Virus record (IMG/VR): IMGVR_UViG_3300042314_000343
Span: 39,318-103,317 of that record
Strand: one strand, 5' to 3'
DNA: 64,000 bases
Origin: a virus
In this document: positions 1 to 64,000 of the stretch, piece by piece
Layout: each line of letters starts with the position of its first letter
Numbering within the stretch: the first letter of the stretch is position 1
The notes under the pieces: model-generated
Databases searched by the model: none
Told to the model about the DNA's origin: nothing
Seen by the model: only the letters and a program-made list of their open reading frames with translations
Program-made: the position numbers and the translations under genes

Positions 1-328
1 GAAATAATCCGTAACAGTTGCTAGATCTGTTCAAAGACATTGGTCTATTTGTAGATTCATAGAATGCAATGGCTTTAGCCATCTTTAATCCATTACCAGA
101 AAACCCAGCTTGCCTGAGAATACCGTCAAGTTCTTCATCAGACAGCTGGGTAGTTCTGTCGTAACTAGCTTTTACTATTTCATATGAGCCACGAACAAAT
201 TCAATCTCGTAGCTAGGCACAGACAGAGTCTGTAATCCAGAGATGTCAGTCTGACCTAAACCAGACATATTTGTGGTACCAAGACTAGCAAGTAGACTTA
301 TGGTGCTAATAACTGCATATGTTTTCAT
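1..328 (-). CDS. Secreted lytic transglycosylase (SLT/lysozyme-like), runs off window edge; not in ORF track
   Basis: Manual translation from ATG at 328: MKTYAVISTISLLASLG (signal-like)...LRQAGFSGNGLKMAKAIAFYESTNRPMSLNRSSNCYGLF; AIAxxES and YGLF(Q) are SLT motifs. Confidence 0.75.
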   Translation of the reverse strand, partial: MKTYAVISTISLLASLGTTNMSGLGQTDISGLQTLSVPSYEIEFVRGSYEIVKASYDRTTQLSDEELDGILRQAGFSGNGLKMAKAIAFYESTNRPMSLNRSSNCYGLF

Positions 329-330
329 AA

Positions 331-948
331 TTAATTTTCTATTACTCTAATAAAGGAAATCTCGCTTTGAGAAAACCATCCATCTGTTAATTCAATTTTT
401 TCTGTTTTTGTTCCTGGTTTCTTGGAGTGGATTACCTGGTTGTTACCAGCGTAAATTCCAACATGGTAATATTTTTTAGAATTCAAATGCTTGAATCCAA
501 CAATATCTCCAACCTGTGGGGTCTGTACATAGTAGCCAGCGTTCTTTGCTTGCTTGCTAGCTGAATGATCTAGCTCAATATCAATTCCTTCATAGAACCA
601 TCTGGTCAACCCAGAGCAGTCCCACCCAGAAGGAGAGGATCCGCTAAATACGTACCAGGTCTTTCCAACATATTTTTCTAGCTCAACAAGCCTATCTTTA
701 AGAGCTTGCCTATTGGCAACTCTTTCCTTTTCAGCCTTTTGTTGTTCAGCTATATTTTTCAAAGCTTCGGCAGCTTGCTGCTCCAGCATTGTTTGTTCCT
801 TGTGAGTCTCAATGATCTGAGACATGGCGTTTACTTCGTAAACTGGCTTATATTTATTTGTACTTAATGATTTATGGTCATCAGCCACGGTAGCTGCAGA
901 ACAGCCAAGTAAAACTACTACCGCTCCTAGTATTACAATCTTTTTCAA
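331..948 (-). CDS. Secreted NlpC/P60 peptidoglycan endopeptidase
   Basis: Signal peptide, coiled coil, YVFSG...GWDCSGLT and HVGIYAGNNQVIHS catalytic motifs; SD AGGAGG before TTG. Confidence 0.9.
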   Translation of the reverse strand: MKKIVILGAVVVLLGCSAATVADDHKSLSTNKYKPVYEVNAMSQIIETHKEQTMLEQQAAEALKNIAEQQKAEKERVANRQALKDRLVELEKYVGKTWYVFSGSSPSGWDCSGLTRWFYEGIDIELDHSASKQAKNAGYYVQTPQVGDIVGFKHLNSKKYYHVGIYAGNNQVIHSKKPGTKTEKIELTDGWFSQSEISFIRVIEN

Positions 949-1006
949 GTTGCACCTCCTAAAGCAAAAAGCACCTTTTTTAAGGGTGCCTAGATTTGGT
1001 CTTAAT

Positions 1007-1035
1007 ATTATAGCATCGTTTGCCTAGATTGTCAT
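1007..1035 (-). promoter_or_regulatory. Sigma70-type promoter for the hydrolase pair
   Basis: On - strand ATGACA-17bp-TATAAT with extended TG. Confidence 0.65.
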
Positions 1036-1043
1036 GCTATAAT
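1035..1043 (+). promoter_or_regulatory. Extended -10 promoter, leaderless transcript
   Basis: TGCTATAAT ending 6 nt before ATG 1050, no SD. Confidence 0.7.
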
Positions 1044-1049
1044 TAAAAC

Positions 1050-1565
1050 ATGGCACAAGGAAGATCAGACGGGCTGGACCTGCCCTACCCACTAGCAGAA
1101 GATTACGTCAACGTTCACGGAGACATTCGTCAGCTAGTAGAAAAGCTTGAGGTTGTACTACCTCCGCTTGGACTTTCGTATTTTCAGCTTCAGGTTACCA
1201 ATAACAGTGGTGCAGCCATAGCAGCAGGAGATCCTCTGGTTGCATCAGGTTTTACCACAAAGACAAACGTTAGAGAGGCTATTGCTGCTGACGTGCTACC
1301 AATTTTGGGTCTAGCTAAAGAAGCAATTCCAAACGGAACTGATGGCGTAGCTGTTGTTGCTGGAGTTCTAAATGGGGTAAACACTTCTGGATTTGCAGCT
1401 GGAGATATTCTATATGTTGGAGTATCTGGAGGACTTACCAATGTCAGACCTTCCGCAGGTGGAGGTGCCGTAGGGCTTGTTGCACACGCAGCAACAGATG
1501 GTGTAGTTATCGTTGAGCCAAAGGGCAATGGAACTTGGGGAGCACTCAAGGCTGGACTAGCCTAA
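1050..1565 (+). CDS. Virion structural protein (capsid cement/fibre adaptor-like)
   Basis: Gly/Ala/Val-rich beta pattern (AAGDILYVGVSGGLTNVRP), first gene of fibre cluster. Confidence 0.5.
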   Translation: MAQGRSDGLDLPYPLAEDYVNVHGDIRQLVEKLEVVLPPLGLSYFQLQVTNNSGAAIAAGDPLVASGFTTKTNVREAIAADVLPILGLAKEAIPNGTDGVAVVAGVLNGVNTSGFAAGDILYVGVSGGLTNVRPSAGGGAVGLVAHAATDGVVIVEPKGNGTWGALKAGLA

Positions 1566-1568
1566 AGG

Positions 1569-1577
1569 TGGTATAAT
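1569..1577 (+). promoter_or_regulatory. Extended -10 promoter, leaderless transcript
   Basis: TGGTATAAT 6 nt before ATG 1584. Confidence 0.7.
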
Positions 1578-1583
1578 AATAAA

Positions 1584-1973
1584 ATGGCCAGATCAAAATC
1601 TTATGAAGTCGGAAGTATTCCACCGCAGGTGGCGTGGACAGTAGTCCGTGGAGACACTGCCTCATTCAAGGTTTACGTTACAAATGATGCAAAGCAAGCA
1701 CTAGAGCTAGAAGACTGGACAATCGCAATGAAGATAAAGCGTCCAAACCTAGCTAAGAATTCTGGAATTATTACTGACGACGCCACTCTAATTTCTACCC
1801 TCACACCTGCCGCAGATGAGGACGACCTTCCTGGAGAGTTTACCGTATCTCTAACAGCTAACGAGTCTTTAAATCTGCAAACTGGAGACATATTTGATAT
1901 TCAGCTATCTCAGCCAGGAACTGTTTGGACAGTTGCCCAGGGAAGAATGGTTATCATTGAAGATGTGACATAA
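1584..1973 (+). CDS. Beta-sandwich fibre adaptor-like structural protein
   Basis: VVRGDTA...F.VSLTA.ES..L.....DIQL pattern typical of fibre adaptor domains; context. Confidence 0.45.
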   Translation: MARSKSYEVGSIPPQVAWTVVRGDTASFKVYVTNDAKQALELEDWTIAMKIKRPNLAKNSGIITDDATLISTLTPAADEDDLPGEFTVSLTANESLNLQTGDIFDIQLSQPGTVWTVAQGRMVIIEDVT

Positions 1974-2197
1974 TGGCAAAAGCAGTCATAGTAGCTGATA
2001 CAAAGCGACACACAAGAAAGATCACACCATCAAACTTTTTTAACTCAAAAATAAAGTTTAAGTCTGGAAATGCAAAGATAGACGAAGTTCTTCCATTCAG
2101 GGTTAAGTTTATAAACGTTGATATCGCTCAATACACAAGCACTACCCCAGCAGGTATTGGAATTGCAATCATTGGAGTTAGTAACTACATCTTGTAA
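1973..2197 (+). CDS. Hypothetical small structural protein
   Basis: TAATG coupling to upstream gene; hydrophobic C-terminus GIGIAIIGVSNYIL. Confidence 0.6.
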   Translation: MAKAVIVADTKRHTRKITPSNFFNSKIKFKSGNAKIDEVLPFRVKFINVDIAQYTSTTPAGIGIAIIGVSNYIL

Positions 2198-2204
2198 AGA
2201 TAAA

Positions 2205-2213
2205 TGTTATAAT
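2205..2213 (+). promoter_or_regulatory. Extended -10 promoter, leaderless transcript
   Basis: TGTTATAAT 7 nt before ATG 2221. Confidence 0.7.
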
Positions 2214-2220
2214 GTAATTT

Positions 2221-2544
2221 ATGGCTATTTTAACTATTCAGCAGTTGCTAAACAAATTTGGCCCTGGAGAGATTCCAAGATCTGACGACTACCAGGACCT
2301 AATTCAAACGCTCTCGGATGATAGAAATGCCGTCCACTTTTCTGACACACAGCCAGCAGACCCTTTGGCTACCCCAATATGGTTTAATACTTCTTCGCTC
2401 ACACTTTCCGTATATGACTCAGAGTGGAAGTCTGTTGGTGTACTTCTAGATATTTCCTCAGCTGCAAATGGAGATGTTCTGGTATATTCATCTAGTAATG
2501 ATGCCTGGGAAAACCAGTCCGTACTAGATGGAGGCACCCCATAA
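2221..2544 (+). CDS. Fibre module protein (N1 module + PxxP..WF module + C-terminal LDGGTP)
   Basis: N-terminus similar to 2573 gene, C-terminal half similar to 4904 gene. Confidence 0.65.
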   Translation: MAILTIQQLLNKFGPGEIPRSDDYQDLIQTLSDDRNAVHFSDTQPADPLATPIWFNTSSLTLSVYDSEWKSVGVLLDISSAANGDVLVYSSSNDAWENQSVLDGGTP

Positions 2545-2572
2545 TCATAAAAAAAACCAGTATACTTGTTAC

Positions 2573-3019
2573 ATGTCCAGATCCCAAATCACATATGTTA
2601 AGTCTCGCTTTGAAAGCGGAGACAGGCCATCACAATCAGACTACGAAGACCTGATTGATACCTCTACCGCTCAGGCTACAGACCTGGGCACCTTTGGAAA
2701 TAACGAAAACACCATCACAGGCATTGAGAACGTCACACACATTGATGAGTTTGATGCGACGGTATGGAGAATGGTAAAGTATGTAATCTCACTGTCAAAG
2801 ACGACCCAGGGAGACAACTACTTTTATGCAACAGAGTTGACCGTACTAATTGATGGAGAAGATGTCTCTGTTAGCGAGTACGGCACAATTGACAACGATG
2901 GGAATATGGGAACCATTAGCGTCTCTAGGACTGGAGATACGGTTAAACTTACCGTTACCCCAGATTCAGTCATTAAGCCAGTTACCGTACGTTTTGCACG
3001 TATGGGACTTAAGGCATAA
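2573..3019 (+). CDS. Fibre module protein (N1 module + C2 beta domain); start revised from 2528
   Basis: TATACT at 2561-2566 is 6 nt before in-frame ATG 2573; MSRSQ... aligns with start of 2221 protein. Confidence 0.7.
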   Translation: MSRSQITYVKSRFESGDRPSQSDYEDLIDTSTAQATDLGTFGNNENTITGIENVTHIDEFDATVWRMVKYVISLSKTTQGDNYFYATELTVLIDGEDVSVSEYGTIDNDGNMGTISVSRTGDTVKLTVTPDSVIKPVTVRFARMGLKA

Positions 3020-3039
3020 CTAAAACAGGAGATAATAAA

Positions 3040-4863
3040 ATGGCAACAGTCGTAAAAGACTTTAAGATTAAGAGCGGACTGGTTGTTGAGGGTACCACAG
3101 GAACCATCAACACCTACGACATTCTTACAAAGAAGCAAGCAGACCAGGATTACATCATTGGTCTTATCGGTGGCACAGCCACTTCAGAAAACACAGCAGA
3201 CACCGTTGTAAAGCGTGATGAGGATGGCAGCTTTGCTGCTGAAGTCATTACAGCAGAAGGCGGATTTGTTGGTAACCTAACAGGTGACGTAACAGGTGAT
3301 GTATCTGGTAATGCAGGTACCGCAACTGCACTAGAAACAGCTCGCACCATTGAGCTAACTGGTGACGTAACTGGCTCTGTATCATTTGATGGTACATCAA
3401 ACGTTCAGATCTCTGCAACCATTGATGGTGACTTTGCAACTGACTCAGAGGTAGCAACTGCTAAGCAGGAAGCTATTGATGCAGCTGCTCTAGATGCAAC
3501 TTCAAAGGCAGACGCCGCTGAAGAAGCCGCTAACGACTACACAGATGGTCGTGAAACAGCTATCACTACAGCTTACCAGTCTTACGCAGACCAGGCAGAG
3601 CTAGACGCTGTTGCAACTGCAGAGTCTTACACAGACGCTCGTGAGACTGCTATCACAACCGCTTACGAAGCATACGCTGACCAGGCAGAGGTAGACGCTA
3701 AGGCCTACACAGACGCTCGTGAAACAGCAATCACAACTGCCTACCAGTCTTACGCAGACCAGGCAGAAGTAGATGCTAAGGCATACGCAGACCAGAAGGT
3801 TGCAGACCTAGTAGATGGTGCACCAGCACTTCTAGACACTCTAAACGAGTTGGCAGCAGCACTTGAGGACAACCCAGATGTTATTGCTGACCTAAGAGAC
3901 ATTGCTGATGGAAAGCAGGACACCCTAACCGCAGGTGCAAACATTGACATTACAGGAGACACAATTTCTGTAACTGGTCTAGACACCAACGACGTTGCTG
4001 AAGGAACTAACCTTTACTTCACAGACGCTCGTGCAGTTACTGCAAACACTGGTCTATGGGACACCATTGGTGCCGCATCAGACGCACAGGAAGCAGCAGA
4101 GGACTTCGCTACCGCAGCAGACACAACCCTTTACGGAACTGTTACTGGCGACATCGCAACTGCAAAGTCGGAAGCTGGAACAATTGCTCAGGGCTATGCT
4201 AACACTGCAGAGCAGAACGCAAAGGACTACGCTGACGGAATCGTTGAAGAGCTTGACGGCATCGTTAACGACCTAACCACAGACGACATTGCAGAGGGTA
4301 CAAACCTTTACTTCACTGACGGCCGTGCCAAGACATCTGCAGCAGAGCTTCTAACTGGTGCAACCCTAACCAACATTACCATCACTGGTAACGGTTCTGG
4401 TCTAACAATTACCGCAGAAAACGGTGTAGCTGACTCTACCACTGACGACCTTGAAGAAGGAGAGGACAACCTTTACTTCCTAGACTCACGTGCAGTAACA
4501 GCTCTTGAAGCAGTAGTTCCAAACTTTACAGCTGTAGAGTTTAACTCTGTTGCAAAGCAGGTAGCTGCAGAGGCATCAGTCGCAACAGCAAGCACAAGCA
4601 ATGCACTAACATGGGCAAAGGCTGAGTACCGCTCTGCTGAGTTCCTAGTCAAGATCAAGCAGGGTAACCACACAGAGGTTTCCAAGCTAGTTCTAACAAT
4701 GGACGTATCTGACAACATTGCTATCACCGAATACGCAATGGTTGGAACTAACGGAGACCTAGGATCCTACTCTGCTACCGTATCTGGTGACAACGTAGCC
4801 CTAACCGTAACCACCCTAAACAATAACTCTGATGTTATGGTTGTAGGAACACTGCTTAAGTAA
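3040..4863 (+). CDS. Long fibre protein (N2 module, helical repeats, EGxxNLYF repeats, C2 domain)
   Basis: SD AGGAG; ARTIELTGDVTGSVSFDG, APALLDTLNELAAAL and NLYFTxxRA motifs typical of phage fibres. Confidence 0.8.
   Translation: MATVVKDFKIKSGLVVEGTTGTINTYDILTKKQADQDYIIGLIGGTATSENTADTVVKRDEDGSFAAEVITAEGGFVGNLTGDVTGDVSGNAGTATALETARTIELTGDVTGSVSFDGTSNVQISATIDGDFATDSEVATAKQEAIDAAALDATSKADAAEEAANDYTDGRETAITTAYQSYADQAELDAVATAESYTDARETAITTAYEAYADQAEVDAKAYTDARETAITTAYQSYADQAEVDAKAYADQKVADLVDGAPALLDTLNELAAALEDNPDVIADLRDIADGKQDTLTAGANIDITGDTISVTGLDTNDVAEGTNLYFTDARAVTANTGLWDTIGAASDAQEAAEDFATAADTTLYGTVTGDIATAKSEAGTIAQGYANTAEQNAKDYADGIVEELDGIVNDLTTDDIAEGTNLYFTDGRAKTSAAELLTGATLTNITITGNGSGLTITAENGVADSTTDDLEEGEDNLYFLDSRAVTALEAVVPNFTAVEFNSVAKQVAAEASVATASTSNALTWAKAEYRSAEFLVKIKQGNHTEVSKLVLTMDVSDNIAITEYAMVGTNGDLGSYSATVSGDNVALTVTTLNNNSDVMVVGTLLK
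3538..3795 (+). repeat. Three imperfect tandem coding repeats (YTDxRETAITTAYxxYADQAExDA)
   Basis: Units of about 78-90 bp starting near 3538, 3628 and 3706. Confidence 0.85.
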
Positions 4864-4903
4864 GCAAAACAAAACAAGTTAATCTGAAAGGAGGAGTATT
4901 TAA

Positions 4904-5290
4904 ATGAGCACAATGGACAAGGACTTCAAAGTCAAAAACGGAATCCAGGTAACTGGAGGTGGAACCTTTGGAGCACCAGTCGTAGTTGCTACACCAACGG
5001 AAGACAATCACGCAGTAACAAGGGCATACCTTGACGATGCGATTGCTACCCCAGTTGGAGATACTCCTCCTTCAGATCCAACAAATGGAGACTTTTGGTT
5101 TGACACTGAAACCGAAAGACTGAAGGTATATTTCAACACAGAGTGGATCAGCCTTGCAACAAGAGGAGATCAGATTCCTGATCACATCCACGACACAACC
5201 ATTGACGGCGATGGAAGAATTACAGAGATTTTCTGGGACGGCCAGTTCCCAGAATTGGCAATGCAGATTCTGGATGGCGGAACCCCGTAA
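4904..5290 (+). CDS. Fibre module protein (N2 module + PxxP..WF module + C-terminal LDGGTP)
   Basis: KDFKVKNG N-terminus shared with 3040 protein; SD AGGAGG. Confidence 0.7.
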   Translation: MSTMDKDFKVKNGIQVTGGGTFGAPVVVATPTEDNHAVTRAYLDDAIATPVGDTPPSDPTNGDFWFDTETERLKVYFNTEWISLATRGDQIPDHIHDTTIDGDGRITEIFWDGQFPELAMQILDGGTP

Positions 5291-5318
5291 TCTTTAACCC
5301 TGTTTGCAAAAAAATAAC

Positions 5319-5327
5319 TGGTATAAT
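5319..5327 (+). promoter_or_regulatory. Extended -10 promoter
   Basis: TGGTATAAT upstream of collagen fibre gene, followed by SD AGGAG. Confidence 0.65.
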
Positions 5328-5365
5328 TAAGTAATTGGTAGCACCCCAATAGGAGAATTTTAAAT

Positions 5366-7330
5366 ATGGCAACTAGAATGCAGCAACGCAGAGGAACTGC
5401 GTCACAGTGGACAACAGCTAACACAATTTTGGCAGCTGGAGAAATCGGTTTTGAGACCGACACCAACCAGTTTAAGATTGGTGATGGAACCACTGCTTGG
5501 TCATCTTTGCCATACTTCAAGAACCTTGAAGACCTAGGTGCTAACCTAGATGACTACGTTCTAGTAGAGCTATTGGGAGAGCCAGAAGGTGTTGCTACTC
5601 TAGATGCAACAGGAAAGCTTACAGACTCTCAGATTCCAGATACAATTCATGGACCTACTGGCCCTACAGGTCCTACAGGACCAATCGGACCTACTGGTGC
5701 AGATGGAGAAATGGGTCCAGAGGGACCACAGGGTGAGACTGGAGACGACGGTGCTGTCGGACCAACAGGCCCAACTGGACCGCAGGGTACAGATATTCAC
5801 TTCGCAGGATCAGTTGCTGACGTAGCAAGCCTGCCATCAAGCGGTAACGAAGTAAACGATGCGTACATTGTTGACGCTGACGGAAACCTATACGTATGGA
5901 ACGGAACTTCCTGGACTGACGCTGGTCAGATTGTTGGACCGCAGGGAGATACTGGTCCTACTGGACCAACGGGGCCAGAGGGTCCACTAGGTGGAGTATT
6001 TTATGTAAGTGCAACACAGCCTACAACTACGGTTGACGGTTCTGTTTGGTTCCAGGAAGGAACTGGACTATCTTATGTTTATGTTGCAGATGAAACTTCT
6101 TGGGAATTGCTAAACATGTTTGGACCTACTGGTCCACAGGGACAGGTTGGGCCAACTGGACCTCAAGGTGCTACTGGAGATACTGGACCAACAGGGCCAG
6201 TCGGAAATGTGGGTCCTACAGGGCCAATCGGTGCTACAGGACCACAAGGTGACCAGGGACTTCAGGGTGCTCAGGGTGACCAGGGTGACCTAGGACCAAC
6301 AGGTCCACAGGGAGAAATGGGGCCAACAGGACCTCAAGGATCTCTAGGACCAACAGGTCCACAGGGTCCTACAGGACCAATCGGACCAACTGGACCAACT
6401 GGTGCTGACTCTACCGTAGCAGGACCAACAGGTCCTACAGGTGCAACTGGTCCACAGGGTGTTGCTGGTGAAGACTCTACTGTTCCAGGTCCTACAGGAC
6501 CAACTGGACCTACAGGACCACAGGGATCGTTCGGTGGTGCAACATTTGACTACACCTATGACTCTGAAACAAGCCACCCAGAAACGCTGCCTGATGGAGT
6601 TCTAAGGCTGAACAACGCAGACTTGACACTTGCCACGGCACTCTACATTGACTTCCTAGATGATGCATCAGTAAACGTCTACAACTTCTTGCAGACAATT
6701 GATGACTCAACATCTGCAGTTAAGGGGTCATTTAAGCTTTACAAGAAATCCGCCCCAGATGACTTTGTGTTCTTTAACATAGTCGGAGAGCACACTCATG
6801 TCACAGACCACTTTGACGTACCAGTTGCGTATGTTACTGGATCTGTTTCAAGCTTCTCAGACAACGAAGATGTGTTGATCACATTTGCAAGAACTGGTGA
6901 CATTGGTGACACTGGACCTACAGGTCCAACAGGACCAGCAGGAGCTACGGGACCAACAGGTCCACAGGGAAATGCAGGACCAACAGGTCCAACTGGACCA
7001 GCAGGTGCTGACTCCCCAACAGTAGTCTCAATTGTTTCTGCAACTGACAACTATAGCGTAACAGCAGCAGACAAGAACAAGATGGTTAAGATCACCTCTT
7101 CTTCTGCTAAGACAGTTACCTTCCCAACTATATCTACCGAACCAACTCTTGAGGTAGGCATGACCTTTACAATTGCTCAGATGGGAACTGGAAGACTAAC
7201 AATGACTCCAGCATCATCAGCAGTTGTATACACCACACCAGGAAACAAGACTAGAGCTCAGTACTCAACTGTATCTGCACTCTACCTTGGTTCTAACGAA
7301 TGGCTAGTCTCAGGAGATTTGGCGGTATAA
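5366..7330 (+). CDS. Collagen-like fibre with Mtd_N-type N-terminal domain
   Basis: QRRGTASQW...[18 protein letters not shown]...W..LPY (Mtd_N/hyaluronidase N-terminus); four Gly-X-Y tracts rich in GPT; C-terminal beta domain ending W..SGDL. Confidence 0.9.
5651..7010 (+). repeat. Gly-X-Y collagen repeats in four tracts, dominated by Gly-Pro-Thr
   Basis: Direct translation; synonymous codons vary between repeats. Confidence 0.9.
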
Positions 7331-7333
7331 CAT

Positions 7334-8413
7334 ATGTTTAGAGATATATTTAGAGGTTCACTATCATCAGCTTTCCGAAAGGTAATCGGAACAGCAGGAT
7401 CTAACCCATTTAACGATGACTTTAATCGTACAGATGGTTCTATTAATCCAGCTGAAGACGGTGGAGTTTGGCAGGCTATAAGAGGAACCTTTCAGGTTTC
7501 TGGAAACAAGGCATCATCTCTAAATGACTCTAACTATCCAATCGCAGCTGTAGACTCGTTCACATCAAACGTTGACGTTGACATCAAGGGAACCACTGGT
7601 GCAGGTGCTGCACTTTGGGTAACGGATTCTGGAAACTGGTGGTCAGTGGGAGCGGTACAGACATCTGAATCATGTAACTGTACAGAATACTACAACAGCT
7701 ATACATACACATATTACTACACTTACATCTCTGGATACAACCAGGGAAACTGTGTAAGAAATAATAATGACTGCTGTGCCTCAAACTACTGCCTATACTA
7801 TAGCGGTGGAAACTGTGCAGCCTACGAATGTGTGGCATACAATACCTCAAACTGCTGTGGATTTAGCTGCTATGGCTACAATGCCTACAACTCTAGAAAC
7901 AAGACTGGTGGAAACTGTATGGGTAACTTCTGCTCTTGCTATAATGGATCTAACTGTGCTGCAACTGGATGCTCGGCCTATAACCCAATCGTATGTGGAC
8001 AGTACGCCTGCTCTGACTACACGTCTTGCAACAACTGTGCAGAGTACAACGCTGGAAACCCTAACTATGCAGAGGCATCTGCAAATGCAACTGGATACAA
8101 TGGACCATACTACAGCTGCCAGACATGCTACCCTAGCTACATCAGGGTATTCCAGTCCGCATCAAACGTGGTAACAACCATGCTAACTCAAGCAGTTAGT
8201 GCAGTGGTTCAGTCACTAAAGGTAAAGACCAACGGAAACCAGATAACTGTAAAGGCCTACTCTGATGCAAACCAGGTCACACAGATTGGTAGCGACATTG
8301 TGTACACTGCTACTGGTGCAGCGATTGCTCCTAGATTTGGAATCACAGTTGTGCCTAGCTCTTACGGACAAACCTACAACGTTGACGAAGTCACAATAAC
8401 ACCAAACTCGTAG
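7334..8413 (+). CDS. Putative receptor-binding/fibre-tip protein: beta-sandwich with Cys/Tyr/Asn-rich insertion
   Basis: FNDDFNR N-terminal and RFGI...VDEV C-terminal lectin-like strands flank 22 Cys between aa 114 and 265. Confidence 0.6.
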   Translation: MFRDIFRGSLSSAFRKVIGTAGSNPFNDDFNRTDGSINPAEDGGVWQAIRGTFQVSGNKASSLNDSNYPIAAVDSFTSNVDVDIKGTTGAGAALWVTDSGNWWSVGAVQTSESCNCTEYYNSYTYTYYYTYISGYNQGNCVRNNNDCCASNYCLYYSGGNCAAYECVAYNTSNCCGFSCYGYNAYNSRNKTGGNCMGNFCSCYNGSNCAATGCSAYNPIVCGQYACSDYTSCNNCAEYNAGNPNYAEASANATGYNGPYYSCQTCYPSYIRVFQSASNVVTTMLTQAVSAVVQSLKVKTNGNQITVKAYSDANQVTQIGSDIVYTATGAAIAPRFGITVVPSSYGQTYNVDEVTITPNS

Positions 8414-8417
8414 TTCG

Positions 8418-8426
8418 TGATATACT
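8418..8426 (+). promoter_or_regulatory. Extended -10 promoter heading the modification cassette
   Basis: TGATATACT just after stop of 7334 gene. Confidence 0.6.
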
Positions 8427-8451
8427 TGGTATATCAAAAAAGAGAGAGACT

Positions 8452-9150
8452 ATGAAAATTTTTAAGGTGTTTTCCAGGCCAGGCCTGAGAGATTGGGGCA
8501 AGCCTCAGCCAGCAAAAGGCTTTGTGCCAGAGTGGTATCGCCAAAGCGAAAACACTTATGTTAGCGATAAAGATCCAAGTAAGAAGGAAAATGCAGGATT
8601 AAAAAAGTGCGTACCGCTTCTGGATGCACTTGTTTCTGGATACATGCTGACCATCCCAGTAGACATCTATGTAACTAAAGACGAAGATGGAAATCCAAGA
8701 TTTAGCTGGAATGGGCCACAACAACTTTCTGGGTTTGTAGATGAAAGATCTCCACAGCTAGGAAAGCTTATGCCAAGGCCAGCAGGCCATCACCCAAACC
8801 ACCTAGTATTCAGTGGTTTTTGGGGGTACAAAACTCCAAGAGGTTGGTCATCACTTATTGTGCATCCACTAAACAGGTTTGACCTACCATTCACTATCTC
8901 ATCTGCAATAGTAGATAGTGACGACTTCAATTCACCAGGAAATATTCCATTCTTTATAAAAGAAGGTTTTGAGGGGGTTATCCCAGCAGGAACACCATTT
9001 GCACAAATCATACCAATAAAGAGATCGTCGTGGACCCTGGTAGATGACACAACTGGCATGTCAGATGTAGAGCCTGTTCAGGCAGTGTTGGTTAGGCAAC
9101 CAGAGACACTTTATAAAAAGATATACTGGAGAAAGAAGGACTACCGCTGA
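8452..9150 (+). CDS. Conserved phage protein, DUF6065/dUTPase-fold-like, paralog 1
   Basis: PEWY, KKCVP.LD....GY, KTP.G.S....HPLNR.DLPF, VDSD, IPAGTP..Q.IP.KR shared with 9560 gene. Confidence 0.6.
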   Translation: MKIFKVFSRPGLRDWGKPQPAKGFVPEWYRQSENTYVSDKDPSKKENAGLKKCVPLLDALVSGYMLTIPVDIYVTKDEDGNPRFSWNGPQQLSGFVDERSPQLGKLMPRPAGHHPNHLVFSGFWGYKTPRGWSSLIVHPLNRFDLPFTISSAIVDSDDFNSPGNIPFFIKEGFEGVIPAGTPFAQIIPIKRSSWTLVDDTTGMSDVEPVQAVLVRQPETLYKKIYWRKKDYR

Positions 9151-9563
9151 TGGCAAATCCAAAAAGAAGAAAATCAGAGAGAAAGCTTGTAGTCAACGTA
9201 CCAGGAGATGTCAAGAGAATAACCACTCTTGACCTTATAAAGATGGCAGTCCTTAAGTCACTTGATAGCAAAAAGGCCAAAAAGTCTGTAGTCTCTGAAA
9301 ATGGAATTATGCCAGACATGAGCAGAATGAACGACATCTCTACGCTAGCAATAGTTGTAGATAATGAAGTCGTAGATGTAATGAGGGCACAGCCTAGATT
9401 ATCATCAATACTTTTGGCAGAGCCAAAGTTTGTAAAGATTAACAAGGAAGATGGCGGAGTTAGAATTGGAGATAAGTATCTGGATGGAAAGTTTGTCCCT
9501 CAAGATGACAAAGTTGACATTAACCTAAATCCACAAGAGTTTAAGCTAGGAGAGACGCAGTGA
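9150..9563 (+). CDS. Hypothetical protein, possible fibre assembly chaperone
   Basis: AIVVDNEVVDV...V.IGDKY.DGKF pattern; coupled to both neighbours. Confidence 0.45.
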   Translation: MANPKRRKSERKLVVNVPGDVKRITTLDLIKMAVLKSLDSKKAKKSVVSENGIMPDMSRMNDISTLAIVVDNEVVDVMRAQPRLSSILLAEPKFVKINKEDGGVRIGDKYLDGKFVPQDDKVDINLNPQEFKLGETQ

Positions 9564-10228
9564 AAATAAGAGGAAAAAACATAACCTTTCATTCAGATAA
9601 AACTGAGTTTGATTTGCCAAGACCTGCTGCAGCAAGTCGTTTTATTCCAGACTGGTTTAGAACCATGCCAGGCGTGATTGACAGAGTTGAAACAGTAAAG
9701 AAGTGCATTCCAGTTTTAGACTCGCTAACTTTGGGGTACATGATTCCTCTGCCAGCAGATGTTATGTATGAGCCAGAGTCAAAGCAGATAATCTCAAATG
9801 CGAAGTTTAAACTTAACAGCGATCACGTGCCAGTGCAAACACAAAATGTAGCTTTGCCAGACCACTTTGACCCACAGCCACACAAGTGGGTTAACTCCTG
9901 GTATATCAAAACACCAAAGGGGTATAGCACTCTATTCGTTCACCCACTAAACAGGCTTGATCTGCCATTTCAGTCATTCAGTGGAGTGGTTGATACCGAC
10001 AAGCACCCCATTGTTATTAACTTTCCGTTTGTAATTCGTAAAGACTTTTCTGGTATAATACCAGCAGGGACTCCAATGATTCAGGCAATTCCATTTAAAA
10101 GAGACACTTGGGATAGCAAGGTAATTGACGAGAACGAGTCGTATTCATACGAGTTTGCAAATGCAAATCAAGATGCACCACTAGCATGGTATAAGAGGAA
10201 TATATGGAACAAGAAGACCTATCGTTAA
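9560..10228 (+). CDS. Conserved phage protein, DUF6065/dUTPase-fold-like, paralog 2
   Basis: Same motif set as 8452 gene. Confidence 0.6.
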   Translation: MKIRGKNITFHSDKTEFDLPRPAAASRFIPDWFRTMPGVIDRVETVKKCIPVLDSLTLGYMIPLPADVMYEPESKQIISNAKFKLNSDHVPVQTQNVALPDHFDPQPHKWVNSWYIKTPKGYSTLFVHPLNRLDLPFQSFSGVVDTDKHPIVINFPFVIRKDFSGIIPAGTPMIQAIPFKRDTWDSKVIDENESYSYEFANANQDAPLAWYKRNIWNKKTYR

Positions 10229-11646
10229 AAACGATCTACGTAGCAATCCCGTCACTATATGACGCAGAGCTGGCAAGAACAATTGCCGACGCATTTGCCA
10301 AAGCTGATCACCCAGAAAGGGTATTTGTTGGAGTAGCAATCCAGGACGACAATCAAAAGATTTTTAAGCAGCTAAAGAAGCTGTACAAGAACAACAAGAA
10401 TGTAAAGCTGTCCTTTACAAAGCTAACATCAAAGAACGTACTTGACGAGCTTGGGGTTGGTACAGGAAGAGCAAAATCACATTCCATGTACAATGACGAA
10501 GACTATGTTCTTCAGATTGACTCACACACTATGTTTGAGCAAGGATGGGATGCCATACTTGTTGATCTTCACCTAGAGGCAGTAGGAGAGATACAGAACG
10601 ATAAGATTGTTCTTACCGCATATGCTGGTCACTACTTTTTAGACAAAGACGGAGAGCGAACTGTAGAGCTTCCAGAAGGATTCTCGGCAACCCAAAAATT
10701 CTTTTATTCTCTTTACGCACAGTTTCAAAGACGGTACGGAGTAATTCCAGCAGCGTCTATGGTTGACTTCGCAACTATAACAGACGCCGACAGAAGACTT
10801 TTCCCAGCATCAAAATTTAGTGCCAACTTCGCATTTGGCAATAAAGAGTTTGCAAAAAACTTAGGACTAGACCTAAAAGCGGTGTTTTTTGAAGAAGAGG
10901 TTATCCAGTCTGTCAATCTTTTGTCATCAGGATTTAGCCTAGTATTTCCAAACATTGAAAGTGCACTTGTTCGCCACCTATACACTAAGGCAGGGTCAAA
11001 GCCAGAGCTTAGAAAGTCGTCAGCTGATTATCTAACTCAAGAGCAAGAGCGTCAGCTAAATCTAAGACAGCAGGAGAACTATCTGTCATTTTTGGCAGAC
11101 GAGTCTCTAAAGGAATACCGTGAGTCTTATGAGAGATACTCCAACATAAGCCTAGAGCTTGGAAGGCAGTCAGCATCTACTCTGCACCCATCAACCTGGA
11201 CTATTGACGCAGTAAGATACGACTTAATAGTGCAGGAATATCAGGATAGACTAAGAAGTCGTAACGTTGATGCAGCAGCTACTGAAGCTTCGGCACCAAC
11301 TTCTGGTAACGAAGATGGTTGTAACTGTAAGACTAAGCACAACGCTACTGAAAATCATGAGGGACACAGTCACGATGAGGTAGTTGTAGAAGAGCAGTCT
11401 GGTGAGCAAGGAGAGCAGGCAAAGCCTAAAGTTGCAAGGCCTTGGGACCTTCTAAATCCAAATATTGGTAGGGTAAGCGATGAAGTAAAGAAGCTTAGAA
11501 TGGACTACTGCAACGGCTGTGAGTTTTTCATCTCCCTTACACAGCAATGCACAAAGTGTGGATGCCACATGCCTTGGAAGACAGGTTTGCCACACGCATC
11601 TTGCCCAGTTGGAAAGTGGGACGCAGTTCCAGATGAAGGTAACTAA
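10204..11646 (+). CDS. GT-A glycosyltransferase (GlcNAc-transferase, GT60/PF11397-like) fused to a C-terminal Cys-cluster domain
   Basis: IYVAIPSLYD.E...T...AF..A.HPERVFVGV..Q, YNDEDYVLQIDSHT.F..GWD, ANFAFG; C-terminus CxxC...CxxCGC...CPVGKW. Confidence 0.75.
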   Translation: MEQEDLSLKTIYVAIPSLYDAELARTIADAFAKADHPERVFVGVAIQDDNQKIFKQLKKLYKNNKNVKLSFTKLTSKNVLDELGVGTGRAKSHSMYNDEDYVLQIDSHTMFEQGWDAILVDLHLEAVGEIQNDKIVLTAYAGHYFLDKDGERTVELPEGFSATQKFFYSLYAQFQRRYGVIPAASMVDFATITDADRRLFPASKFSANFAFGNKEFAKNLGLDLKAVFFEEEVIQSVNLLSSGFSLVFPNIESALVRHLYTKAGSKPELRKSSADYLTQEQERQLNLRQQENYLSFLADESLKEYRESYERYSNISLELGRQSASTLHPSTWTIDAVRYDLIVQEYQDRLRSRNVDAAATEASAPTSGNEDGCNCKTKHNATENHEGHSHDEVVVEEQSGEQGEQAKPKVARPWDLLNPNIGRVSDEVKKLRMDYCNGCEFFISLTQQCTKCGCHMPWKTGLPHASCPVGKWDAVPDEGN

Positions 11647-12328
11647 TTTACTTGGAGATGCTACAAAGCTAAAGGTTGACTCAAATAGTGTTGACCTTGT
11701 AATAACTCACCCACCATATATTGGCATAGATGTAGAGCGTTATGGAGGAGATCCAGCTAGTCAGATTAACTTTTCACAAAACGAAAAGAACGTCTTAAAG
11801 CTTTTCAAGAAAGCCTTTTTAGAAGTTGAACGGGTATTACGTCCAGGGGGAAACTTAATCTTGGCTAACAACCCAAAAGGTGGTTTTGACGCAAAGCTTA
11901 TGGTCCAAATTATTAAGACAACCAACCTACAGTTTTCATCCTACTACGCACAACACTCAGACGAGCCACATAAGAATATAACCGTTTGGCAGCACTACAC
12001 TAAGGGAATTCAAAAAGGATTCTCTAGCTTTATTGGAACCAAGCGTTACGGATCAACAAAGATAGAGTGCGATATCAATAACGAAAAAGACCCAGTAGAC
12101 ATGCAGCTGGCAAAAGAAGGTTTTCACATATTTGATGCCATGCACAAAGATGTACCAACAAAGTTTATAAATATGTTTTCTGAGGATGGTCACGTAGTCT
12201 TGGATCCGTTTGGTGGTTCTGGGATTGTTGCCGTAACAGCTGCCCAACTAGGCAGGGTAGGGATTACTAATGATATATCAACCAAGCAGTTTGAAGCTGC
12301 ACAAAGAAGAATGGAGCTAAGTCTATGA
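11633..12328 (+). CDS. N4/N6 methyltransferase-fold protein (beta order) with atypical HPPY motif; start revised from 11519
   Basis: SVDLVITHPPY, RVLRPGG, VLDPFGGSG; ATG 11633 in frame, overlapping the upstream gene end. Confidence 0.7.
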   Translation: MKVTNLLGDATKLKVDSNSVDLVITHPPYIGIDVERYGGDPASQINFSQNEKNVLKLFKKAFLEVERVLRPGGNLILANNPKGGFDAKLMVQIIKTTNLQFSSYYAQHSDEPHKNITVWQHYTKGIQKGFSSFIGTKRYGSTKIECDINNEKDPVDMQLAKEGFHIFDAMHKDVPTKFINMFSEDGHVVLDPFGGSGIVAVTAAQLGRVGITNDISTKQFEAAQRRMELSL

Positions 12329-13386
12329 AAGTAGCCGTATATACAATAGCACTAAATGAGCGTCAATTTGTACAAAAGTGGTACGACAGTGCCAAGGACG
12401 CAGACTACCTTCTCATAGCCGACACAGGCTCCTCTGACGGCACAAAAGAGCTTGCAGAGTCTTTAGGTATACACGTTATTGATGTATCCGTAAAACCGTG
12501 GAGATTTGATGATGCAAGGAATGCATCGCTAGCAGCATTGCCATCAGACATTGATTACTGCATAGCTTTAGATATGGACGAAGAGCTACAGCCAGGATGG
12601 AAAGAGTCTCTAGAAAAGGCATACGAGTCTGGTTGGAGTAGGCCAAGATACAACTACACCTGGTCTTGGAACCAGGACGGTACTCCAGGACTACAGTATG
12701 GTGGAGACAAGATTCACACTAGAAAGAATTACCGCTGGAAGTTTCCTGTGCACGAAGTCCTGACGGTTTATGGACAGGAAGAGACTCAGGGTTGGATAGA
12801 TCTAGAGATTCACCATCACCCAGACAGCTCTAAGCCTAGAAGCCAATACTTGCCATTGCTAAAAATGTCGGTACAAGAAGATCCTTACAACGATAGAAAC
12901 GCTCACTACTATGCCAGAGAGCTATACTTTTATTCAATGTTCTCCCAAGCAGCAGATGAGTTTAGAAGACACCTTGCTCTACCTGGTGCAACCTGGAAGC
13001 CAGAGAGGGCAGCCTCAATGAGATACCTTGCTAAGTGCGAGCCATTAAATGCTGAGCACTGGCTAAAGCTTGCGATAAATGAAGCACCAGATAGAAGAGA
13101 AGCATACGTAGAGTTGGCAACCCTCTACTACAAAGACAAGAAGTGGGAGCTTTGCAAACAGGCTGCAGAGTCCGCTATTCTCATAACAGAGAAGCCTTTA
13201 GAGTATCTAGTAGAAGGATTTGCTTGGGGTTCAACGCCATATGAGCTTGCTGCCTATGCTGCCTATAACCTGGGGGAATTCCAGAGGGCGTACGACTTAT
13301 CAGAGATGGCATATAAAACTAATCCAAATGACGAAAGGCTCAAGAAAGAGCTAGACGCATACGCACTAAAACTAACAGCAATCTAA
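12325..13386 (+). CDS. GT2 glycosyltransferase with C-terminal TPR repeats
   Basis: IALNE, DTGSSDGT, WRFDDARN, LDMDE (DxD), VHE, followed by TPR-like helices. Confidence 0.9.
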   Translation: MKVAVYTIALNERQFVQKWYDSAKDADYLLIADTGSSDGTKELAESLGIHVIDVSVKPWRFDDARNASLAALPSDIDYCIALDMDEELQPGWKESLEKAYESGWSRPRYNYTWSWNQDGTPGLQYGGDKIHTRKNYRWKFPVHEVLTVYGQEETQGWIDLEIHHHPDSSKPRSQYLPLLKMSVQEDPYNDRNAHYYARELYFYSMFSQAADEFRRHLALPGATWKPERAASMRYLAKCEPLNAEHWLKLAINEAPDRREAYVELATLYYKDKKWELCKQAAESAILITEKPLEYLVEGFAWGSTPYELAAYAAYNLGEFQRAYDLSEMAYKTNPNDERLKKELDAYALKLTAI

Positions 13387-13419
13387 ACACTCTGTGTGGT
13401 AAACTATAGGAGGTGAACA

Positions 13420-16400
13420 ATGTCTAGACCTTCTAATTTATACGCCGAGAAAATATTCTCCGAGCACCCAGTCGCTATGTGGGCTTTAGACGAGCAGGCT
13501 GATTATGTATCAATTATAGATGAAGACTTCAGGCTACTATCTGACTCGTCTAATTGGACGATAACTAATGGCACAATGGAAGATACCGTTTCTGGGCCAC
13601 TACAATCACCTTTCCCAGATAGCCATACATGTTTGTCTACAACAGATCACGAAGATGACAGTATCACAATCCTTAGCGACTTTGTCCCCAACATCTTTTC
13701 TGTTTCTGGAGGAATATTAAGCTTTGACGACCTAAACAAAGATCTTGGCACATTGTGCATCGGAATGTACGTATACTCACAGTCTGAAAATACTACGGGG
13801 TATGAGATAGGCTACTCCTATTTTGACTCAGTTTCTGCAGAAAGCGTAGAGGTAACCAAAAGCTTTGATATTGAAACTTATGGCAAATGGCTGCACATAT
13901 CTGCAACATTTCCAATCTTAGATCAAGATGTTTCATTCAAGCTATTGTTTAGGTCAAAGTTCAAGCAGTCTATAGTGACACCAACCCCACATACCGTTCT
14001 TTACAATGGCCTTACTTTGGGGCAGTGGTCAGAAGAATTTTGTTCAACATCCTTGGGCTCAGATGTAATTGACATCCCAGAAGAAATAGGTTTTTTGCCA
14101 GAAGGGTACAAGGCAATAGAGGCAAGGTCCTATTCTAGAGAAGACATCCCAGGATATTACCTAGTTAGCGGATCCTCTATCTATGCCAAGAATTCTGGTA
14201 TTCCGTTAGTGTATGGTGCTGAAAACTCAACTGTTATTTACGAAAATCTGAATGAGACAGAGGCTCCATCACTTATAGTCCCAGGACTTGGGTTCCTTAA
14301 TGGTAATGGCAGATACCAGACAATGACTGCAGAGATGTGGCTCAACATAAACTCCTCAACATTTGAGCTAAAAAGAATTTTCGGACCAGTGTTTTCAACA
14401 GATGGCCTTTATGTAGACGGTGCATTCTTAGGGCTAAAGATTGGAAACAGCTATAGTTCTCACTACGTTGGTGAGTGGGCAAGACCAATGCTAGTGCATA
14501 TCAGATATTCAGAATCCGCAGCCAGCCTGCTGATAAATGGAGAGGAAGTTATAAACCTAGTTTTTGACCAGTCAACCATAAACTTTCCAGACCCAGAGGT
14601 AGAAGGCGTAAGCACCGACTGGCTTGGCTTTTATGCTCATGAGCACATCTCACCAATCCTTGTAGACTGCGTTGCAATATATGGATACAAAGTTCCACCA
14701 GTTGTCGCAAAAAGAAGATTTGTTTACGGTCAGGGCGTAGAGTTTCCAGAGAATATCAACAACGCCTATAGCGGAACAACTACATTCTTTGACTATTCAT
14801 TCTCTAAGTATTCAAATAACTACTCTTATCCAGGAGCTGGCTCTTGGACACAGGGGGTATACAACAACCTTGATCTACAGAAGAATTACCTTGCAACAAA
14901 GAGCTACGAAAAGCCACAGCTAATTTTTGACACTTTCGGAAGAGATATTTATCAAGAATGGAAGCAGGATAGTCTAGAGGTAACGCAGGAAACCTCGCCA
15001 TTCTTTTCCCTAAAACCAAACAGCAATTGGAATGGACTGAACGGATACATATACTTTGACAAGTATCAGATGATTGATGAGCCAGTAGCAGCTTTTTATG
15101 GTATTTTTAAAGTTTCGCAACTTACTAGCTCAGAGCAAGTCCTATTTAGAATAGACGACAAGCTCCAGGATAGGTACTTTGAGATAGTTCTTGTTAATAA
15201 TATAATTAAGTATAACTTTAAGGATAGCAACGCCAGCATCGAAACCCTGTACCAAACTGAAAGTGTTATTCCTGGAGAGCAGTTCACTATAGGAATTTCT
15301 GTAAAAGATTTTGTTAGCTATTTCGAAGGTAACATGAGGCCATTCTTTGGAAATCCTAGCCAGCTTTCGATGAGCGTGGGGGGCAGATCAGAGCTATCCT
15401 CAACATTTTCTGGAAAGATATACTCCATATCTATCCTTAATGCCCAGAGCCTTCTGACCGTTCCATATATGTTTTCTGCTCGTGGAATACCAGTCGACTA
15501 CGAGTACGGCTTTGACGAATACGACTCCTTTGTACTCTATGATGCTGGAGACGAATACTTTGGAAATGATGGTTCATATTGGCAGCACATTCTTGACGGT
15601 GGTACCCCAACATCATTTATCACCGCCAGAGCACTTGGACATACTGGAACTTATACGCTAAGAGCCAAAGAGGTTTTTGACAACTTTGATCTGTGCGTAT
15701 CTACAAGCTCTACCTGGGAAGACTATCTTCCCCTTAGCTATTTTGCAAGGTACGTCACTAACGAAAAAGGCAAGAGCTACTACGACCTTGACTTTATTCA
15801 GTTCAACATAGACTATCCTGCACCAAATAAATTTTCTAAGATAGACACTCAGGGCGGTCAGTGGACTTACGGCGACCTATATGAAGAATACTCGTTGCCA
15901 ACAAAGAAGACATACGAAGTTTTGTCAAACCAGCTATTCACTGGGTACGACAACTATGCCGATCTAGCACAGAGGTCATCATTTGAGTATGTATACGATA
16001 CCGCAGAAGCAATGGTAAAAACATACGTAATGTTTTCCTACACCTCATCACTTAAAGGAACCCTGTCTGGAAAATACTCAAACACTGTTAGTCTGCCAAA
16101 GAGTGGTATTGTCGTGCCAGGCGATGACTGGCTGACCACCAGGTACGAGGTTGTAGACAACTCTATCATCTATCCACCAGCTGGGGTAAACGTTAATCAG
16201 ATAGTTATGACAACTCAGGTAGAGATTGTTAATCCAGACACAGAGACATACCCAATAGCAATTAGATCTATTCAGTATTCTCCACAGTCTTTAGAGAAAT
16301 CTTCCCCAACTGCAATTGGTACAAGATTTGGAATTGATGTTGCTCCATACACACAGAATGGCTTTTACGTAGATTATGCTGCAAACAATCCGTTTAGCGT

Positions 16401-17193
16401 TTACAAGGGCAGCACCCCATATCTCTATAACACTAGATACAGCGGAGTGCAGCCAAGAGGTGTGTTCAGCCCTCTGACTAATCGTGGAGTTTCTATCCCA
16501 GTTAATCCAGAAAAGACGAGAAACTACGAAATCATTGCGATGCAAATATCGCTAAGATTTGACGAAGACTTCTTCCCAATTTCACCAATTCAAATCTTTG
16601 AGGTACAGGGCAGAAGAGACCACATAAAGTTCTTCCTTGTATCAACCAGTCCAAATGGAAAACGTGCAAAGATATACGCTGTAAACGCAAAGACTGGTCA
16701 GCTAGATGCTAATGTTGGACTTTACATAAATGGCAAAATATCTAAGGACGCCACTCTAACAGTAAAGGAGTGGGCAACTCTAGGAGTTAGCTTCTCTAAG
16801 ATCCTAGACGTTTCTCTGACGGCAGGCTCCATTAGGATCAACGGTCCAATTCTTGCAAACAACATTTCATACTATCAGTCAACAAGTCTTGAAGAGCGTC
16901 AGGACACCCAAGAAAGAGACTGGGAAGATGTTTTGCAAAATGGTACGATAGAGCTAGAGTGGGATTTCTGGGACTCGTTCATTTGGAATGACGTCCTAGT
17001 TCTGACATCAACATCACTTTTTGGTGTATCTCCAGTAGAAATATACAAGGCATTTACAGGAACAAACAGGATTGTGGTAGACGATTATTCTGCAACAGCT
17101 CAGGGGCAGCCAGATAAATTGGTGTTTAAGGATTACCAGTACTCCGTGTATTCCGACATATCATGGTTTAGCACTACTAGGTCAGCCCTATAA
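13420..17193 (+). CDS. Large virion structural protein with LamG/concanavalin-like domains
   Basis: EHPVAMWALDE N-terminus, T.E.W.NI and LLINGEEV beta motifs; SD AGGAGGT; internal ILDGGTP. Confidence 0.6.
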   Translation: MSRPSNLYAEKIFSEHPVAMWALDEQADYVSIIDEDFRLLSDSSNWTITNGTMEDTVSGPLQSPFPDSHTCLSTTDHEDDSITILSDFVPNIFSVSGGILSFDDLNKDLGTLCIGMYVYSQSENTTGYEIGYSYFDSVSAESVEVTKSFDIETYGKWLHISATFPILDQDVSFKLLFRSKFKQSIVTPTPHTVLYNGLTLGQWSEEFCSTSLGSDVIDIPEEIGFLPEGYKAIEARSYSREDIPGYYLVSGSSIYAKNSGIPLVYGAENSTVIYENLNETEAPSLIVPGLGFLNGNGRYQTMTAEMWLNINSSTFELKRIFGPVFSTDGLYVDGAFLGLKIGNSYSSHYVGEWARPMLVHIRYSESAASLLINGEEVINLVFDQSTINFPDPEVEGVSTDWLGFYAHEHISPILVDCVAIYGYKVPPVVAKRRFVYGQGVEFPENINNAYSGTTTFFDYSFSKYSNNYSYPGAGSWTQGVYNNLDLQKNYLATKSYEKPQLIFDTFGRDIYQEWKQDSLEVTQETSPFFSLKPNSNWNGLNGYIYFDKYQMIDEPVAAFYGIFKVSQLTSSEQVLFRIDDKLQDRYFEIVLVNNIIKYNFKDSNASIETLYQTESVIPGEQFTIGISVKDFVSYFEGNMRPFFGNPSQLSMSVGGRSELSSTFSGKIYSISILNAQSLLTVPYMFSARGIPVDYEYGFDEYDSFVLYDAGDEYFGNDGSYWQHILDGGTPTSFITARALGHTGTYTLRAKEVFDNFDLCVSTSSTWEDYLPLSYFARYVTNEKGKSYYDLDFIQFNIDYPAPNKFSKIDTQGGQWTYGDLYEEYSLPTKKTYEVLSNQLFTGYDNYADLAQRSSFEYVYDTAEAMVKTYVMFSYTSSLKGTLSGKYSNTVSLPKSGIVVPGDDWLTTRYEVVDNSIIYPPAGVNVNQIVMTTQVEIVNPDTETYPIAIRSIQYSPQSLEKSSPTAIGTRFGIDVAPYTQNGFYVDYAANNPFSVYKGSTPYLYNTRYSGVQPRGVFSPLTNRGVSIPVNPEKTRNYEIIAMQISLRFDEDFFPISPIQIFEVQGRRDHIKFFLVSTSPNGKRAKIYAVNAKTGQLDANVGLYINGKISKDATLTVKEWATLGVSFSKILDVSLTAGSIRINGPILANNISYYQSTSLEERQDTQERDWEDVLQNGTIELEWDFWDSFIWNDVLVLTSTSLFGVSPVEIYKAFTGTNRIVVDDYSATAQGQPDKLVFKDYQYSVYSDISWFSTTRSAL

Positions 17194-17211
17194 TATGGTA
17201 TACTGTTGGTT

Positions 17212-17589
17212 ATGAAACCACAAAAACCACGCATGCCTGGTCAAATAGGCGACACAAAGATAAGAGTTATCGAAGAAAACTTTTCAAATTTTGGAACTTA
17301 CGTTTGGGTTAAGCCAAATGGAAAGCCATTCATGGATTCCGACAAGAATGTTTTGTCCATTGAAGGCATGAGGGATGACAAGTCAAAGATTAGAGAGCTT
17401 GCAGACGCTGCAAAGTACTGGGGACAGCCAGATGGTCGTGCCGTATTCTACCCAAACATGAAGAAGATCTCCGATGAAGAGCACTCCGAGCAGGTAGACA
17501 GAATGAGCCAGGGATTAATTCCAAGCCTGAATGACCTTGGTGCTGTCATGGCAGCAAAGAAAACACTAGAACTTTATGGAGATGAGTAG
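17212..17589 (+). CDS. Hypothetical protein upstream of portal; start revised from 17206
   Basis: TGGTATACT 17196-17204 lies 7 nt before in-frame ATG 17212 (leaderless). Confidence 0.65.
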   Translation: MKPQKPRMPGQIGDTKIRVIEENFSNFGTYVWVKPNGKPFMDSDKNVLSIEGMRDDKSKIRELADAAKYWGQPDGRAVFYPNMKKISDEEHSEQVDRMSQGLIPSLNDLGAVMAAKKTLELYGDE

Positions 17590-17590
17590 T

Positions 17591-19234
17591 ATGTCAGAAG
17601 AATACATTAGAGAAATTAGCCTAGACAGCGTACAAGAAAACCAGGACCAATTTAAGGATCACGACCCGTTTACAAAATCCTGGAATAGCCTAAAAGATTT
17701 CTCTGGAATTGAAAAGAACTTTAAGCGTCGCACAGACAGAATTGAGAAGGCAAATAACGACTCTCTAGTAGACTCAACTCTACAGTACAACAATGTAAAC
17801 GTAATGTCGCTTGAGTACCAGGACAGTGCCCTAGCAATTAATTCTGGAAAAGACGGGGCATACTCAAAAGAGATTAACCCTGGCAAGGTATATCGCAACG
17901 GATATGGACTATTTGACGTAATCACTCCACCATGGAACCTATATGAGCTAGCTAACTACTACGACACATCGTTCGCTAATCACGCTGCTATTGATGCTAA
18001 GGTAGAGAACATCGTTGGCCTAGGGTATGATCTCCAGGCAACAGAGAGAGTTCTCATGGCACTTGAGGCATCTGATAATGATAGTGCAGTAGATAAGGCA
18101 AGAAAAAGAGTTGAAAGAGCCAAGGTAGAGGTTAAGGAATGGTTTGAGTCTTTAAATATGGACGAGTCTATGACATCTACTTTCATGAAGGTGTGGACCG
18201 ACTACGAGTCTACTGGGAATGGATACTTGGAAATCGGAAGAACAGTTGCTGGCGAGATTGGCTACGTCGGTCACATTCCAGCAACCACCATGAGGGCACG
18301 TCGACTACGTGACGGCTACGTTCAGATTATTGGAAACAAGGTTGTGTACTTCCGCAACTTTGGTGCAAGAAATGTAAATCCAATTACAGACGACCCTAGA
18401 CCAAACGAGATTATTCACATTAAGCAGTACTCTCCGCTAAACTCCTTCTACGGAGTTCCAGACATTCTTTCCGCAGTTGGTGCCTTGCAGGGCGACGCCC
18501 TGGCTTCACAGTATAATATTGATTACTTTACCAATAAGGGTGTTCCAAGATATATTGTTACCCTAAAGGGTGCAAAGCTATCTGAGGATGCAGAAGATAA
18601 GATGTTTAGATTCCTGCAGACAAGCCTAAAGGGGCAAAATCACAGGACACTATACATTCCTCTACCAGGAGACTCTGACACAAACAAGGTAGAGTTCAAG
18701 ATGGAAGCGGTGGAGACTGGAACTCAGGAGGCATCGTTTAACGAGTACCGCATTCGTAATCGTGATGACATCTTGGTGGCACACCAGGTACCACTTTCAA
18801 AGATTGGTGGTGGAGATTCTGCTGCAATCGCTGCAGCACTTGCACAGGACCGTACCTTCAAGGAGCAGGTGGCTAGACCAGCACAAAGAAACTTTGAAAA
18901 GGTTATTAACAAGATCATTAAGGAAAAGACTGATATTGTAGAGCTAAAGTTTAAAGAACTTACCCTAACAGATGAAATTGCTCAGTCTCAGATCATTGAA
19001 CGCTATGTTCGAAACCAGGTAATGACTAGGAACGAAGCAAGAGAAGCACTAAACCTACCACAGCTAGAAGAGGCAGACAGCTTTCTTGAGATGACTGCAA
19101 GGTCAGCTGCAGACGCAAGTGCTAATACTAGACAGACTCGTGAGCGAGATTCAGAGAGAAGTTCAAACTCCTCAGATAGCTCGGCTACAGTTGCTGGAAG
19201 AAACCCACAAGGTGAAGGTCGCTCAGTTCAATAA
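17591..19234 (+). CDS. Portal protein
   Basis: DYESTGNGYLEI.R, NEIIHIK.YSP...FYGVPD, ILVAHQVP...IG, MTRNEARE.L.LP portal motifs. Confidence 0.92.
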   Translation: MSEEYIREISLDSVQENQDQFKDHDPFTKSWNSLKDFSGIEKNFKRRTDRIEKANNDSLVDSTLQYNNVNVMSLEYQDSALAINSGKDGAYSKEINPGKVYRNGYGLFDVITPPWNLYELANYYDTSFANHAAIDAKVENIVGLGYDLQATERVLMALEASDNDSAVDKARKRVERAKVEVKEWFESLNMDESMTSTFMKVWTDYESTGNGYLEIGRTVAGEIGYVGHIPATTMRARRLRDGYVQIIGNKVVYFRNFGARNVNPITDDPRPNEIIHIKQYSPLNSFYGVPDILSAVGALQGDALASQYNIDYFTNKGVPRYIVTLKGAKLSEDAEDKMFRFLQTSLKGQNHRTLYIPLPGDSDTNKVEFKMEAVETGTQEASFNEYRIRNRDDILVAHQVPLSKIGGGDSAAIAAALAQDRTFKEQVARPAQRNFEKVINKIIKEKTDIVELKFKELTLTDEIAQSQIIERYVRNQVMTRNEAREALNLPQLEEADSFLEMTARSAADASANTRQTRERDSERSSNSSDSSATVAGRNPQGEGRSVQ

Positions 19235-19284
19235 TATGTTATAATTATGTAATAATATTGTAAAAGGGAACTATAATTAAAGTT

Positions 19285-20625
19285 ATGACTATTTCAAAAG
19301 TTCAGTGGGACACCGAGGGTGAGAATGTTCGCCTCTCTATGCCGTTTAGCAAGGTAGACAAGGAGCGAAGAATCGTCTCTGGTTTTGCTACCCTAGATAA
19401 CGTTGATCGTCAAAAAGATATTGTAACTGCAGAAGCCTCTGTAAAGGCATTCTCAAAGTTCCGTGGCAACATCCGTGAGATGCACCAGCCACTAGCCGTT
19501 GGGAAAATGGTATCGTTCAGAGAGGACAAATACTTTGACCCAGAGACAAAGAAGTTCTATTCTGGTGTCTATGTTTCTGCATATGTTTCAAAGGGTGCAC
19601 AGGATACTTGGGAAAAGGTCCTGGATGGCACCCTTTCTGGCTTCTCTATCGGTGGCCGTATGAACAAGTACGACGACGCTTATGACGACACCACCAACTC
19701 ACCAATTAGAATTATTAAGGAGTACGACCTGATGGAGCTATCCTTGGTTGACACTCCAGCAAACCAGTTTGCAAACATCCTGTCTGTTCAAAAGGTGGAC
19801 GGTATTGACGTAGTAAAGGGTGACTCCCTAAACGTTGAGATTGAGAATGTATTCTGGGATCCAGAGTCTGGCGTAGTAAAGATTTCTGAGAATGACACAG
19901 AGGTTAGCCCAACAACTGGCAACCCAATGCAAAATATAGGTTTCGTTGAAAAGAATGATAACGAAAAAACAAACATGATAAAGTTCTTAGTTGATAGTGC
20001 TAAAGGCATTAATACATCTAAGATTAACAAGGAGGTAAGTCCTATGACTGACACAACAAATGAGGTAGTTGAGACTCCTGCTCAAGAAGCAGTCGTTGAA
20101 GAAACTACAGTTGAAGAATCACAGGTCGCTCCAGAGGCAGATGCCCCAGTAGAAGAAGCAGCAGATGCAGCAGTTGAGGTAACAGAAGTTACTGATGCTG
20201 ACGCCGAAGAAGTTCTTGTAACCGAAGTAGCAGAAGAGTCAGAAGGCTCAGAAGAAAACCAGGTGACAGAAGAGTCGGATGCTGTGACTGAGGATGTATC
20301 TAAGTCAGACGAGGCTCTTGAGACTGCTGTTGCAGACATCAAGGACACCGTTACAAAAGCCTTTAGCGACCTAACTGCAGTTGTTCAGGCACAAGCCGAA
20401 CAAATTGCAGAGCTACACAAGTCACTTGCCGCAGTAAAGAATGAGGTAACTGCAAGCAAGGACGTGTTTAATGAGTTTGGAAAGAGAGTGGATGCCGTAG
20501 AGGCCGACACAGCTTTCCGCAAGTCTGGCGATCTTGGCGAGATCGTACAGGAAACTGAACCAGAACAGGTTCAGAAATCCCTATGGGGCGGACGTTTCCT
20601 CAAAACTGCCGATCTATTTAGATAA
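19285..20625 (+). CDS. Prohead protease (HK97 type) fused to acidic scaffold region
   Basis: RIVSGFATLDNVD, IREMHQ, GFSIGG, ELSLVD.PAN; leaderless start 7 nt after TATAAT. Confidence 0.88.
   Translation: MTISKVQWDTEGENVRLSMPFSKVDKERRIVSGFATLDNVDRQKDIVTAEASVKAFSKFRGNIREMHQPLAVGKMVSFREDKYFDPETKKFYSGVYVSAYVSKGAQDTWEKVLDGTLSGFSIGGRMNKYDDAYDDTTNSPIRIIKEYDLMELSLVDTPANQFANILSVQKVDGIDVVKGDSLNVEIENVFWDPESGVVKISENDTEVSPTTGNPMQNIGFVEKNDNEKTNMIKFLVDSAKGINTSKINKEVSPMTDTTNEVVETPAQEAVVEETTVEESQVAPEADAPVEEAADAAVEVTEVTDADAEEVLVTEVAEESEGSEENQVTEESDAVTEDVSKSDEALETAVADIKDTVTKAFSDLTAVVQAQAEQIAELHKSLAAVKNEVTASKDVFNEFGKRVDAVEADTAFRKSGDLGEIVQETEPEQVQKSLWGGRFLKTADLFR
20044..20625 (+). CDS. Nested in-frame scaffold protein
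   Basis: AAGGAGGT SD 7 nt before in-frame ATG at the boundary of the acidic/coiled-coil region. Confidence 0.6.
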   Translation: MTDTTNEVVETPAQEAVVEETTVEESQVAPEADAPVEEAADAAVEVTEVTDADAEEVLVTEVAEESEGSEENQVTEESDAVTEDVSKSDEALETAVADIKDTVTKAFSDLTAVVQAQAEQIAELHKSLAAVKNEVTASKDVFNEFGKRVDAVEADTAFRKSGDLGEIVQETEPEQVQKSLWGGRFLKTADLFR

Positions 20626-20650
20626 AAAAATCACTTAGGAGGTGAACAAT

Positions 20651-21787
20651 ATGTCGGAAGATATTAAGAAGAATAACCCTGATTCAGCAGGCAACGACTC
20701 TGGTCTATACAACGGAGAAGGAGCTTTCGCTTCAGGTTCAGATGCTGGTAACAATGTTCCAGGCAACTACGCAACTGGTGGTGCCATCGGCAACATTCCA
20801 ACAGCACTAAACGGACTAACAACTGGTCCAAACGCAATCAACCCTTCTGGTGAGGCAGGTAGCGGTATCCTACGCCCAGAGCAAGCACGTCGTTTTATTG
20901 ACTACGTGTGGGATGCCACAGTTCTCGCCAAGGATGGTCGTCGTGTGACCATGCGAGCAAACACCATGGAACTTGAAAAAGTTAACGTGGGAGAGCGTGT
21001 AATCCGTGCAGCTGCACAGGCAAATGGTGACTACACCAATGCTGGTGCATCCTTCACAAAGGTAGAGCTTACAACCAAGAAGATTCGTCTAGACTGGGAA
21101 GTTTCTGCTGAAGCACTTGAAGACGGTATTGAGGGTGGTGCTCTAGAGGACCACCTAGTACGTCTAATGACAAATGCATTCGCAAATGACATTGAGGATC
21201 TAGCAATCAACGGTACTGGTGACAGTGGCGATGGTGCATTCCTCGGTATTATGGAAGGCTTTGTTAACAAGGTAACCACAAATGGAGATGCCCACGAGTC
21301 AGTAGTAACAGTTGCTGACAACGCATGGACTCCAGACGTTATGCAGGACATCATCTTGGCTATGCCACGCAAGTACCGTGCACTTAAGAACAACCTTAAG
21401 TTCTACGCTGGTACTGACGCATTCCAGGGAATCATCAAGCACAACGGTACCCTTGCTGACGCTATTGCAGAGGCATTCACTGGTGCAGCAGGTACACCTG
21501 CTAACCGCCAGGCTTACCTAGACGGTAACGGCCAGACATTCGGTGGTGCTCGCACTACCCGTGTTCTAGGTGTTGACGTGCAGGAAGTTCCTTACTACCC
21601 TGAAGGATATGTCGACTTGACATTCCCTCAGAACCGTATCTGGGGATTCCAGCGTGACATCACTGTAAACCGTGAGTACAAGCCAAAGAAGGACACCATT
21701 GAGTACACCGTATTCGTACGTTTCGGTATTCAGTGGGAGGAAGAGGACGCAGTCGCATTTGCTGATGCAGCAGGTTCGGACAGCTAA
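20651..21787 (+). CDS. Major capsid protein (HK97 fold)
   Basis: GILRPEQARRFI, ELTTKK, EDLAINGTG; position after protease; strong SD AGGAGGTG; strongly biased codons. Confidence 0.92.
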   Translation: MSEDIKKNNPDSAGNDSGLYNGEGAFASGSDAGNNVPGNYATGGAIGNIPTALNGLTTGPNAINPSGEAGSGILRPEQARRFIDYVWDATVLAKDGRRVTMRANTMELEKVNVGERVIRAAAQANGDYTNAGASFTKVELTTKKIRLDWEVSAEALEDGIEGGALEDHLVRLMTNAFANDIEDLAINGTGDSGDGAFLGIMEGFVNKVTTNGDAHESVVTVADNAWTPDVMQDIILAMPRKYRALKNNLKFYAGTDAFQGIIKHNGTLADAIAEAFTGAAGTPANRQAYLDGNGQTFGGARTTRVLGVDVQEVPYYPEGYVDLTFPQNRIWGFQRDITVNREYKPKKDTIEYTVFVRFGIQWEEEDAVAFADAAGSDS

Positions 21788-21807
21788 TCTAGTTATCCTT
21801 TAAGCTG

Positions 21808-21846
21808 GAGGGGCTGGGCATTTTGCCTGGCCCCTCTTTCTTTTTT
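21808..21846 (+). terminator. Intrinsic terminator after capsid gene
   Basis: GAGGGGCTGGGCA/TGCCTGGCCCCTC stem followed by T tract. Confidence 0.9.
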
Positions 21847-21877
21847 ATATCTGATATAATTAACTTAGGAGGTCATT

Positions 21878-22324
21878 ATGTCAAATGAACTAAATAATGA
21901 GGAAAAGGTTACGCCACTAACTGCACGGTTGCAGGATGGAGAGCCAGTAATTCCAGAGCTTAGCGAAGAGTCGCAAGCGGTAGTAGAAGAGCTTGTTAGC
22001 AAATATTCTCAGATGGTAGATCAGTTAGAAGACGATGCCGAAGAGGTAGAGTCTATTGTTGAAGAAATCACAGAAGAGCCAGTAGTTGAGGAAGTCAAGG
22101 CTGCAAAGCCAGAGCCAAAGGCTGCGAAGCCAAAGGCAGCTAAGAAGAAGGATGACGAAAAGATTGTTGCAGTATTCTCCACAAAGAATGTAACATGGAA
22201 TGGCGTAGGAAAAGTTTACAGAGGTTACAACATTGTGACCCAGGAAGAGGCAGACCTATGGGCAACAAGAAGCCACATCCGTATTGCAACCCCAGAAGAG
22301 GTAGCAAAGGAATTCGGTCTATAA
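21878..22324 (+). CDS. Hypothetical acidic head-associated protein
   Basis: Own TGATATAAT promoter (21852) and SD AGGAGG. Confidence 0.6.
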   Translation: MSNELNNEEKVTPLTARLQDGEPVIPELSEESQAVVEELVSKYSQMVDQLEDDAEEVESIVEEITEEPVVEEVKAAKPEPKAAKPKAAKKKDDEKIVAVFSTKNVTWNGVGKVYRGYNIVTQEEADLWATRSHIRIATPEEVAKEFGL

Positions 22325-22325
22325 A

Positions 22326-23237
22326 ATGGAAATTTTGAGAGTCGCTGAGAACATCACATCAGATGGGGTAGAAGTAACAATCCAGGTCCCAGGTGACCAC
22401 ACAGAATCTGATCATGTTTTGTCTATTACAGACCTCAGCGACTTTTCTATTTTAGAGCAGGAAATTGTCACAGCTGGAGGAGAGTCGTTAACCTTCTACC
22501 TTGATAAAAACTTCGACAACTCATACGACGTAGAACTACTTCTTGACGGAGATGTAATATTCTCCGAAAGCTACGAGGTAGTAAGGCCATATCTTGATCC
22601 ATATGCTGTTGCAGAAACGGCAACAGAGATAGCAGAAATAAGAAAACTAGAAAGACTTTCTAGGGCAATCATAGATTCATTTCTAGACAACATAGATTTT
22701 TATAACAAGAAGGCTATTTATGAGGTCACAGGAAACGGGCTTGACTTAATACCAGTGTGGAAGGACGTAAACAAGATCCTTAAGGTTTACGAAAACAATG
22801 AGCTTGTGTACGATGCAAATGCAGAAGAAAATGATTTTGTTTTTGCTATTACAAAAGATAAATCAGCCATCTACAGAGTCGTATCTGGTGCCAACAACGT
22901 CATTGATGCCAGGGTACCTAGCCTGCCAGTATCTCCAACAGACTATGTAGACTTGTCGCTAACAAGATCAACATTTAGAAAAGGCAATGACTTTGCATTT
23001 GTTCTAGACATCGGATACAAAACTTTGCCATCTTCGGTTGTAGATGCCACAGAGATGCTGGTTGACGATCTAAAATGCGGAAGACTAGACTATTTTCAAA
23101 GATATGTTACTTCATACAATACAGATCAGTACAGAATTCAGTTTGACAAGAGAGTCTTGGAAGGAACGGGAAACATCCTGGTAGACAAAATACTAGAAAA
23201 GTATAGAAAGTCTATTACAAGAGTTGGAGTTCTGTAA
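22326..23237 (+). CDS. Putative head-tail adaptor
   Basis: Position; C-terminal TGN..VD.IL.KY pattern. Confidence 0.55.
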   Translation: MEILRVAENITSDGVEVTIQVPGDHTESDHVLSITDLSDFSILEQEIVTAGGESLTFYLDKNFDNSYDVELLLDGDVIFSESYEVVRPYLDPYAVAETATEIAEIRKLERLSRAIIDSFLDNIDFYNKKAIYEVTGNGLDLIPVWKDVNKILKVYENNELVYDANAEENDFVFAITKDKSAIYRVVSGANNVIDARVPSLPVSPTDYVDLSLTRSTFRKGNDFAFVLDIGYKTLPSSVVDATEMLVDDLKCGRLDYFQRYVTSYNTDQYRIQFDKRVLEGTGNILVDKILEKYRKSITRVGVL

Positions 23238-23686
23238 TGTCAAAATGCGAAACTACTGACTTTATATACCCACTACTTGCAGATGTTTACTATCCGCTAG
23301 TAAAGCAAGACGCACTGGGTTCAATAAAAAAGCAGTGGGTTCTTGACAGAAGTGTTGCATGTAGCCTGGCACCTGCAGGGTCTGCAATGGCAGAAGACGT
23401 TAAGCCAAATGTAAACATTACAAGAGAGGTAATTCTAGTAGGAAGAGTACGCTCAGATATCAGGGTGGCAGCTACAGATTCAAATAACGCAATAACCAAT
23501 GTTCTGATAACCAACATTAGAGATAAGTCTGGTAACAGCATTTACAACGAAACTTCTGGTGTTAGAAACAATAAGACAACCCTTTTCGAGGTTGCTACAA
23601 ATGAGCCAATTGTTGGCCCATTTGGTAAAACAGAATACTTTAAGCTTGTCCTAAAAAGATCGGAGAACCAGGCGGTAGATCTGTGA
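23237..23686 (+). CDS. Putative head closure/stopper protein
   Basis: Size, beta-rich, synteny. Confidence 0.5.
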   Translation: MSKCETTDFIYPLLADVYYPLVKQDALGSIKKQWVLDRSVACSLAPAGSAMAEDVKPNVNITREVILVGRVRSDIRVAATDSNNAITNVLITNIRDKSGNSIYNETSGVRNNKTTLFEVATNEPIVGPFGKTEYFKLVLKRSENQAVDL

Positions 23687-24360
23687 GAGTTTTAATGAAC
23701 TCTAAAAAGCTAAAAAAAGATTTAGATAATTTAATGAATTATTCTATAGGCTTTCTAGAGGGTGCTCACCGTGGTAAGCAGGTATTCTTAAACTCAGTTG
23801 GAGCCCAGACCATAGAGGTATTAAAAGAATACATAGACTCAAGTGCAAGGGTAAACCCATCAGCCATGCACCATATCTATGAGTGGATGCAGACTGGAAG
23901 CCCAGACGCAAGACTATTTGATATATCTTATACGGTAAGCAATCTTGGCCTTTCTGTAAAATCAACCTTTAGGCAGTCGACATCTCTCCAGGCAGGGTCA
24001 ACTGTACCATTTTATGACAAGGCAAGAATTATGGAAGAGGGAATTCCAGTAAGAATTGAGCCGAGAAGGTCTAACGTCCTCGCCTTTACTGATGATGCTG
24101 GAGAGCAGGTCTTTACTAGTGCAGCAGTAAACGTTTCAAACCCTGGAGGCGATCAGGTACAGGGGTCGTTTGAAAGAACATTTGACTCATTTTTTAATCT
24201 ATACTTTAAGCAATCATTCCTTAAGTCGTCTGGTATAATGGACTATCTGCAAAATCCAGTATTGTTTAAAAAGAACTTCGCTGCTGGAAGAGCTGGTGGA
24301 AAGCAAAAGGGCATATCTACTGGTTACAGGTGGATCGCTAACGCAGGACTAGGAGGATAA
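23683..24360 (+). CDS. Putative neck/tail completion protein
   Basis: Synteny; HH.YEW...G....RLF and KA.IME.G motifs. Confidence 0.5.
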   Translation: MRVLMNSKKLKKDLDNLMNYSIGFLEGAHRGKQVFLNSVGAQTIEVLKEYIDSSARVNPSAMHHIYEWMQTGSPDARLFDISYTVSNLGLSVKSTFRQSTSLQAGSTVPFYDKARIMEEGIPVRIEPRRSNVLAFTDDAGEQVFTSAAVNVSNPGGDQVQGSFERTFDSFFNLYFKQSFLKSSGIMDYLQNPVLFKKNFAAGRAGGKQKGISTGYRWIANAGLGG

Positions 24361-24361
24361 C

Positions 24362-24934
24362 GTGGCAAAGACATTTCCGCCCATCTTTATCAATAAGTAT
24401 CTTGCTGCAAAGATATCTCCAGCACTGCCAGAATACTTCTCTAACCCACTAAAATTCTTTCCTACTATGCCAACAGACATAGAGTCTCTTACAGAAACAT
24501 TTCCTGAAGCAGCCAACGACGTATTTGCTGTATACGACAGAATGCTTAAGATGAGGAGAAAGGCTTTTCCGCACATCAAGAGTGAGCAGGTGCTGTACTA
24601 CTTCTACAAGGTAGCTGGAGACATTTCAGGACTGTTGTACACCACACAGGCAGTTCAAGACTTACTAGACCGTGGCGACGAGTCGGCAGAAGACTTGAAT
24701 ACCTGGATAACATCTTTGCCAAGAAATGCCCAGGGAAACGTGGTGTTCGACGAAGAGGAGTTCTCCCCAGTACACTTTCACGACATTAAGATTTATCAGC
24801 TAGAGGAGACCAGAGACATCATTGACTTTGGAACGGCCAGGACATATGCTGGCAATAAGATTATCATAGACTATACCTATCACTCTCCTGGCTACAGTTC
24901 AAACAGTTCATACAATGATACTCAGATCGTTTAA
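24362..24934 (+). CDS. Putative tail terminator protein
   Basis: Directly upstream of major tail gene. Confidence 0.5.
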   Translation: MAKTFPPIFINKYLAAKISPALPEYFSNPLKFFPTMPTDIESLTETFPEAANDVFAVYDRMLKMRRKAFPHIKSEQVLYYFYKVAGDISGLLYTTQAVQDLLDRGDESAEDLNTWITSLPRNAQGNVVFDEEEFSPVHFHDIKIYQLEETRDIIDFGTARTYAGNKIIIDYTYHSPGYSSNSSYNDTQIV

Positions 24935-25002
24935 AACCATGGTATAATTAGCCTTGAGGAAACAAACGCTTCAAACTCCATAAAAGAATGAGGTGAAAAA
25001 TT

Positions 25003-25647
25003 ATGGCATATTCAAGAGGTTCTAACGCCAACATTATTGTTGGTGCAGCCGCTCTCTTCACATACGAAGATGGCGAATTGACCGATGGCCTGTTGCCAGC
25101 ATACGTTGCTGGTGAGAGTTACCGTGAAACCCTATCCGATGAGGAAGGTTTCCGTAACGTAGGCTACACCATGAATGGTCTGGAACTAGCTTTCCAGCCT
25201 GACTTTGGTGAGGTAGCTGTTGACCAGTTGCTAGACGTTGCAAAGCTTTACAAGCAGGGCATGACTGTCAACCTAAACACTACTTTCGCAGAGGCAACAC
25301 TAGAAAACTTGTTGTTCGCACTAGCTGCTAAGCCAGAAGATCTATCTTCTGCTACAGGCACTGGTATCGGAGCAGGTTCTAGCTCTCTAAACCTATCTGC
25401 TGGTGACATCGGTGAATGTCCAGTAGAGCGTGGTCTTGTTGCAGTAGGTCCAGGTACAGGTGACTGTGCTCCAGACCTAGCTAAGGAGCGTGTATACGTT
25501 GCTTACCGTGCACTCTCAATTGAGAGCGTTACAGTAGGTGCAAAGCGTGACGAGGCAACAATGTTCGAAGTATCGTTCCGTCTGCTTCCAAACGACGCAG
25601 CTGCTTACGGTAAGATCGTTGACCGCACCATCCCTGCTGCTTCCTAG
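25003..25647 (+). CDS. Major tail (tube) protein
   Basis: NIIVGAA.L, VGYT..G.E..F.P, V.VDQ, AEATLENL motifs; own promoter (24940) and terminator. Confidence 0.85.
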   Translation: MAYSRGSNANIIVGAAALFTYEDGELTDGLLPAYVAGESYRETLSDEEGFRNVGYTMNGLELAFQPDFGEVAVDQLLDVAKLYKQGMTVNLNTTFAEATLENLLFALAAKPEDLSSATGTGIGAGSSSLNLSAGDIGECPVERGLVAVGPGTGDCAPDLAKERVYVAYRALSIESVTVGAKRDEATMFEVSFRLLPNDAAAYGKIVDRTIPAAS

Positions 25648-25668
25648 TAGCTGGTTATAACTAAATAG

Positions 25669-25708
25669 AACTGCCCTGGCATTAATTTGCTGGGGCAGTT
25701 TGCTTTTT
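25669..25708 (+). terminator. Intrinsic terminator after major tail gene
   Basis: AACTGCCCTGGCA/TGCTGGGGCAGTT stem then TGCTTTTT. Confidence 0.85.
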
Positions 25709-25722
25709 GGTATACTATAGGT

Positions 25723-26421
25723 ATGCCAACTACAGTTTATAACTCAGAAAACATCGTCCTAGTCGACGGCACAGAAATTTACATAACTCCACTAAAGATA
25801 AAGTATCTCAGACAATTCATGGAATCTTTTGAACTAGTAAAGGCTTTAGGCAACACAGACGAGGCCTTTGATCAGCTACTTGAGTGTGTCCGAATTGCAA
25901 TGAAGCAATACTTTCCAGCAATCAAGACCGTCCAGGATGTTGCAGATAATCTAGATATGGCAACAATGTATAAGCTAATAGATATCGCTGGCGGAATATC
26001 TAACAAGAAGCCAGACGAAGAGCAGAAGCAAGAAAAGACAGGAGATGGAGACTCATCTTCTAGCTGGAGAAACTTAGACTTAGCAAAGCTTGAGGCAGAG
26101 GTGTTTTTGCTGGGTATCTGGAAAGACTACGAAGAGCTAGAGTCATGTCTATCAATGCCAGAACTAACAGCAACTCTTGAGATTAAGAGAGAGATAGATT
26201 ATCAAGATAAGAAGTTTAATGCTGCAATGCAGGGGGTAGATCTTGACAAGCAGAGTGGAAAGAGTGAGCAAAACAAGTGGGAAGAAATGAAGGCACGAGT
26301 ATTCTCTGGAGGAAAGACTACAGATGGAAATGACATTCTTGCATTCCAGGGGGCCAATGCTGCTAAGGCAGGTTTTGGAATCGGCTTAGGCCTTGCCTAC
26401 GAGGATCTGTCTGAAAAATAA
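25723..26421 (+). CDS. Tail assembly chaperone, long (GT-like) form; start revised from 25687
   Basis: TGGTATACT 6 nt before ATG 25723; N-terminal ~100 aa paralogous to next gene; C-terminal W.DY.ELE..LSM.EL domain. Confidence 0.7.
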   Translation: MPTTVYNSENIVLVDGTEIYITPLKIKYLRQFMESFELVKALGNTDEAFDQLLECVRIAMKQYFPAIKTVQDVADNLDMATMYKLIDIAGGISNKKPDEEQKQEKTGDGDSSSSWRNLDLAKLEAEVFLLGIWKDYEELESCLSMPELTATLEIKREIDYQDKKFNAAMQGVDLDKQSGKSEQNKWEEMKARVFSGGKTTDGNDILAFQGANAAKAGFGIGLGLAYEDLSEK

Positions 26422-26475
26422 ACCGATCCGTGATATAATTAACTAGCCAAAAAATGGTTATTTTGAGAGGAAAAT

Positions 26476-26793
26476 ATGACAACAACAGTTAACGAAGCAA
26501 AGAAGATCACCTTCATCGATGGTACAGAGATTTCCGTACGCCCATTGAAGATCTCGCTATTGCGTGAGTTTATGAAAAAGTTTGAAGAGCTTGGCCCAGT
26601 TGCCGAAGACAACGATAAGTCTATGGATGTTCTAATGGCTTGTGTTCAGATTGCCATGCGTCAGTATAACGCAGAGCTAGCTGCAGATGCAAAGGCACTA
26701 GAGGATTCTCTGGACCTGCCAACAGTCTACCAGATTGTTGAAGAGGCTTCGGGAATCAAGCTTGGAGATTCGGTTGCTGCTAGTCGCAAGTAA
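26476..26793 (+). CDS. Tail assembly chaperone, short (G-like) form
   Basis: Between tail tube and tape measure; own TGATATAAT (26431) and SD GAGAGG. Confidence 0.75.
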   Translation: MTTTVNEAKKITFIDGTEISVRPLKISLLREFMKKFEELGPVAEDNDKSMDVLMACVQIAMRQYNAELAADAKALEDSLDLPTVYQIVEEASGIKLGDSVAASRK

Positions 26794-26815
26794 CCAGTAG
26801 CAGGAGTGCGAATGA

Positions 26816-29800
26816 ATGGCTGATATTGAGTCAAATATAAGAATAGATATTGATACCACAGACGCTCTGTCTGCTATCAAGAATCTGCAAAGACAGATAT
26901 CAGCCTTTCACAGCACAATGCAGCAGTCTGGCAACGCTGCCAATGCAGCCATCTCTGATGGCATGCAAAGAAACTTAGTCAATTCGATTAATGCCACAAA
27001 GAAGTTCTCTGCATCTATGGTGGATGTAAAGGGCAGTACAGAATCTTTTACTACTGCTCTTGAAAAGAACAAGCTCTCCCTTGGACAATACTTTAGGTAT
27101 GCTGGGGCATCTACAAAAACCTTTGGAAGACTCTTTACAAATGAGTTTAACACTATTGAGAAGGTTGCTAGAGAAAGAGTAAAGACCCTACAGACCCAGT
27201 ATATCAAGATGGGTAGAGATGCCAACGGTGCAATCCAAGCAATCAAGGTTAGGCCACTCGCCCTTGACATGGAAAAGCTTGGTACTCAGGTACAGATAGC
27301 AGCCCAGAAGCAGCAGATATTTAATCAGCTTCTAAAGCAAGGTTCTACAAACCTTCTAAACTTTGGTAAGAATACTCAGTGGGCTGGTCGTCAGCTTATG
27401 GTTGGTTTTACTGTACCACTTAGCATGATGGGTGTAGCTGCCGTAAAGTCTTTCATGGAAATGGAAAAGGCAGTTCTAAAGTTCCAAAGAGTCTATGGAG
27501 ATCTTGGCACAACTGCTGGCGATACCGAGAAGATGATCAAGCAGATCGAAAAGCTAGCTAATAGCTTTACCAAGTATGGTGTTGCAGTAGCAGACACAAT
27601 GTCTTTGGCAGCCGATGCTGCAGCCATGGGTAAGACTGGTGCCGATTTGTCTGCACAGGTATCTGAAGCAACCAGGCTAGCAATTCTTGGTGGTGTAGAG
27701 CAAGCTCAAGCACTTGAGACCACTACATCACTTACAAACGCCTTCGGCGTTGCAACAGAAGATCTGGCAAATAAGATAAACTTCTTGAACTCCGTTGAAA
27801 ACCAGACGGTAACATCCATTGAAGACCTAACCATTGCTATTCCAAAAGCTGGTCCAGTTGTTCAGCAGCTAGGTGGAGACGTAGAAGATCTAGCATTCTT
27901 CCTAACAGCAATGAAGGAAGGTGGGATTAATGCCTCTGAGGGTGCTAACGCACTAAAGTCTGGTCTAGCATCTCTAATTAATCCAACTGGAAAAGCAAGC
28001 GAGTTTTTGCAAACTTTTGGCATAAACGTAAAGAACATTGTAGACTCAAACAAGGGTGACGTTAAGGGGCTAGTTCTAGACTTTGCATCAGCACTAGATA
28101 CCCTAGATCCACTAAACCGTGCTCGTGCCATTGAGCAGATGTTTGGTAAGTTCCAGTTCGCCCGTATGTCAACACTATTCCAAAACGTAATTGCCGAGGG
28201 TAGCCAGGCCTCACGTGTACTTGACATGACAAAGGCATCAGCCCAAGAGCTAGCAATTCTATCTGAACGAGAAATGAAGAAGGTAGAGAATTCTCCAATG
28301 TTTAAGTTCCAGAAGGCATTGGAAGATATCAAGGCATCTCTAATTCCTTTGGGAGAAGAATTCCTAAAGTTGATCACACCACTTGTTGAGTTTGGTGTAG
28401 ATATGCTTAAGCAGTTTAACAATCTTGATGCAGGGGTTAAGCAGTTTGTTATGGGTGCTGTTGGTGTCCTTGGCCTAATAGCACCAGCAGCAATTATGAC
28501 CTTTGGTCTTTTTGCCAACGGTATCGCAAACATCATCAAGGGCGTTAGCTCTGTTAGCAAAATGTTCTACAAGCTTGCAGGTGCTACATCAGATGCAGCT
28601 GGCCCAATGGGATACTTTACCCAAGAACAGCTAGAAGCTTCAGCAGTGGCTGCCTCGCTTGAGCAGGTACACTCAAACCTTACTCAGCAATTTACATCAG
28701 AGACTTTTGCAATCCTAGGGCTAAAGGATGCTTATCACCAAGCCATTATAGCTATTAACGAGTACAGTGCCGCATCTTCACTTGCAAGAGCAGCAGCAAC
28801 TCCAACCCCATCAGTAGCACCTCCAATCTCAAAGGTTCCTGGTTCACGTCGTGCACAGTCACCTGGAGGAAGTCTTCCAGGGTATGCTTCTGGAATTATC
28901 TCAGTACCAGGACCCAAGGGTGCTGGAGATGTTGTTCCATCTTTGCTCTCTCCTGGAGAAGCCGTCATCCCTGCCGATGTTGCTAAGAAAAACCGTGGCT
29001 TTATCGCAGCAATGATTGCTGGAAAAATTCCAGGCTTTAATGGTGGTAAAGTTGGGTTCGACGGCATGGGGGACACAGAGAAGTACAAGGCACAGGAGTA
29101 TATTGATTCAATCTCAGCAGCTTTACCAAATGGCGTAGAGATTGTTACAAAGGCTTTAGATCGGGCAAGAGAAGACCTAAAGCTTACCTCAGCTGGATTG
29201 CTAAGAGAGATGTCTGTTGTTGCAGAGCAATTTGGGGTTGGCTCATCAGAACTTCTTAAGGCAGCTGGATGGACAAATGATCAAATTGGAAAAAAGCGTG
29301 GCTCACAGCAAACAGAAAATATTCAAGAGCAGTGGGCAAGAGAAAGGGGGTCGGTAGGAGAGATAGAGGCAAGAAGGGCATCGGAGGCATCAGCTACTGG
29401 AAGAGATGCAATAAGAGATTTCCACATGTCGAACGGTATGACTGAAGAAGAGGCTTTGAAAAAGGCTAATGCTCAAACACACAATGCAGGTTCTGTAAGA
29501 TCCCACATCGTTGATGTTGGACCTAACGCAAAGTTTGCAGCAAACAAAGAGGCATTTTCTACAAGCGTTACCACTGCACAGTCTGATCTTGCAAATAACT
29601 TTTTAACCAACCTAATAGATAGACCAACTGGCAAGAAGAGGGGAAGCTTTGATGCCATGCAGGAAGCTATCCGTAGTCCAGAAGCAGGCATTGATCCTGC
29701 AATGCAGGACGCAATATTGGAAAAGATTGAGACCGATATAGCATTAACAGAGCAAGAGCTTATTGAGCAGGGTAAGGCCATAGACCTTATTCTTACAAAA

Positions 29801-32800
29801 AGAAGAGATCTTATTGCCCAGGGCGGAGCCGCCTTTGAGTCGCAACTTGTTGGAATGTCGGCAGAAGCAAAGTATTATGGATCTCAGGAAAGAATTGCAG
29901 GGGTTGGAGATAGAACTCCACAAGAGCTAGCAGCTGGAAAAGCCGCAATTAACAAGGTAATGTATCGTGGCAACCAGCAGTATGCAGAAACAGAAAACCT
30001 TCCACGAATTGGAGCAAAGCTAGCAGACCCAACCGATCCAAAAGACGTTGCCCTGATGAAGCAAAACGGCGTTGACCTAGTCAAGGGAATGGATCTTGGT
30101 ATTAGGGAAGAGGGAGAGCTAGCTTCACCTTCGAAGAAGATGTTCCGCAGCGGTGCTGACCTAGTTAGAGGCCTTGTCAATGGAGTCAAAGAAGGCTACG
30201 ATGAAGCCAACCAGGTTGGAGATCAGCTAGGAGATGCTATCATAAACGGGGCAAGACCAGACGGACTTCCACCAACTCTGCCATCAATTCCAGGTTTCCC
30301 AACCACACCAACTCCATCATTTACGCCACCAGCTAGTGATGCTGCATCGGTTGGAAAGAATATTGGAAAGAAACTCTTCAAGGGTATTGATGACAAGCTA
30401 TCTGACCTATTTACAACTGGTGCTCTTTCAAACACAGCTCTAGGGCAGGCATTTAAGAATAACGCAATCTCAAATGCACTTGAGTCTGGCGGATACAAGA
30501 ATGGCGTAATCCTTACAGACAGCAAGGGCAATGAGGCTGACAGAGCAAACGTCAATCCTGCTGTAGGAGCTGGCTCTGCTGCAATGATGGCAGCTAGCAT
30601 AAACAATGGGAACGACAACCAGTTAGCATTCGACGCTGATGGAAACCCTATTGTAGATAATAAGGGCAGACAGCTAACTCAGCAGCAGCAGGAGAAGAGT
30701 CTTAAGAAGCAGGCATCTGCACAGAAGCGTGGTCGTATGGCAGGAAAGGCCATGGGTGCCCTAGGAACCCTAACGATGGTTTCTGGAATGGCATCTGGCA
30801 TGGGCGGCCCAATTGGAGACATTGCTAGTGCGGCAACCCCATTCCTTGGTGCACTCTCTGCTATTGTGCCACTTCTAATGGCTTTGCCACTACCAATTGC
30901 AGCGGTAGTTGCTGGACTAGGACTAATTGCTTTTGGATTGTACAAGCTTAACGAAGGCCTAATGAAGGCAAGAGAAGAAGCCACTAAGATGGCAAAAACA
31001 TTCTCTTCTGGTAGAGAGGCAATGGATGGCCTAGCTGAATTTGCTGGAACTGTAAACCCTTCTGAGGCTATGGACAGGATCCGTGCTGAGCGTAGAGTTC
31101 CATACCAAATTGTAACTGGTAAGAACACGTTTGGTGCAGAATATCTAGAGTCTGAGGCTGGAAAGAATCTTATAGATCAAGCAAGGACTGCCAAGCAAAA
31201 TGATGGCGGAGCAGCAGCATCCAAAGCTTTGGCAATTCAGCTTTCTCAAGCTATTGCCTCAAACGTTCTTACAAAGAATCAGGCGGCTAGCATTGCAAGC
31301 AATGTTGGAGAAGCACTGGGAGATTACGACTTTGCTATAGACGTTAACGCAACAATGGTTGAGCTGATTGGTCCAGGAGGAGAAGACCTAACGAAGGATC
31401 CTCTAGAAATTCAGGCTAGAATTATTGAGGCAAAGCAGGAAACACTTACCCAAACTGGTGGAGCAAAAGAGCTAATCGATGCGACAAACAAAGACATGGG
31501 TATAGACGGAAGGCAGAATTATACAGAGGTTGCTGCAGCAGAAGCTCAGGTCTCTAAAGCAATTCAAGACATTGCAGACATGGGCCAACAGAACCTGGAC
31601 ACACTAGAGCTTGAGCATTTAAAGAGGCTAGAGGTTCTTGAGGCAGCTGGAGACCTAGCAGGAATAGAAAAAGAAAACAAAAAGTTTAACCAGGACAAGC
31701 TTGATGTACTTAACACTACATCGGCTGCTCTAAAAGAAGAGGCTGCATATCTAGATAAACTAGAGGGCCAGGGCGGAGCAAGACGCAAGTCTGCAGAACA
31801 AATTGTTGACAACATGGAGAACTCGTTTGAGGCACTATTTGCAAGTGCTGATGAGGCAACAAAAAAGATGGCGACCAGGGTAGTCGAAAACATCTCTGAC
31901 CAAGCCAACTTCTCCTTCTCTGCCAAAGCCGCAATTCTTGCAACAATGACTGTAGACAATGTAGACCTATTTGATAGAGTCCAGACACTATTCGATCCAG
32001 ATAATGCAAAGAATGATGTTGTGTGGAATGGTATTGCCAACATGTCACTTGAATTTGGCAAGGGCATGACAGAAGACATGCTCGCAATACTGCCAGGATT
32101 CTCTGACGTAAATAAGGCAGGAAACTTCATTGATTATGTACTTAGGCTAAAAACAGAGGGCGGCCCAGAATCATCAGATGCAGCATTGCAGACCATGACA
32201 GCTTTGAGCAAGCTAAAGACATTTGATAAGGACGGAAAAGAAAAGCCAATAAGTCTAGATCAGTATGTGGATAAGGATGGAAAGGTTACAGAAAAATTTA
32301 AAACTCTAACCAAAAACATTAAAGAGATGAACACTCTCTTCTCAAAAAACAAGGGTAAGAAGATTACCTATGAGATGATGTCCAAGGTGACTGGTCTAGA
32401 CCTTAGCAAAGAGGCACAGGCATACTTCAACAGCCTACCAGCAGACCAGCAGAAGATTTATACGGAGACATACCTGACAGTTCTAGACACCATAGATCTT
32501 AGCACTGACGAAGGAAAGGCTAGAGTTAAGAAGTACAGGGCAGATGCAAACCTTATTGGTGGAACTGTAGCAAACTATACAGCTGGGCTAACGGATTTGG
32601 AAGTTGCACAATCAATTGCAAGCGGAGACGCTTACCAAAAAACCGAAGAATCTAAGGGTATCACAACCGTAGAAGAAGAGGAAGAGGAAGAAGAAGATAG
32701 CGGCGGAACCAAGACCGATCCATACGAGAATCTACTTTCAAGACTAAAGAGAGTTAGAGATGCAGCCATAAATGCAGCTGGAGGAATCTCTGAGCTAAAC

Positions 32801-34594
32801 AAGGCATTGGCAAAGGGAAGCACTATTGCAAAGGGTCTGTTCCGTGGAGTAAGTCAACAGCTAACTATGGCAGGGTACAGTGCTGAGTTCATTGATGACA
32901 TGATGGCACTTGATGAAGAGCAACGCAAGAAGTTTATGACTGTTGATAAAAAGGGTAAGGTAACCGTTACAAAGGACGGTAAGGCTTATCAGGAGGGCTT
33001 GCGTGAAGCAGCCATTGGAGAGTACCAGGATTCCGTTGTTCGCTCCACCGCAGATCTTGGCTACCAGTCCGAAGCATTTGACAAGCTAGTAAAAAATGGT
33101 ATGTCTACTGCAGATGCAATGGAAGTGGCATCAGATGCAAATATGGCATATGCTATAGCTACAAACGCTTCTACGACAGAAATTAAAGACATGGTAAAGT
33201 GGCTAGAGAAGCAGGCTAAGGCACAAAGAGAGCTAGACTTCAAGACCGCAGCAGGCCGAGAGAAGATCGTATCTGGAGCAACCTCTAAGGTTAGCGAATA
33301 CTTTGCTGCTCAAGAAGCCAAGGTTAACAAAGACTTTGAGAGCGGAGCAAACACTAGCGGAAGAAACACTTCTGGATTTAACATTGGTAAAACTAGAAGC
33401 GAAATAGAAAAGGCTCAAGACGAGATTGCGGATTACCAGTATGAGATTGATGACATACAGTACCAGCTAGATGGAATTGCCAAGGCAGAAGACGAGATAA
33501 ACAAGAGGTACGAAGAGCGAGTTGAGGCACTAGAAAACATTTGGGAAGCAAACAGCGACATTATGGAGCAGCAGAAGGGCCAGCTCTCTATAGCTCAGGC
33601 ACTAACATCTGGTGACGTTGCAGCAGCAGCAAAGGCAATGCAGGAAGAGCAAGCCAGAGCTGCAGATAGAGCAAGAGAAGAGCAGAAGGCTGCTCTAGAA
33701 AAGTCAAAGGAGCTAGAGCTTGCTTCTGTAAGGTCTACTAATGGAAAGACCAGGGTAGAGCTAGAAAAGAGCTTGCTAACGCTTCAGGAAAAAATAGCGA
33801 AGATTGAAGAAGAAAGAGTAGAGCCAGCAGAAAAGATTGTTAAGGCTGCAGAGCGAGCTAAGGCACTAGCTATTGAAGCAGTCGGGGAAGCTGGCTATCT
33901 CGGTCAAACAAAGAAGGCTTGGGAGAATGTGGCAGATGCTGCAAGAAACGCTACCGTAGAGTCTGAGGAGTTTGCAAAGTCAATTCAGGAGGCACTAAAG
34001 GCTATTCCAGGATTCACAGAAGTGCTTGATGCAAACGGTAAGTTTATGTCATTTAAGTTTGATCCAAAGGCATACTCAGCCTGGCTAGGAACTCCAGCAG
34101 AAGGCTCTGGTTCAGGTGCAGCCAGCAATACCGTCGTTGATAAAGAAGCTTTGGCTGCAATTAATACAAAGATTGCAAATGCAGAGCGTTACAAGGCTAA
34201 TATGGAGAAGTTGGGCAGGTCGGCAGAGGCAGCAGGAGCCCAGGCAAAACTAACTGCATACTATGCTGAGCGAAAGAGAATTCAGGGTCTTTCAAAGGGT
34301 GGAATGGTTGTGCCAAAGTACTTTGCCTCTGGTGGATTTGCAATGGGAACAGATACTGTCCCAGCCATGCTCACACCAGGAGAATTTGTAATGAGCAACT
34401 ATGCGGTAAAGACCCACGGTATTGACAAGATGAGAGCAATCAATTCAGGAAGAACAGTTGGTGATTCAGTGTATAATAGTTATGAGTTGAATGTCAATGT
34501 TAAATCAGATGCAAACGCAGACGAAATCGCCAGAGCAGTAATGACCCAGATTAGACAAGTAAACTCTCAGCAAGTAAGAGGAAATAGGTTCTAA
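26816..34594 (+). CDS. Tape measure protein
   Basis: 2592 aa, Ala/Lys/Glu helical, TP901-type TMP core, hydrophobic segments, position. Confidence 0.95.
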   Translation: MADIESNIRIDIDTTDALSAIKNLQRQISAFHSTMQQSGNAANAAISDGMQRNLVNSINATKKFSASMVDVKGSTESFTTALEKNKLSLGQYFRYAGASTKTFGRLFTNEFNTIEKVARERVKTLQTQYIKMGRDANGAIQAIKVRPLALDMEKLGTQVQIAAQKQQIFNQLLKQGSTNLLNFGKNTQWAGRQLMVGFTVPLSMMGVAAVKSFMEMEKAVLKFQRVYGDLGTTAGDTEKMIKQIEKLANSFTKYGVAVADTMSLAADAAAMGKTGADLSAQVSEATRLAILGGVEQAQALETTTSLTNAFGVATEDLANKINFLNSVENQTVTSIEDLTIAIPKAGPVVQQLGGDVEDLAFFLTAMKEGGINASEGANALKSGLASLINPTGKASEFLQTFGINVKNIVDSNKGDVKGLVLDFASALDTLDPLNRARAIEQMFGKFQFARMSTLFQNVIAEGSQASRVLDMTKASAQELAILSEREMKKVENSPMFKFQKALEDIKASLIPLGEEFLKLITPLVEFGVDMLKQFNNLDAGVKQFVMGAVGVLGLIAPAAIMTFGLFANGIANIIKGVSSVSKMFYKLAGATSDAAGPMGYFTQEQLEASAVAASLEQVHSNLTQQFTSETFAILGLKDAYHQAIIAINEYSAASSLARAAATPTPSVAPPISKVPGSRRAQSPGGSLPGYASGIISVPGPKGAGDVVPSLLSPGEAVIPADVAKKNRGFIAAMIAGKIPGFNGGKVGFDGMGDTEKYKAQEYIDSISAALPNGVEIVTKALDRAREDLKLTSAGLLREMSVVAEQFGVGSSELLKAAGWTNDQIGKKRGSQQTENIQEQWARERGSVGEIEARRASEASATGRDAIRDFHMSNGMTEEEALKKANAQTHNAGSVRSHIVDVGPNAKFAANKEAFSTSVTTAQSDLANNFLTNLIDRPTGKKRGSFDAMQEAIRSPEAGIDPAMQDAILEKIETDIALTEQELIEQGKAIDLILTKRRDLIAQGGAAFESQLVGMSAEAKYYGSQERIAGVGDRTPQELAAGKAAINKVMYRGNQQYAETENLPRIGAKLADPTDPKDVALMKQNGVDLVKGMDLGIREEGELASPSKKMFRSGADLVRGLVNGVKEGYDEANQVGDQLGDAIINGARPDGLPPTLPSIPGFPTTPTPSFTPPASDAASVGKNIGKKLFKGIDDKLSDLFTTGALSNTALGQAFKNNAISNALESGGYKNGVILTDSKGNEADRANVNPAVGAGSAAMMAASINNGNDNQLAFDADGNPIVDNKGRQLTQQQQEKSLKKQASAQKRGRMAGKAMGALGTLTMVSGMASGMGGPIGDIASAATPFLGALSAIVPLLMALPLPIAAVVAGLGLIAFGLYKLNEGLMKAREEATKMAKTFSSGREAMDGLAEFAGTVNPSEAMDRIRAERRVPYQIVTGKNTFGAEYLESEAGKNLIDQARTAKQNDGGAAASKALAIQLSQAIASNVLTKNQAASIASNVGEALGDYDFAIDVNATMVELIGPGGEDLTKDPLEIQARIIEAKQETLTQTGGAKELIDATNKDMGIDGRQNYTEVAAAEAQVSKAIQDIADMGQQNLDTLELEHLKRLEVLEAAGDLAGIEKENKKFNQDKLDVLNTTSAALKEEAAYLDKLEGQGGARRKSAEQIVDNMENSFEALFASADEATKKMATRVVENISDQANFSFSAKAAILATMTVDNVDLFDRVQTLFDPDNAKNDVVWNGIANMSLEFGKGMTEDMLAILPGFSDVNKAGNFIDYVLRLKTEGGPESSDAALQTMTALSKLKTFDKDGKEKPISLDQYVDKDGKVTEKFKTLTKNIKEMNTLFSKNKGKKITYEMMSKVTGLDLSKEAQAYFNSLPADQQKIYTETYLTVLDTIDLSTDEGKARVKKYRADANLIGGTVANYTAGLTDLEVAQSIASGDAYQKTEESKGITTVEEEEEEEEDSGGTKTDPYENLLSRLKRVRDAAINAAGGISELNKALAKGSTIAKGLFRGVSQQLTMAGYSAEFIDDMMALDEEQRKKFMTVDKKGKVTVTKDGKAYQEGLREAAIGEYQDSVVRSTADLGYQSEAFDKLVKNGMSTADAMEVASDANMAYAIATNASTTEIKDMVKWLEKQAKAQRELDFKTAAGREKIVSGATSKVSEYFAAQEAKVNKDFESGANTSGRNTSGFNIGKTRSEIEKAQDEIADYQYEIDDIQYQLDGIAKAEDEINKRYEERVEALENIWEANSDIMEQQKGQLSIAQALTSGDVAAAAKAMQEEQARAADRAREEQKAALEKSKELELASVRSTNGKTRVELEKSLLTLQEKIAKIEEERVEPAEKIVKAAERAKALAIEAVGEAGYLGQTKKAWENVADAARNATVESEEFAKSIQEALKAIPGFTEVLDANGKFMSFKFDPKAYSAWLGTPAEGSGSGAASNTVVDKEALAAINTKIANAERYKANMEKLGRSAEAAGAQAKLTAYYAERKRIQGLSKGGMVVPKYFASGGFAMGTDTVPAMLTPGEFVMSNYAVKTHGIDKMRAINSGRTVGDSVYNSYELNVNVKSDANADEIARAVMTQIRQVNSQQVRGNRF

Positions 34595-35199
34595 TGGCAG
34601 ACATAGAGTACATGAGTGGAAGAAAGAAGTATGCAAGGCCACAGGCTGTGCTTTTTTCAGAGAACCCTGGAACTATAACTGAGTCTGGCAAAAGACTTCC
34701 AGATGGCTATGAGGTTGGTGCTGCAGAAGGCTCAGACGGATCATTCCTGATTCTTTCTGACGACAACAGAGAGCCAGTCAGCATGAGCATTGAGCGTATT
34801 GAAACCCGTGAAAGAATGATTAATGGAAGAATGCGTTCATATCACATTGCAGATAAGCTACAGTTGTCGCTGTCCTGGTCTATGATTCCATCAAGAGCAT
34901 TCTCCTCAAGCCCATCCTTTCAGGATAATGGCACAAGCTCAGCAACCTCTAAGTATACTTCAGATGGCGGTGCTGGCGGTGCAGACTTGCTAAAGTGGTA
35001 TGAAGACCACCCAGGATCATTTTGGGTTTTTCTTTCATACGATAAGCCAGATAATTTTTCCACAAATAAGTATGGCAGGCTTGCAGAGTATAGCCAGGTA
35101 ATTGAGATGTTTGTATCAGACTTCTCCTACTCCATTCAAAAGCGTGGAGCAACTAATCATGACTTCTGGGATGTGTCCATAACACTGGAAGAGGCTTAA
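34594..35199 (+). CDS. Putative distal tail protein
   Basis: Follows TMP; RMING.MRSYHIADK, W.VSITLEE. Confidence 0.6.
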   Translation: MADIEYMSGRKKYARPQAVLFSENPGTITESGKRLPDGYEVGAAEGSDGSFLILSDDNREPVSMSIERIETRERMINGRMRSYHIADKLQLSLSWSMIPSRAFSSSPSFQDNGTSSATSKYTSDGGAGGADLLKWYEDHPGSFWVFLSYDKPDNFSTNKYGRLAEYSQVIEMFVSDFSYSIQKRGATNHDFWDVSITLEEA

Positions 35200-35200
35200 A

Positions 35201-38200
35201 ATGTTTTTTAATCAAGAACTTCAAGACCACCTAGAACAAAGCTCGTCAGTTAGCTTAAAGTCTTTTATCTCTGCAGAGTGGAACATGAACGTCCCATCCA
35301 ACATAGCTACTGTTGGCAACTATCGAAACAGGCCACTAGACCTTGATTCCCCATACAACCAAGCGACATCGGTATATGATCCACTAGACAGCACCCTAAG
35401 TATTAAGCACTATACTGGTGCCACAGATGCTGACATAGCAATTGCAGGAGGGTACCAGGAGAAGCTTGATCAAGAGTTAAACCAAATCCCAGTAGTGTTT
35501 TCGTCATTAAAACAAAAAGAGAAAATGCTTTATTCTCTAGACGACTGCTTCTTAAAGTTTAGACCAAGATCTGGAATCAACAAGGCAAGATTTTTAAATG
35601 GAGTCTTTCTCCACAATACAAACTCGCAAATGGCAAGTAGGCCAAGGTACTATATGTCTAGCAAGAAGGACAACTTTAAGTATTGGTCCTCTTACAGAAC
35701 AGAGTCTTCTGGAACGAAAAACATTGAAAGAGGAATTGCCAATAAGCTAATTGGATCATCATACGTTATTGACGATGCAGCTCCATTTGTGGTTTACGAA
35801 AAGCCAGTGCCTGCCAACAGAATTGTAATTAAGATGCAGACTGGTGTAGGTACAGTAAACCTAGGACCATTTCAGACAGAGTCTGGAACTATAAATGACC
35901 CACTGTTTGGGTACGCAAACCAGAAGACACCAGTAAGGTGGAAGGTGCAATACCTAAAGAACAACTCTTGGTATGACGCCATATCTTTTGACAATAATTC
36001 AAAAAGACTAGATGGCTCTAACATTGTTGGACCAGACGGCTATGTAGAAATTGCCTACGGACCAATTATTCCAGAGAAGTATGCAAAAGCCTTCAGGTAT
36101 CTTGGAGAGATCTACGATGAAAGCATAATCCCAGAAGACTCGCTATTGGGCGATGCCTATCTAGTGAAAGAAACAGTGTCTTCTGCTGGAAGATTTGTAG
36201 TTAAAACTCAAGCTGGAAGAGAGTCATTCTCCGCAAAGTATGGCTGGTACTTGATCGATGAAGGTGTAGCTATGTCTACTCCATATGTTAAAAAGCTATC
36301 TTCACCAGACTCTTTTAAGAATGCTTCTGGAGAACAAAAGCTAAGAGAGCTAGAATTCATTTCTGGTATCAGGGTAGTTGTCGACACAATGAATGTTCAG
36401 AACTCCACCTTCGACCTGATTGAAATATCGCCAAGACTGCTCGCAGACATATCGGATATGGTCACAAACTTCAGTATTACCAAGGCAGCATCTGACCTTG
36501 GCGTAAGCGGAATGCCAGTCGGACAGCTACTAGCATCAACAGGAACACTAAGCCTTTTTGACGTAGACCAGGTATTTAATAATAATAATGAGGATAGCGT
36601 AATCTCAAACTACCAGTATGAAAATATAAAGTTCTCATTTTATGAGGTAATCAAAAATGTTAACTCTGACTCGTTCTTGGCAGACTACTACATTCCAATT
36701 AAGACGCTATACTCTGAGTCTAGACCAACCTTTTCTAGCAAAGATAGGTCAGCAGAAATAGAGCTTAGAGATCTATTCTTTCACCTAGAGTCGACAAAGG
36801 CTCCAGAGCTGTTGCTTCAGGACGCATCGACAAGCTACGCAGTAAGCCTCCTACTAGACTCTATTGGCTTTTCAAACTACACGTTCCTAACTTTGCCAGA
36901 TGAGTCGGAAGACATAATTCCTTACTTCTTTGTTGCCCCAGATAAGACCGTAGCTGAGGTTCTTCAGGATATTGCTGTCTCAACTCAAACAGCCATGTTC
37001 TTTGATGAGTACAACAACTTTGTTGTTATGAGCCGTGGATACCTAATGCCATCTGAAGAAGATAGACAGACCAATGCAGAGCTTCTGGGAACTATAGATC
37101 AGTCTAAGGACGGCACCCTAAGAAACAAGTCAACCTCAGCAAAGCTAGCAAACATTGCCGACATATCAGCGTCAGAAACAAAGGTATACAACTCTGGCAA
37201 AATAGCATACACCTCTAGATATATTCAAAGAGAGGTTGCATCGCTAAAGAACTCTTTGATGGTAGACAGGGATAAGTCTTGGATATACAAGCCAGCACTA
37301 CTGTGGGAAGTATCTCCAAGTGGCAACATTAAGTCTATCAACGATCAGACGGCGGATCAGCAACAGTACTTGTTGGCTGCTGTGCCACTAAACACTGACC
37401 TACCTGCCTCACCACCATCCGTATTGAATGGACAAATCATTAATAATATTATTGACTTTGGAGAGTCCGTACAGTGGATTGGAAGATACAATGGATACTT
37501 TTACGCCAACGGCGAGGTAATCAGGTATGACGCAGTTGAGTATAGCGTACCAGGACAAGAGTCTGGAAATGTTTGGATAACAAACATAAAGGAGTACCAG
37601 GGGTATTTCTCCAAGCTTCCATTTAACGGAAAGATGTATCAGACTGGAAGAGTTAGAATATTCTGTGTGCCAAACTATACAAACCTATCTAACGGGACAA
37701 CAATCCTATCTGAGGGACAGGTTGCACAGCACGGAAGAGGACAGTTTGGGACCCCAATAAACTATCACTCAGCAGGCGTGAATGCTTACTGGCAAGACAA
37801 CAAGAATGTTCGTGGAGTCAACATGGACCACACTAAGCTGTTCTACCAGTCAGACAACGTTTTTGCAACAGGGGCAATGTCAGCACCTCTAGAGACAAAC
37901 GGAAACTACACGATTATAGTTTCTGACTCAGAACTAATAAAGCCAGGATACAAGGTAGAAATCACTTCTGGTGTTGGAGCTTTTGAGCCAGGACCACTCC
38001 CATCGGTCGTAGAGGTCGTTGATGATACCCACGTCAGAATAGACAGAAAGATTGTTACTGCACTTAACAACGCTAGCATAATCTTTTATACAAAGCAGGC
38101 AGAACCATTTTATGGAAAAGCTGGGACATCGTTCTCATCTGGAACCAGTAATTCTTTTGCTCAAAAAACTGGAAGAAATTCAATTATAAAAAACTTTAAC

Positions 38201-39826
38201 ACTACCTTTGCCAACAAAGAGTCTACTGTTTCAAATTTGAAGGTAACGGAGCAGGGAGTAGTACAGGCATCAGCATTAGTTATGAATGGGCCATCATTCT
38301 CCATAAAGGATAACCCAATTAGTTTTGTTTCTTATGTGTACAAGACTTTGCCAGATAAGTTTAAGCACTTTGGAACCAGAATGAGAATTGTAGGCAAGAT
38401 TGAGGATGGTCTAGTAAGGTCTCAAACACCAGTCGGTGTTAACCCATACTACCAGCTAAACCAAAATACTCCAGATAAAGAATTGGCTATTGGAGGATCT
38501 TCTGGAGGTATTGCTATATCAGTAAATCCAGAAACCAACGCTGGATACTATTTTGAAATCGTTAGCCTAACAGCAGCAGATGTTTCGTCGTACCAGGATG
38601 GAGAAAATTCTGGAATTCATAATATACTATTTTACAAGCTTGGCAAGTCTTCTGCAAACTCACCAGAGTCAGAGCCAGCTATGCCAATCAAGCTGTGGGG
38701 TGGATCCGCAGAGATCCTGTCTGACACAGGAACAATGGTTGGAAAAGCAAGAGTTACTGCAGAAGAAAAGCTAACGGTATATGACCTTTCTATAGAGTAT
38801 GAAGAAGTTGGCTCTTCCCTAAGATTCTACCTATACATTAATGGCAGACAGATTGCTGTAGTAGATGACCCAAGACCTCAGCTACAGGACAACAAGATTG
38901 TTACATACAACAATGTTGCACTTTTCGTAAGAGGTTCTGCAAGAGTAATGTTTGAAAACCTCTATGCTATTCAAAACAACTATAGCCAGAACACAGCATT
39001 CGCATTGAATACACCAATTAGCGAAATATTTGGAGACCCAGAGGTAGATGTTAATGACGCCATGAGGAAATATGCAATGAGCGGAATGATTCAGTCAACG
39101 TACCTTTCAGGTCTTGGAACGCAAGAGCCACCAAGATACAACATGTACTTCGAAGAGTTCGGCACTATTATGCGTGAGGCTGCATACTTTGACGTGAGGT
39201 ATGACAAAGCTTATCCAGCACTGTATGCTCAAATGTCACCAACTTTCGACAGAATCAAGGGGTACACAATTTCTGGATTTACAGCAGGAGCCTACAGAGC
39301 AGAATTCCTTGTGTTTAACGCTACAGATACAGCACTACTTCTTGACTCTTCAAGTGGAAACTACTTAAGAATTCAGGGAATAGCCTTTACCCAAGAGTCT
39401 CAGCACTCACTAACTGTTGACGACTATTTTGCTCAAAACAGCAATTTCTCCAACCCAGAGTTTATTGACGACGGTACCGTAAGATCACCGCTCAAATCTT
39501 TGGAGAAGTACCAGGGCGTTAAGTTTAGCAGAATGACTGATGGAGTCAAGGAGTTTTCTATAGAGGCTCCATACATACAAAGCCATGACGCTGCAGAAAG
39601 TCTGATGGAGTGGTTGGTAGACAAGACAATGAGACCTAGACTTTCCGTAGGTCTTAAGATTTTCTCAATGCCAACGCTACAGCTTGGGGATATTGTGACA
39701 ATAGAGTATTTCTCAAACCAGAAAGATCAGCTCTCTGTACAAGGAAAGAGATTTGTCGTGTATAATATTGAGTATAGCCGCACATCTGCTGGCCCAGATA
39801 TGACAATTTATGCTGTGGAGGTATAA
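35201..39826 (+). CDS. Tail tip/baseplate hub protein
   Basis: 1541 aa; L..IA......FFDEY..F and P.LQLGDIV.I hub motifs. Confidence 0.7.
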   Translation: MFFNQELQDHLEQSSSVSLKSFISAEWNMNVPSNIATVGNYRNRPLDLDSPYNQATSVYDPLDSTLSIKHYTGATDADIAIAGGYQEKLDQELNQIPVVFSSLKQKEKMLYSLDDCFLKFRPRSGINKARFLNGVFLHNTNSQMASRPRYYMSSKKDNFKYWSSYRTESSGTKNIERGIANKLIGSSYVIDDAAPFVVYEKPVPANRIVIKMQTGVGTVNLGPFQTESGTINDPLFGYANQKTPVRWKVQYLKNNSWYDAISFDNNSKRLDGSNIVGPDGYVEIAYGPIIPEKYAKAFRYLGEIYDESIIPEDSLLGDAYLVKETVSSAGRFVVKTQAGRESFSAKYGWYLIDEGVAMSTPYVKKLSSPDSFKNASGEQKLRELEFISGIRVVVDTMNVQNSTFDLIEISPRLLADISDMVTNFSITKAASDLGVSGMPVGQLLASTGTLSLFDVDQVFNNNNEDSVISNYQYENIKFSFYEVIKNVNSDSFLADYYIPIKTLYSESRPTFSSKDRSAEIELRDLFFHLESTKAPELLLQDASTSYAVSLLLDSIGFSNYTFLTLPDESEDIIPYFFVAPDKTVAEVLQDIAVSTQTAMFFDEYNNFVVMSRGYLMPSEEDRQTNAELLGTIDQSKDGTLRNKSTSAKLANIADISASETKVYNSGKIAYTSRYIQREVASLKNSLMVDRDKSWIYKPALLWEVSPSGNIKSINDQTADQQQYLLAAVPLNTDLPASPPSVLNGQIINNIIDFGESVQWIGRYNGYFYANGEVIRYDAVEYSVPGQESGNVWITNIKEYQGYFSKLPFNGKMYQTGRVRIFCVPNYTNLSNGTTILSEGQVAQHGRGQFGTPINYHSAGVNAYWQDNKNVRGVNMDHTKLFYQSDNVFATGAMSAPLETNGNYTIIVSDSELIKPGYKVEITSGVGAFEPGPLPSVVEVVDDTHVRIDRKIVTALNNASIIFYTKQAEPFYGKAGTSFSSGTSNSFAQKTGRNSIIKNFNTTFANKESTVSNLKVTEQGVVQASALVMNGPSFSIKDNPISFVSYVYKTLPDKFKHFGTRMRIVGKIEDGLVRSQTPVGVNPYYQLNQNTPDKELAIGGSSGGIAISVNPETNAGYYFEIVSLTAADVSSYQDGENSGIHNILFYKLGKSSANSPESEPAMPIKLWGGSAEILSDTGTMVGKARVTAEEKLTVYDLSIEYEEVGSSLRFYLYINGRQIAVVDDPRPQLQDNKIVTYNNVALFVRGSARVMFENLYAIQNNYSQNTAFALNTPISEIFGDPEVDVNDAMRKYAMSGMIQSTYLSGLGTQEPPRYNMYFEEFGTIMREAAYFDVRYDKAYPALYAQMSPTFDRIKGYTISGFTAGAYRAEFLVFNATDTALLLDSSSGNYLRIQGIAFTQESQHSLTVDDYFAQNSNFSNPEFIDDGTVRSPLKSLEKYQGVKFSRMTDGVKEFSIEAPYIQSHDAAESLMEWLVDKTMRPRLSVGLKIFSMPTLQLGDIVTIEYFSNQKDQLSVQGKRFVVYNIEYSRTSAGPDMTIYAVEV

Positions 39827-39828
39827 CG

Positions 39829-40320
39829 ATGACTTCATCTAGCACATCTGTATCTTCTGTCCCACAAGCACCACAGACTGCAAGAGTGTACTCAGTTGGA
39901 AGCGTAAAGGCTGCCACCCCAGACGTTGTCAAGGCGGTATCTGATATCCCAATAGACTCTGGGCAGATGGCACAAATGATTTTAAATGATATTGGTGGCC
40001 AGGAGTTAATATCAATTTCTAGAAGCGATATCGTTAATGGTCAGAACATCGTATACCAACCAATATCCGACATTAAAGAGATTCACAAGGCATATAACTC
40101 TAGCAACATTATATATTTGTCAGAGACATCCGAAAATGTTTTTAATAGTTTTCCAATAAAGCTAAGCTCAAAGATTCCAGACTCATTGGGAAATAACGTT
40201 TCGTACGCCGACAACAAGATCCTCATTCAGCTCAAAGATATTCAGAGAGATGAGCTAGTAGAAATCCAAGTCGTGTCGTCTGGAGTGCTCCTTGATGATA
40301 CAATATATACAGGAGAATAA
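39829..40320 (+). CDS. Hypothetical tail-associated protein
   Basis: SD GGAGGT; synteny. Confidence 0.55.
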   Translation: MTSSSTSVSSVPQAPQTARVYSVGSVKAATPDVVKAVSDIPIDSGQMAQMILNDIGGQELISISRSDIVNGQNIVYQPISDIKEIHKAYNSSNIIYLSETSENVFNSFPIKLSSKIPDSLGNNVSYADNKILIQLKDIQRDELVEIQVVSSGVLLDDTIYTGE

Positions 40321-41433
40321 ATGATTACTAATAAAGGCAAGTCTATATTTGCAAAGTACATGATTGGCCAGACGCCAGCATACGCTTCCTACATTGCCCT
40401 AGGCTGCGGACCAAAGCCATCGGCATCTCAGGATGAATTTACCACAGAGCAAAAGGCAGAGTTTGCCACAAAGACCAATTTGGACTTTGAGATGTTTAGG
40501 GTGCCAATTACATCAAGAGGGTATTTGGTTGAGGATGGCGTTTCTAAAATTGTTTTCTCTGCAGAGTTGCCAACAGAAGAAAGGTATGAGATATCCGAGA
40601 TTGGGGTATACTCGGCAGGATCTAATCCAGGAGCAGGCCTTTCCGATAGCCGAGTAATGATAAAGTTTTCGGATGCCGAAGGCTGGGTCGCACATGATGA
40701 TTCTGTATCCGCTCTTGGGACATCTCCCCTAACTGGAGATACATTTATATCTAATGCAAATAATCCAGTGCTTCGTCAGGTTGATAGGGTAGCAAGGTAT
40801 GAGACCACAAGATTCCTTAATAGCGTTATTGGGATTAAGGGGGACTACTCAGATCTATCACTTGTTTCAGGGTCCATTATAGACACTCTATCAAACAGCA
40901 AGCCACACATTCACTTAACTGGAACCAAGTTTGACCTATCAAGGTCTGGCCCAGCAGACGAGCTAAGTCTTGCATTTAGCGTAGCCAATGGAGTTGTTGG
41001 CCCAGAAGCAGGAGAAGAGATTGACAAGATCCTAATCAGGGTAGAATTTCTTGGAGTGGAGAGTGCCTCTGTTAGCACCCCAAACGCAAGGTTTGACGTA
41101 ATTCTAGAAAACGATCAGGACAACTCGTTTGACGACAACCGTTACTTTGTAGTCACAAAGCCGCTATCAGAGCTTTCTGTGTCAACAAACTTTGCCTGGT
41201 CAGATGTGACGGTAGCCAGAGTATTTGTTACAGTAATTAACAATGACGGTGTTGCCTCGGATAGATACTATGTAAATCTTGACGGCATGAGAGTAGAAAA
41301 TAAGACATTTGAAAATCCACTTTATGGGCTTGTAGGGTATACAGTAATCAAGAATACAGATAGCAGCTTGATCATAAAAAGCCCAAACACTAAAAACTTT
41401 GTGGAATTTAGATTTGCCATGGATGTGGTCTAG
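40321..41433 (+). CDS. Baseplate/tail structural protein
   Basis: MITN.G, YIA.G.G, FE.FR.PI, I.EIG.Y motifs typical of fibre-attachment/baseplate proteins. Confidence 0.6.
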   Translation: MITNKGKSIFAKYMIGQTPAYASYIALGCGPKPSASQDEFTTEQKAEFATKTNLDFEMFRVPITSRGYLVEDGVSKIVFSAELPTEERYEISEIGVYSAGSNPGAGLSDSRVMIKFSDAEGWVAHDDSVSALGTSPLTGDTFISNANNPVLRQVDRVARYETTRFLNSVIGIKGDYSDLSLVSGSIIDTLSNSKPHIHLTGTKFDLSRSGPADELSLAFSVANGVVGPEAGEEIDKILIRVEFLGVESASVSTPNARFDVILENDQDNSFDDNRYFVVTKPLSELSVSTNFAWSDVTVARVFVTVINNDGVASDRYYVNLDGMRVENKTFENPLYGLVGYTVIKNTDSSLIIKSPNTKNFVEFRFAMDVV

Positions 41434-41594
41434 TGAACGAAGAAATCCAAGAGGTCTCAGTCTCAGAGCTAGAGCTACCAGAACTTGCCCCAGGGGAGCA
41501 GTACCTAGTCAGGTACAGAATAGTGTCAGAAGACAGAAACAGGTCATCTGCATGGTCTCCGATAACTAGGCTAGACCCAGGACAAGAGTCCTGA
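41433..41594 (+). CDS. 53-aa protein, FN3-like fragment; not in ORF track
   Basis: GTG overlapping upstream TAG; ...LAPGEQYLVRYRIVSEDRNRSSAWSP. Confidence 0.55.
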   Translation: MNEEIQEVSVSELELPELAPGEQYLVRYRIVSEDRNRSSAWSPITRLDPGQES

Positions 41595-41613
41595 TATCTG
41601 ATATAATACTTAT

Positions 41614-42060
41614 ATGGCAAAAATTCCACTACCGCAAACGGGCCAGCCGATGGACGTTTCTTACATCTATCAGCTAGCTAATGCTATCAATGATGTTGCA
41701 AAGCAAATATCACCATCTAACTATAAGTTTTTCACAATCCATACCCCTGCACGTGGTAGGGAAAGTGTTAAGAACATGGAAGCCAGAACGGTTGCTGCAC
41801 ACGTAGTCGTTGCTAGCGAAAAGCCAGTTACTTCTGGAGAAGAGCTAACATTCTCATATGAGTTTGACACAGACTTTTCCTACCCACCAATTGTTACCGC
41901 TACCATCTTTAATAGTGGATCGTCTATTGGAAACGCATCTACGGTAATTCTTAAAACTGTTACTACCAGCAAGATCGATGGTATTGTAAAGTTTACTACC
42001 AACGGAAATGTTTCGGTAGGTGTAAACATTATAGCTATTGGTATTCCTACAAACGGATAG
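41614..42060 (+). CDS. Small tail/fibre-associated protein
   Basis: Leaderless (TGATATAAT 6 nt upstream); F...F...P.V.AT and C-terminal IAIG motif of short fibre domains. Confidence 0.55.
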   Translation: MAKIPLPQTGQPMDVSYIYQLANAINDVAKQISPSNYKFFTIHTPARGRESVKNMEARTVAAHVVVASEKPVTSGEELTFSYEFDTDFSYPPIVTATIFNSGSSIGNASTVILKTVTTSKIDGIVKFTTNGNVSVGVNIIAIGIPTNG

Positions 42061-42065
42061 TCTAA

Positions 42066-42611
42066 ATGGCAAACCCCAAGAAAAGGTCTATAGCCGAAGA
42101 GGGCTATAATGATGCACCAGTAATCAAAGCAAGCCAGAAGGTTTGGTTTTTAAACGGAAGCCTTGTGAGAGTCCATCATCTAAACAAGTCTAACGGAATC
42201 ATGTCTGTTTATAACATTACAGAAGACCAGATTGAAAGCTGTCTTATTAGTGATTTTAAAAAGAATAGGGAAAGAGCATACACAGTTGGTCAGACTGCAG
42301 ACCTTGTAAATCGCCACAAGAAGTACCTACCTTTTTTGATGAAGACTGGTGTCATCCCATTCCCTACTGGATCTCAGAAGGGTGGCAAGACTGGATGGCA
42401 AGTAAGAAGTTATTACTCTGAGTCGCAGGTATTTGATATTCGTGATATACTTGCTTCCTACCACATGGGCAGACCAAGAAAAGATAGGCTAATAACAAAC
42501 GATAGAACTCCTTCAAGACAGGAGTTGACACGGCGTATGGGTGATGGTATACTGACTTATACAAGGACTGAAGACGGAAGGTTTATTCCGATTTGGTCAG
42601 AATCTATATAG
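42066..42611 (+). CDS. Putative DNA-binding regulator (MerR-like HTH)
   Basis: YTVGQTADLVNRH....L...G.IP.P.......RSYYSE pattern. Confidence 0.55.
   Translation: MANPKKRSIAEEGYNDAPVIKASQKVWFLNGSLVRVHHLNKSNGIMSVYNITEDQIESCLISDFKKNRERAYTVGQTADLVNRHKKYLPFLMKTGVIPFPTGSQKGGKTGWQVRSYYSESQVFDIRDILASYHMGRPRKDRLITNDRTPSRQELTRRMGDGILTYTRTEDGRFIPIWSESI
42525..42553 (+). promoter_or_regulatory. -35/-10 promoter within upstream ORF
   Basis: TTGACA-17bp-TATACT with extended TG. Confidence 0.75.
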
Positions 42612-42625
42612 AAGGAAAAACGGGT

Positions 42626-42835
42626 ATGAATAACGAAGAGACTAAAGTACGTGTAGCACTTGGCTACACCCTTAACCTTGGCAACTTCCAGTCGCTAAGA
42701 ATTGATGTTGAAGTCCAGGACAACAAGCGTGATGGTGAAAACACCAATGAGGCGTTTGAGCGTGTCTACTCATTCGTTGAGGCCAAGCTTCAGGAAAAGA
42801 CATCTGAAGCCAAGAGCGAGATCGAAGACAAGTAA
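42626..42835 (+). CDS. Hypothetical protein; start revised from 42593
   Basis: AAGGA upstream; V.LGYTLNLGNFQSLRID motif. Confidence 0.6.
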   Translation: MNNEETKVRVALGYTLNLGNFQSLRIDVEVQDNKRDGENTNEAFERVYSFVEAKLQEKTSEAKSEIEDK

Positions 42836-43143
42836 TGGCAGAACGCAAAGACCGAATGGCTTTGCTCAGTCGCTACGCTAAGTTGCATAATCAGCACTAC
42901 GAGCAAAAGTCTACACTAAACCTAAACGTAGAACAATGGGCAGCAGATGCTCTCATTGAATCTTATACTTTACCTTTTTGCTATGACCTGTTAGAATATT
43001 ACTTCCAGGTAGCACAAAAGCCAGCATGGAAATATTTTGCAAACTATGCTCACGACATTATTGACAAGCGTCAACAATTAGAACTAGACAACAAGGAGAG
43101 AGCCGAACGCAGGGCAAGAGCGAAGGCGTGGTTAAATGAGTAA
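42835..43143 (+). CDS. Hypothetical protein, possible helicase partner
   Basis: Overlaps start of helicase gene. Confidence 0.55.
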   Translation: MAERKDRMALLSRYAKLHNQHYEQKSTLNLNVEQWAADALIESYTLPFCYDLLEYYFQVAQKPAWKYFANYAHDIIDKRQQLELDNKERAERRARAKAWLNE

Positions 43144-44362
43144 TACAGAATCCAAACTAATTTCTGCGGTATTGCAGGACAAGCAGATCCACGTTTTGCT
43201 ACAGGCAAACGTAGACAACATTATGTCTACTCACAACGACATCTGGGAGTTTATCAGGAAGTACTCCGAGGCCAATCAAGCGGTTCCTCCAGTATCACTT
43301 GTCGTAGAAAAGTTTAGGGACTTCTCACCAGTTGATGGCGTAGGGGCAACCAAGTATCACCTAGAAGAGCTACAGCAAGAGTTTCTAGATAGTAGCATCA
43401 AGAACTTGCTAAAGTCAGCAGCCACAGAAGTGCAGTCTGGTCACAGTGCTAATGCACTAGAAAGCCTAATTGCCAAGACCTCTGAGCTAAAGAAGAACAC
43501 AGCAGTCATTCGTGACATTGACGTTACAGACATTGAAGATGCAGTAGCATACTACACAAACCTACAGGCCCAGCAAGCTATTGGTTCTGTTGGTGTTAAG
43601 ACTGGTCTGCCAGGATTTGACAACTATCTTCCTGCTGGAATCATGCCAGGCCAGCTTGGAGTTATGCTTGCCTACCCAGGTATCGGAAAGTCGTGGTTAT
43701 CGCTATACTTTGCGGTACAGGCATGGAAGCAGGGAAAGTCACCGCTAGTAATCTCTCTTGAGATGAGCGAGACTGAGGTCCGCAATCGTGTGTTTACCAT
43801 CATGGGTGAAGGACTGTTCTCACATAGAAAGCTTTCCAACGGACAGGTAGATGTAGAAGACCTTAAGCGTTGGCACAAAAAGGAACTTACTGGAAAGCCA
43901 GAGTTCCATATCATCTCTAACGACTCTGGTGGAGAAGTAACCCCATCTGTTATTCGTGGAAAGATCGATCAGTACCGACCAGACTTTATTATCGTTGACT
44001 ACCTACAGCTAATGTCTCCAAACCAGAAGTCTGACAACGAGACTGTTCGCATGAAGAATCTGTCACGTGAACTAAAGCTTTTGTCTATCGCAGAAGAGGT
44101 GCCAATCATTGCCATCTCCTCAGCGACCCCAGATGACGTCACAAAGCTAGATACTGTTCCTACCCTAGGCCAGACTGCCTGGAGCCGTCAAATCGCCTAC
44201 GATGCCGACTGGGTGCTTGCTCTGGGCCGTGGTACAAACTCTGACGTAGTAGAGTGTGTATTCAGAAAGAATCGAAATGGATTCATGGGCGAATTCTTGG
44301 TGCAGGTAGACTTTGACAAAGGCTGGTACAAGTACAAGGACATGGAAGGTCTTGACGGATAG
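43136..44362 (+). CDS. dnaB: Replicative DNA helicase
   Basis: AYPGIGKS Walker A, SLEMS, IIVDYLQLM, DAD.VL, KNRNG. Confidence 0.93.
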   Translation: MSNTESKLISAVLQDKQIHVLLQANVDNIMSTHNDIWEFIRKYSEANQAVPPVSLVVEKFRDFSPVDGVGATKYHLEELQQEFLDSSIKNLLKSAATEVQSGHSANALESLIAKTSELKKNTAVIRDIDVTDIEDAVAYYTNLQAQQAIGSVGVKTGLPGFDNYLPAGIMPGQLGVMLAYPGIGKSWLSLYFAVQAWKQGKSPLVISLEMSETEVRNRVFTIMGEGLFSHRKLSNGQVDVEDLKRWHKKELTGKPEFHIISNDSGGEVTPSVIRGKIDQYRPDFIIVDYLQLMSPNQKSDNETVRMKNLSRELKLLSIAEEVPIIAISSATPDDVTKLDTVPTLGQTAWSRQIAYDADWVLALGRGTNSDVVECVFRKNRNGFMGEFLVQVDFDKGWYKYKDMEGLDG

Positions 44363-44381
44363 CAGCAATTATTGCTATAAT
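44352..44381 (+). promoter_or_regulatory. -35/-10 promoter for primase
   Basis: TTGACG-18bp-TATAAT with extended TG; contains inverted repeat AGCAAT-T-ATTGCT. Confidence 0.7.
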
Positions 44382-44450
44382 GTAACGACACAAGCATTTA
44401 TAGCTTGATAAAACATTAGAACATTTACAGTATATAGAAGAGGGAATAGA

Positions 44451-45395
44451 GTGAGTACTAGAGATAAACGTGGCAATGCCGACATTTACACAACTGAACA
44501 AATCTCTAGAGTTCTCGCAGGCTCAGGAATCTCTATTGAATCTGAGATAGATTCAGACTACATCATCTACTGTCCATATCACAATAATCACAGATCTCCA
44601 GCTGGAGAAATTGATAAGGTTACTGGAACGTTCTTTTGCTTTTCATGTCATCACGTGGCAAACCTAATTGAGTTTGTAATGCATACAACTGGCAGGACTT
44701 ATTTTGAGGCAGCCAGATTTGTTAGGTCTAAGGGCACGGAGTCCAGCATCGAACAGATTGTTGACAAAGCCTTAGTTATTAAACCTGACTATATCCAATA
44801 TGACCAGATACTGATTAAGAGATTAAATCAGCAGGCATTGGAGTCACCACGTGCAATGCGTTATTATCTTGGTAGACTTATCACTGAGGAATCAGTCAAG
44901 AAGTTTTCTTTAGGGTTCTCAGAAAAGCAGGATATGGTAACTATCCCAGTTCACTCTCCAGATGGTATGGAGATTGGCTTTGTCGGTAGGTCCGTAGAGG
45001 GCAAAGAATTTAAGAACACCCCAGGTCTGCCAAAGAGCAAGACCCTATTTAATATTCACCGTGTAAAGACTGCAGATCGTGTATACGTTGTAGAGTCATC
45101 GTTTGACGCTATTCGTCTAGACCAGTGTGGTTTTCCAGCGGTAGCTACGTTAGGTGCAAACGTATCTAACTTCCAAATAGACCTACTACAAAAATACTTC
45201 AATAACATTTTTGTTATTGCGGATAATGATGAAGCAGGCGGAAACATGAAGAGCAAGCTTGTAGAAAAGCTTGGTGGTCGTGTAACCGTAATAAGTATAG
45301 ATAAGAAGTACAAGGATATTGGTGACATGCCAGACGACGCAATTAAAAATCTTGACGAATCGTTTGACAAATCAATAGCTGCAATGCTAAACTGA
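44451..45395 (+). CDS. dnaG: DNA primase (CHC2 zinc finger + Toprim)
   Basis: CPYH...CFSC; VVESSFDAI, ATLGA, ADNDEAG, KDIGD. Confidence 0.88.
   Translation: MSTRDKRGNADIYTTEQISRVLAGSGISIESEIDSDYIIYCPYHNNHRSPAGEIDKVTGTFFCFSCHHVANLIEFVMHTTGRTYFEAARFVRSKGTESSIEQIVDKALVIKPDYIQYDQILIKRLNQQALESPRAMRYYLGRLITEESVKKFSLGFSEKQDMVTIPVHSPDGMEIGFVGRSVEGKEFKNTPGLPKSKTLFNIHRVKTADRVYVVESSFDAIRLDQCGFPAVATLGANVSNFQIDLLQKYFNNIFVIADNDEAGGNMKSKLVEKLGGRVTVISIDKKYKDIGDMPDDAIKNLDESFDKSIAAMLN
45364..45393 (+). promoter_or_regulatory. -35/-10 promoter in primase 3' end
   Basis: TTGACA-18bp-TAAACT with extended TG. Confidence 0.7.
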
Positions 45396-45432
45396 TCATG
45401 CAATAAAAACACATAACATAAGGAGAAAACAA

Positions 45433-46086
45433 ATGAGCGTTATTAAGGGACTAAAGAACATCAATGCCCTGCTTGACAAGCCGAAGTACGATGAAAACTC
45501 ACCAAAGGTTCGCTGGCTAAAGCTAGCTGACGGACAGGGTATCAAGATCCGCTTTATTGAGGAGCTTGACGAAGACTCTGCACACTACTCGCCAGACCGT
45601 GGTTTGGCTCTTGTAGTAAAGGAGCACACTAACCCAAAGGACTACAAGCGTAAGGCTGTAGACACCATGGACACCGAAGGCCGTGACTGGGCAGAGGAAA
45701 TGCACCGCAAGGATCCAAAGGCTGGCTGGAAGGCTCGTCTACGTTTCTACTGCAACGTGCTAGTAGAAGATGGCGTTGAAGACCCATACGTCGCAATTTG
45801 GTCAATGGGAATCAGCAAGCAGTCAGCATTCAACACTATTCGTGAGTATGCACTTGAGACTGGCAGCATCTCAAACACCACCTGGAAGGTAAAGCGTAAC
45901 GGTCAGGGAACTGAGACCACCTATACCCTAATTCCATCGGCACCAGATTCTGAGCCGTACGACTGGGGTACAGTTAAGCCTTACCCACTAGAGTCAGCAC
46001 TGCGTAAGATTCCTTATGCAGAGCAGGAAGCTTTCTACCTAGGCTTTGACACCCCATCGGTGACATCAGCCAACATGGACTGGTAG
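45433..46086 (+). CDS. Single-stranded DNA-binding protein (gp32-like)
   Basis: WLKL.DG...IRF, RFYCNVLV, K.KRNG.GT.T.Y; position between primase and polymerase. Confidence 0.7.
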   Translation: MSVIKGLKNINALLDKPKYDENSPKVRWLKLADGQGIKIRFIEELDEDSAHYSPDRGLALVVKEHTNPKDYKRKAVDTMDTEGRDWAEEMHRKDPKAGWKARLRFYCNVLVEDGVEDPYVAIWSMGISKQSAFNTIREYALETGSISNTTWKVKRNGQGTETTYTLIPSAPDSEPYDWGTVKPYPLESALRKIPYAEQEAFYLGFDTPSVTSANMDW

Positions 46087-46100
46087 TAAGTATATTGTTT

Positions 46101-46132
46101 GATGGGGGTAGACACGTTCTGCCCCCATCTTT
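46101..46132 (+). terminator. Intrinsic terminator after SSB gene
   Basis: GATGGGGGTAGA/TCTGCCCCCATC stem, short T tail. Confidence 0.75.
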
Positions 46133-46139
46133 CCATATC

Positions 46140-46168
46140 TTGACAACTTGTCAGAAGTATGTCATAAT
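46140..46168 (+). promoter_or_regulatory. -35/-10 promoter for dnaE
   Basis: TTGACA-17bp-CATAAT with extended TG; palindrome TGACAA-C-TTGTCA over -35. Confidence 0.7.
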
Positions 46169-46210
46169 TCTTTTATTATCTTTTACAAACAATAACAAGC
46201 AAGGAAAAAA

Positions 46211-49200
46211 ATGAGCTACGTTGGACTTCACGTTCACACGCACTACAGTCTTTTTGATGGTATCGCAACTCCACAGGAATATGTGGAACGTGCCAAAGAG
46301 ATTGGCATGCCTGCTATTGCTATTACCGACCACGGATCTCTTTCTGGTCACCGTGAGATGTATCGCATAGCCAAGGAAAATGGCATCAAGCCAATCCTTG
46401 GTATTGAGGGGTACATCACTAAAGACCGTCATGACCATGAAGATAAGAAAGATAAGAACGATCCCCTAGACTTAAACTACAACCACCTAATTATCCTTGC
46501 AAAGAATGCACAGGGCTTAGAGAACCTAAACAAGCTTAACGAGCTAGCCTGGACAGAAGGCTTTTTCAAGAAGCCAAGGATGGACTGGGAGATTCTGACC
46601 AAGTACCGTGAAGGCCTTGTAGTTACTTCTGGATGTCTATCTGGATACTTAGCTAAAGCAATCGAAGCTGACAACTTAGCTGCTGCCAAGATGCACCTCA
46701 CTTGGGCAAAGAAAACTTTTGGGGATGACTATTACATTGAGGTAATGCCACACAACCCAGCAGAGATTAATAAGGTACTACTCCAGCTCGCAGACGAGTT
46801 TGGAATCAAGTCTATTGTAACTCCAGACTGCCACCATGCACACACTGGGCAGAGAGAAATCCAGGAGCTAAAGCTTATCCTTAACTCTTATTCAAATAAG
46901 ACTGTTAAAGATGTTACATACGACAAGTCATGTAAGCACGATAATCTTATGGACCGTCTAGACTATCTATACGGTGCAGACCGTCAAATGACGTTCCGTG
47001 ACTTTGAGATTCACCTACTCTCTGATGAAGAGATGCACAAGGCTATGGAGGCCCAGGGTATCGATCGCCAAGACATTTACGACAATACTGTTGAGGTGTC
47101 TAACAAGATCGAAGATTACGAAATCAAAGACCACCTTGACCTGCTTCCAGTGCAGTATCAAAATCCAAATAAGGAGTTGCGAGAGTTAGCCATTGCAGGG
47201 CTAGAAAAGCGTGGCATTAAGAATGACCAGTACCTAGCTCGCCTAGACGAAGAGCTAGAGGTAATTGAGGCAAAGAACTTTGGACCATACTTCTTGGTGG
47301 TTCGCAATATGATTTCTTGGGCTAAGAAAGAAGGCATCATGGTGGGGCCAGGACGTGGTTCTGCAGCAGGGTCGCTGCTCTGCTATGCTCTGGATATCAC
47401 AGACATTGATCCTATCCAGCACGGACTTCTATTCTTCCGATTCATTAACCCTGAGCGTAATGACTTCCCAGATATCGATACAGACATTCAGGACAACCGT
47501 CGTGAAGAGGTAAAAGACTATCTGGTCCGCCAGTATCGCCACGTAGCCTCCATTGCAACCTTCCTACAGTTTAAGGACAAAGGTGTTGTTCGTGACATTG
47601 CACGAGTACTGATGATCCCTCTGACTGACGTAAACAAGGTCATGAAGGTTGTAGATACTTGGGACGACTACTGTGGCTCTAAGCAGGCTGCATGGTTCCG
47701 TGAGAAGTATCCAGAGGTAGAGAAGTATGGAGAGCAGCTACGTGGTCGTATTCGTGGCACTGGTATTCACGCAGCAGGTGTTGTTACCTCCAAGGAACCA
47801 ATCTTTAAGTTTGCACCGCTAGAGACTAGAACGTCTCCAGGAAGCAAGGAGCGTATTCCTGTGGTGGCGGTAGACATGGAAGAGGCAGAAAAGATTGGCC
47901 TTATTAAGATTGACGCTCTAGGTCTAAAGACGCTATCTGTTATTCAGGACACTCTCAAGATTATTAAAGAAAGAAATGGTGCAGAACCAGATCTTCACGC
48001 CATTGATATGGAAGACAAGAACATTTATCAGATGCTTTCTGATGGATACACAAAGGGTGTATTCCAGTGTGAAGCCACACCGTATACCAATCTGATAGTC
48101 AAGATGGGTGTCAAGAACTTTGCAGAACTTGCAGCCTCTAACGCTCTGGTTCGACCAGGTGCTGCTAACACTATTGGTAAAGACTACATTGCACGTAAGC
48201 ACGGTAAGCAGAACATCTCCTACCACCACCAGGTGATGAAGGCGTTCACCGCTGAGACCTACGGATGTATTCTATATCAGGAACAGGTTATGCAGGCTTG
48301 TACAGAGCTTGGCGGTATGACAATGGCTGAGGCTGACAAGGTTCGTAAGATCATTGGTAAGAAGAAGGATGCCAAGGAGTTTGACCAGTTTAAGGACAGG
48401 TTCGTAAAGGGTGCATCTAACTTTATTCGCCCAGAGGTAGCAGAAGAGCTGTGGCACGACTTTGAGGCACACGCAGGGTACTCATTTAACAAGTCTCACG
48501 CTGTAGCATACTCAACACTGTCATACTGGACTGCCTGGCTAAAGTATTACTACCCAATTGAGTTTATGTACTCTATTCTAAAGAATGAGGGCGACAAGGA
48601 TGCTCGCACTGAGTATCTTATTGAAGCCAAGCGTATGAATATTCCTATTCGCTTGCCACACATCAATGACTCAGATGCTGACTTTAAGATTGAGGGCAAG
48701 GGTATTCGATTTGGTCTAAGCTCAATCAAGTACATTAGCGATAACATTGCTGGCAAGTACTTGGCGAGGAGACCATTCAAGTCCTACAAGGAGCTGGAAG
48801 AGTTTACGCTTCAAAAGAATAGCGGAGTAAACTCTCGTGCCCTACAGGCCCTCAGACTCACTGGTGCAGCAACCTTTGACGATAACCCTAGAAACGATGA
48901 GGATGTTCGACAGAACCTGTACGAGTACCTAAACTTGCCAGAGTTCAATGTATCTATTCCACCACACTACTACGCATTTATAAATGAGGTAGATGAGTTT
49001 GAGGAAAAAGGATCATTTGTTTTGCTGGGAATGGTTAAGAACATCAAGAGAGGCACTGGCTGGTCACGTGTAGAAATTCTAGACAAGACTGGTAGTGTTG
49101 GAATCTTTGACGATGAGCAGACTGCAATTGAGCCAGGAAAGACTTATCTTATTCTTGCAAGTGACAACAGAATTGTTTCGGCAATCCCGTCTGACGAGAT

Positions 49201-49486
49201 CAAGAACTCGGACTCTGCATTGGTAAAGTTCCTAGGGTATCGTCAGCTACCATTCAAGGATGAAGAGATGTTTGTCGTAGCGTTTAAGCCACGAGTAACA
49301 AAGACTGGAAAGAAGATGGCATACCTAACTCTTGCGGATACTAACAGAGAGCTTCACCCAGTCACAGTCTTTCCAACATCGTTTTCAAAAGCATACATGA
49401 AGATTGATGAAGGTAAAGCATATAAGTTTAGTTTTGGAAAAACTAAGGATGGAACGGTAATTATGGAGGATGTAGAAAATGTCTAA
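46211..49486 (+). CDS. dnaE: DNA polymerase III alpha subunit
   Basis: LHVHTHYSL.DG, ITDHG (PHP); GPGRGSAAGSL, PDIDTD, HAAGVV, KIDALGL, YSFNKSHA. Confidence 0.97.
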   Translation: MSYVGLHVHTHYSLFDGIATPQEYVERAKEIGMPAIAITDHGSLSGHREMYRIAKENGIKPILGIEGYITKDRHDHEDKKDKNDPLDLNYNHLIILAKNAQGLENLNKLNELAWTEGFFKKPRMDWEILTKYREGLVVTSGCLSGYLAKAIEADNLAAAKMHLTWAKKTFGDDYYIEVMPHNPAEINKVLLQLADEFGIKSIVTPDCHHAHTGQREIQELKLILNSYSNKTVKDVTYDKSCKHDNLMDRLDYLYGADRQMTFRDFEIHLLSDEEMHKAMEAQGIDRQDIYDNTVEVSNKIEDYEIKDHLDLLPVQYQNPNKELRELAIAGLEKRGIKNDQYLARLDEELEVIEAKNFGPYFLVVRNMISWAKKEGIMVGPGRGSAAGSLLCYALDITDIDPIQHGLLFFRFINPERNDFPDIDTDIQDNRREEVKDYLVRQYRHVASIATFLQFKDKGVVRDIARVLMIPLTDVNKVMKVVDTWDDYCGSKQAAWFREKYPEVEKYGEQLRGRIRGTGIHAAGVVTSKEPIFKFAPLETRTSPGSKERIPVVAVDMEEAEKIGLIKIDALGLKTLSVIQDTLKIIKERNGAEPDLHAIDMEDKNIYQMLSDGYTKGVFQCEATPYTNLIVKMGVKNFAELAASNALVRPGAANTIGKDYIARKHGKQNISYHHQVMKAFTAETYGCILYQEQVMQACTELGGMTMAEADKVRKIIGKKKDAKEFDQFKDRFVKGASNFIRPEVAEELWHDFEAHAGYSFNKSHAVAYSTLSYWTAWLKYYYPIEFMYSILKNEGDKDARTEYLIEAKRMNIPIRLPHINDSDADFKIEGKGIRFGLSSIKYISDNIAGKYLARRPFKSYKELEEFTLQKNSGVNSRALQALRLTGAATFDDNPRNDEDVRQNLYEYLNLPEFNVSIPPHYYAFINEVDEFEEKGSFVLLGMVKNIKRGTGWSRVEILDKTGSVGIFDDEQTAIEPGKTYLILASDNRIVSAIPSDEIKNSDSALVKFLGYRQLPFKDEEMFVVAFKPRVTKTGKKMAYLTLADTNRELHPVTVFPTSFSKAYMKIDEGKAYKFSFGKTKDGTVIMEDVENV

Positions 49487-49724
49487 CGAATCAGTATTGA
49501 TTTATGTAAAGCCACAGTGTGTGCAGTGCGACCAGACAAAAAGACTTTTGGATAGAGAGGGCATTGAGTATTCAACTATTGACATTACTCAGGATGCCGA
49601 AGCTCTTGAAAAGGTCTTGGCCTTGGGATTCAAGTCAGCACCAGTAGTGGTAACAGAAGAAGAGTCTTGGGCTGGTTTTAACCCAGCAAAGATTAACAGT
49701 CTTGTAGAGAGGAGCAAACAATGA
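49479..49724 (+). CDS. nrdH: Glutaredoxin-like NrdH
   Basis: Y.KP.CVQC..TK, APVV, WAGF.P. Confidence 0.92.
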   Translation: MSNESVLIYVKPQCVQCDQTKRLLDREGIEYSTIDITQDAEALEKVLALGFKSAPVVVTEEESWAGFNPAKINSLVERSKQ

Positions 49725-50731
49725 CAACAATAGAAGAAGCACTAGCACTACTTGATCCAAAGATCAGAAAGCGTTTGGCAACAGGCGTAGGAATTAAAAC
49801 AGAGTTTCAGCCTACCCCAAGTCCAGGTCTAAATCGTGCATTAGGCGGAGGATTCCCGTACGGAAGACAAGTCCTTTTGTGGGGAAGTAAGTCAAGTGCA
49901 AAGTCTTCGCTATGTTTGCAGACGATTGCCCTTGCTCAGAAAGAGGGCAAGCTATGTGCATGGATTGACGCAGAGATGTCATACGATGAGGAGTGGGCCA
50001 CTAGCCTTGGCGTAGATACAAGCCAGCTAATCTACTCTGAAGCCAGGAGCATTAACGACATGGTTGATGTTGGCGTTGCACTGCTACACGCAGGTGTGGA
50101 CGTAATCGTGATAGACAGTATTAGCTCACTACTACCAGCGGTATACTTTGAGAAGGACTCTGACGAACTAAAGGCACTAGACCAGACCAAGCAGATTGGT
50201 GCAGAGTCCAAGGACCTAAAGCATGCATGGCTAATGCTTAACTACGCAAACAATCGTGAGAAGCCTGCATTGATTATTGCAATTTCTCAAGCACGAAACA
50301 ATATCCAAGCTACATATACTCAGTCAGCACCAACTGGGGGCTTGACTACGCAGTTTATGTCGTCTACAATTGTTAAGTTGTTCTCATCAAGCTCAGATTC
50401 TCAAGCCATCAAGGGCAAGGTCAAGGTTGGCGACAAGATTATTGAGCAGAAGGTTGGACGCAAGGTTCGTTGGGAAGTTCTAAACTCTAAGACATCCGCA
50501 CCAGGAGACAGTGCTGAATACGACTTCTACTACAGGGGTGACTACATCGGCATTGATTCAGTTGGAGACCTGGTTGACACTGCAGAAATGCTAGGGCTGG
50601 TTTCTCGTACTGGTGCCTGGTATCAGCTAGAGGATGGCACCAAGCTGCAAGGAAGAGATGCATTTGTATCAAAGGTGAGAGAAGATCTAGAGCTACAGGA
50701 ATCAATTAGAAAGAAGTTGATGGATGTCTAA
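49721..50731 (+). CDS. recA: RecA/UvsX-like recombinase
   Basis: LN.ALGGG.P.GR, GSKSSAKS, WIDAE, IVIDSI, ISQ.R, GAWY. Confidence 0.9.
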   Translation: MTTIEEALALLDPKIRKRLATGVGIKTEFQPTPSPGLNRALGGGFPYGRQVLLWGSKSSAKSSLCLQTIALAQKEGKLCAWIDAEMSYDEEWATSLGVDTSQLIYSEARSINDMVDVGVALLHAGVDVIVIDSISSLLPAVYFEKDSDELKALDQTKQIGAESKDLKHAWLMLNYANNREKPALIIAISQARNNIQATYTQSAPTGGLTTQFMSSTIVKLFSSSSDSQAIKGKVKVGDKIIEQKVGRKVRWEVLNSKTSAPGDSAEYDFYYRGDYIGIDSVGDLVDTAEMLGLVSRTGAWYQLEDGTKLQGRDAFVSKVREDLELQESIRKKLMDV

Positions 50732-50900
50732 GTATACCGTTTACTCTGGAAAGTTTCCTTGCCACACTTGTAAAGAAGTTGTGCTATCTCTAAGGCTTTA
50801 TAGTGCTGATAAAAATCTTACTTGGCTTTGTTCTCAGGGTCACATGAGCACGGTATCGCTTGTAACAAAGAAGAAGAAGGACTATGAGCGAGAGAAGTGA
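50724..50900 (+). CDS. 58-aa putative zinc-binding protein; not in ORF track
   Basis: MSKYTVYSGKFPCHTC...W.CSQGH; overlaps both neighbours. Confidence 0.65.
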   Translation: MSKYTVYSGKFPCHTCKEVVLSLRLYSADKNLTWLCSQGHMSTVSLVTKKKKDYEREK

Positions 50901-51165
50901 GTCTAAGAGAATTGGTGCCAAGCAGATAAAGAATAGCGGAAGAGGCACCAAGAAGGGCGATGCAACCTGGAACAACTTCACTGTTGATTTTAAGGAGTAT
51001 CCAAAAGGCTTTACCATCAACCAGGATTCCTGGGCAAAAGCAGTAACAGATGCAATGAAAAACAAAAATGACCCAGCAATCATCGTGGTTCTGGGAGAAG
51101 GAAATATAAAGACTAGACTTGCAATAATAGAGCTATCTCTACTAGAGCAACTAATTGAGGAATAA
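50884..51165 (+). CDS. Small PD-(D/E)xK nuclease, Holliday junction resolvase-like
   Basis: NSGRG..KGD......VDFKE motif. Confidence 0.6.
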   Translation: MSERSESKRIGAKQIKNSGRGTKKGDATWNNFTVDFKEYPKGFTINQDSWAKAVTDAMKNKNDPAIIVVLGEGNIKTRLAIIELSLLEQLIEE

Positions 51166-51167
51166 TT

Positions 51168-51794
51168 ATGAAAATACTACTACTAGATATTGAAACAACT
51201 CCAATGCAGGTATATGCTTGGGGACTATGGGACCAGAACATTAGTATTGACCAGATCATTAAGAGTACTGAGATGCTTTGTTTTGGTGCACGATGGCTAG
51301 GGGAGAAGAAGGTTATCTTCAAGTCTGTCCACCACGATGGCAAGCAGGCCATGCTAGAAGAGCTACACAAGCTTATGAGCGAGGCAGATCTTCTTGTCGG
51401 ATGGAACTCAGCAGCGTTTGACCACAAGCACATTAACCGTGAGTTCTTGGAGAATGGAATGACACCACCGTCACCAGTCAAGGACCTTGACCTTATGAGT
51501 GTTACAAAGGCAAACTTCCTGTTCCCATCGAACAAGCTTGACTATGTCGCCCAAAAGCTTGGTGTTGGTGCCAAGGTAAAGCACTCTGGATTCAGCCTCT
51601 GGATTAAGTGCATGGATGGCGACGAGAAGGCATGGGCAGAGATGAAGAAGTATCAGATCCAGGACGTAAACCTTCTTGTTGATCTATACGAAAAGCTGCT
51701 GCCTTGGTTTGTTGGTGCTGGACGAGCAACTGCAAAAGAAAAGCAGGCGATTTCTTCAACAGAGACTATCGTAGACACGGAAGCCGTGGTATAA
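51168..51794 (+). CDS. DEDDy 3'-5' exonuclease (RNase H-like)
   Basis: LLDIET, GWNS..FD, Y..QDV. Confidence 0.85.
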   Translation: MKILLLDIETTPMQVYAWGLWDQNISIDQIIKSTEMLCFGARWLGEKKVIFKSVHHDGKQAMLEELHKLMSEADLLVGWNSAAFDHKHINREFLENGMTPPSPVKDLDLMSVTKANFLFPSNKLDYVAQKLGVGAKVKHSGFSLWIKCMDGDEKAWAEMKKYQIQDVNLLVDLYEKLLPWFVGAGRATAKEKQAISSTETIVDTEAVV

Positions 51795-51801
51795 TTAAAC
51801 G

Positions 51802-52119
51802 ATGGAACAATCAACAAAAACAGACAAGACAACTATTGAAATGATTAATGGTCTAGCAGAGATTGCAGACTTTATGGAAGACGAAGAGCTTACTCAGGCA
51901 CTAACCTTTATTGCCAAGCTAATCGTTAGACCAGACATTCCAATTAACGTTGCAACTGTGGAGATCGTTCGTCTACAGGCAATCGCAGCCAAGATGGCAT
52001 TCAAGGCCACTTGGATGGTAAACGTTGAAAAAGGGAATCGGGAGAAGAAGAACATTTACTTCACTGCACATGAGGCTATTTCAGATCTTGTGTCAGCACT
52101 AAAGTACATCGTTCGATAA
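51802..52119 (+). CDS. Hypothetical helical protein
   Basis: Leaderless: TGGTATAAT 51787-51795, 6 nt before ATG. Confidence 0.65.
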   Translation: MEQSTKTDKTTIEMINGLAEIADFMEDEELTQALTFIAKLIVRPDIPINVATVEIVRLQAIAAKMAFKATWMVNVEKGNREKKNIYFTAHEAISDLVSALKYIVR

Positions 52120-52126
52120 ATATATT

Positions 52127-52936
52127 ATGGCAAAAAACTTTTTAAAGCAAGTGATGGAAAAGGCAGAAAACAGCTATGCAGCAGTCAAGCCTTCTTTTAT
52201 TGACCGTGACGCACTGATTCAGAAGATTAACTCTGGCTATACTGTTAATCGTGTGGACAAGTTTACTCAAAAGAAAACATTTGCTCCAAGTACAATTGCC
52301 TTCTCTCACGGAGAATGCCCAAGATACTGGTATCTAGCCTTTGAGGGTGCAACATTCTCTGACAACGCAGATGCTTATGGTGCTGCTAATATGACTGCTG
52401 GGACAAAGTCCCACGAGCGTATTCAGGAAGCCATGGGTAATGTTCCAGGATTCCTGGTTGACTCTGAGTTTAAGATTACATACAGCGATCCACCAATCTT
52501 TGGTTTCGGTGACGTAATGCTTAACTGGGACGACCAGGAACTCCTTGGAGAAATCAAGACCATGCCTCACGAGGCATTTGAATATCGTAAGATTTCAGGT
52601 AGGCCAAAGGCTGGGCACTTAGTGCAGATTTTGATTTACATGAAGATTCTAAACAAGGGCAAGTCAGTCCTTATTTATGAAAACAAGAACAACCATGAGC
52701 TCTTAATATTTCCAATTGAAATAAATGAGTACATGTATAAGTGGGTAGAGAACGCATTTGAGTGGATGAGACAGGTTCGGGCAGCTTGGGAGAACAAGAC
52801 TTTGCCTACCAAGAACTATCGGTCTAACTCAAAGATTTGTAAGACGTGTCCGATTCGTGACGCTTGCGACAAAGCTGGATCTGGAGAGATAAAACTTAAC
52901 TCTTTGGAGACACTAGATGAAAAACAAGCGATGTAA
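52127..52936 (+). CDS. Cas4-like PD-(D/E)xK exonuclease
   Basis: CPRYW, GT..HE, G..D, EIKT, Q..IY, C-terminal CxxCP....C (four-Cys Fe-S pattern). Confidence 0.85.
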   Translation: MAKNFLKQVMEKAENSYAAVKPSFIDRDALIQKINSGYTVNRVDKFTQKKTFAPSTIAFSHGECPRYWYLAFEGATFSDNADAYGAANMTAGTKSHERIQEAMGNVPGFLVDSEFKITYSDPPIFGFGDVMLNWDDQELLGEIKTMPHEAFEYRKISGRPKAGHLVQILIYMKILNKGKSVLIYENKNNHELLIFPIEINEYMYKWVENAFEWMRQVRAAWENKTLPTKNYRSNSKICKTCPIRDACDKAGSGEIKLNSLETLDEKQAM

Positions 52937-53204
52937 TCACTGCGACGTAGTATTCCTGCCAGCAGTTTCCTACCAAGTTTACTGCTCACCAAATTGCCGT
53001 GAGCTGGCAACAAGGGAAAAAATTTCAGAGCGGTATCAGGTAACAAGGCGTAGTAAAAGAGCTGGCAAGATTAGGAAGTGTAGATCTTGTCAGTCAAGTC
53101 TCTCCATATACAATGACGAAGTACTTTGTCAGAACTGCATAGTTGATCCTAAAGAAGTTAAGCAAGCATTGAAAGAATTACGGGAGCTGTCAAATGACGA
53201 ATAG
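52917..53204 (+). CDS. Putative zinc-binding protein
   Basis: Eight Cys: CxxC, YCSxxC, CxxC, CxxC. Confidence 0.65.
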   Translation: MKNKRCNHCDVVFLPAVSYQVYCSPNCRELATREKISERYQVTRRSKRAGKIRKCRSCQSSLSIYNDEVLCQNCIVDPKEVKQALKELRELSNDE

Positions 53205-53784
53205 CTTATTCCTAGTCAATCAGCCTAAAAACATCCTAGCCATTGACGCCAGCACAAACAGCCTGGCTTTTGCCCTGTTTTCTGGAATTGAGCTAAAGAC
53301 TTTTGGAAAGATAAAGTTTGAGGGTTCAACCGTTTACCAAAGGGTTGGGGATGCAGCAAGGAAGACCCTACCATTCATGAAAAACTTTGATGTAGATGCC
53401 ATTGTTATTGAGCACACTGTTTTTATAAATAGTCCAAAGACGGCGTCTGACCTAGCCTTGGTGCAGGGCGGACTACTGGGGGCAGCAGCATTAGCTGGAA
53501 TCACAACTGCTGGATCAATTAATCCAATTACTTGGCAGAGCTTCATAAACAACAATAAGCTTACAACAAAGGAAAAGCAGGATCTGATGACTGACTTCCC
53601 AGGTAAGTCTAAGAATTGGTACCAGAACAAGTCTCGTGAGATCCGTAAGCAAAGAACCATTAAGTTTGTTAATGTATACTATGATAAAGAGGTTACGGAT
53701 GATGACGTCGCAGATGCAATTGGCATTGGTCACTACGCAACCCACAACTGGCAGAAGATTGACAGATCAGGGGTATCATGGTAA
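53194..53784 (+). CDS. RuvC-like Holliday junction resolvase
   Basis: ILAIDAST, IVIE, P..W, DD.ADAI.I. Confidence 0.8.
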   Translation: MTNSLFLVNQPKNILAIDASTNSLAFALFSGIELKTFGKIKFEGSTVYQRVGDAARKTLPFMKNFDVDAIVIEHTVFINSPKTASDLALVQGGLLGAAALAGITTAGSINPITWQSFINNNKLTTKEKQDLMTDFPGKSKNWYQNKSREIRKQRTIKFVNVYYDKEVTDDDVADAIGIGHYATHNWQKIDRSGVSW

Positions 53785-53787
53785 AAT
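53759..53787 (+). promoter_or_regulatory. -35/-10 promoter in resolvase 3' end
   Basis: TTGACA-17bp-TAAAAT with extended TG. Confidence 0.65.
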
Positions 53788-53930
53788 TGTATACAAGTGA
53801 GCTATGGCTCAAGAAGCGTTACGTGTTTGACAAGAGAACTCCAGAGCAGATTGCTAAAGAGTGTGGAGTTAGCATAGAGACTATCTATGTCTATCTTGCT
53901 AAGTTCGGTCTAAGAAAGTCCAGGCGATGA
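53778..53930 (+). CDS. 50-aa helix-turn-helix protein; not in ORF track
   Basis: WLKKRY....RTPEQIAKECGVSIETIYVYLAKFGL. Confidence 0.75.
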   Translation: MVKLYTSELWLKKRYVFDKRTPEQIAKECGVSIETIYVYLAKFGLRKSRR

Positions 53931-54094
53931 GATATCTAAAACATTTTTATAAAAAGGGCATTGGCCTGATTAAGTCAGTGACCTGCAGGCATAATAAGAC
54001 TAGAGAGTCCGCTTGCCCATACACAGGAATTACCTATACAATTTGCACAGAATGTAGTAAACTTATTTCAGGAAGAAACACGGAGAATAGCTAA
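53927..54094 (+). CDS. 55-aa putative zinc-binding protein; not in ORF track
   Basis: ATGA and TAATG overlaps; C.H...CPYTG.TY..C..C. Confidence 0.6.
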   Translation: MRYLKHFYKKGIGLIKSVTCRHNKTRESACPYTGITYTICTECSKLISGRNTENS

Positions 54095-54387
54095 TGGCTC
54101 GTAAACCAAAGTATGTAATGTCAGAGATGGCAAAGAAGTTTTCAAGAGAACAGTCCGTTATGCTTGATGGATTCGAGATTAAGCAGGGGGACTACTTTAA
54201 GGTTCGTGGAGAACACGGTGGCAAGTTTAAGTTTCACTCATTCGTAACCAATACAGATACTGGTGCTCAGTGGGTGGACTGCTTTGAGGTTATGTCTGGT
54301 ATGACATCTGTGTTCAGGTCATTCAAGACTGAAAGAATTAAGAGAATTCCTAACAAGGGCAGGAGAGCAAAACGTGTCATCGTTTGA
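54094..54387 (+). CDS. Hypothetical protein (small beta-barrel-like)
   Basis: Coupled ORF with SD GGAG. Confidence 0.55.
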   Translation: MARKPKYVMSEMAKKFSREQSVMLDGFEIKQGDYFKVRGEHGGKFKFHSFVTNTDTGAQWVDCFEVMSGMTSVFRSFKTERIKRIPNKGRRAKRVIV

Positions 54388-54913
54388 GGACTTAACAGTA
54401 GATCACCTTGATGAAGTAAACAAGGTTGTAGAAAAGTATTTGGCAGGAAACGAGCCTACACAAATCTCTAAAGAGCTGGCTATGCCTCGTCAAAAGGTTA
54501 TTGCATATATCAATGAGTGGCGAGTCATGGCTGCAGATAATGCTGCCATCCGTGCTCGTGCCAAGGAGGCTCTAGTTGGTGCAGACACTCACTACTCAAA
54601 GCTTATCCAAAAGGCATACGAGGTAATTGATGATGCAACCACCACAGCAAACCTGACTGCAAAGACTTCTGGCATTAAGCTAGTCATGGACCTTGAGTCC
54701 AAGCGTATTGACATGCTGCAGAAAGCAGGACTTCTTGAGAACAAGGAGCTTGCAGAAGAAATGGTTGAGATTGAGCGTAGGCAGGATATTTTGAAGGGCA
54801 TCCTTCAGGACATTGCTGCAGAGCACCCAGAGATTAGAGACAAGATTATGAGAAGGCTCTCTGATGTCGCTAGAGGACAGGAAGTCCTGACAGTGGTGCA
54901 CACAGATGTTTGA
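54374..54913 (+). CDS. Putative terminase small subunit
   Basis: N-terminal HTH (YLAG..P.QISKEL), helical, overlaps terL start. Confidence 0.65.
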   Translation: MSSFEDLTVDHLDEVNKVVEKYLAGNEPTQISKELAMPRQKVIAYINEWRVMAADNAAIRARAKEALVGADTHYSKLIQKAYEVIDDATTTANLTAKTSGIKLVMDLESKRIDMLQKAGLLENKELAEEMVEIERRQDILKGILQDIAAEHPEIRDKIMRRLSDVARGQEVLTVVHTDV

Positions 54914-56681
54914 TGATTTTTTAGAAGCACTTAAGTCCGACAATTTTGAAGAGCGTCCAGTAGACGCCAAGACATTTGTTGAGGGCGAAGACTTCTTGGG
55001 GCAGCCTCCGCTGTCCCAGGTCCAGTATGACATTGTAGAGGCCATGAGCCAGATCTATAAGCTAGAGGACCTAATTGAGCTAATGGGAGATACAGATGGA
55101 AGAAAATACTACAAGAAGTACACAAAGAATGAAGTCATTCTTCAACTTGGTAAGGGATCTGGTAAAGATTTCACTTCAACTGTCGCCTGTGCGTATATTG
55201 TTTACAAGCTACTTTGTCTTAAGGATCCTGCACGATATTTTGGTAAACCTGCTGGTGATGCCATTGATATCATTAACGTTGCGATCAACGCACAGCAAGC
55301 GAAGAACGTATTCTTTAAAGGCTTTAAGAACAAGATTGAGAGGTCGCCTTGGTTTGCTGGAAAGTTCAACCCCAAGGCAGAATCTGTTGAGTTTGATAAG
55401 TCTATTACGGTTTACTCTGGACACTCGGAACGAGAGTCTCACGAAGGACTTAACCTTATCCTTGCGGTACTTGATGAGATCTCTGGATTTGCTAACGAGA
55501 TTGGAACTGGTAATGATCAGGGAAAGACTGCTGACAACATCTACAAAGCCTTCCGAGCCTCAGTAGACTCACGTTTCCCAGACCTTGGCAAGGTAGCCTT
55601 GCTATCATTCCCACGCTATCCAGGAGACTTCATATCTTCTAGATACGATACAGTCATCGCAGACAAAGAAGTAGTCACAAAGACTCATAGGTTTATTATG
55701 AATCCTGACCTGCCAGAAGATCAGGAAGGTAACTACCTAGATATTGAGTGGGAAGAGGACACTGTCATTAGTTACAAGTATCCAGGAATGTTTGCCCTAA
55801 AGCGTCCTACCTGGGTTGTCAATCCTACAAGAAGTATTGATGACTTCAAGCTAGCATTCTTTACTGACATGGGAGACGCCATGCAGCGATTTGCTTGCGT
55901 ACCCACCTTCTCCTCTGACAGGTTCTTTAAGCAGCAGGATAAGGTAAGATCAGCCATGAGCTTGAGAAATCCTTTAGACACCACAAGAAGATTTGAGGAG
56001 TCGTTCAAGCCAGACCCAGATAAGACCTATTTCATTCACGCCGACCTTGCACAGAAGCACGACAAGTGTGCTGTAGCCATTGCCCACGTTGACAAGTGGG
56101 TAAGCCTGCAGGTACTTAAAGACTATAACCAGGTAGCACCAATTGTTGTTGTGGATGCGGTAGCTTGGTGGGAGCCAAGGGTAGAGGGGCCAGTCAACCT
56201 TTCAGAAGTTAAGCAGTGGATTCAAAACCTACGCAGGCTTGGCTTCAATATAGGCATGGTCTCATTTGACCGCTGGCAATCATTTGATATTCAGAATGAG
56301 CTAAAGCAGGTGGGCATTAGAACTGAGACTGTCTCTGTTGCAAAGAAGCACTACGAAGATATGGCGATGTTGATTTATGAAGACCGCCTAGTCATGCCAG
56401 CCATTGAGCTTTTGTTTGAGGAGCTGACAGAGCTTAAAATTGTAAAGCAGAACAGAGTTGACCACCCACGAAAGTCATCTAAGGACTTAGCAGATGCTGT
56501 TTGTGGTGCAGTCTTTGGAGCTATCTCTCACACACCAAAAGACCAAAACCTTGAAGTTGAGGTTCATACTTTTAAAGATAGGCCAAAGCAGCAGCTTGAC
56601 ACCAACCCAAACGGTGTGATACAATATAAGCCTATGCCAAAAGATGTCAAGGAATACTTGGCGAGATTTGATCTAATCTAG
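54906..56681 (+). CDS. terL: Terminase large subunit
   Basis: GKGSGKD Walker A, AVLDE Walker B, HADLA...D, FDRWQS, DHP....KD.ADA nuclease motifs. Confidence 0.92.
   Translation: MFDDFLEALKSDNFEERPVDAKTFVEGEDFLGQPPLSQVQYDIVEAMSQIYKLEDLIELMGDTDGRKYYKKYTKNEVILQLGKGSGKDFTSTVACAYIVYKLLCLKDPARYFGKPAGDAIDIINVAINAQQAKNVFFKGFKNKIERSPWFAGKFNPKAESVEFDKSITVYSGHSERESHEGLNLILAVLDEISGFANEIGTGNDQGKTADNIYKAFRASVDSRFPDLGKVALLSFPRYPGDFISSRYDTVIADKEVVTKTHRFIMNPDLPEDQEGNYLDIEWEEDTVISYKYPGMFALKRPTWVVNPTRSIDDFKLAFFTDMGDAMQRFACVPTFSSDRFFKQQDKVRSAMSLRNPLDTTRRFEESFKPDPDKTYFIHADLAQKHDKCAVAIAHVDKWVSLQVLKDYNQVAPIVVVDAVAWWEPRVEGPVNLSEVKQWIQNLRRLGFNIGMVSFDRWQSFDIQNELKQVGIRTETVSVAKKHYEDMAMLIYEDRLVMPAIELLFEELTELKIVKQNRVDHPRKSSKDLADAVCGAVFGAISHTPKDQNLEVEVHTFKDRPKQQLDTNPNGVIQYKPMPKDVKEYLARFDLI
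56596..56625 (+). promoter_or_regulatory. -35/-10 promoter in terL 3' end
   Basis: TTGACA-18bp-TACAAT with extended TG. Confidence 0.7.
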
Positions 56682-56711
56682 ATTAAACGTTAAAACACTA
56701 AGGAGAAAACA

Positions 56712-57632
56712 ATGAAGCTAAAGCAGCTTTCTATTGCCGTAATTGCGGCACTTACAATCGGTCTTGCAGGGACCGCAACCGTAGCAAATGCAAATACTCA
56801 GACTCTAACTGTCTCAGGAGTTTCTGCTACTGGTGGTACAACTTCTGCAACAGCAATTGCTCTGCCAGTACCAGGAGATAGCGTTGCTGCATCAAATGCA
56901 CTAAGCGTCTCTGTTTCTGGGACTGCTGGTGCAACTGTATCTGCAACTGCAACTAATGCACTGTTGCTAACAACTCTGACTGGTGCTACCGCAGCATCTG
57001 GTTCTGCTACTGCAACTGTTAATGTAAGCACTAGCGGTACAGTAGAGCTATTTGTCTTTACAAAGACCACTGCTGTTGGGTCAGTCACTCTAACTGTTGG
57101 TAACACCACTACAACCTATTATGTCAAGGGAACTGCAGGGGATCTTGCCAAGGTTGCAGTAGAGGCTCCAGCTACGGGAGTTGCAGGAACCACCCAGTCT
57201 GTTCGTGTATCTGCTTTTGACAAGTATGACAACGCAAAGTCTGGCGGTACCGTTAGCCTAGTAATCAACACTAATGGTGTTATCACTACCGCAACTGTTA
57301 CCACTAGCACATCTGGTTCTGTAAGTTACGTAGTAACCTTGCCAGCCACTGGTAACGTAGCTGTAACTGCCTACGCAGCCAGCTCTTCTGCTGTAGCCAC
57401 TACAGCTGTAACTCAGCCACGCAACGTTGAGACAGAGCTTGCTACTGCTCTTGCTTCTGTGGCTAAGCTAACTGCAGACCTGGCAACTGCCAATGCATCG
57501 CTAACTACTGCAAACGCCACCAATGCTGACCTAGCTAAGGGTCTTCGTAAGGTAAAGTGGCAGTACAATACTCTTGTAAAGAAGTATAATGTTGGAAAGC
57601 CAAAGTCTGAGCGACTTGCCTTCCTAAAGTAA
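56712..57632 (+). CDS. Secreted Thr/Ala-rich Ig-like surface protein with C-terminal coiled coil
   Basis: Signal peptide ending A-N-A, D.Y.N Ig-type motif, basic helical C-terminus. Confidence 0.7.
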   Translation: MKLKQLSIAVIAALTIGLAGTATVANANTQTLTVSGVSATGGTTSATAIALPVPGDSVAASNALSVSVSGTAGATVSATATNALLLTTLTGATAASGSATATVNVSTSGTVELFVFTKTTAVGSVTLTVGNTTTTYYVKGTAGDLAKVAVEAPATGVAGTTQSVRVSAFDKYDNAKSGGTVSLVINTNGVITTATVTTSTSGSVSYVVTLPATGNVAVTAYAASSSAVATTAVTQPRNVETELATALASVAKLTADLATANASLTTANATNADLAKGLRKVKWQYNTLVKKYNVGKPKSERLAFLK

Positions 57633-57646
57633 CTGTAATCTAGGTG

Positions 57647-57677
57647 AAGGGGAAGAGGCTTAAATCTCTTCCCCTTT
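57647..57677 (+). terminator. Intrinsic terminator
   Basis: AAGGGGAAGAG/TCTCTTCCCCTT stem. Confidence 0.8.
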
Positions 57678-57714
57678 GCTGTCCCCCAGAGATTTTAAAA
57701 AGGAGCTACAATAG

Positions 57715-58108
57715 ATGTCCATACAAATCATCTATTTCTCAAACTACTCAGGAAATACTGCTAGATTTGTAGATAAACTTGGTCTAAGTTCTGTTCGCAT
57801 CCCCATTCAGTGGGATCCAGCACATCCAGTTTATGCAGAGCAAGAGTACGTTTTGTTCGTACCAACTTATGGTGGTGGAGCAGAGAGTCCTGCTATCCCA
57901 AGGCAGGTCAAGAAGTTTTTAAACATTCCTGCCAACAGGGATCTTCTAAGAGGAGTTGTTGGTTTCGGAAATACAAATTTTGGAGAGCACTTCTGCAAAG
58001 CAGCAGACATGGTCTCAGAAAAAACAGGAGTTCCCATTGTGGGCAGGGTAGAAATATTCGGCACCAATGAGGATGTAATTAAAATAAAAGAGAGGTTGGA
58101 AATACTGT

Positions 58109-58116
<8 letters not shown>
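57715..58116 (+). CDS. nrdI: Flavodoxin-like NrdI
   Basis: YFS..SGNT.RFV.KL, VPTYGGG, GNTNFG..FC.A. Confidence 0.95.
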
Positions 58117-61167
<3,051 letters not shown>

Positions 61168-61182
61168 ACAAAGTACACTCCA

Positions 61183-61212
61183 GAGGGGCATGGCTACGGC
61201 TGTGCCCCTTTT
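61183..61212 (+). terminator. Intrinsic terminator after nrdF
   Basis: AGGGGCATGGC-TACG-GCTGTGCCCCT-TTT. Confidence 0.88.
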
Positions 61213-61277
61213 GGCTTATATAGTATAGTATAATGATATAAGAATACATTCCATAGACCCCCCATAGGAGTGATAGT

Positions 61278-63575
61278 ATTAATCTTAAAGTAGGAAGAGC
61301 CAGTGCTGCTCTTATTTTAGCGTTTTTGCCATTGTTCTGGGTTACCCCAGCTAGTGCTACTCAAATGACTTTGCAAGAGGCACAGGCAGCCTTGGTTGTG
61401 GCACAGCAAGAATTGTCCAGTGCATCTGCTGCATTGCAGTTAGCAAATAGTAGCGTTTCAGCTGCAACTGTTGCTAGAGATGAAGCCCAGGCGAACCTAA
61501 GCTCTGCATCTGCAGCTTGGGAGGCAACCAGGGTAACTGTTTCGGGAACCATTTCAAGCACTGCTCAGAACGTTGTGCTAAACGGAACATTTGATGACGC
61601 ATCAAACTGGTCAAACATTGGTATGGGATCTCCTTCTACAGTTCTGAACTCAAGCATTCCTCGTGTCTACAATGGGGTGTTGGTTGGTTCTTACATTTAT
61701 CACTTTGTATACCAAGCTGGTAACTTTACATCGCCAGTTAGACAGGTTACATTCTCGTATGATATGTCTAATAATAACACTAATGATGGTAACCGCCCAC
61801 AAGCAGACGGCTATCGTGTAGAGTTCCGAACCTACAATGCTGCAGGGCAAGTCTTAAACTACTATGATACTCGTAACCGTGCAGACAGTTTTCCTTGGAC
61901 ACACTTCACTGCCACCTATAATCTAAGCGATGACGCTGTACGCTGGGATGTTGGATTCCGTACTGTTGACAATGGCTACTGGAATGGTAACTTCGCAGGA
62001 AGTATTGACAACGTATCTGTTGTAGCTCAGGTAGCAACAACCACACCAGACACATATACATATGGCGAAGCAGAAACTCAGGCAAAGAACACTGCTCAGC
62101 AAGCTTTGCAAACTGCACAGGCAGCTCTTGATTCTGCAATTACAGCACAAAGTGCAGCTACAGCAATGGTAGACGCAGCAATTGACGAGGTAGTCAGACT
62201 TACCAATCTGGTTGAAGATCTAACACCAAGACTTTTTGCACCAACTAACCTAACCCTAAACACCACTGAGACAGGCATAGAGCTTTCCTGGACAGCACCT
62301 ACACCAAATCTATCTGGAGTTACACCTGAACGGTATGCTGTATTTTGGTCTACAACAAACTTTACTCAGAACGGCTGGGGTATTGCAAGCACAACAACTT
62401 CAATAACAATACCATTCTCAACCCTGTACTCTACAGCACCACAGGGAAGCACATTCCAGTTTGCTATTAGATCTGATAATGATACCCTAAGATTATATTC
62501 AGGACAATCAAACATTGTTTCACTGGTTACAGTTGCCCCACCTTGGTGGATGATTCATTTTGGTGAAGGAGAGCTTGTCTCTATCAGTGCTCCAGCAGGA
62601 TATGTATTTGCAAATGCTACAGCTTGGTATGGATCTCCAGATGACGTGTCTTGTGGAGCTACCGTATCCGATGTTGTTAATCAAGTTCTTGCTGGTAGCT
62701 CAAGTGCATCATTCTATGCAGATAACGGAATGTTTGGAGATCCTTGTGGTGGTGTAGTTAAGGTTTTGAGAATGAAGACACCTATAACACCAATTGTTAT
62801 TGTGCCACCAGTTGTTGTAGAACCTACACCAACACCTACCCCAACACCAGAGCCACAGCCTAGTCCTCAGCCAGAGCCTACCCCTGAACCAAGTCCTGAG
62901 CCAAGTCCTGAACCAGAGCCAACTGAAGAGCCTACTCCAGAACCTACAGAAGAACCTACACCAGAACCAGAGCCTACGGAGGAACCTACAGAGCCTGAGC
63001 CAGAGCCCACACCAGAGCCAACATCAGAGCCTGAGCCAGAAATAACAGAGGAACCAACCCCAGAAATTTCAGAAACACCAGAACCTTCGCCTTCACCAGA
63101 ACCTCCTATAGAAGAAAAACCTGAGACTAGTGTACCAGAAGAAGAGGTTGAAATAGAGGAAGAAATCTCTGCTGAGAACATTGAAAACCTGGTAGAGGAG
63201 TTGACAGAGATTCAGCCACAGCTACTAACTGAGGAACAGCAAACGCTTATTGTTGCTGCAGCTATGGAAGTCTTTGCTGATGCAGAGCAGGGATCTCCTG
63301 AGTATGAGGCAGCTCTAGATGCACTGCTAGTGGTAGCACAAGCAGACGACATCGTACTAGATGAAGAATTAGCAGCAATTCCACTGATTGGAAATGTTGC
63401 TGGTGCAGCGGTAGAAGTATTCAATGCACTTGGAAATGCTGGAGCAGACATGTCTCCACAGGTCCGTGAACAATCAGAAAAGGTTGTTATTGCAGCCGTT
63501 ATCGTTGGTCAAGTAGCGATGACTGCAACAGCAGCCGCAACTAGTGCAGCAGCAGCTGCAGGGAGGAAACCATAA
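61278..63575 (+). CDS. Exported, probably membrane-anchored protein: coiled coil, CBM-like, FN3, SUEL-lectin-like, Pro-Glu stalk; probable ATT start
   Basis: Signal peptide complete only from ATT 61278; AP.NL...I.LSW.AP (FN3); A.YG....C...FGDPC.G..K.L (SUEL-like); hydrophobic C-terminus. Confidence 0.7.
62820..63110 (+). repeat. Pro-Glu-Pro-Thr/Ser low-complexity coding repeat
   Basis: [10 protein letters not shown]... translation. Confidence 0.9.
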
Positions 63576-63763
63576 TGATTAAATTTATTAAGGCATTGTT
63601 TAAAGACATCATTGATCAGGCTTGGACCCTGCTCGGTATGTTTGTAGCTTGGGTAGTCCTAGAAGGCTCAGCCAAAGATGTGGTTGGAATGCTTATCTGG
63701 ATTACTCTTGGCGTATGGGTATTAACATTCCCATTGCGTTATGAAAAAGAAGACGACGAGTAG
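63575..63763 (+). CDS. Small two-TM membrane protein
   Basis: Two hydrophobic helices; TAATG coupling. Confidence 0.7.
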   Translation: MIKFIKALFKDIIDQAWTLLGMFVAWVVLEGSAKDVVGMLIWITLGVWVLTFPLRYEKEDDE

Positions 63764-63781
63764 TCGGAAGGTAGGTAAAAA

Positions 63782-64000
63782 ATGGAAGACGAACTGGGCG
63801 TAACTGGCGGTTGGCACACCATCAAGAACATCTTGCTAAGAATTGTAGCGGTATTCGCAGCATCAGTTCTTACTGTCTTGGGTGCAGGAGCCGTTGTAGG
63901 AGTTGACCTATTGTCAGCTGTATTCATGGCTGGTATACTAGGTGTAGCAACTGTTGTAGAAAGACTAGCTAGATCGTTCCTAGACGACGGAAAGTTGACT
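63782..64000 (+). CDS. Membrane protein (holin-like), runs off window edge; not in ORF track
   Basis: MEDELGVTGGWHTIKNILLRIVAVFAASVLTVLGAGAVVGVDLLSAVFMAGILGVATVVERLARSFLDDGKLT, two TM helices. Confidence 0.6.
   Translation, partial: MEDELGVTGGWHTIKNILLRIVAVFAASVLTVLGAGAVVGVDLLSAVFMAGILGVATVVERLARSFLDDGKLT

Follow-up and report, generated by a model that had tools for sequence, protein, structure and literature searches.

A gene in the 64,000-nt window (the whole stretch of DNA analysed here, positions 39,318 to 103,317 of the IMG/VR virus record IMGVR_UViG_3300042314_000343) encodes a 359-aa protein that is probably an adhesin associated with the fibre of an uncultured siphophage of freshwater actinobacteria, built as a ConA-like body that carries a giant, two-armed, Cys-paired hairpin insert. 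Full-text literature searches found no description of this protein family or of an equivalent architecture, and among phage host-recognition proteins such an architecture has not been described. We know of essentially no receptor-binding proteins from phages of the dominant freshwater actinobacteria; the family gives a defined candidate adhesin for this group.

The cysteine-rich insert and its ConA-like base

The gene starts 4 nt past the stop codon of an upstream fibre gene. Its product, which we call the Cys-ladder protein, was divided into the following parts:

7334..8413, + strand: Cys-ladder protein gene, 359 aa (from the ORF list)
7334..7666, + strand: N-terminus (aa 1-111), disordered over aa 1-14, then the N-terminal half of a ConA-like beta-sandwich
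7667..7750, + strand: left basal stem (aa 112-139), with the C114-x-C116 anchor and a Tyr/Thr-rich strand
7751..7870, + strand: left ladder arm (aa 140-179) with 9 Cys (140, 147, 148, 153, 161, 166, 174, 175, 179)
7871..7915, + strand: tip loop (aa 180-194, YGYNAYNSRNKTGGN), the sole K/R-bearing part of the insert
7916..8038, + strand: right ladder arm (aa 195-235) with 9 Cys (195, 200, 202, 208, 213, 221, 226, 232, 235)
8039..8128, + strand: right basal stem (aa 236-265), with a small-residue strand and the C262-x-x-C265 anchor
8129..8410, + strand: C-terminal half of the ConA-like beta-sandwich (aa 266-359), from the YPxYIR motif onward

Translation confirmed the 22 Cys that the initial annotation had counted in the 152 aa encoded at 7673-8128 (+), a segment that also holds 26 Tyr and 26 Asn. 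All 22 Cys of ORF 7334-8413 lie within aa 114-265, with zero elsewhere in the 359 aa. The 13-residue unit C-x4-C-x2-Y-N-x2-N, likewise reported at the outset, is present in about 5 copies, and a 15-residue central loop indeed separates the two Cys arms. The claim that the Cys spacings mirror each other outward from this loop could be reproduced for both series once two extra Cys per arm were skipped. The Cys-Cys gaps read 1,23,6,0,4,7,4,7,0,3 on the left, 15 across the centre and 4,1,5,4,7,4,5,2,26,2 on the right. The mirror mismatch of this list was 17, whereas comparing it as a direct repeat gave 69 and shuffled lists averaged 66 (p = 8.5e-5); with the inner ladder alone, the three values were 13, 19 and 29 (p = 0.004). 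No DNA-level tandem repeat was found in the Cys-ladder region, indicating that the periodicity belongs to the protein level.

An AlphaFold2 (AF2) model computed from 73 sequences had a mean pLDDT of 83.5. The flanks exceeded 90 (80-97 from aa 21), the basal strands reached 84-94 (112-135) and 90-97 (243-265), and the ladder part remained at 56-74. A homotrimer prediction with three copies of aa 27-359 scored 0.10, the mark being 0.42, a value that speaks neither way on oligomerisation. Both the model and fold matches supported the earlier suggestion of a lectin-like host domain, with the two flanks forming one ConA-like sandwich from which a long hairpin protrudes. The five best chains in VIA-align had Z scores between 15.9 and 14.0 with 148-170 aligned residues; overall, 148-182 residues were aligned, over model aa 13-359 and thus on either side of the insert. 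The matches comprised the galactocerebrosidase lectin domain (Z 15.9), CBM66 (4b1m; Z 15.6, rmsd 2.7 over 148 residues), the receptor-binding domain of TM4 gp23 (9n6a; 169 residues, Z 15.2) and a Douge baseplate chain (8zdo_a; Z 14.7), and fold matches in BFVD were minor tail proteins from phages of Arthrobacter, Gordonia, Rhodococcus and Streptomyces. The base thus shares its fold with the ConA-like modules of TM4 gp23 (9n6a), Douge (8zdo_a), J-1 Dit CBM2 (5ly8) and CBM66 (4b1m); the identity to the matched chains was 8-15% and no alignment extended beyond about 150-180 residues, close to what the base by itself would occupy.

Pfam, PHROG and PDB-sequence searches with the Cys-ladder protein matched no family, and tblastn against 50,697 GenBank phage records gave no match to it. 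Two database searches returned 163 and 280 relatives of 237-585 aa, none of which is named and all of which are metagenomic or from uncultured phages; family members in BFVD are labelled only as uncharacterised proteins of uncultured Caudovirales. Clustered at 50% identity, the family amounts to 280 clusters. Flank lengths are constant across it (about 109 aa on the N-terminal and about 95 aa on the C-terminal side), and the insert measures 69 to 389 aa from first to last Cys. A search for short homologues without the insert yielded fragments only.

The family comparison drew on about 250 metagenomic homologues, and Cys counts and spacings were analysed in the 208 of full length that have 8 Cys or more. 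The count, which ranged from 8 to 46, was even in 204 of the 208 proteins, and multiples of four were not favoured (94 proteins with, 110 without). Mirrored spacing beat direct-repeat spacing in 191/208 members. In P0093 the spacing is palindromic (15, 7x6, 4,4,4 / 7 / 4,4,4, 7x6, 15), and P0094 and P0081 behave likewise. Since distinct spacing types occur here in palindromic order, neither periodicity alone nor a DNA-level inversion suffices to explain them. Many members have a single Cys each 8 or 10 residues per arm, and two have five Cys per side flanking about 173 aa of Cys-free 10-11-residue repeats. The insert of the homologue P0109 is free of Cys, which implies that Cys are not indispensable. 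The consensus near Cys has N at -1, an aromatic residue at +3 and N at +4. Charged residues make up 4.5% of the inserts family-wide (K+R 2.6%, His 0.1%), while K+R reach 10% in the tip loops, where motifs such as YNAYNS[KR]NKTGGN recur.

Cysteine partners across the two arms

If the insert folds as a hairpin, its two arms should change together, as the initial annotation had anticipated. In 44 proteins with the arrangement CxC-[X]...[Y]-CxxC, whose stems come in 13 different length combinations (12/12 to 68/64), the lengths of the Cys-free stems X (left) and Y (right) were correlated with r = 0.98. This test replaces an arm-length correlation (r = 0.97) that we discounted, as its centre was set by the middle Cys and the result was therefore partly circular. 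In an alignment of the 19 closest relatives, the five proteins with a 12-aa insert in the left stem proved to be the very five with one of 12 aa in the right stem, and Cys-bearing inserts of 12 and 13 aa occurred in both arms of the same two proteins. The lone unpaired indel in this set, of 7 aa, falls in the tip loop. Indels in homologues thus strike both arms jointly, Cys-free 12-aa stem units included.

The gain and loss of Cys followed the same pattern. Variable Cys columns with identical presence/absence across the arms were 162/215, 175/202, 168/209, 166/208, 169/205, 148/226 and 178/201. Seven sub-clusters with 75 variable Cys columns gave 53 columns with an opposite-arm twin, 2 with a same-arm twin only and 20 with none. 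Where a pattern class had two members, these were split one per arm in 15/16 cases (binomial p about 3e-4, hand calculation), and 14/15 one-to-one Cys pairs stood at equal rank (within 1) when counted from both ends. The co-varying partners are 27-78 residues apart around one centre.

The AF2 model was well in agreement with a hairpin rather than with sequential local Cys knots: its DSSP string is exactly mirror-symmetric about the residue sum 377. This register sets the YTYTYYYTY strand (aa 123-131) against AEASANATG (aa 246-254), the two strands that had been predicted to face each other. Residues 182, 186, 191 and 195, close to the tip, form isolated bridges that fit a pairing of 182-195 and 186-191. 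Paired indels, mirrored Cys gain and loss, and the AF2 pattern therefore agree on an antiparallel hairpin with cross-arm Cys partners, and the tests favour a global two-armed structure.

The geometry is less simple than the nested ladder first envisaged. Pairing across the arms at mirrored levels held up, but strict inward nesting did not, as C174/C175 and C200/C202 cross locally. The co-varying pairs fall into two registers, with residue sums of 374 and 377, that a flat ribbon cannot satisfy together; a kink or bulge of the ladder at each 13-residue unit is thus probable. The geometry of theta-defensins, with Cys at every second residue of a regular beta-ribbon, was not found: family-wide, odd Cys-to-Cys steps are as frequent as even ones, and steps of 5 and 8 residues are the commonest and dominate. 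For the same reason, the proposed length of 20 nm is to be read as an upper bound only (about 68 residues x 3.3 Å), with the two registers pointing to a kinked, shorter ladder.

Genome and gene neighbourhood

The source record (IMG/VR, 103,317 bp, judged 95% complete) has a portal, prohead protease and capsid of HK97 type, along with minor tail proteins and a tape-measure protein of 2,592 aa. It carries a WhiB gene, has a G+C content of 44%, and the nearest relatives of its prohead protease are those of large Streptomyces siphophages. The WhiB gene, the Streptomyces-phage-like protease and the base composition point to low-GC freshwater Actinobacteria as hosts, and the virus would accordingly be classed, from its gene content, as a putative siphophage of this group. 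The following neighbours of the Cys-ladder gene were considered:

5366..7330, + strand: upstream fibre gene, 654 aa (Pfam Collagen 6.9e-31, Mtd_N 2.4e-14; PHROG tail and tail-fibre families)
8452..9150, + strand: DUF6065-like paralogue 1 (phrog_7084, 1.4e-35), found after the Cys-ladder gene in 53/57 IMG/VR loci
9560..10228, + strand: DUF6065-like paralogue 2 (phrog_7084, 9.1e-44), found in 52/57 IMG/VR loci
11473..11619, + strand: DUF6171-like CxxC...CxxCGC...CPxGKW cluster domain (phrog_13558, 5.1e-12), matched in 51/57 loci

The upstream fibre protein combines an Mtd_N-type N-terminus and collagen-like G-x-y tracts with a conserved C-terminal domain ending in ..RAQYS..W.V.GDL. Among 28 related loci surveyed, most have this C-terminal motif (..RAQWSSATL.KR....W.L.GDL) at the end of the ORF directly upstream, irrespective of whether that ORF is collagen-like. 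The DUF6171-like cluster, for which PF19668 scored 0.0029 (below the cut-off), forms the C-terminus of a glycosyltransferase here; matches in related loci often cover only about 200 nt (roughly 65 aa), consistent with a separate small gene in many of them. The neighbourhood survey thus delineates a conserved unit composed of a fibre with a particular C-terminal domain, the Cys-ladder protein, and DUF6065-like and DUF6171-like genes. The fibre genes sit upstream of the head module, away from the tape-measure and tail-tip genes, and a tail location of the Cys-ladder protein is for this reason not certain.

The AF2 model of the DUF6065-like protein (pLDDT 93) gave weak Foldseek matches to a trimeric dUTPase fold (E about 1e-4). 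A cupin or 2OG-oxygenase, which might hydroxylate Asn as in EGF domains, had been considered for this neighbour and was discarded in view of this resemblance. Among cultured viruses, its homologues come from haloarchaeal tailed viruses, where they are hypothetical proteins; in HRTV-8, the one locus inspected, the DUF6065-like gene lies a few genes away from baseplate genes. Among the atlas neighbours of DUF6065-like paralogue 2, PF19541 occurs in 12-21% of members. The Asn/Tyr/Cys/Ser/Gly-rich composition of the insert at first made hypermutation by a DGR look attractive. The region was rejected as a DGR target since the 103-kb record has no RVT_1 and no template repeat, the region occurring once, and the fold is ConA-like and not that of a C-type lectin.

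Competing readings and the proposed stalk

Mirror symmetry could be a by-product of periodicity if the insert were a string of local Cys-knotted modules, such as C-x4-C-x7-C-x4-C mini-hairpins or granulin-, EGF- or TNFR-like stacks. A 13-residue period makes 4,7,4,7 palindromic on its own, local pairs 161-179 and 166-174 (sum 340) are arithmetically possible, and the first arm-length correlation was confounded by the Cys-count centre. We nevertheless give such modules very little credence, given the co-varying lengths of the Cys-free stems, the paired 12-aa indels, the palindromic order of distinct spacing types in the long members P0093, P0094 and P0081, the excess of opposite-arm over same-arm partners among variable Cys (53 versus 2), and tip bridges in the AF2 model that fit cross-arm pairing (182 with 195, 186 with 191). 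A granulin-type hairpin stack with interleaved neighbour disulfides was specifically dismissed, as the co-varying partners lie 27-78 residues apart instead. Axial metal sites occur in the phage fibres T4 gp37 and gp12, and a ladder of Zn or Fe ions, bound at Cys4 sites or as Fe-S in place of disulfides, would find four ligands where C-x4-C faces C-x4-C across the arms; the DUF6171-like Cys cluster is moreover co-conserved. It is hard to reconcile with Cys that come and go in twos, one per arm, with the many members that have a single Cys per 8 or 10 residues, with counts that do not favour multiples of four (94 yes, 110 no) and with the near absence of His, and we likewise regard it as highly improbable. 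Even Cys numbers, one-to-one co-variation, the missing four-fold preference and a His content of 0.1% favour disulfides over metal; judged from sequence, the Cys pairs are most likely disulfides.

The needle of T4 gp37 is reportedly of out-and-back topology (Bartual et al. in 2010). Three hairpins of the Cys-ladder protein might, by analogy, be bundled into a six-stranded rod, with Cys in the core that are partly inter-chain or bind an axial metal. The partner fibre is collagen-like and presumably trimeric, and the succession of Cys, an aromatic residue at +3 and Asn at +4 puts the aromatics opposite the Cys face, favouring burial. T4 gp37 offers a precedent in which cross-links lined up along the axis stabilise a rod that runs out and back (PMC6957217). 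These cross-links, however, are His-coordinated iron in a trimer, whereas His accounts for 0.1% of the insert residues in the family, which hence lack HxH-type sites, and the one-to-one Cys partners found by co-variation require no third chain. Monomeric adhesins on the tips of trimeric fibres exist as well (gp38, PMC12032242), and overall a trimeric needle appears unlikely. Less likely again, in our estimate, is that the gene encodes a factor for fibre assembly or maturation and not a virion adhesin. Its conserved position 4 nt after the fibre gene and the conserved, non-structural-looking genes downstream (DUF6065-like, DUF6171-like, glycosyltransferases) would suit such a role, and tail-fibre chaperones are usually encoded downstream of the fibre gene. 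Yet the domains nearest to the ConA-like sandwich are actinophage ones, from receptor-binding and minor tail proteins, and an elaborate Cys-stapled projection whose length varies and whose basic tip is conserved would be odd for an intracellular chaperone.

We therefore return to the two-armed adhesin. The chain would leave the sandwich between its two halves, run out for about 65-70 residues, turn in a short loop that is basic, aromatic and rich in Asn, and return antiparallel. At the base, two anchor pairs would join C114/C116 to C262/C265, followed by a Cys-free beta-ribbon (aa 112-135 with 243-265) in which Tyr packs on small residues. Beyond this ribbon, about nine more cross-arm Cys pairs are predicted, among them 148-226, 153-221, 161-213, 166-208, 174-200, 175-202 and 179-195 from co-variation or register. 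Because the tip is K/R-rich and the consensus around Cys is aromatic and Asn-bearing, we take the tip as the putative binding surface and the ladder as a rigid spacer. The stalk might thus hold the tip loop out to the host envelope, perhaps together with an aromatic/Asn face, and may probe through a capsule or S-layer. Its location in the virion, its receptor binding, its extended shape and its disulfide chemistry are inferred.

Phage assembly happens in the reducing cytoplasm. No thioredoxin or DsbA gene was found in the genome, the only redox match being a glutaredoxin gene adjoining the DNA polymerase gene; a search for Erv gave zero matches here and likewise zero in every control genome, so that it carries no information. 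Oxidation after lysis is the simplest assumption. Disulfides would then form once the virion has left the reducing cytoplasm, leading to a stiff stalk resistant to proteases and shear. Phage virions stabilised by disulfides have been documented (PMC10811340, PMC13576161). In evolution, the stalk may lengthen or shorten as rungs are inserted or lost in both arms together. A wider version of this idea, to which we are inclined to give less than even weight, is a modular, length-tunable 'zip-ladder' stalk of about 16-190 residues per arm and 4-23 Cys pairs that sets the reach of the basic tip loop from the fibre into the host envelope, with the invariably adjacent DUF6065-like and DUF6171-like proteins as possible dedicated helpers in folding or oxidation. 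Were the ladder real, the cystine-ladder principle would be stretched from 3 rungs to >20, and protein length would evolve through paired insertions on two arms. It would also be a natural hyperstable, length-programmable spacer scaffold for protein engineering and, if extended, the longest disulfide-stapled two-stranded ribbon known from any protein.

In mechanism, the nearest known systems are the cystine-ladder hairpins. Theta-defensins and a motif of Chlamydomonas HAP2 have antiparallel strands tied by serial cross-strand Cys pairs (PMC6327110), and the same two-strand, cross-tied principle is found in protegrin/tachyplesin. These hairpins have 2-3 rungs in 18-37 residues, compared with about 11 pairs in 152 aa here; in relatives the number rises to as many as about 21-23 pairs, over about 390 aa. 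Their rungs are 2 residues apart, whereas those of the Cys-ladder protein are 5-10 residues apart; the two share no sequence relationship, and unlike known cystine ladders, the hairpin studied here sits inside a lectin-type domain of a phage protein. The bovine ultralong CDR-H3, to which the initial annotation had likened the insert, is a long two-stranded ribbon that lifts a binding element off a beta-sandwich (PMC8602281, PMC5994613). The likeness applies to the stalk and does not extend to the knob: CDR-H3 carries its disulfides in the knob, on a stalk with strands of about 20 residues, while in the Cys-ladder protein the Cys pairs are in the stalk itself and the tip is just a loop of 8-15 residues with no knob.

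In position and role, the closest analogue is gp38 of T2/S16-type phages, a monomeric adhesin on the fibre tip that is encoded after the fibre gene and has an unusual low-complexity scaffold (PMC12032242). This scaffold is made of polyglycine helices, and neither gp38 nor T4 gp37 has any sequence or fold similarity to the Cys-ladder protein. The hosts differ as well, the phages with gp37 and gp38 infecting an enterobacterium and the phage described here presumably an actinobacterium.

Fibre proteins and tail gene order

A C-terminal motif, ..TPGxKLRAQWSSATL.KR....W.L.GDL, was common to the fibre proteins encoded 5′ of the Cys-ladder gene and was independent of shaft type, being present with both collagen-like and non-collagen-like shafts.

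Window 7030-7330: fibre C-terminal motif, also found among loci L005-L057 (IMG/VR loci with a Cys-ladder homologue), in the ORF upstream of the match
Window 3040-4863: second fibre-like protein, 607 aa

The shared motif region likely represents a docking domain for the Cys-ladder protein. The 607-aa protein contained internal repeats of ~90 nt (3503-3791) as well as a ~300-nt duplication (3979-4328), and its PHROG matches comprised tail-fibre and head-decoration proteins. The fibre and Cys-ladder genes are situated 5′ of the head module, distant from the tail-tip genes (window 35201-41433). At 2,592 aa, the tape-measure protein (window 26816-34594) implies that the tail is non-contractile and very long.

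Cys-poor inserts and the downstream cassette

Cys-poor insert variants exist among the metagenomic homologues of the Cys-ladder protein, outside the window. The insert of P0109 carried no Cys at all, and those of P0068 and P0070 contained ~173 aa of NYG[IV]TGG-type repeats of 10-11 residues, flanked by five Cys per side.

A conserved cassette was observed 3′ of the Cys-ladder gene.

Window 8452-13386: cassette encoding two DUF6065-like paralogues, a 137-aa protein, a glycosyltransferase, a DNA-methylase-like protein and a GT2

The AF2 model of the paralogue at 8452-9150 was confident and weakly resembled the fold of trimeric dUTPases. The glycosyltransferase is of the GlcNAc type and bears a DUF6171-like CxxC cluster at its C-terminus. 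DUF6065-like and DUF6171-like parts co-occurred with the Cys-ladder gene in more than 50 of the 57 related loci.

Glutaredoxin, WhiB and a repeat linker

Window 49494-49664 (G000:88811-88981 in the full virus record): glutaredoxin-family ORF, 82 aa, directly 3′ of the DNA polymerase gene
G000:C1:6737-6910, outside the window: WhiB-family gene

The glutaredoxin-family ORF probably has a connection with nucleotide metabolism and not with the Cys-ladder. The WhiB-family gene is an actinobacterial-phage marker. Within ORF 61326-63575, a 12-nt-periodic repeat (window 62853-63065) encodes a Pro/Glu/Thr/Ser-rich, [10 protein letters not shown]-like linker.
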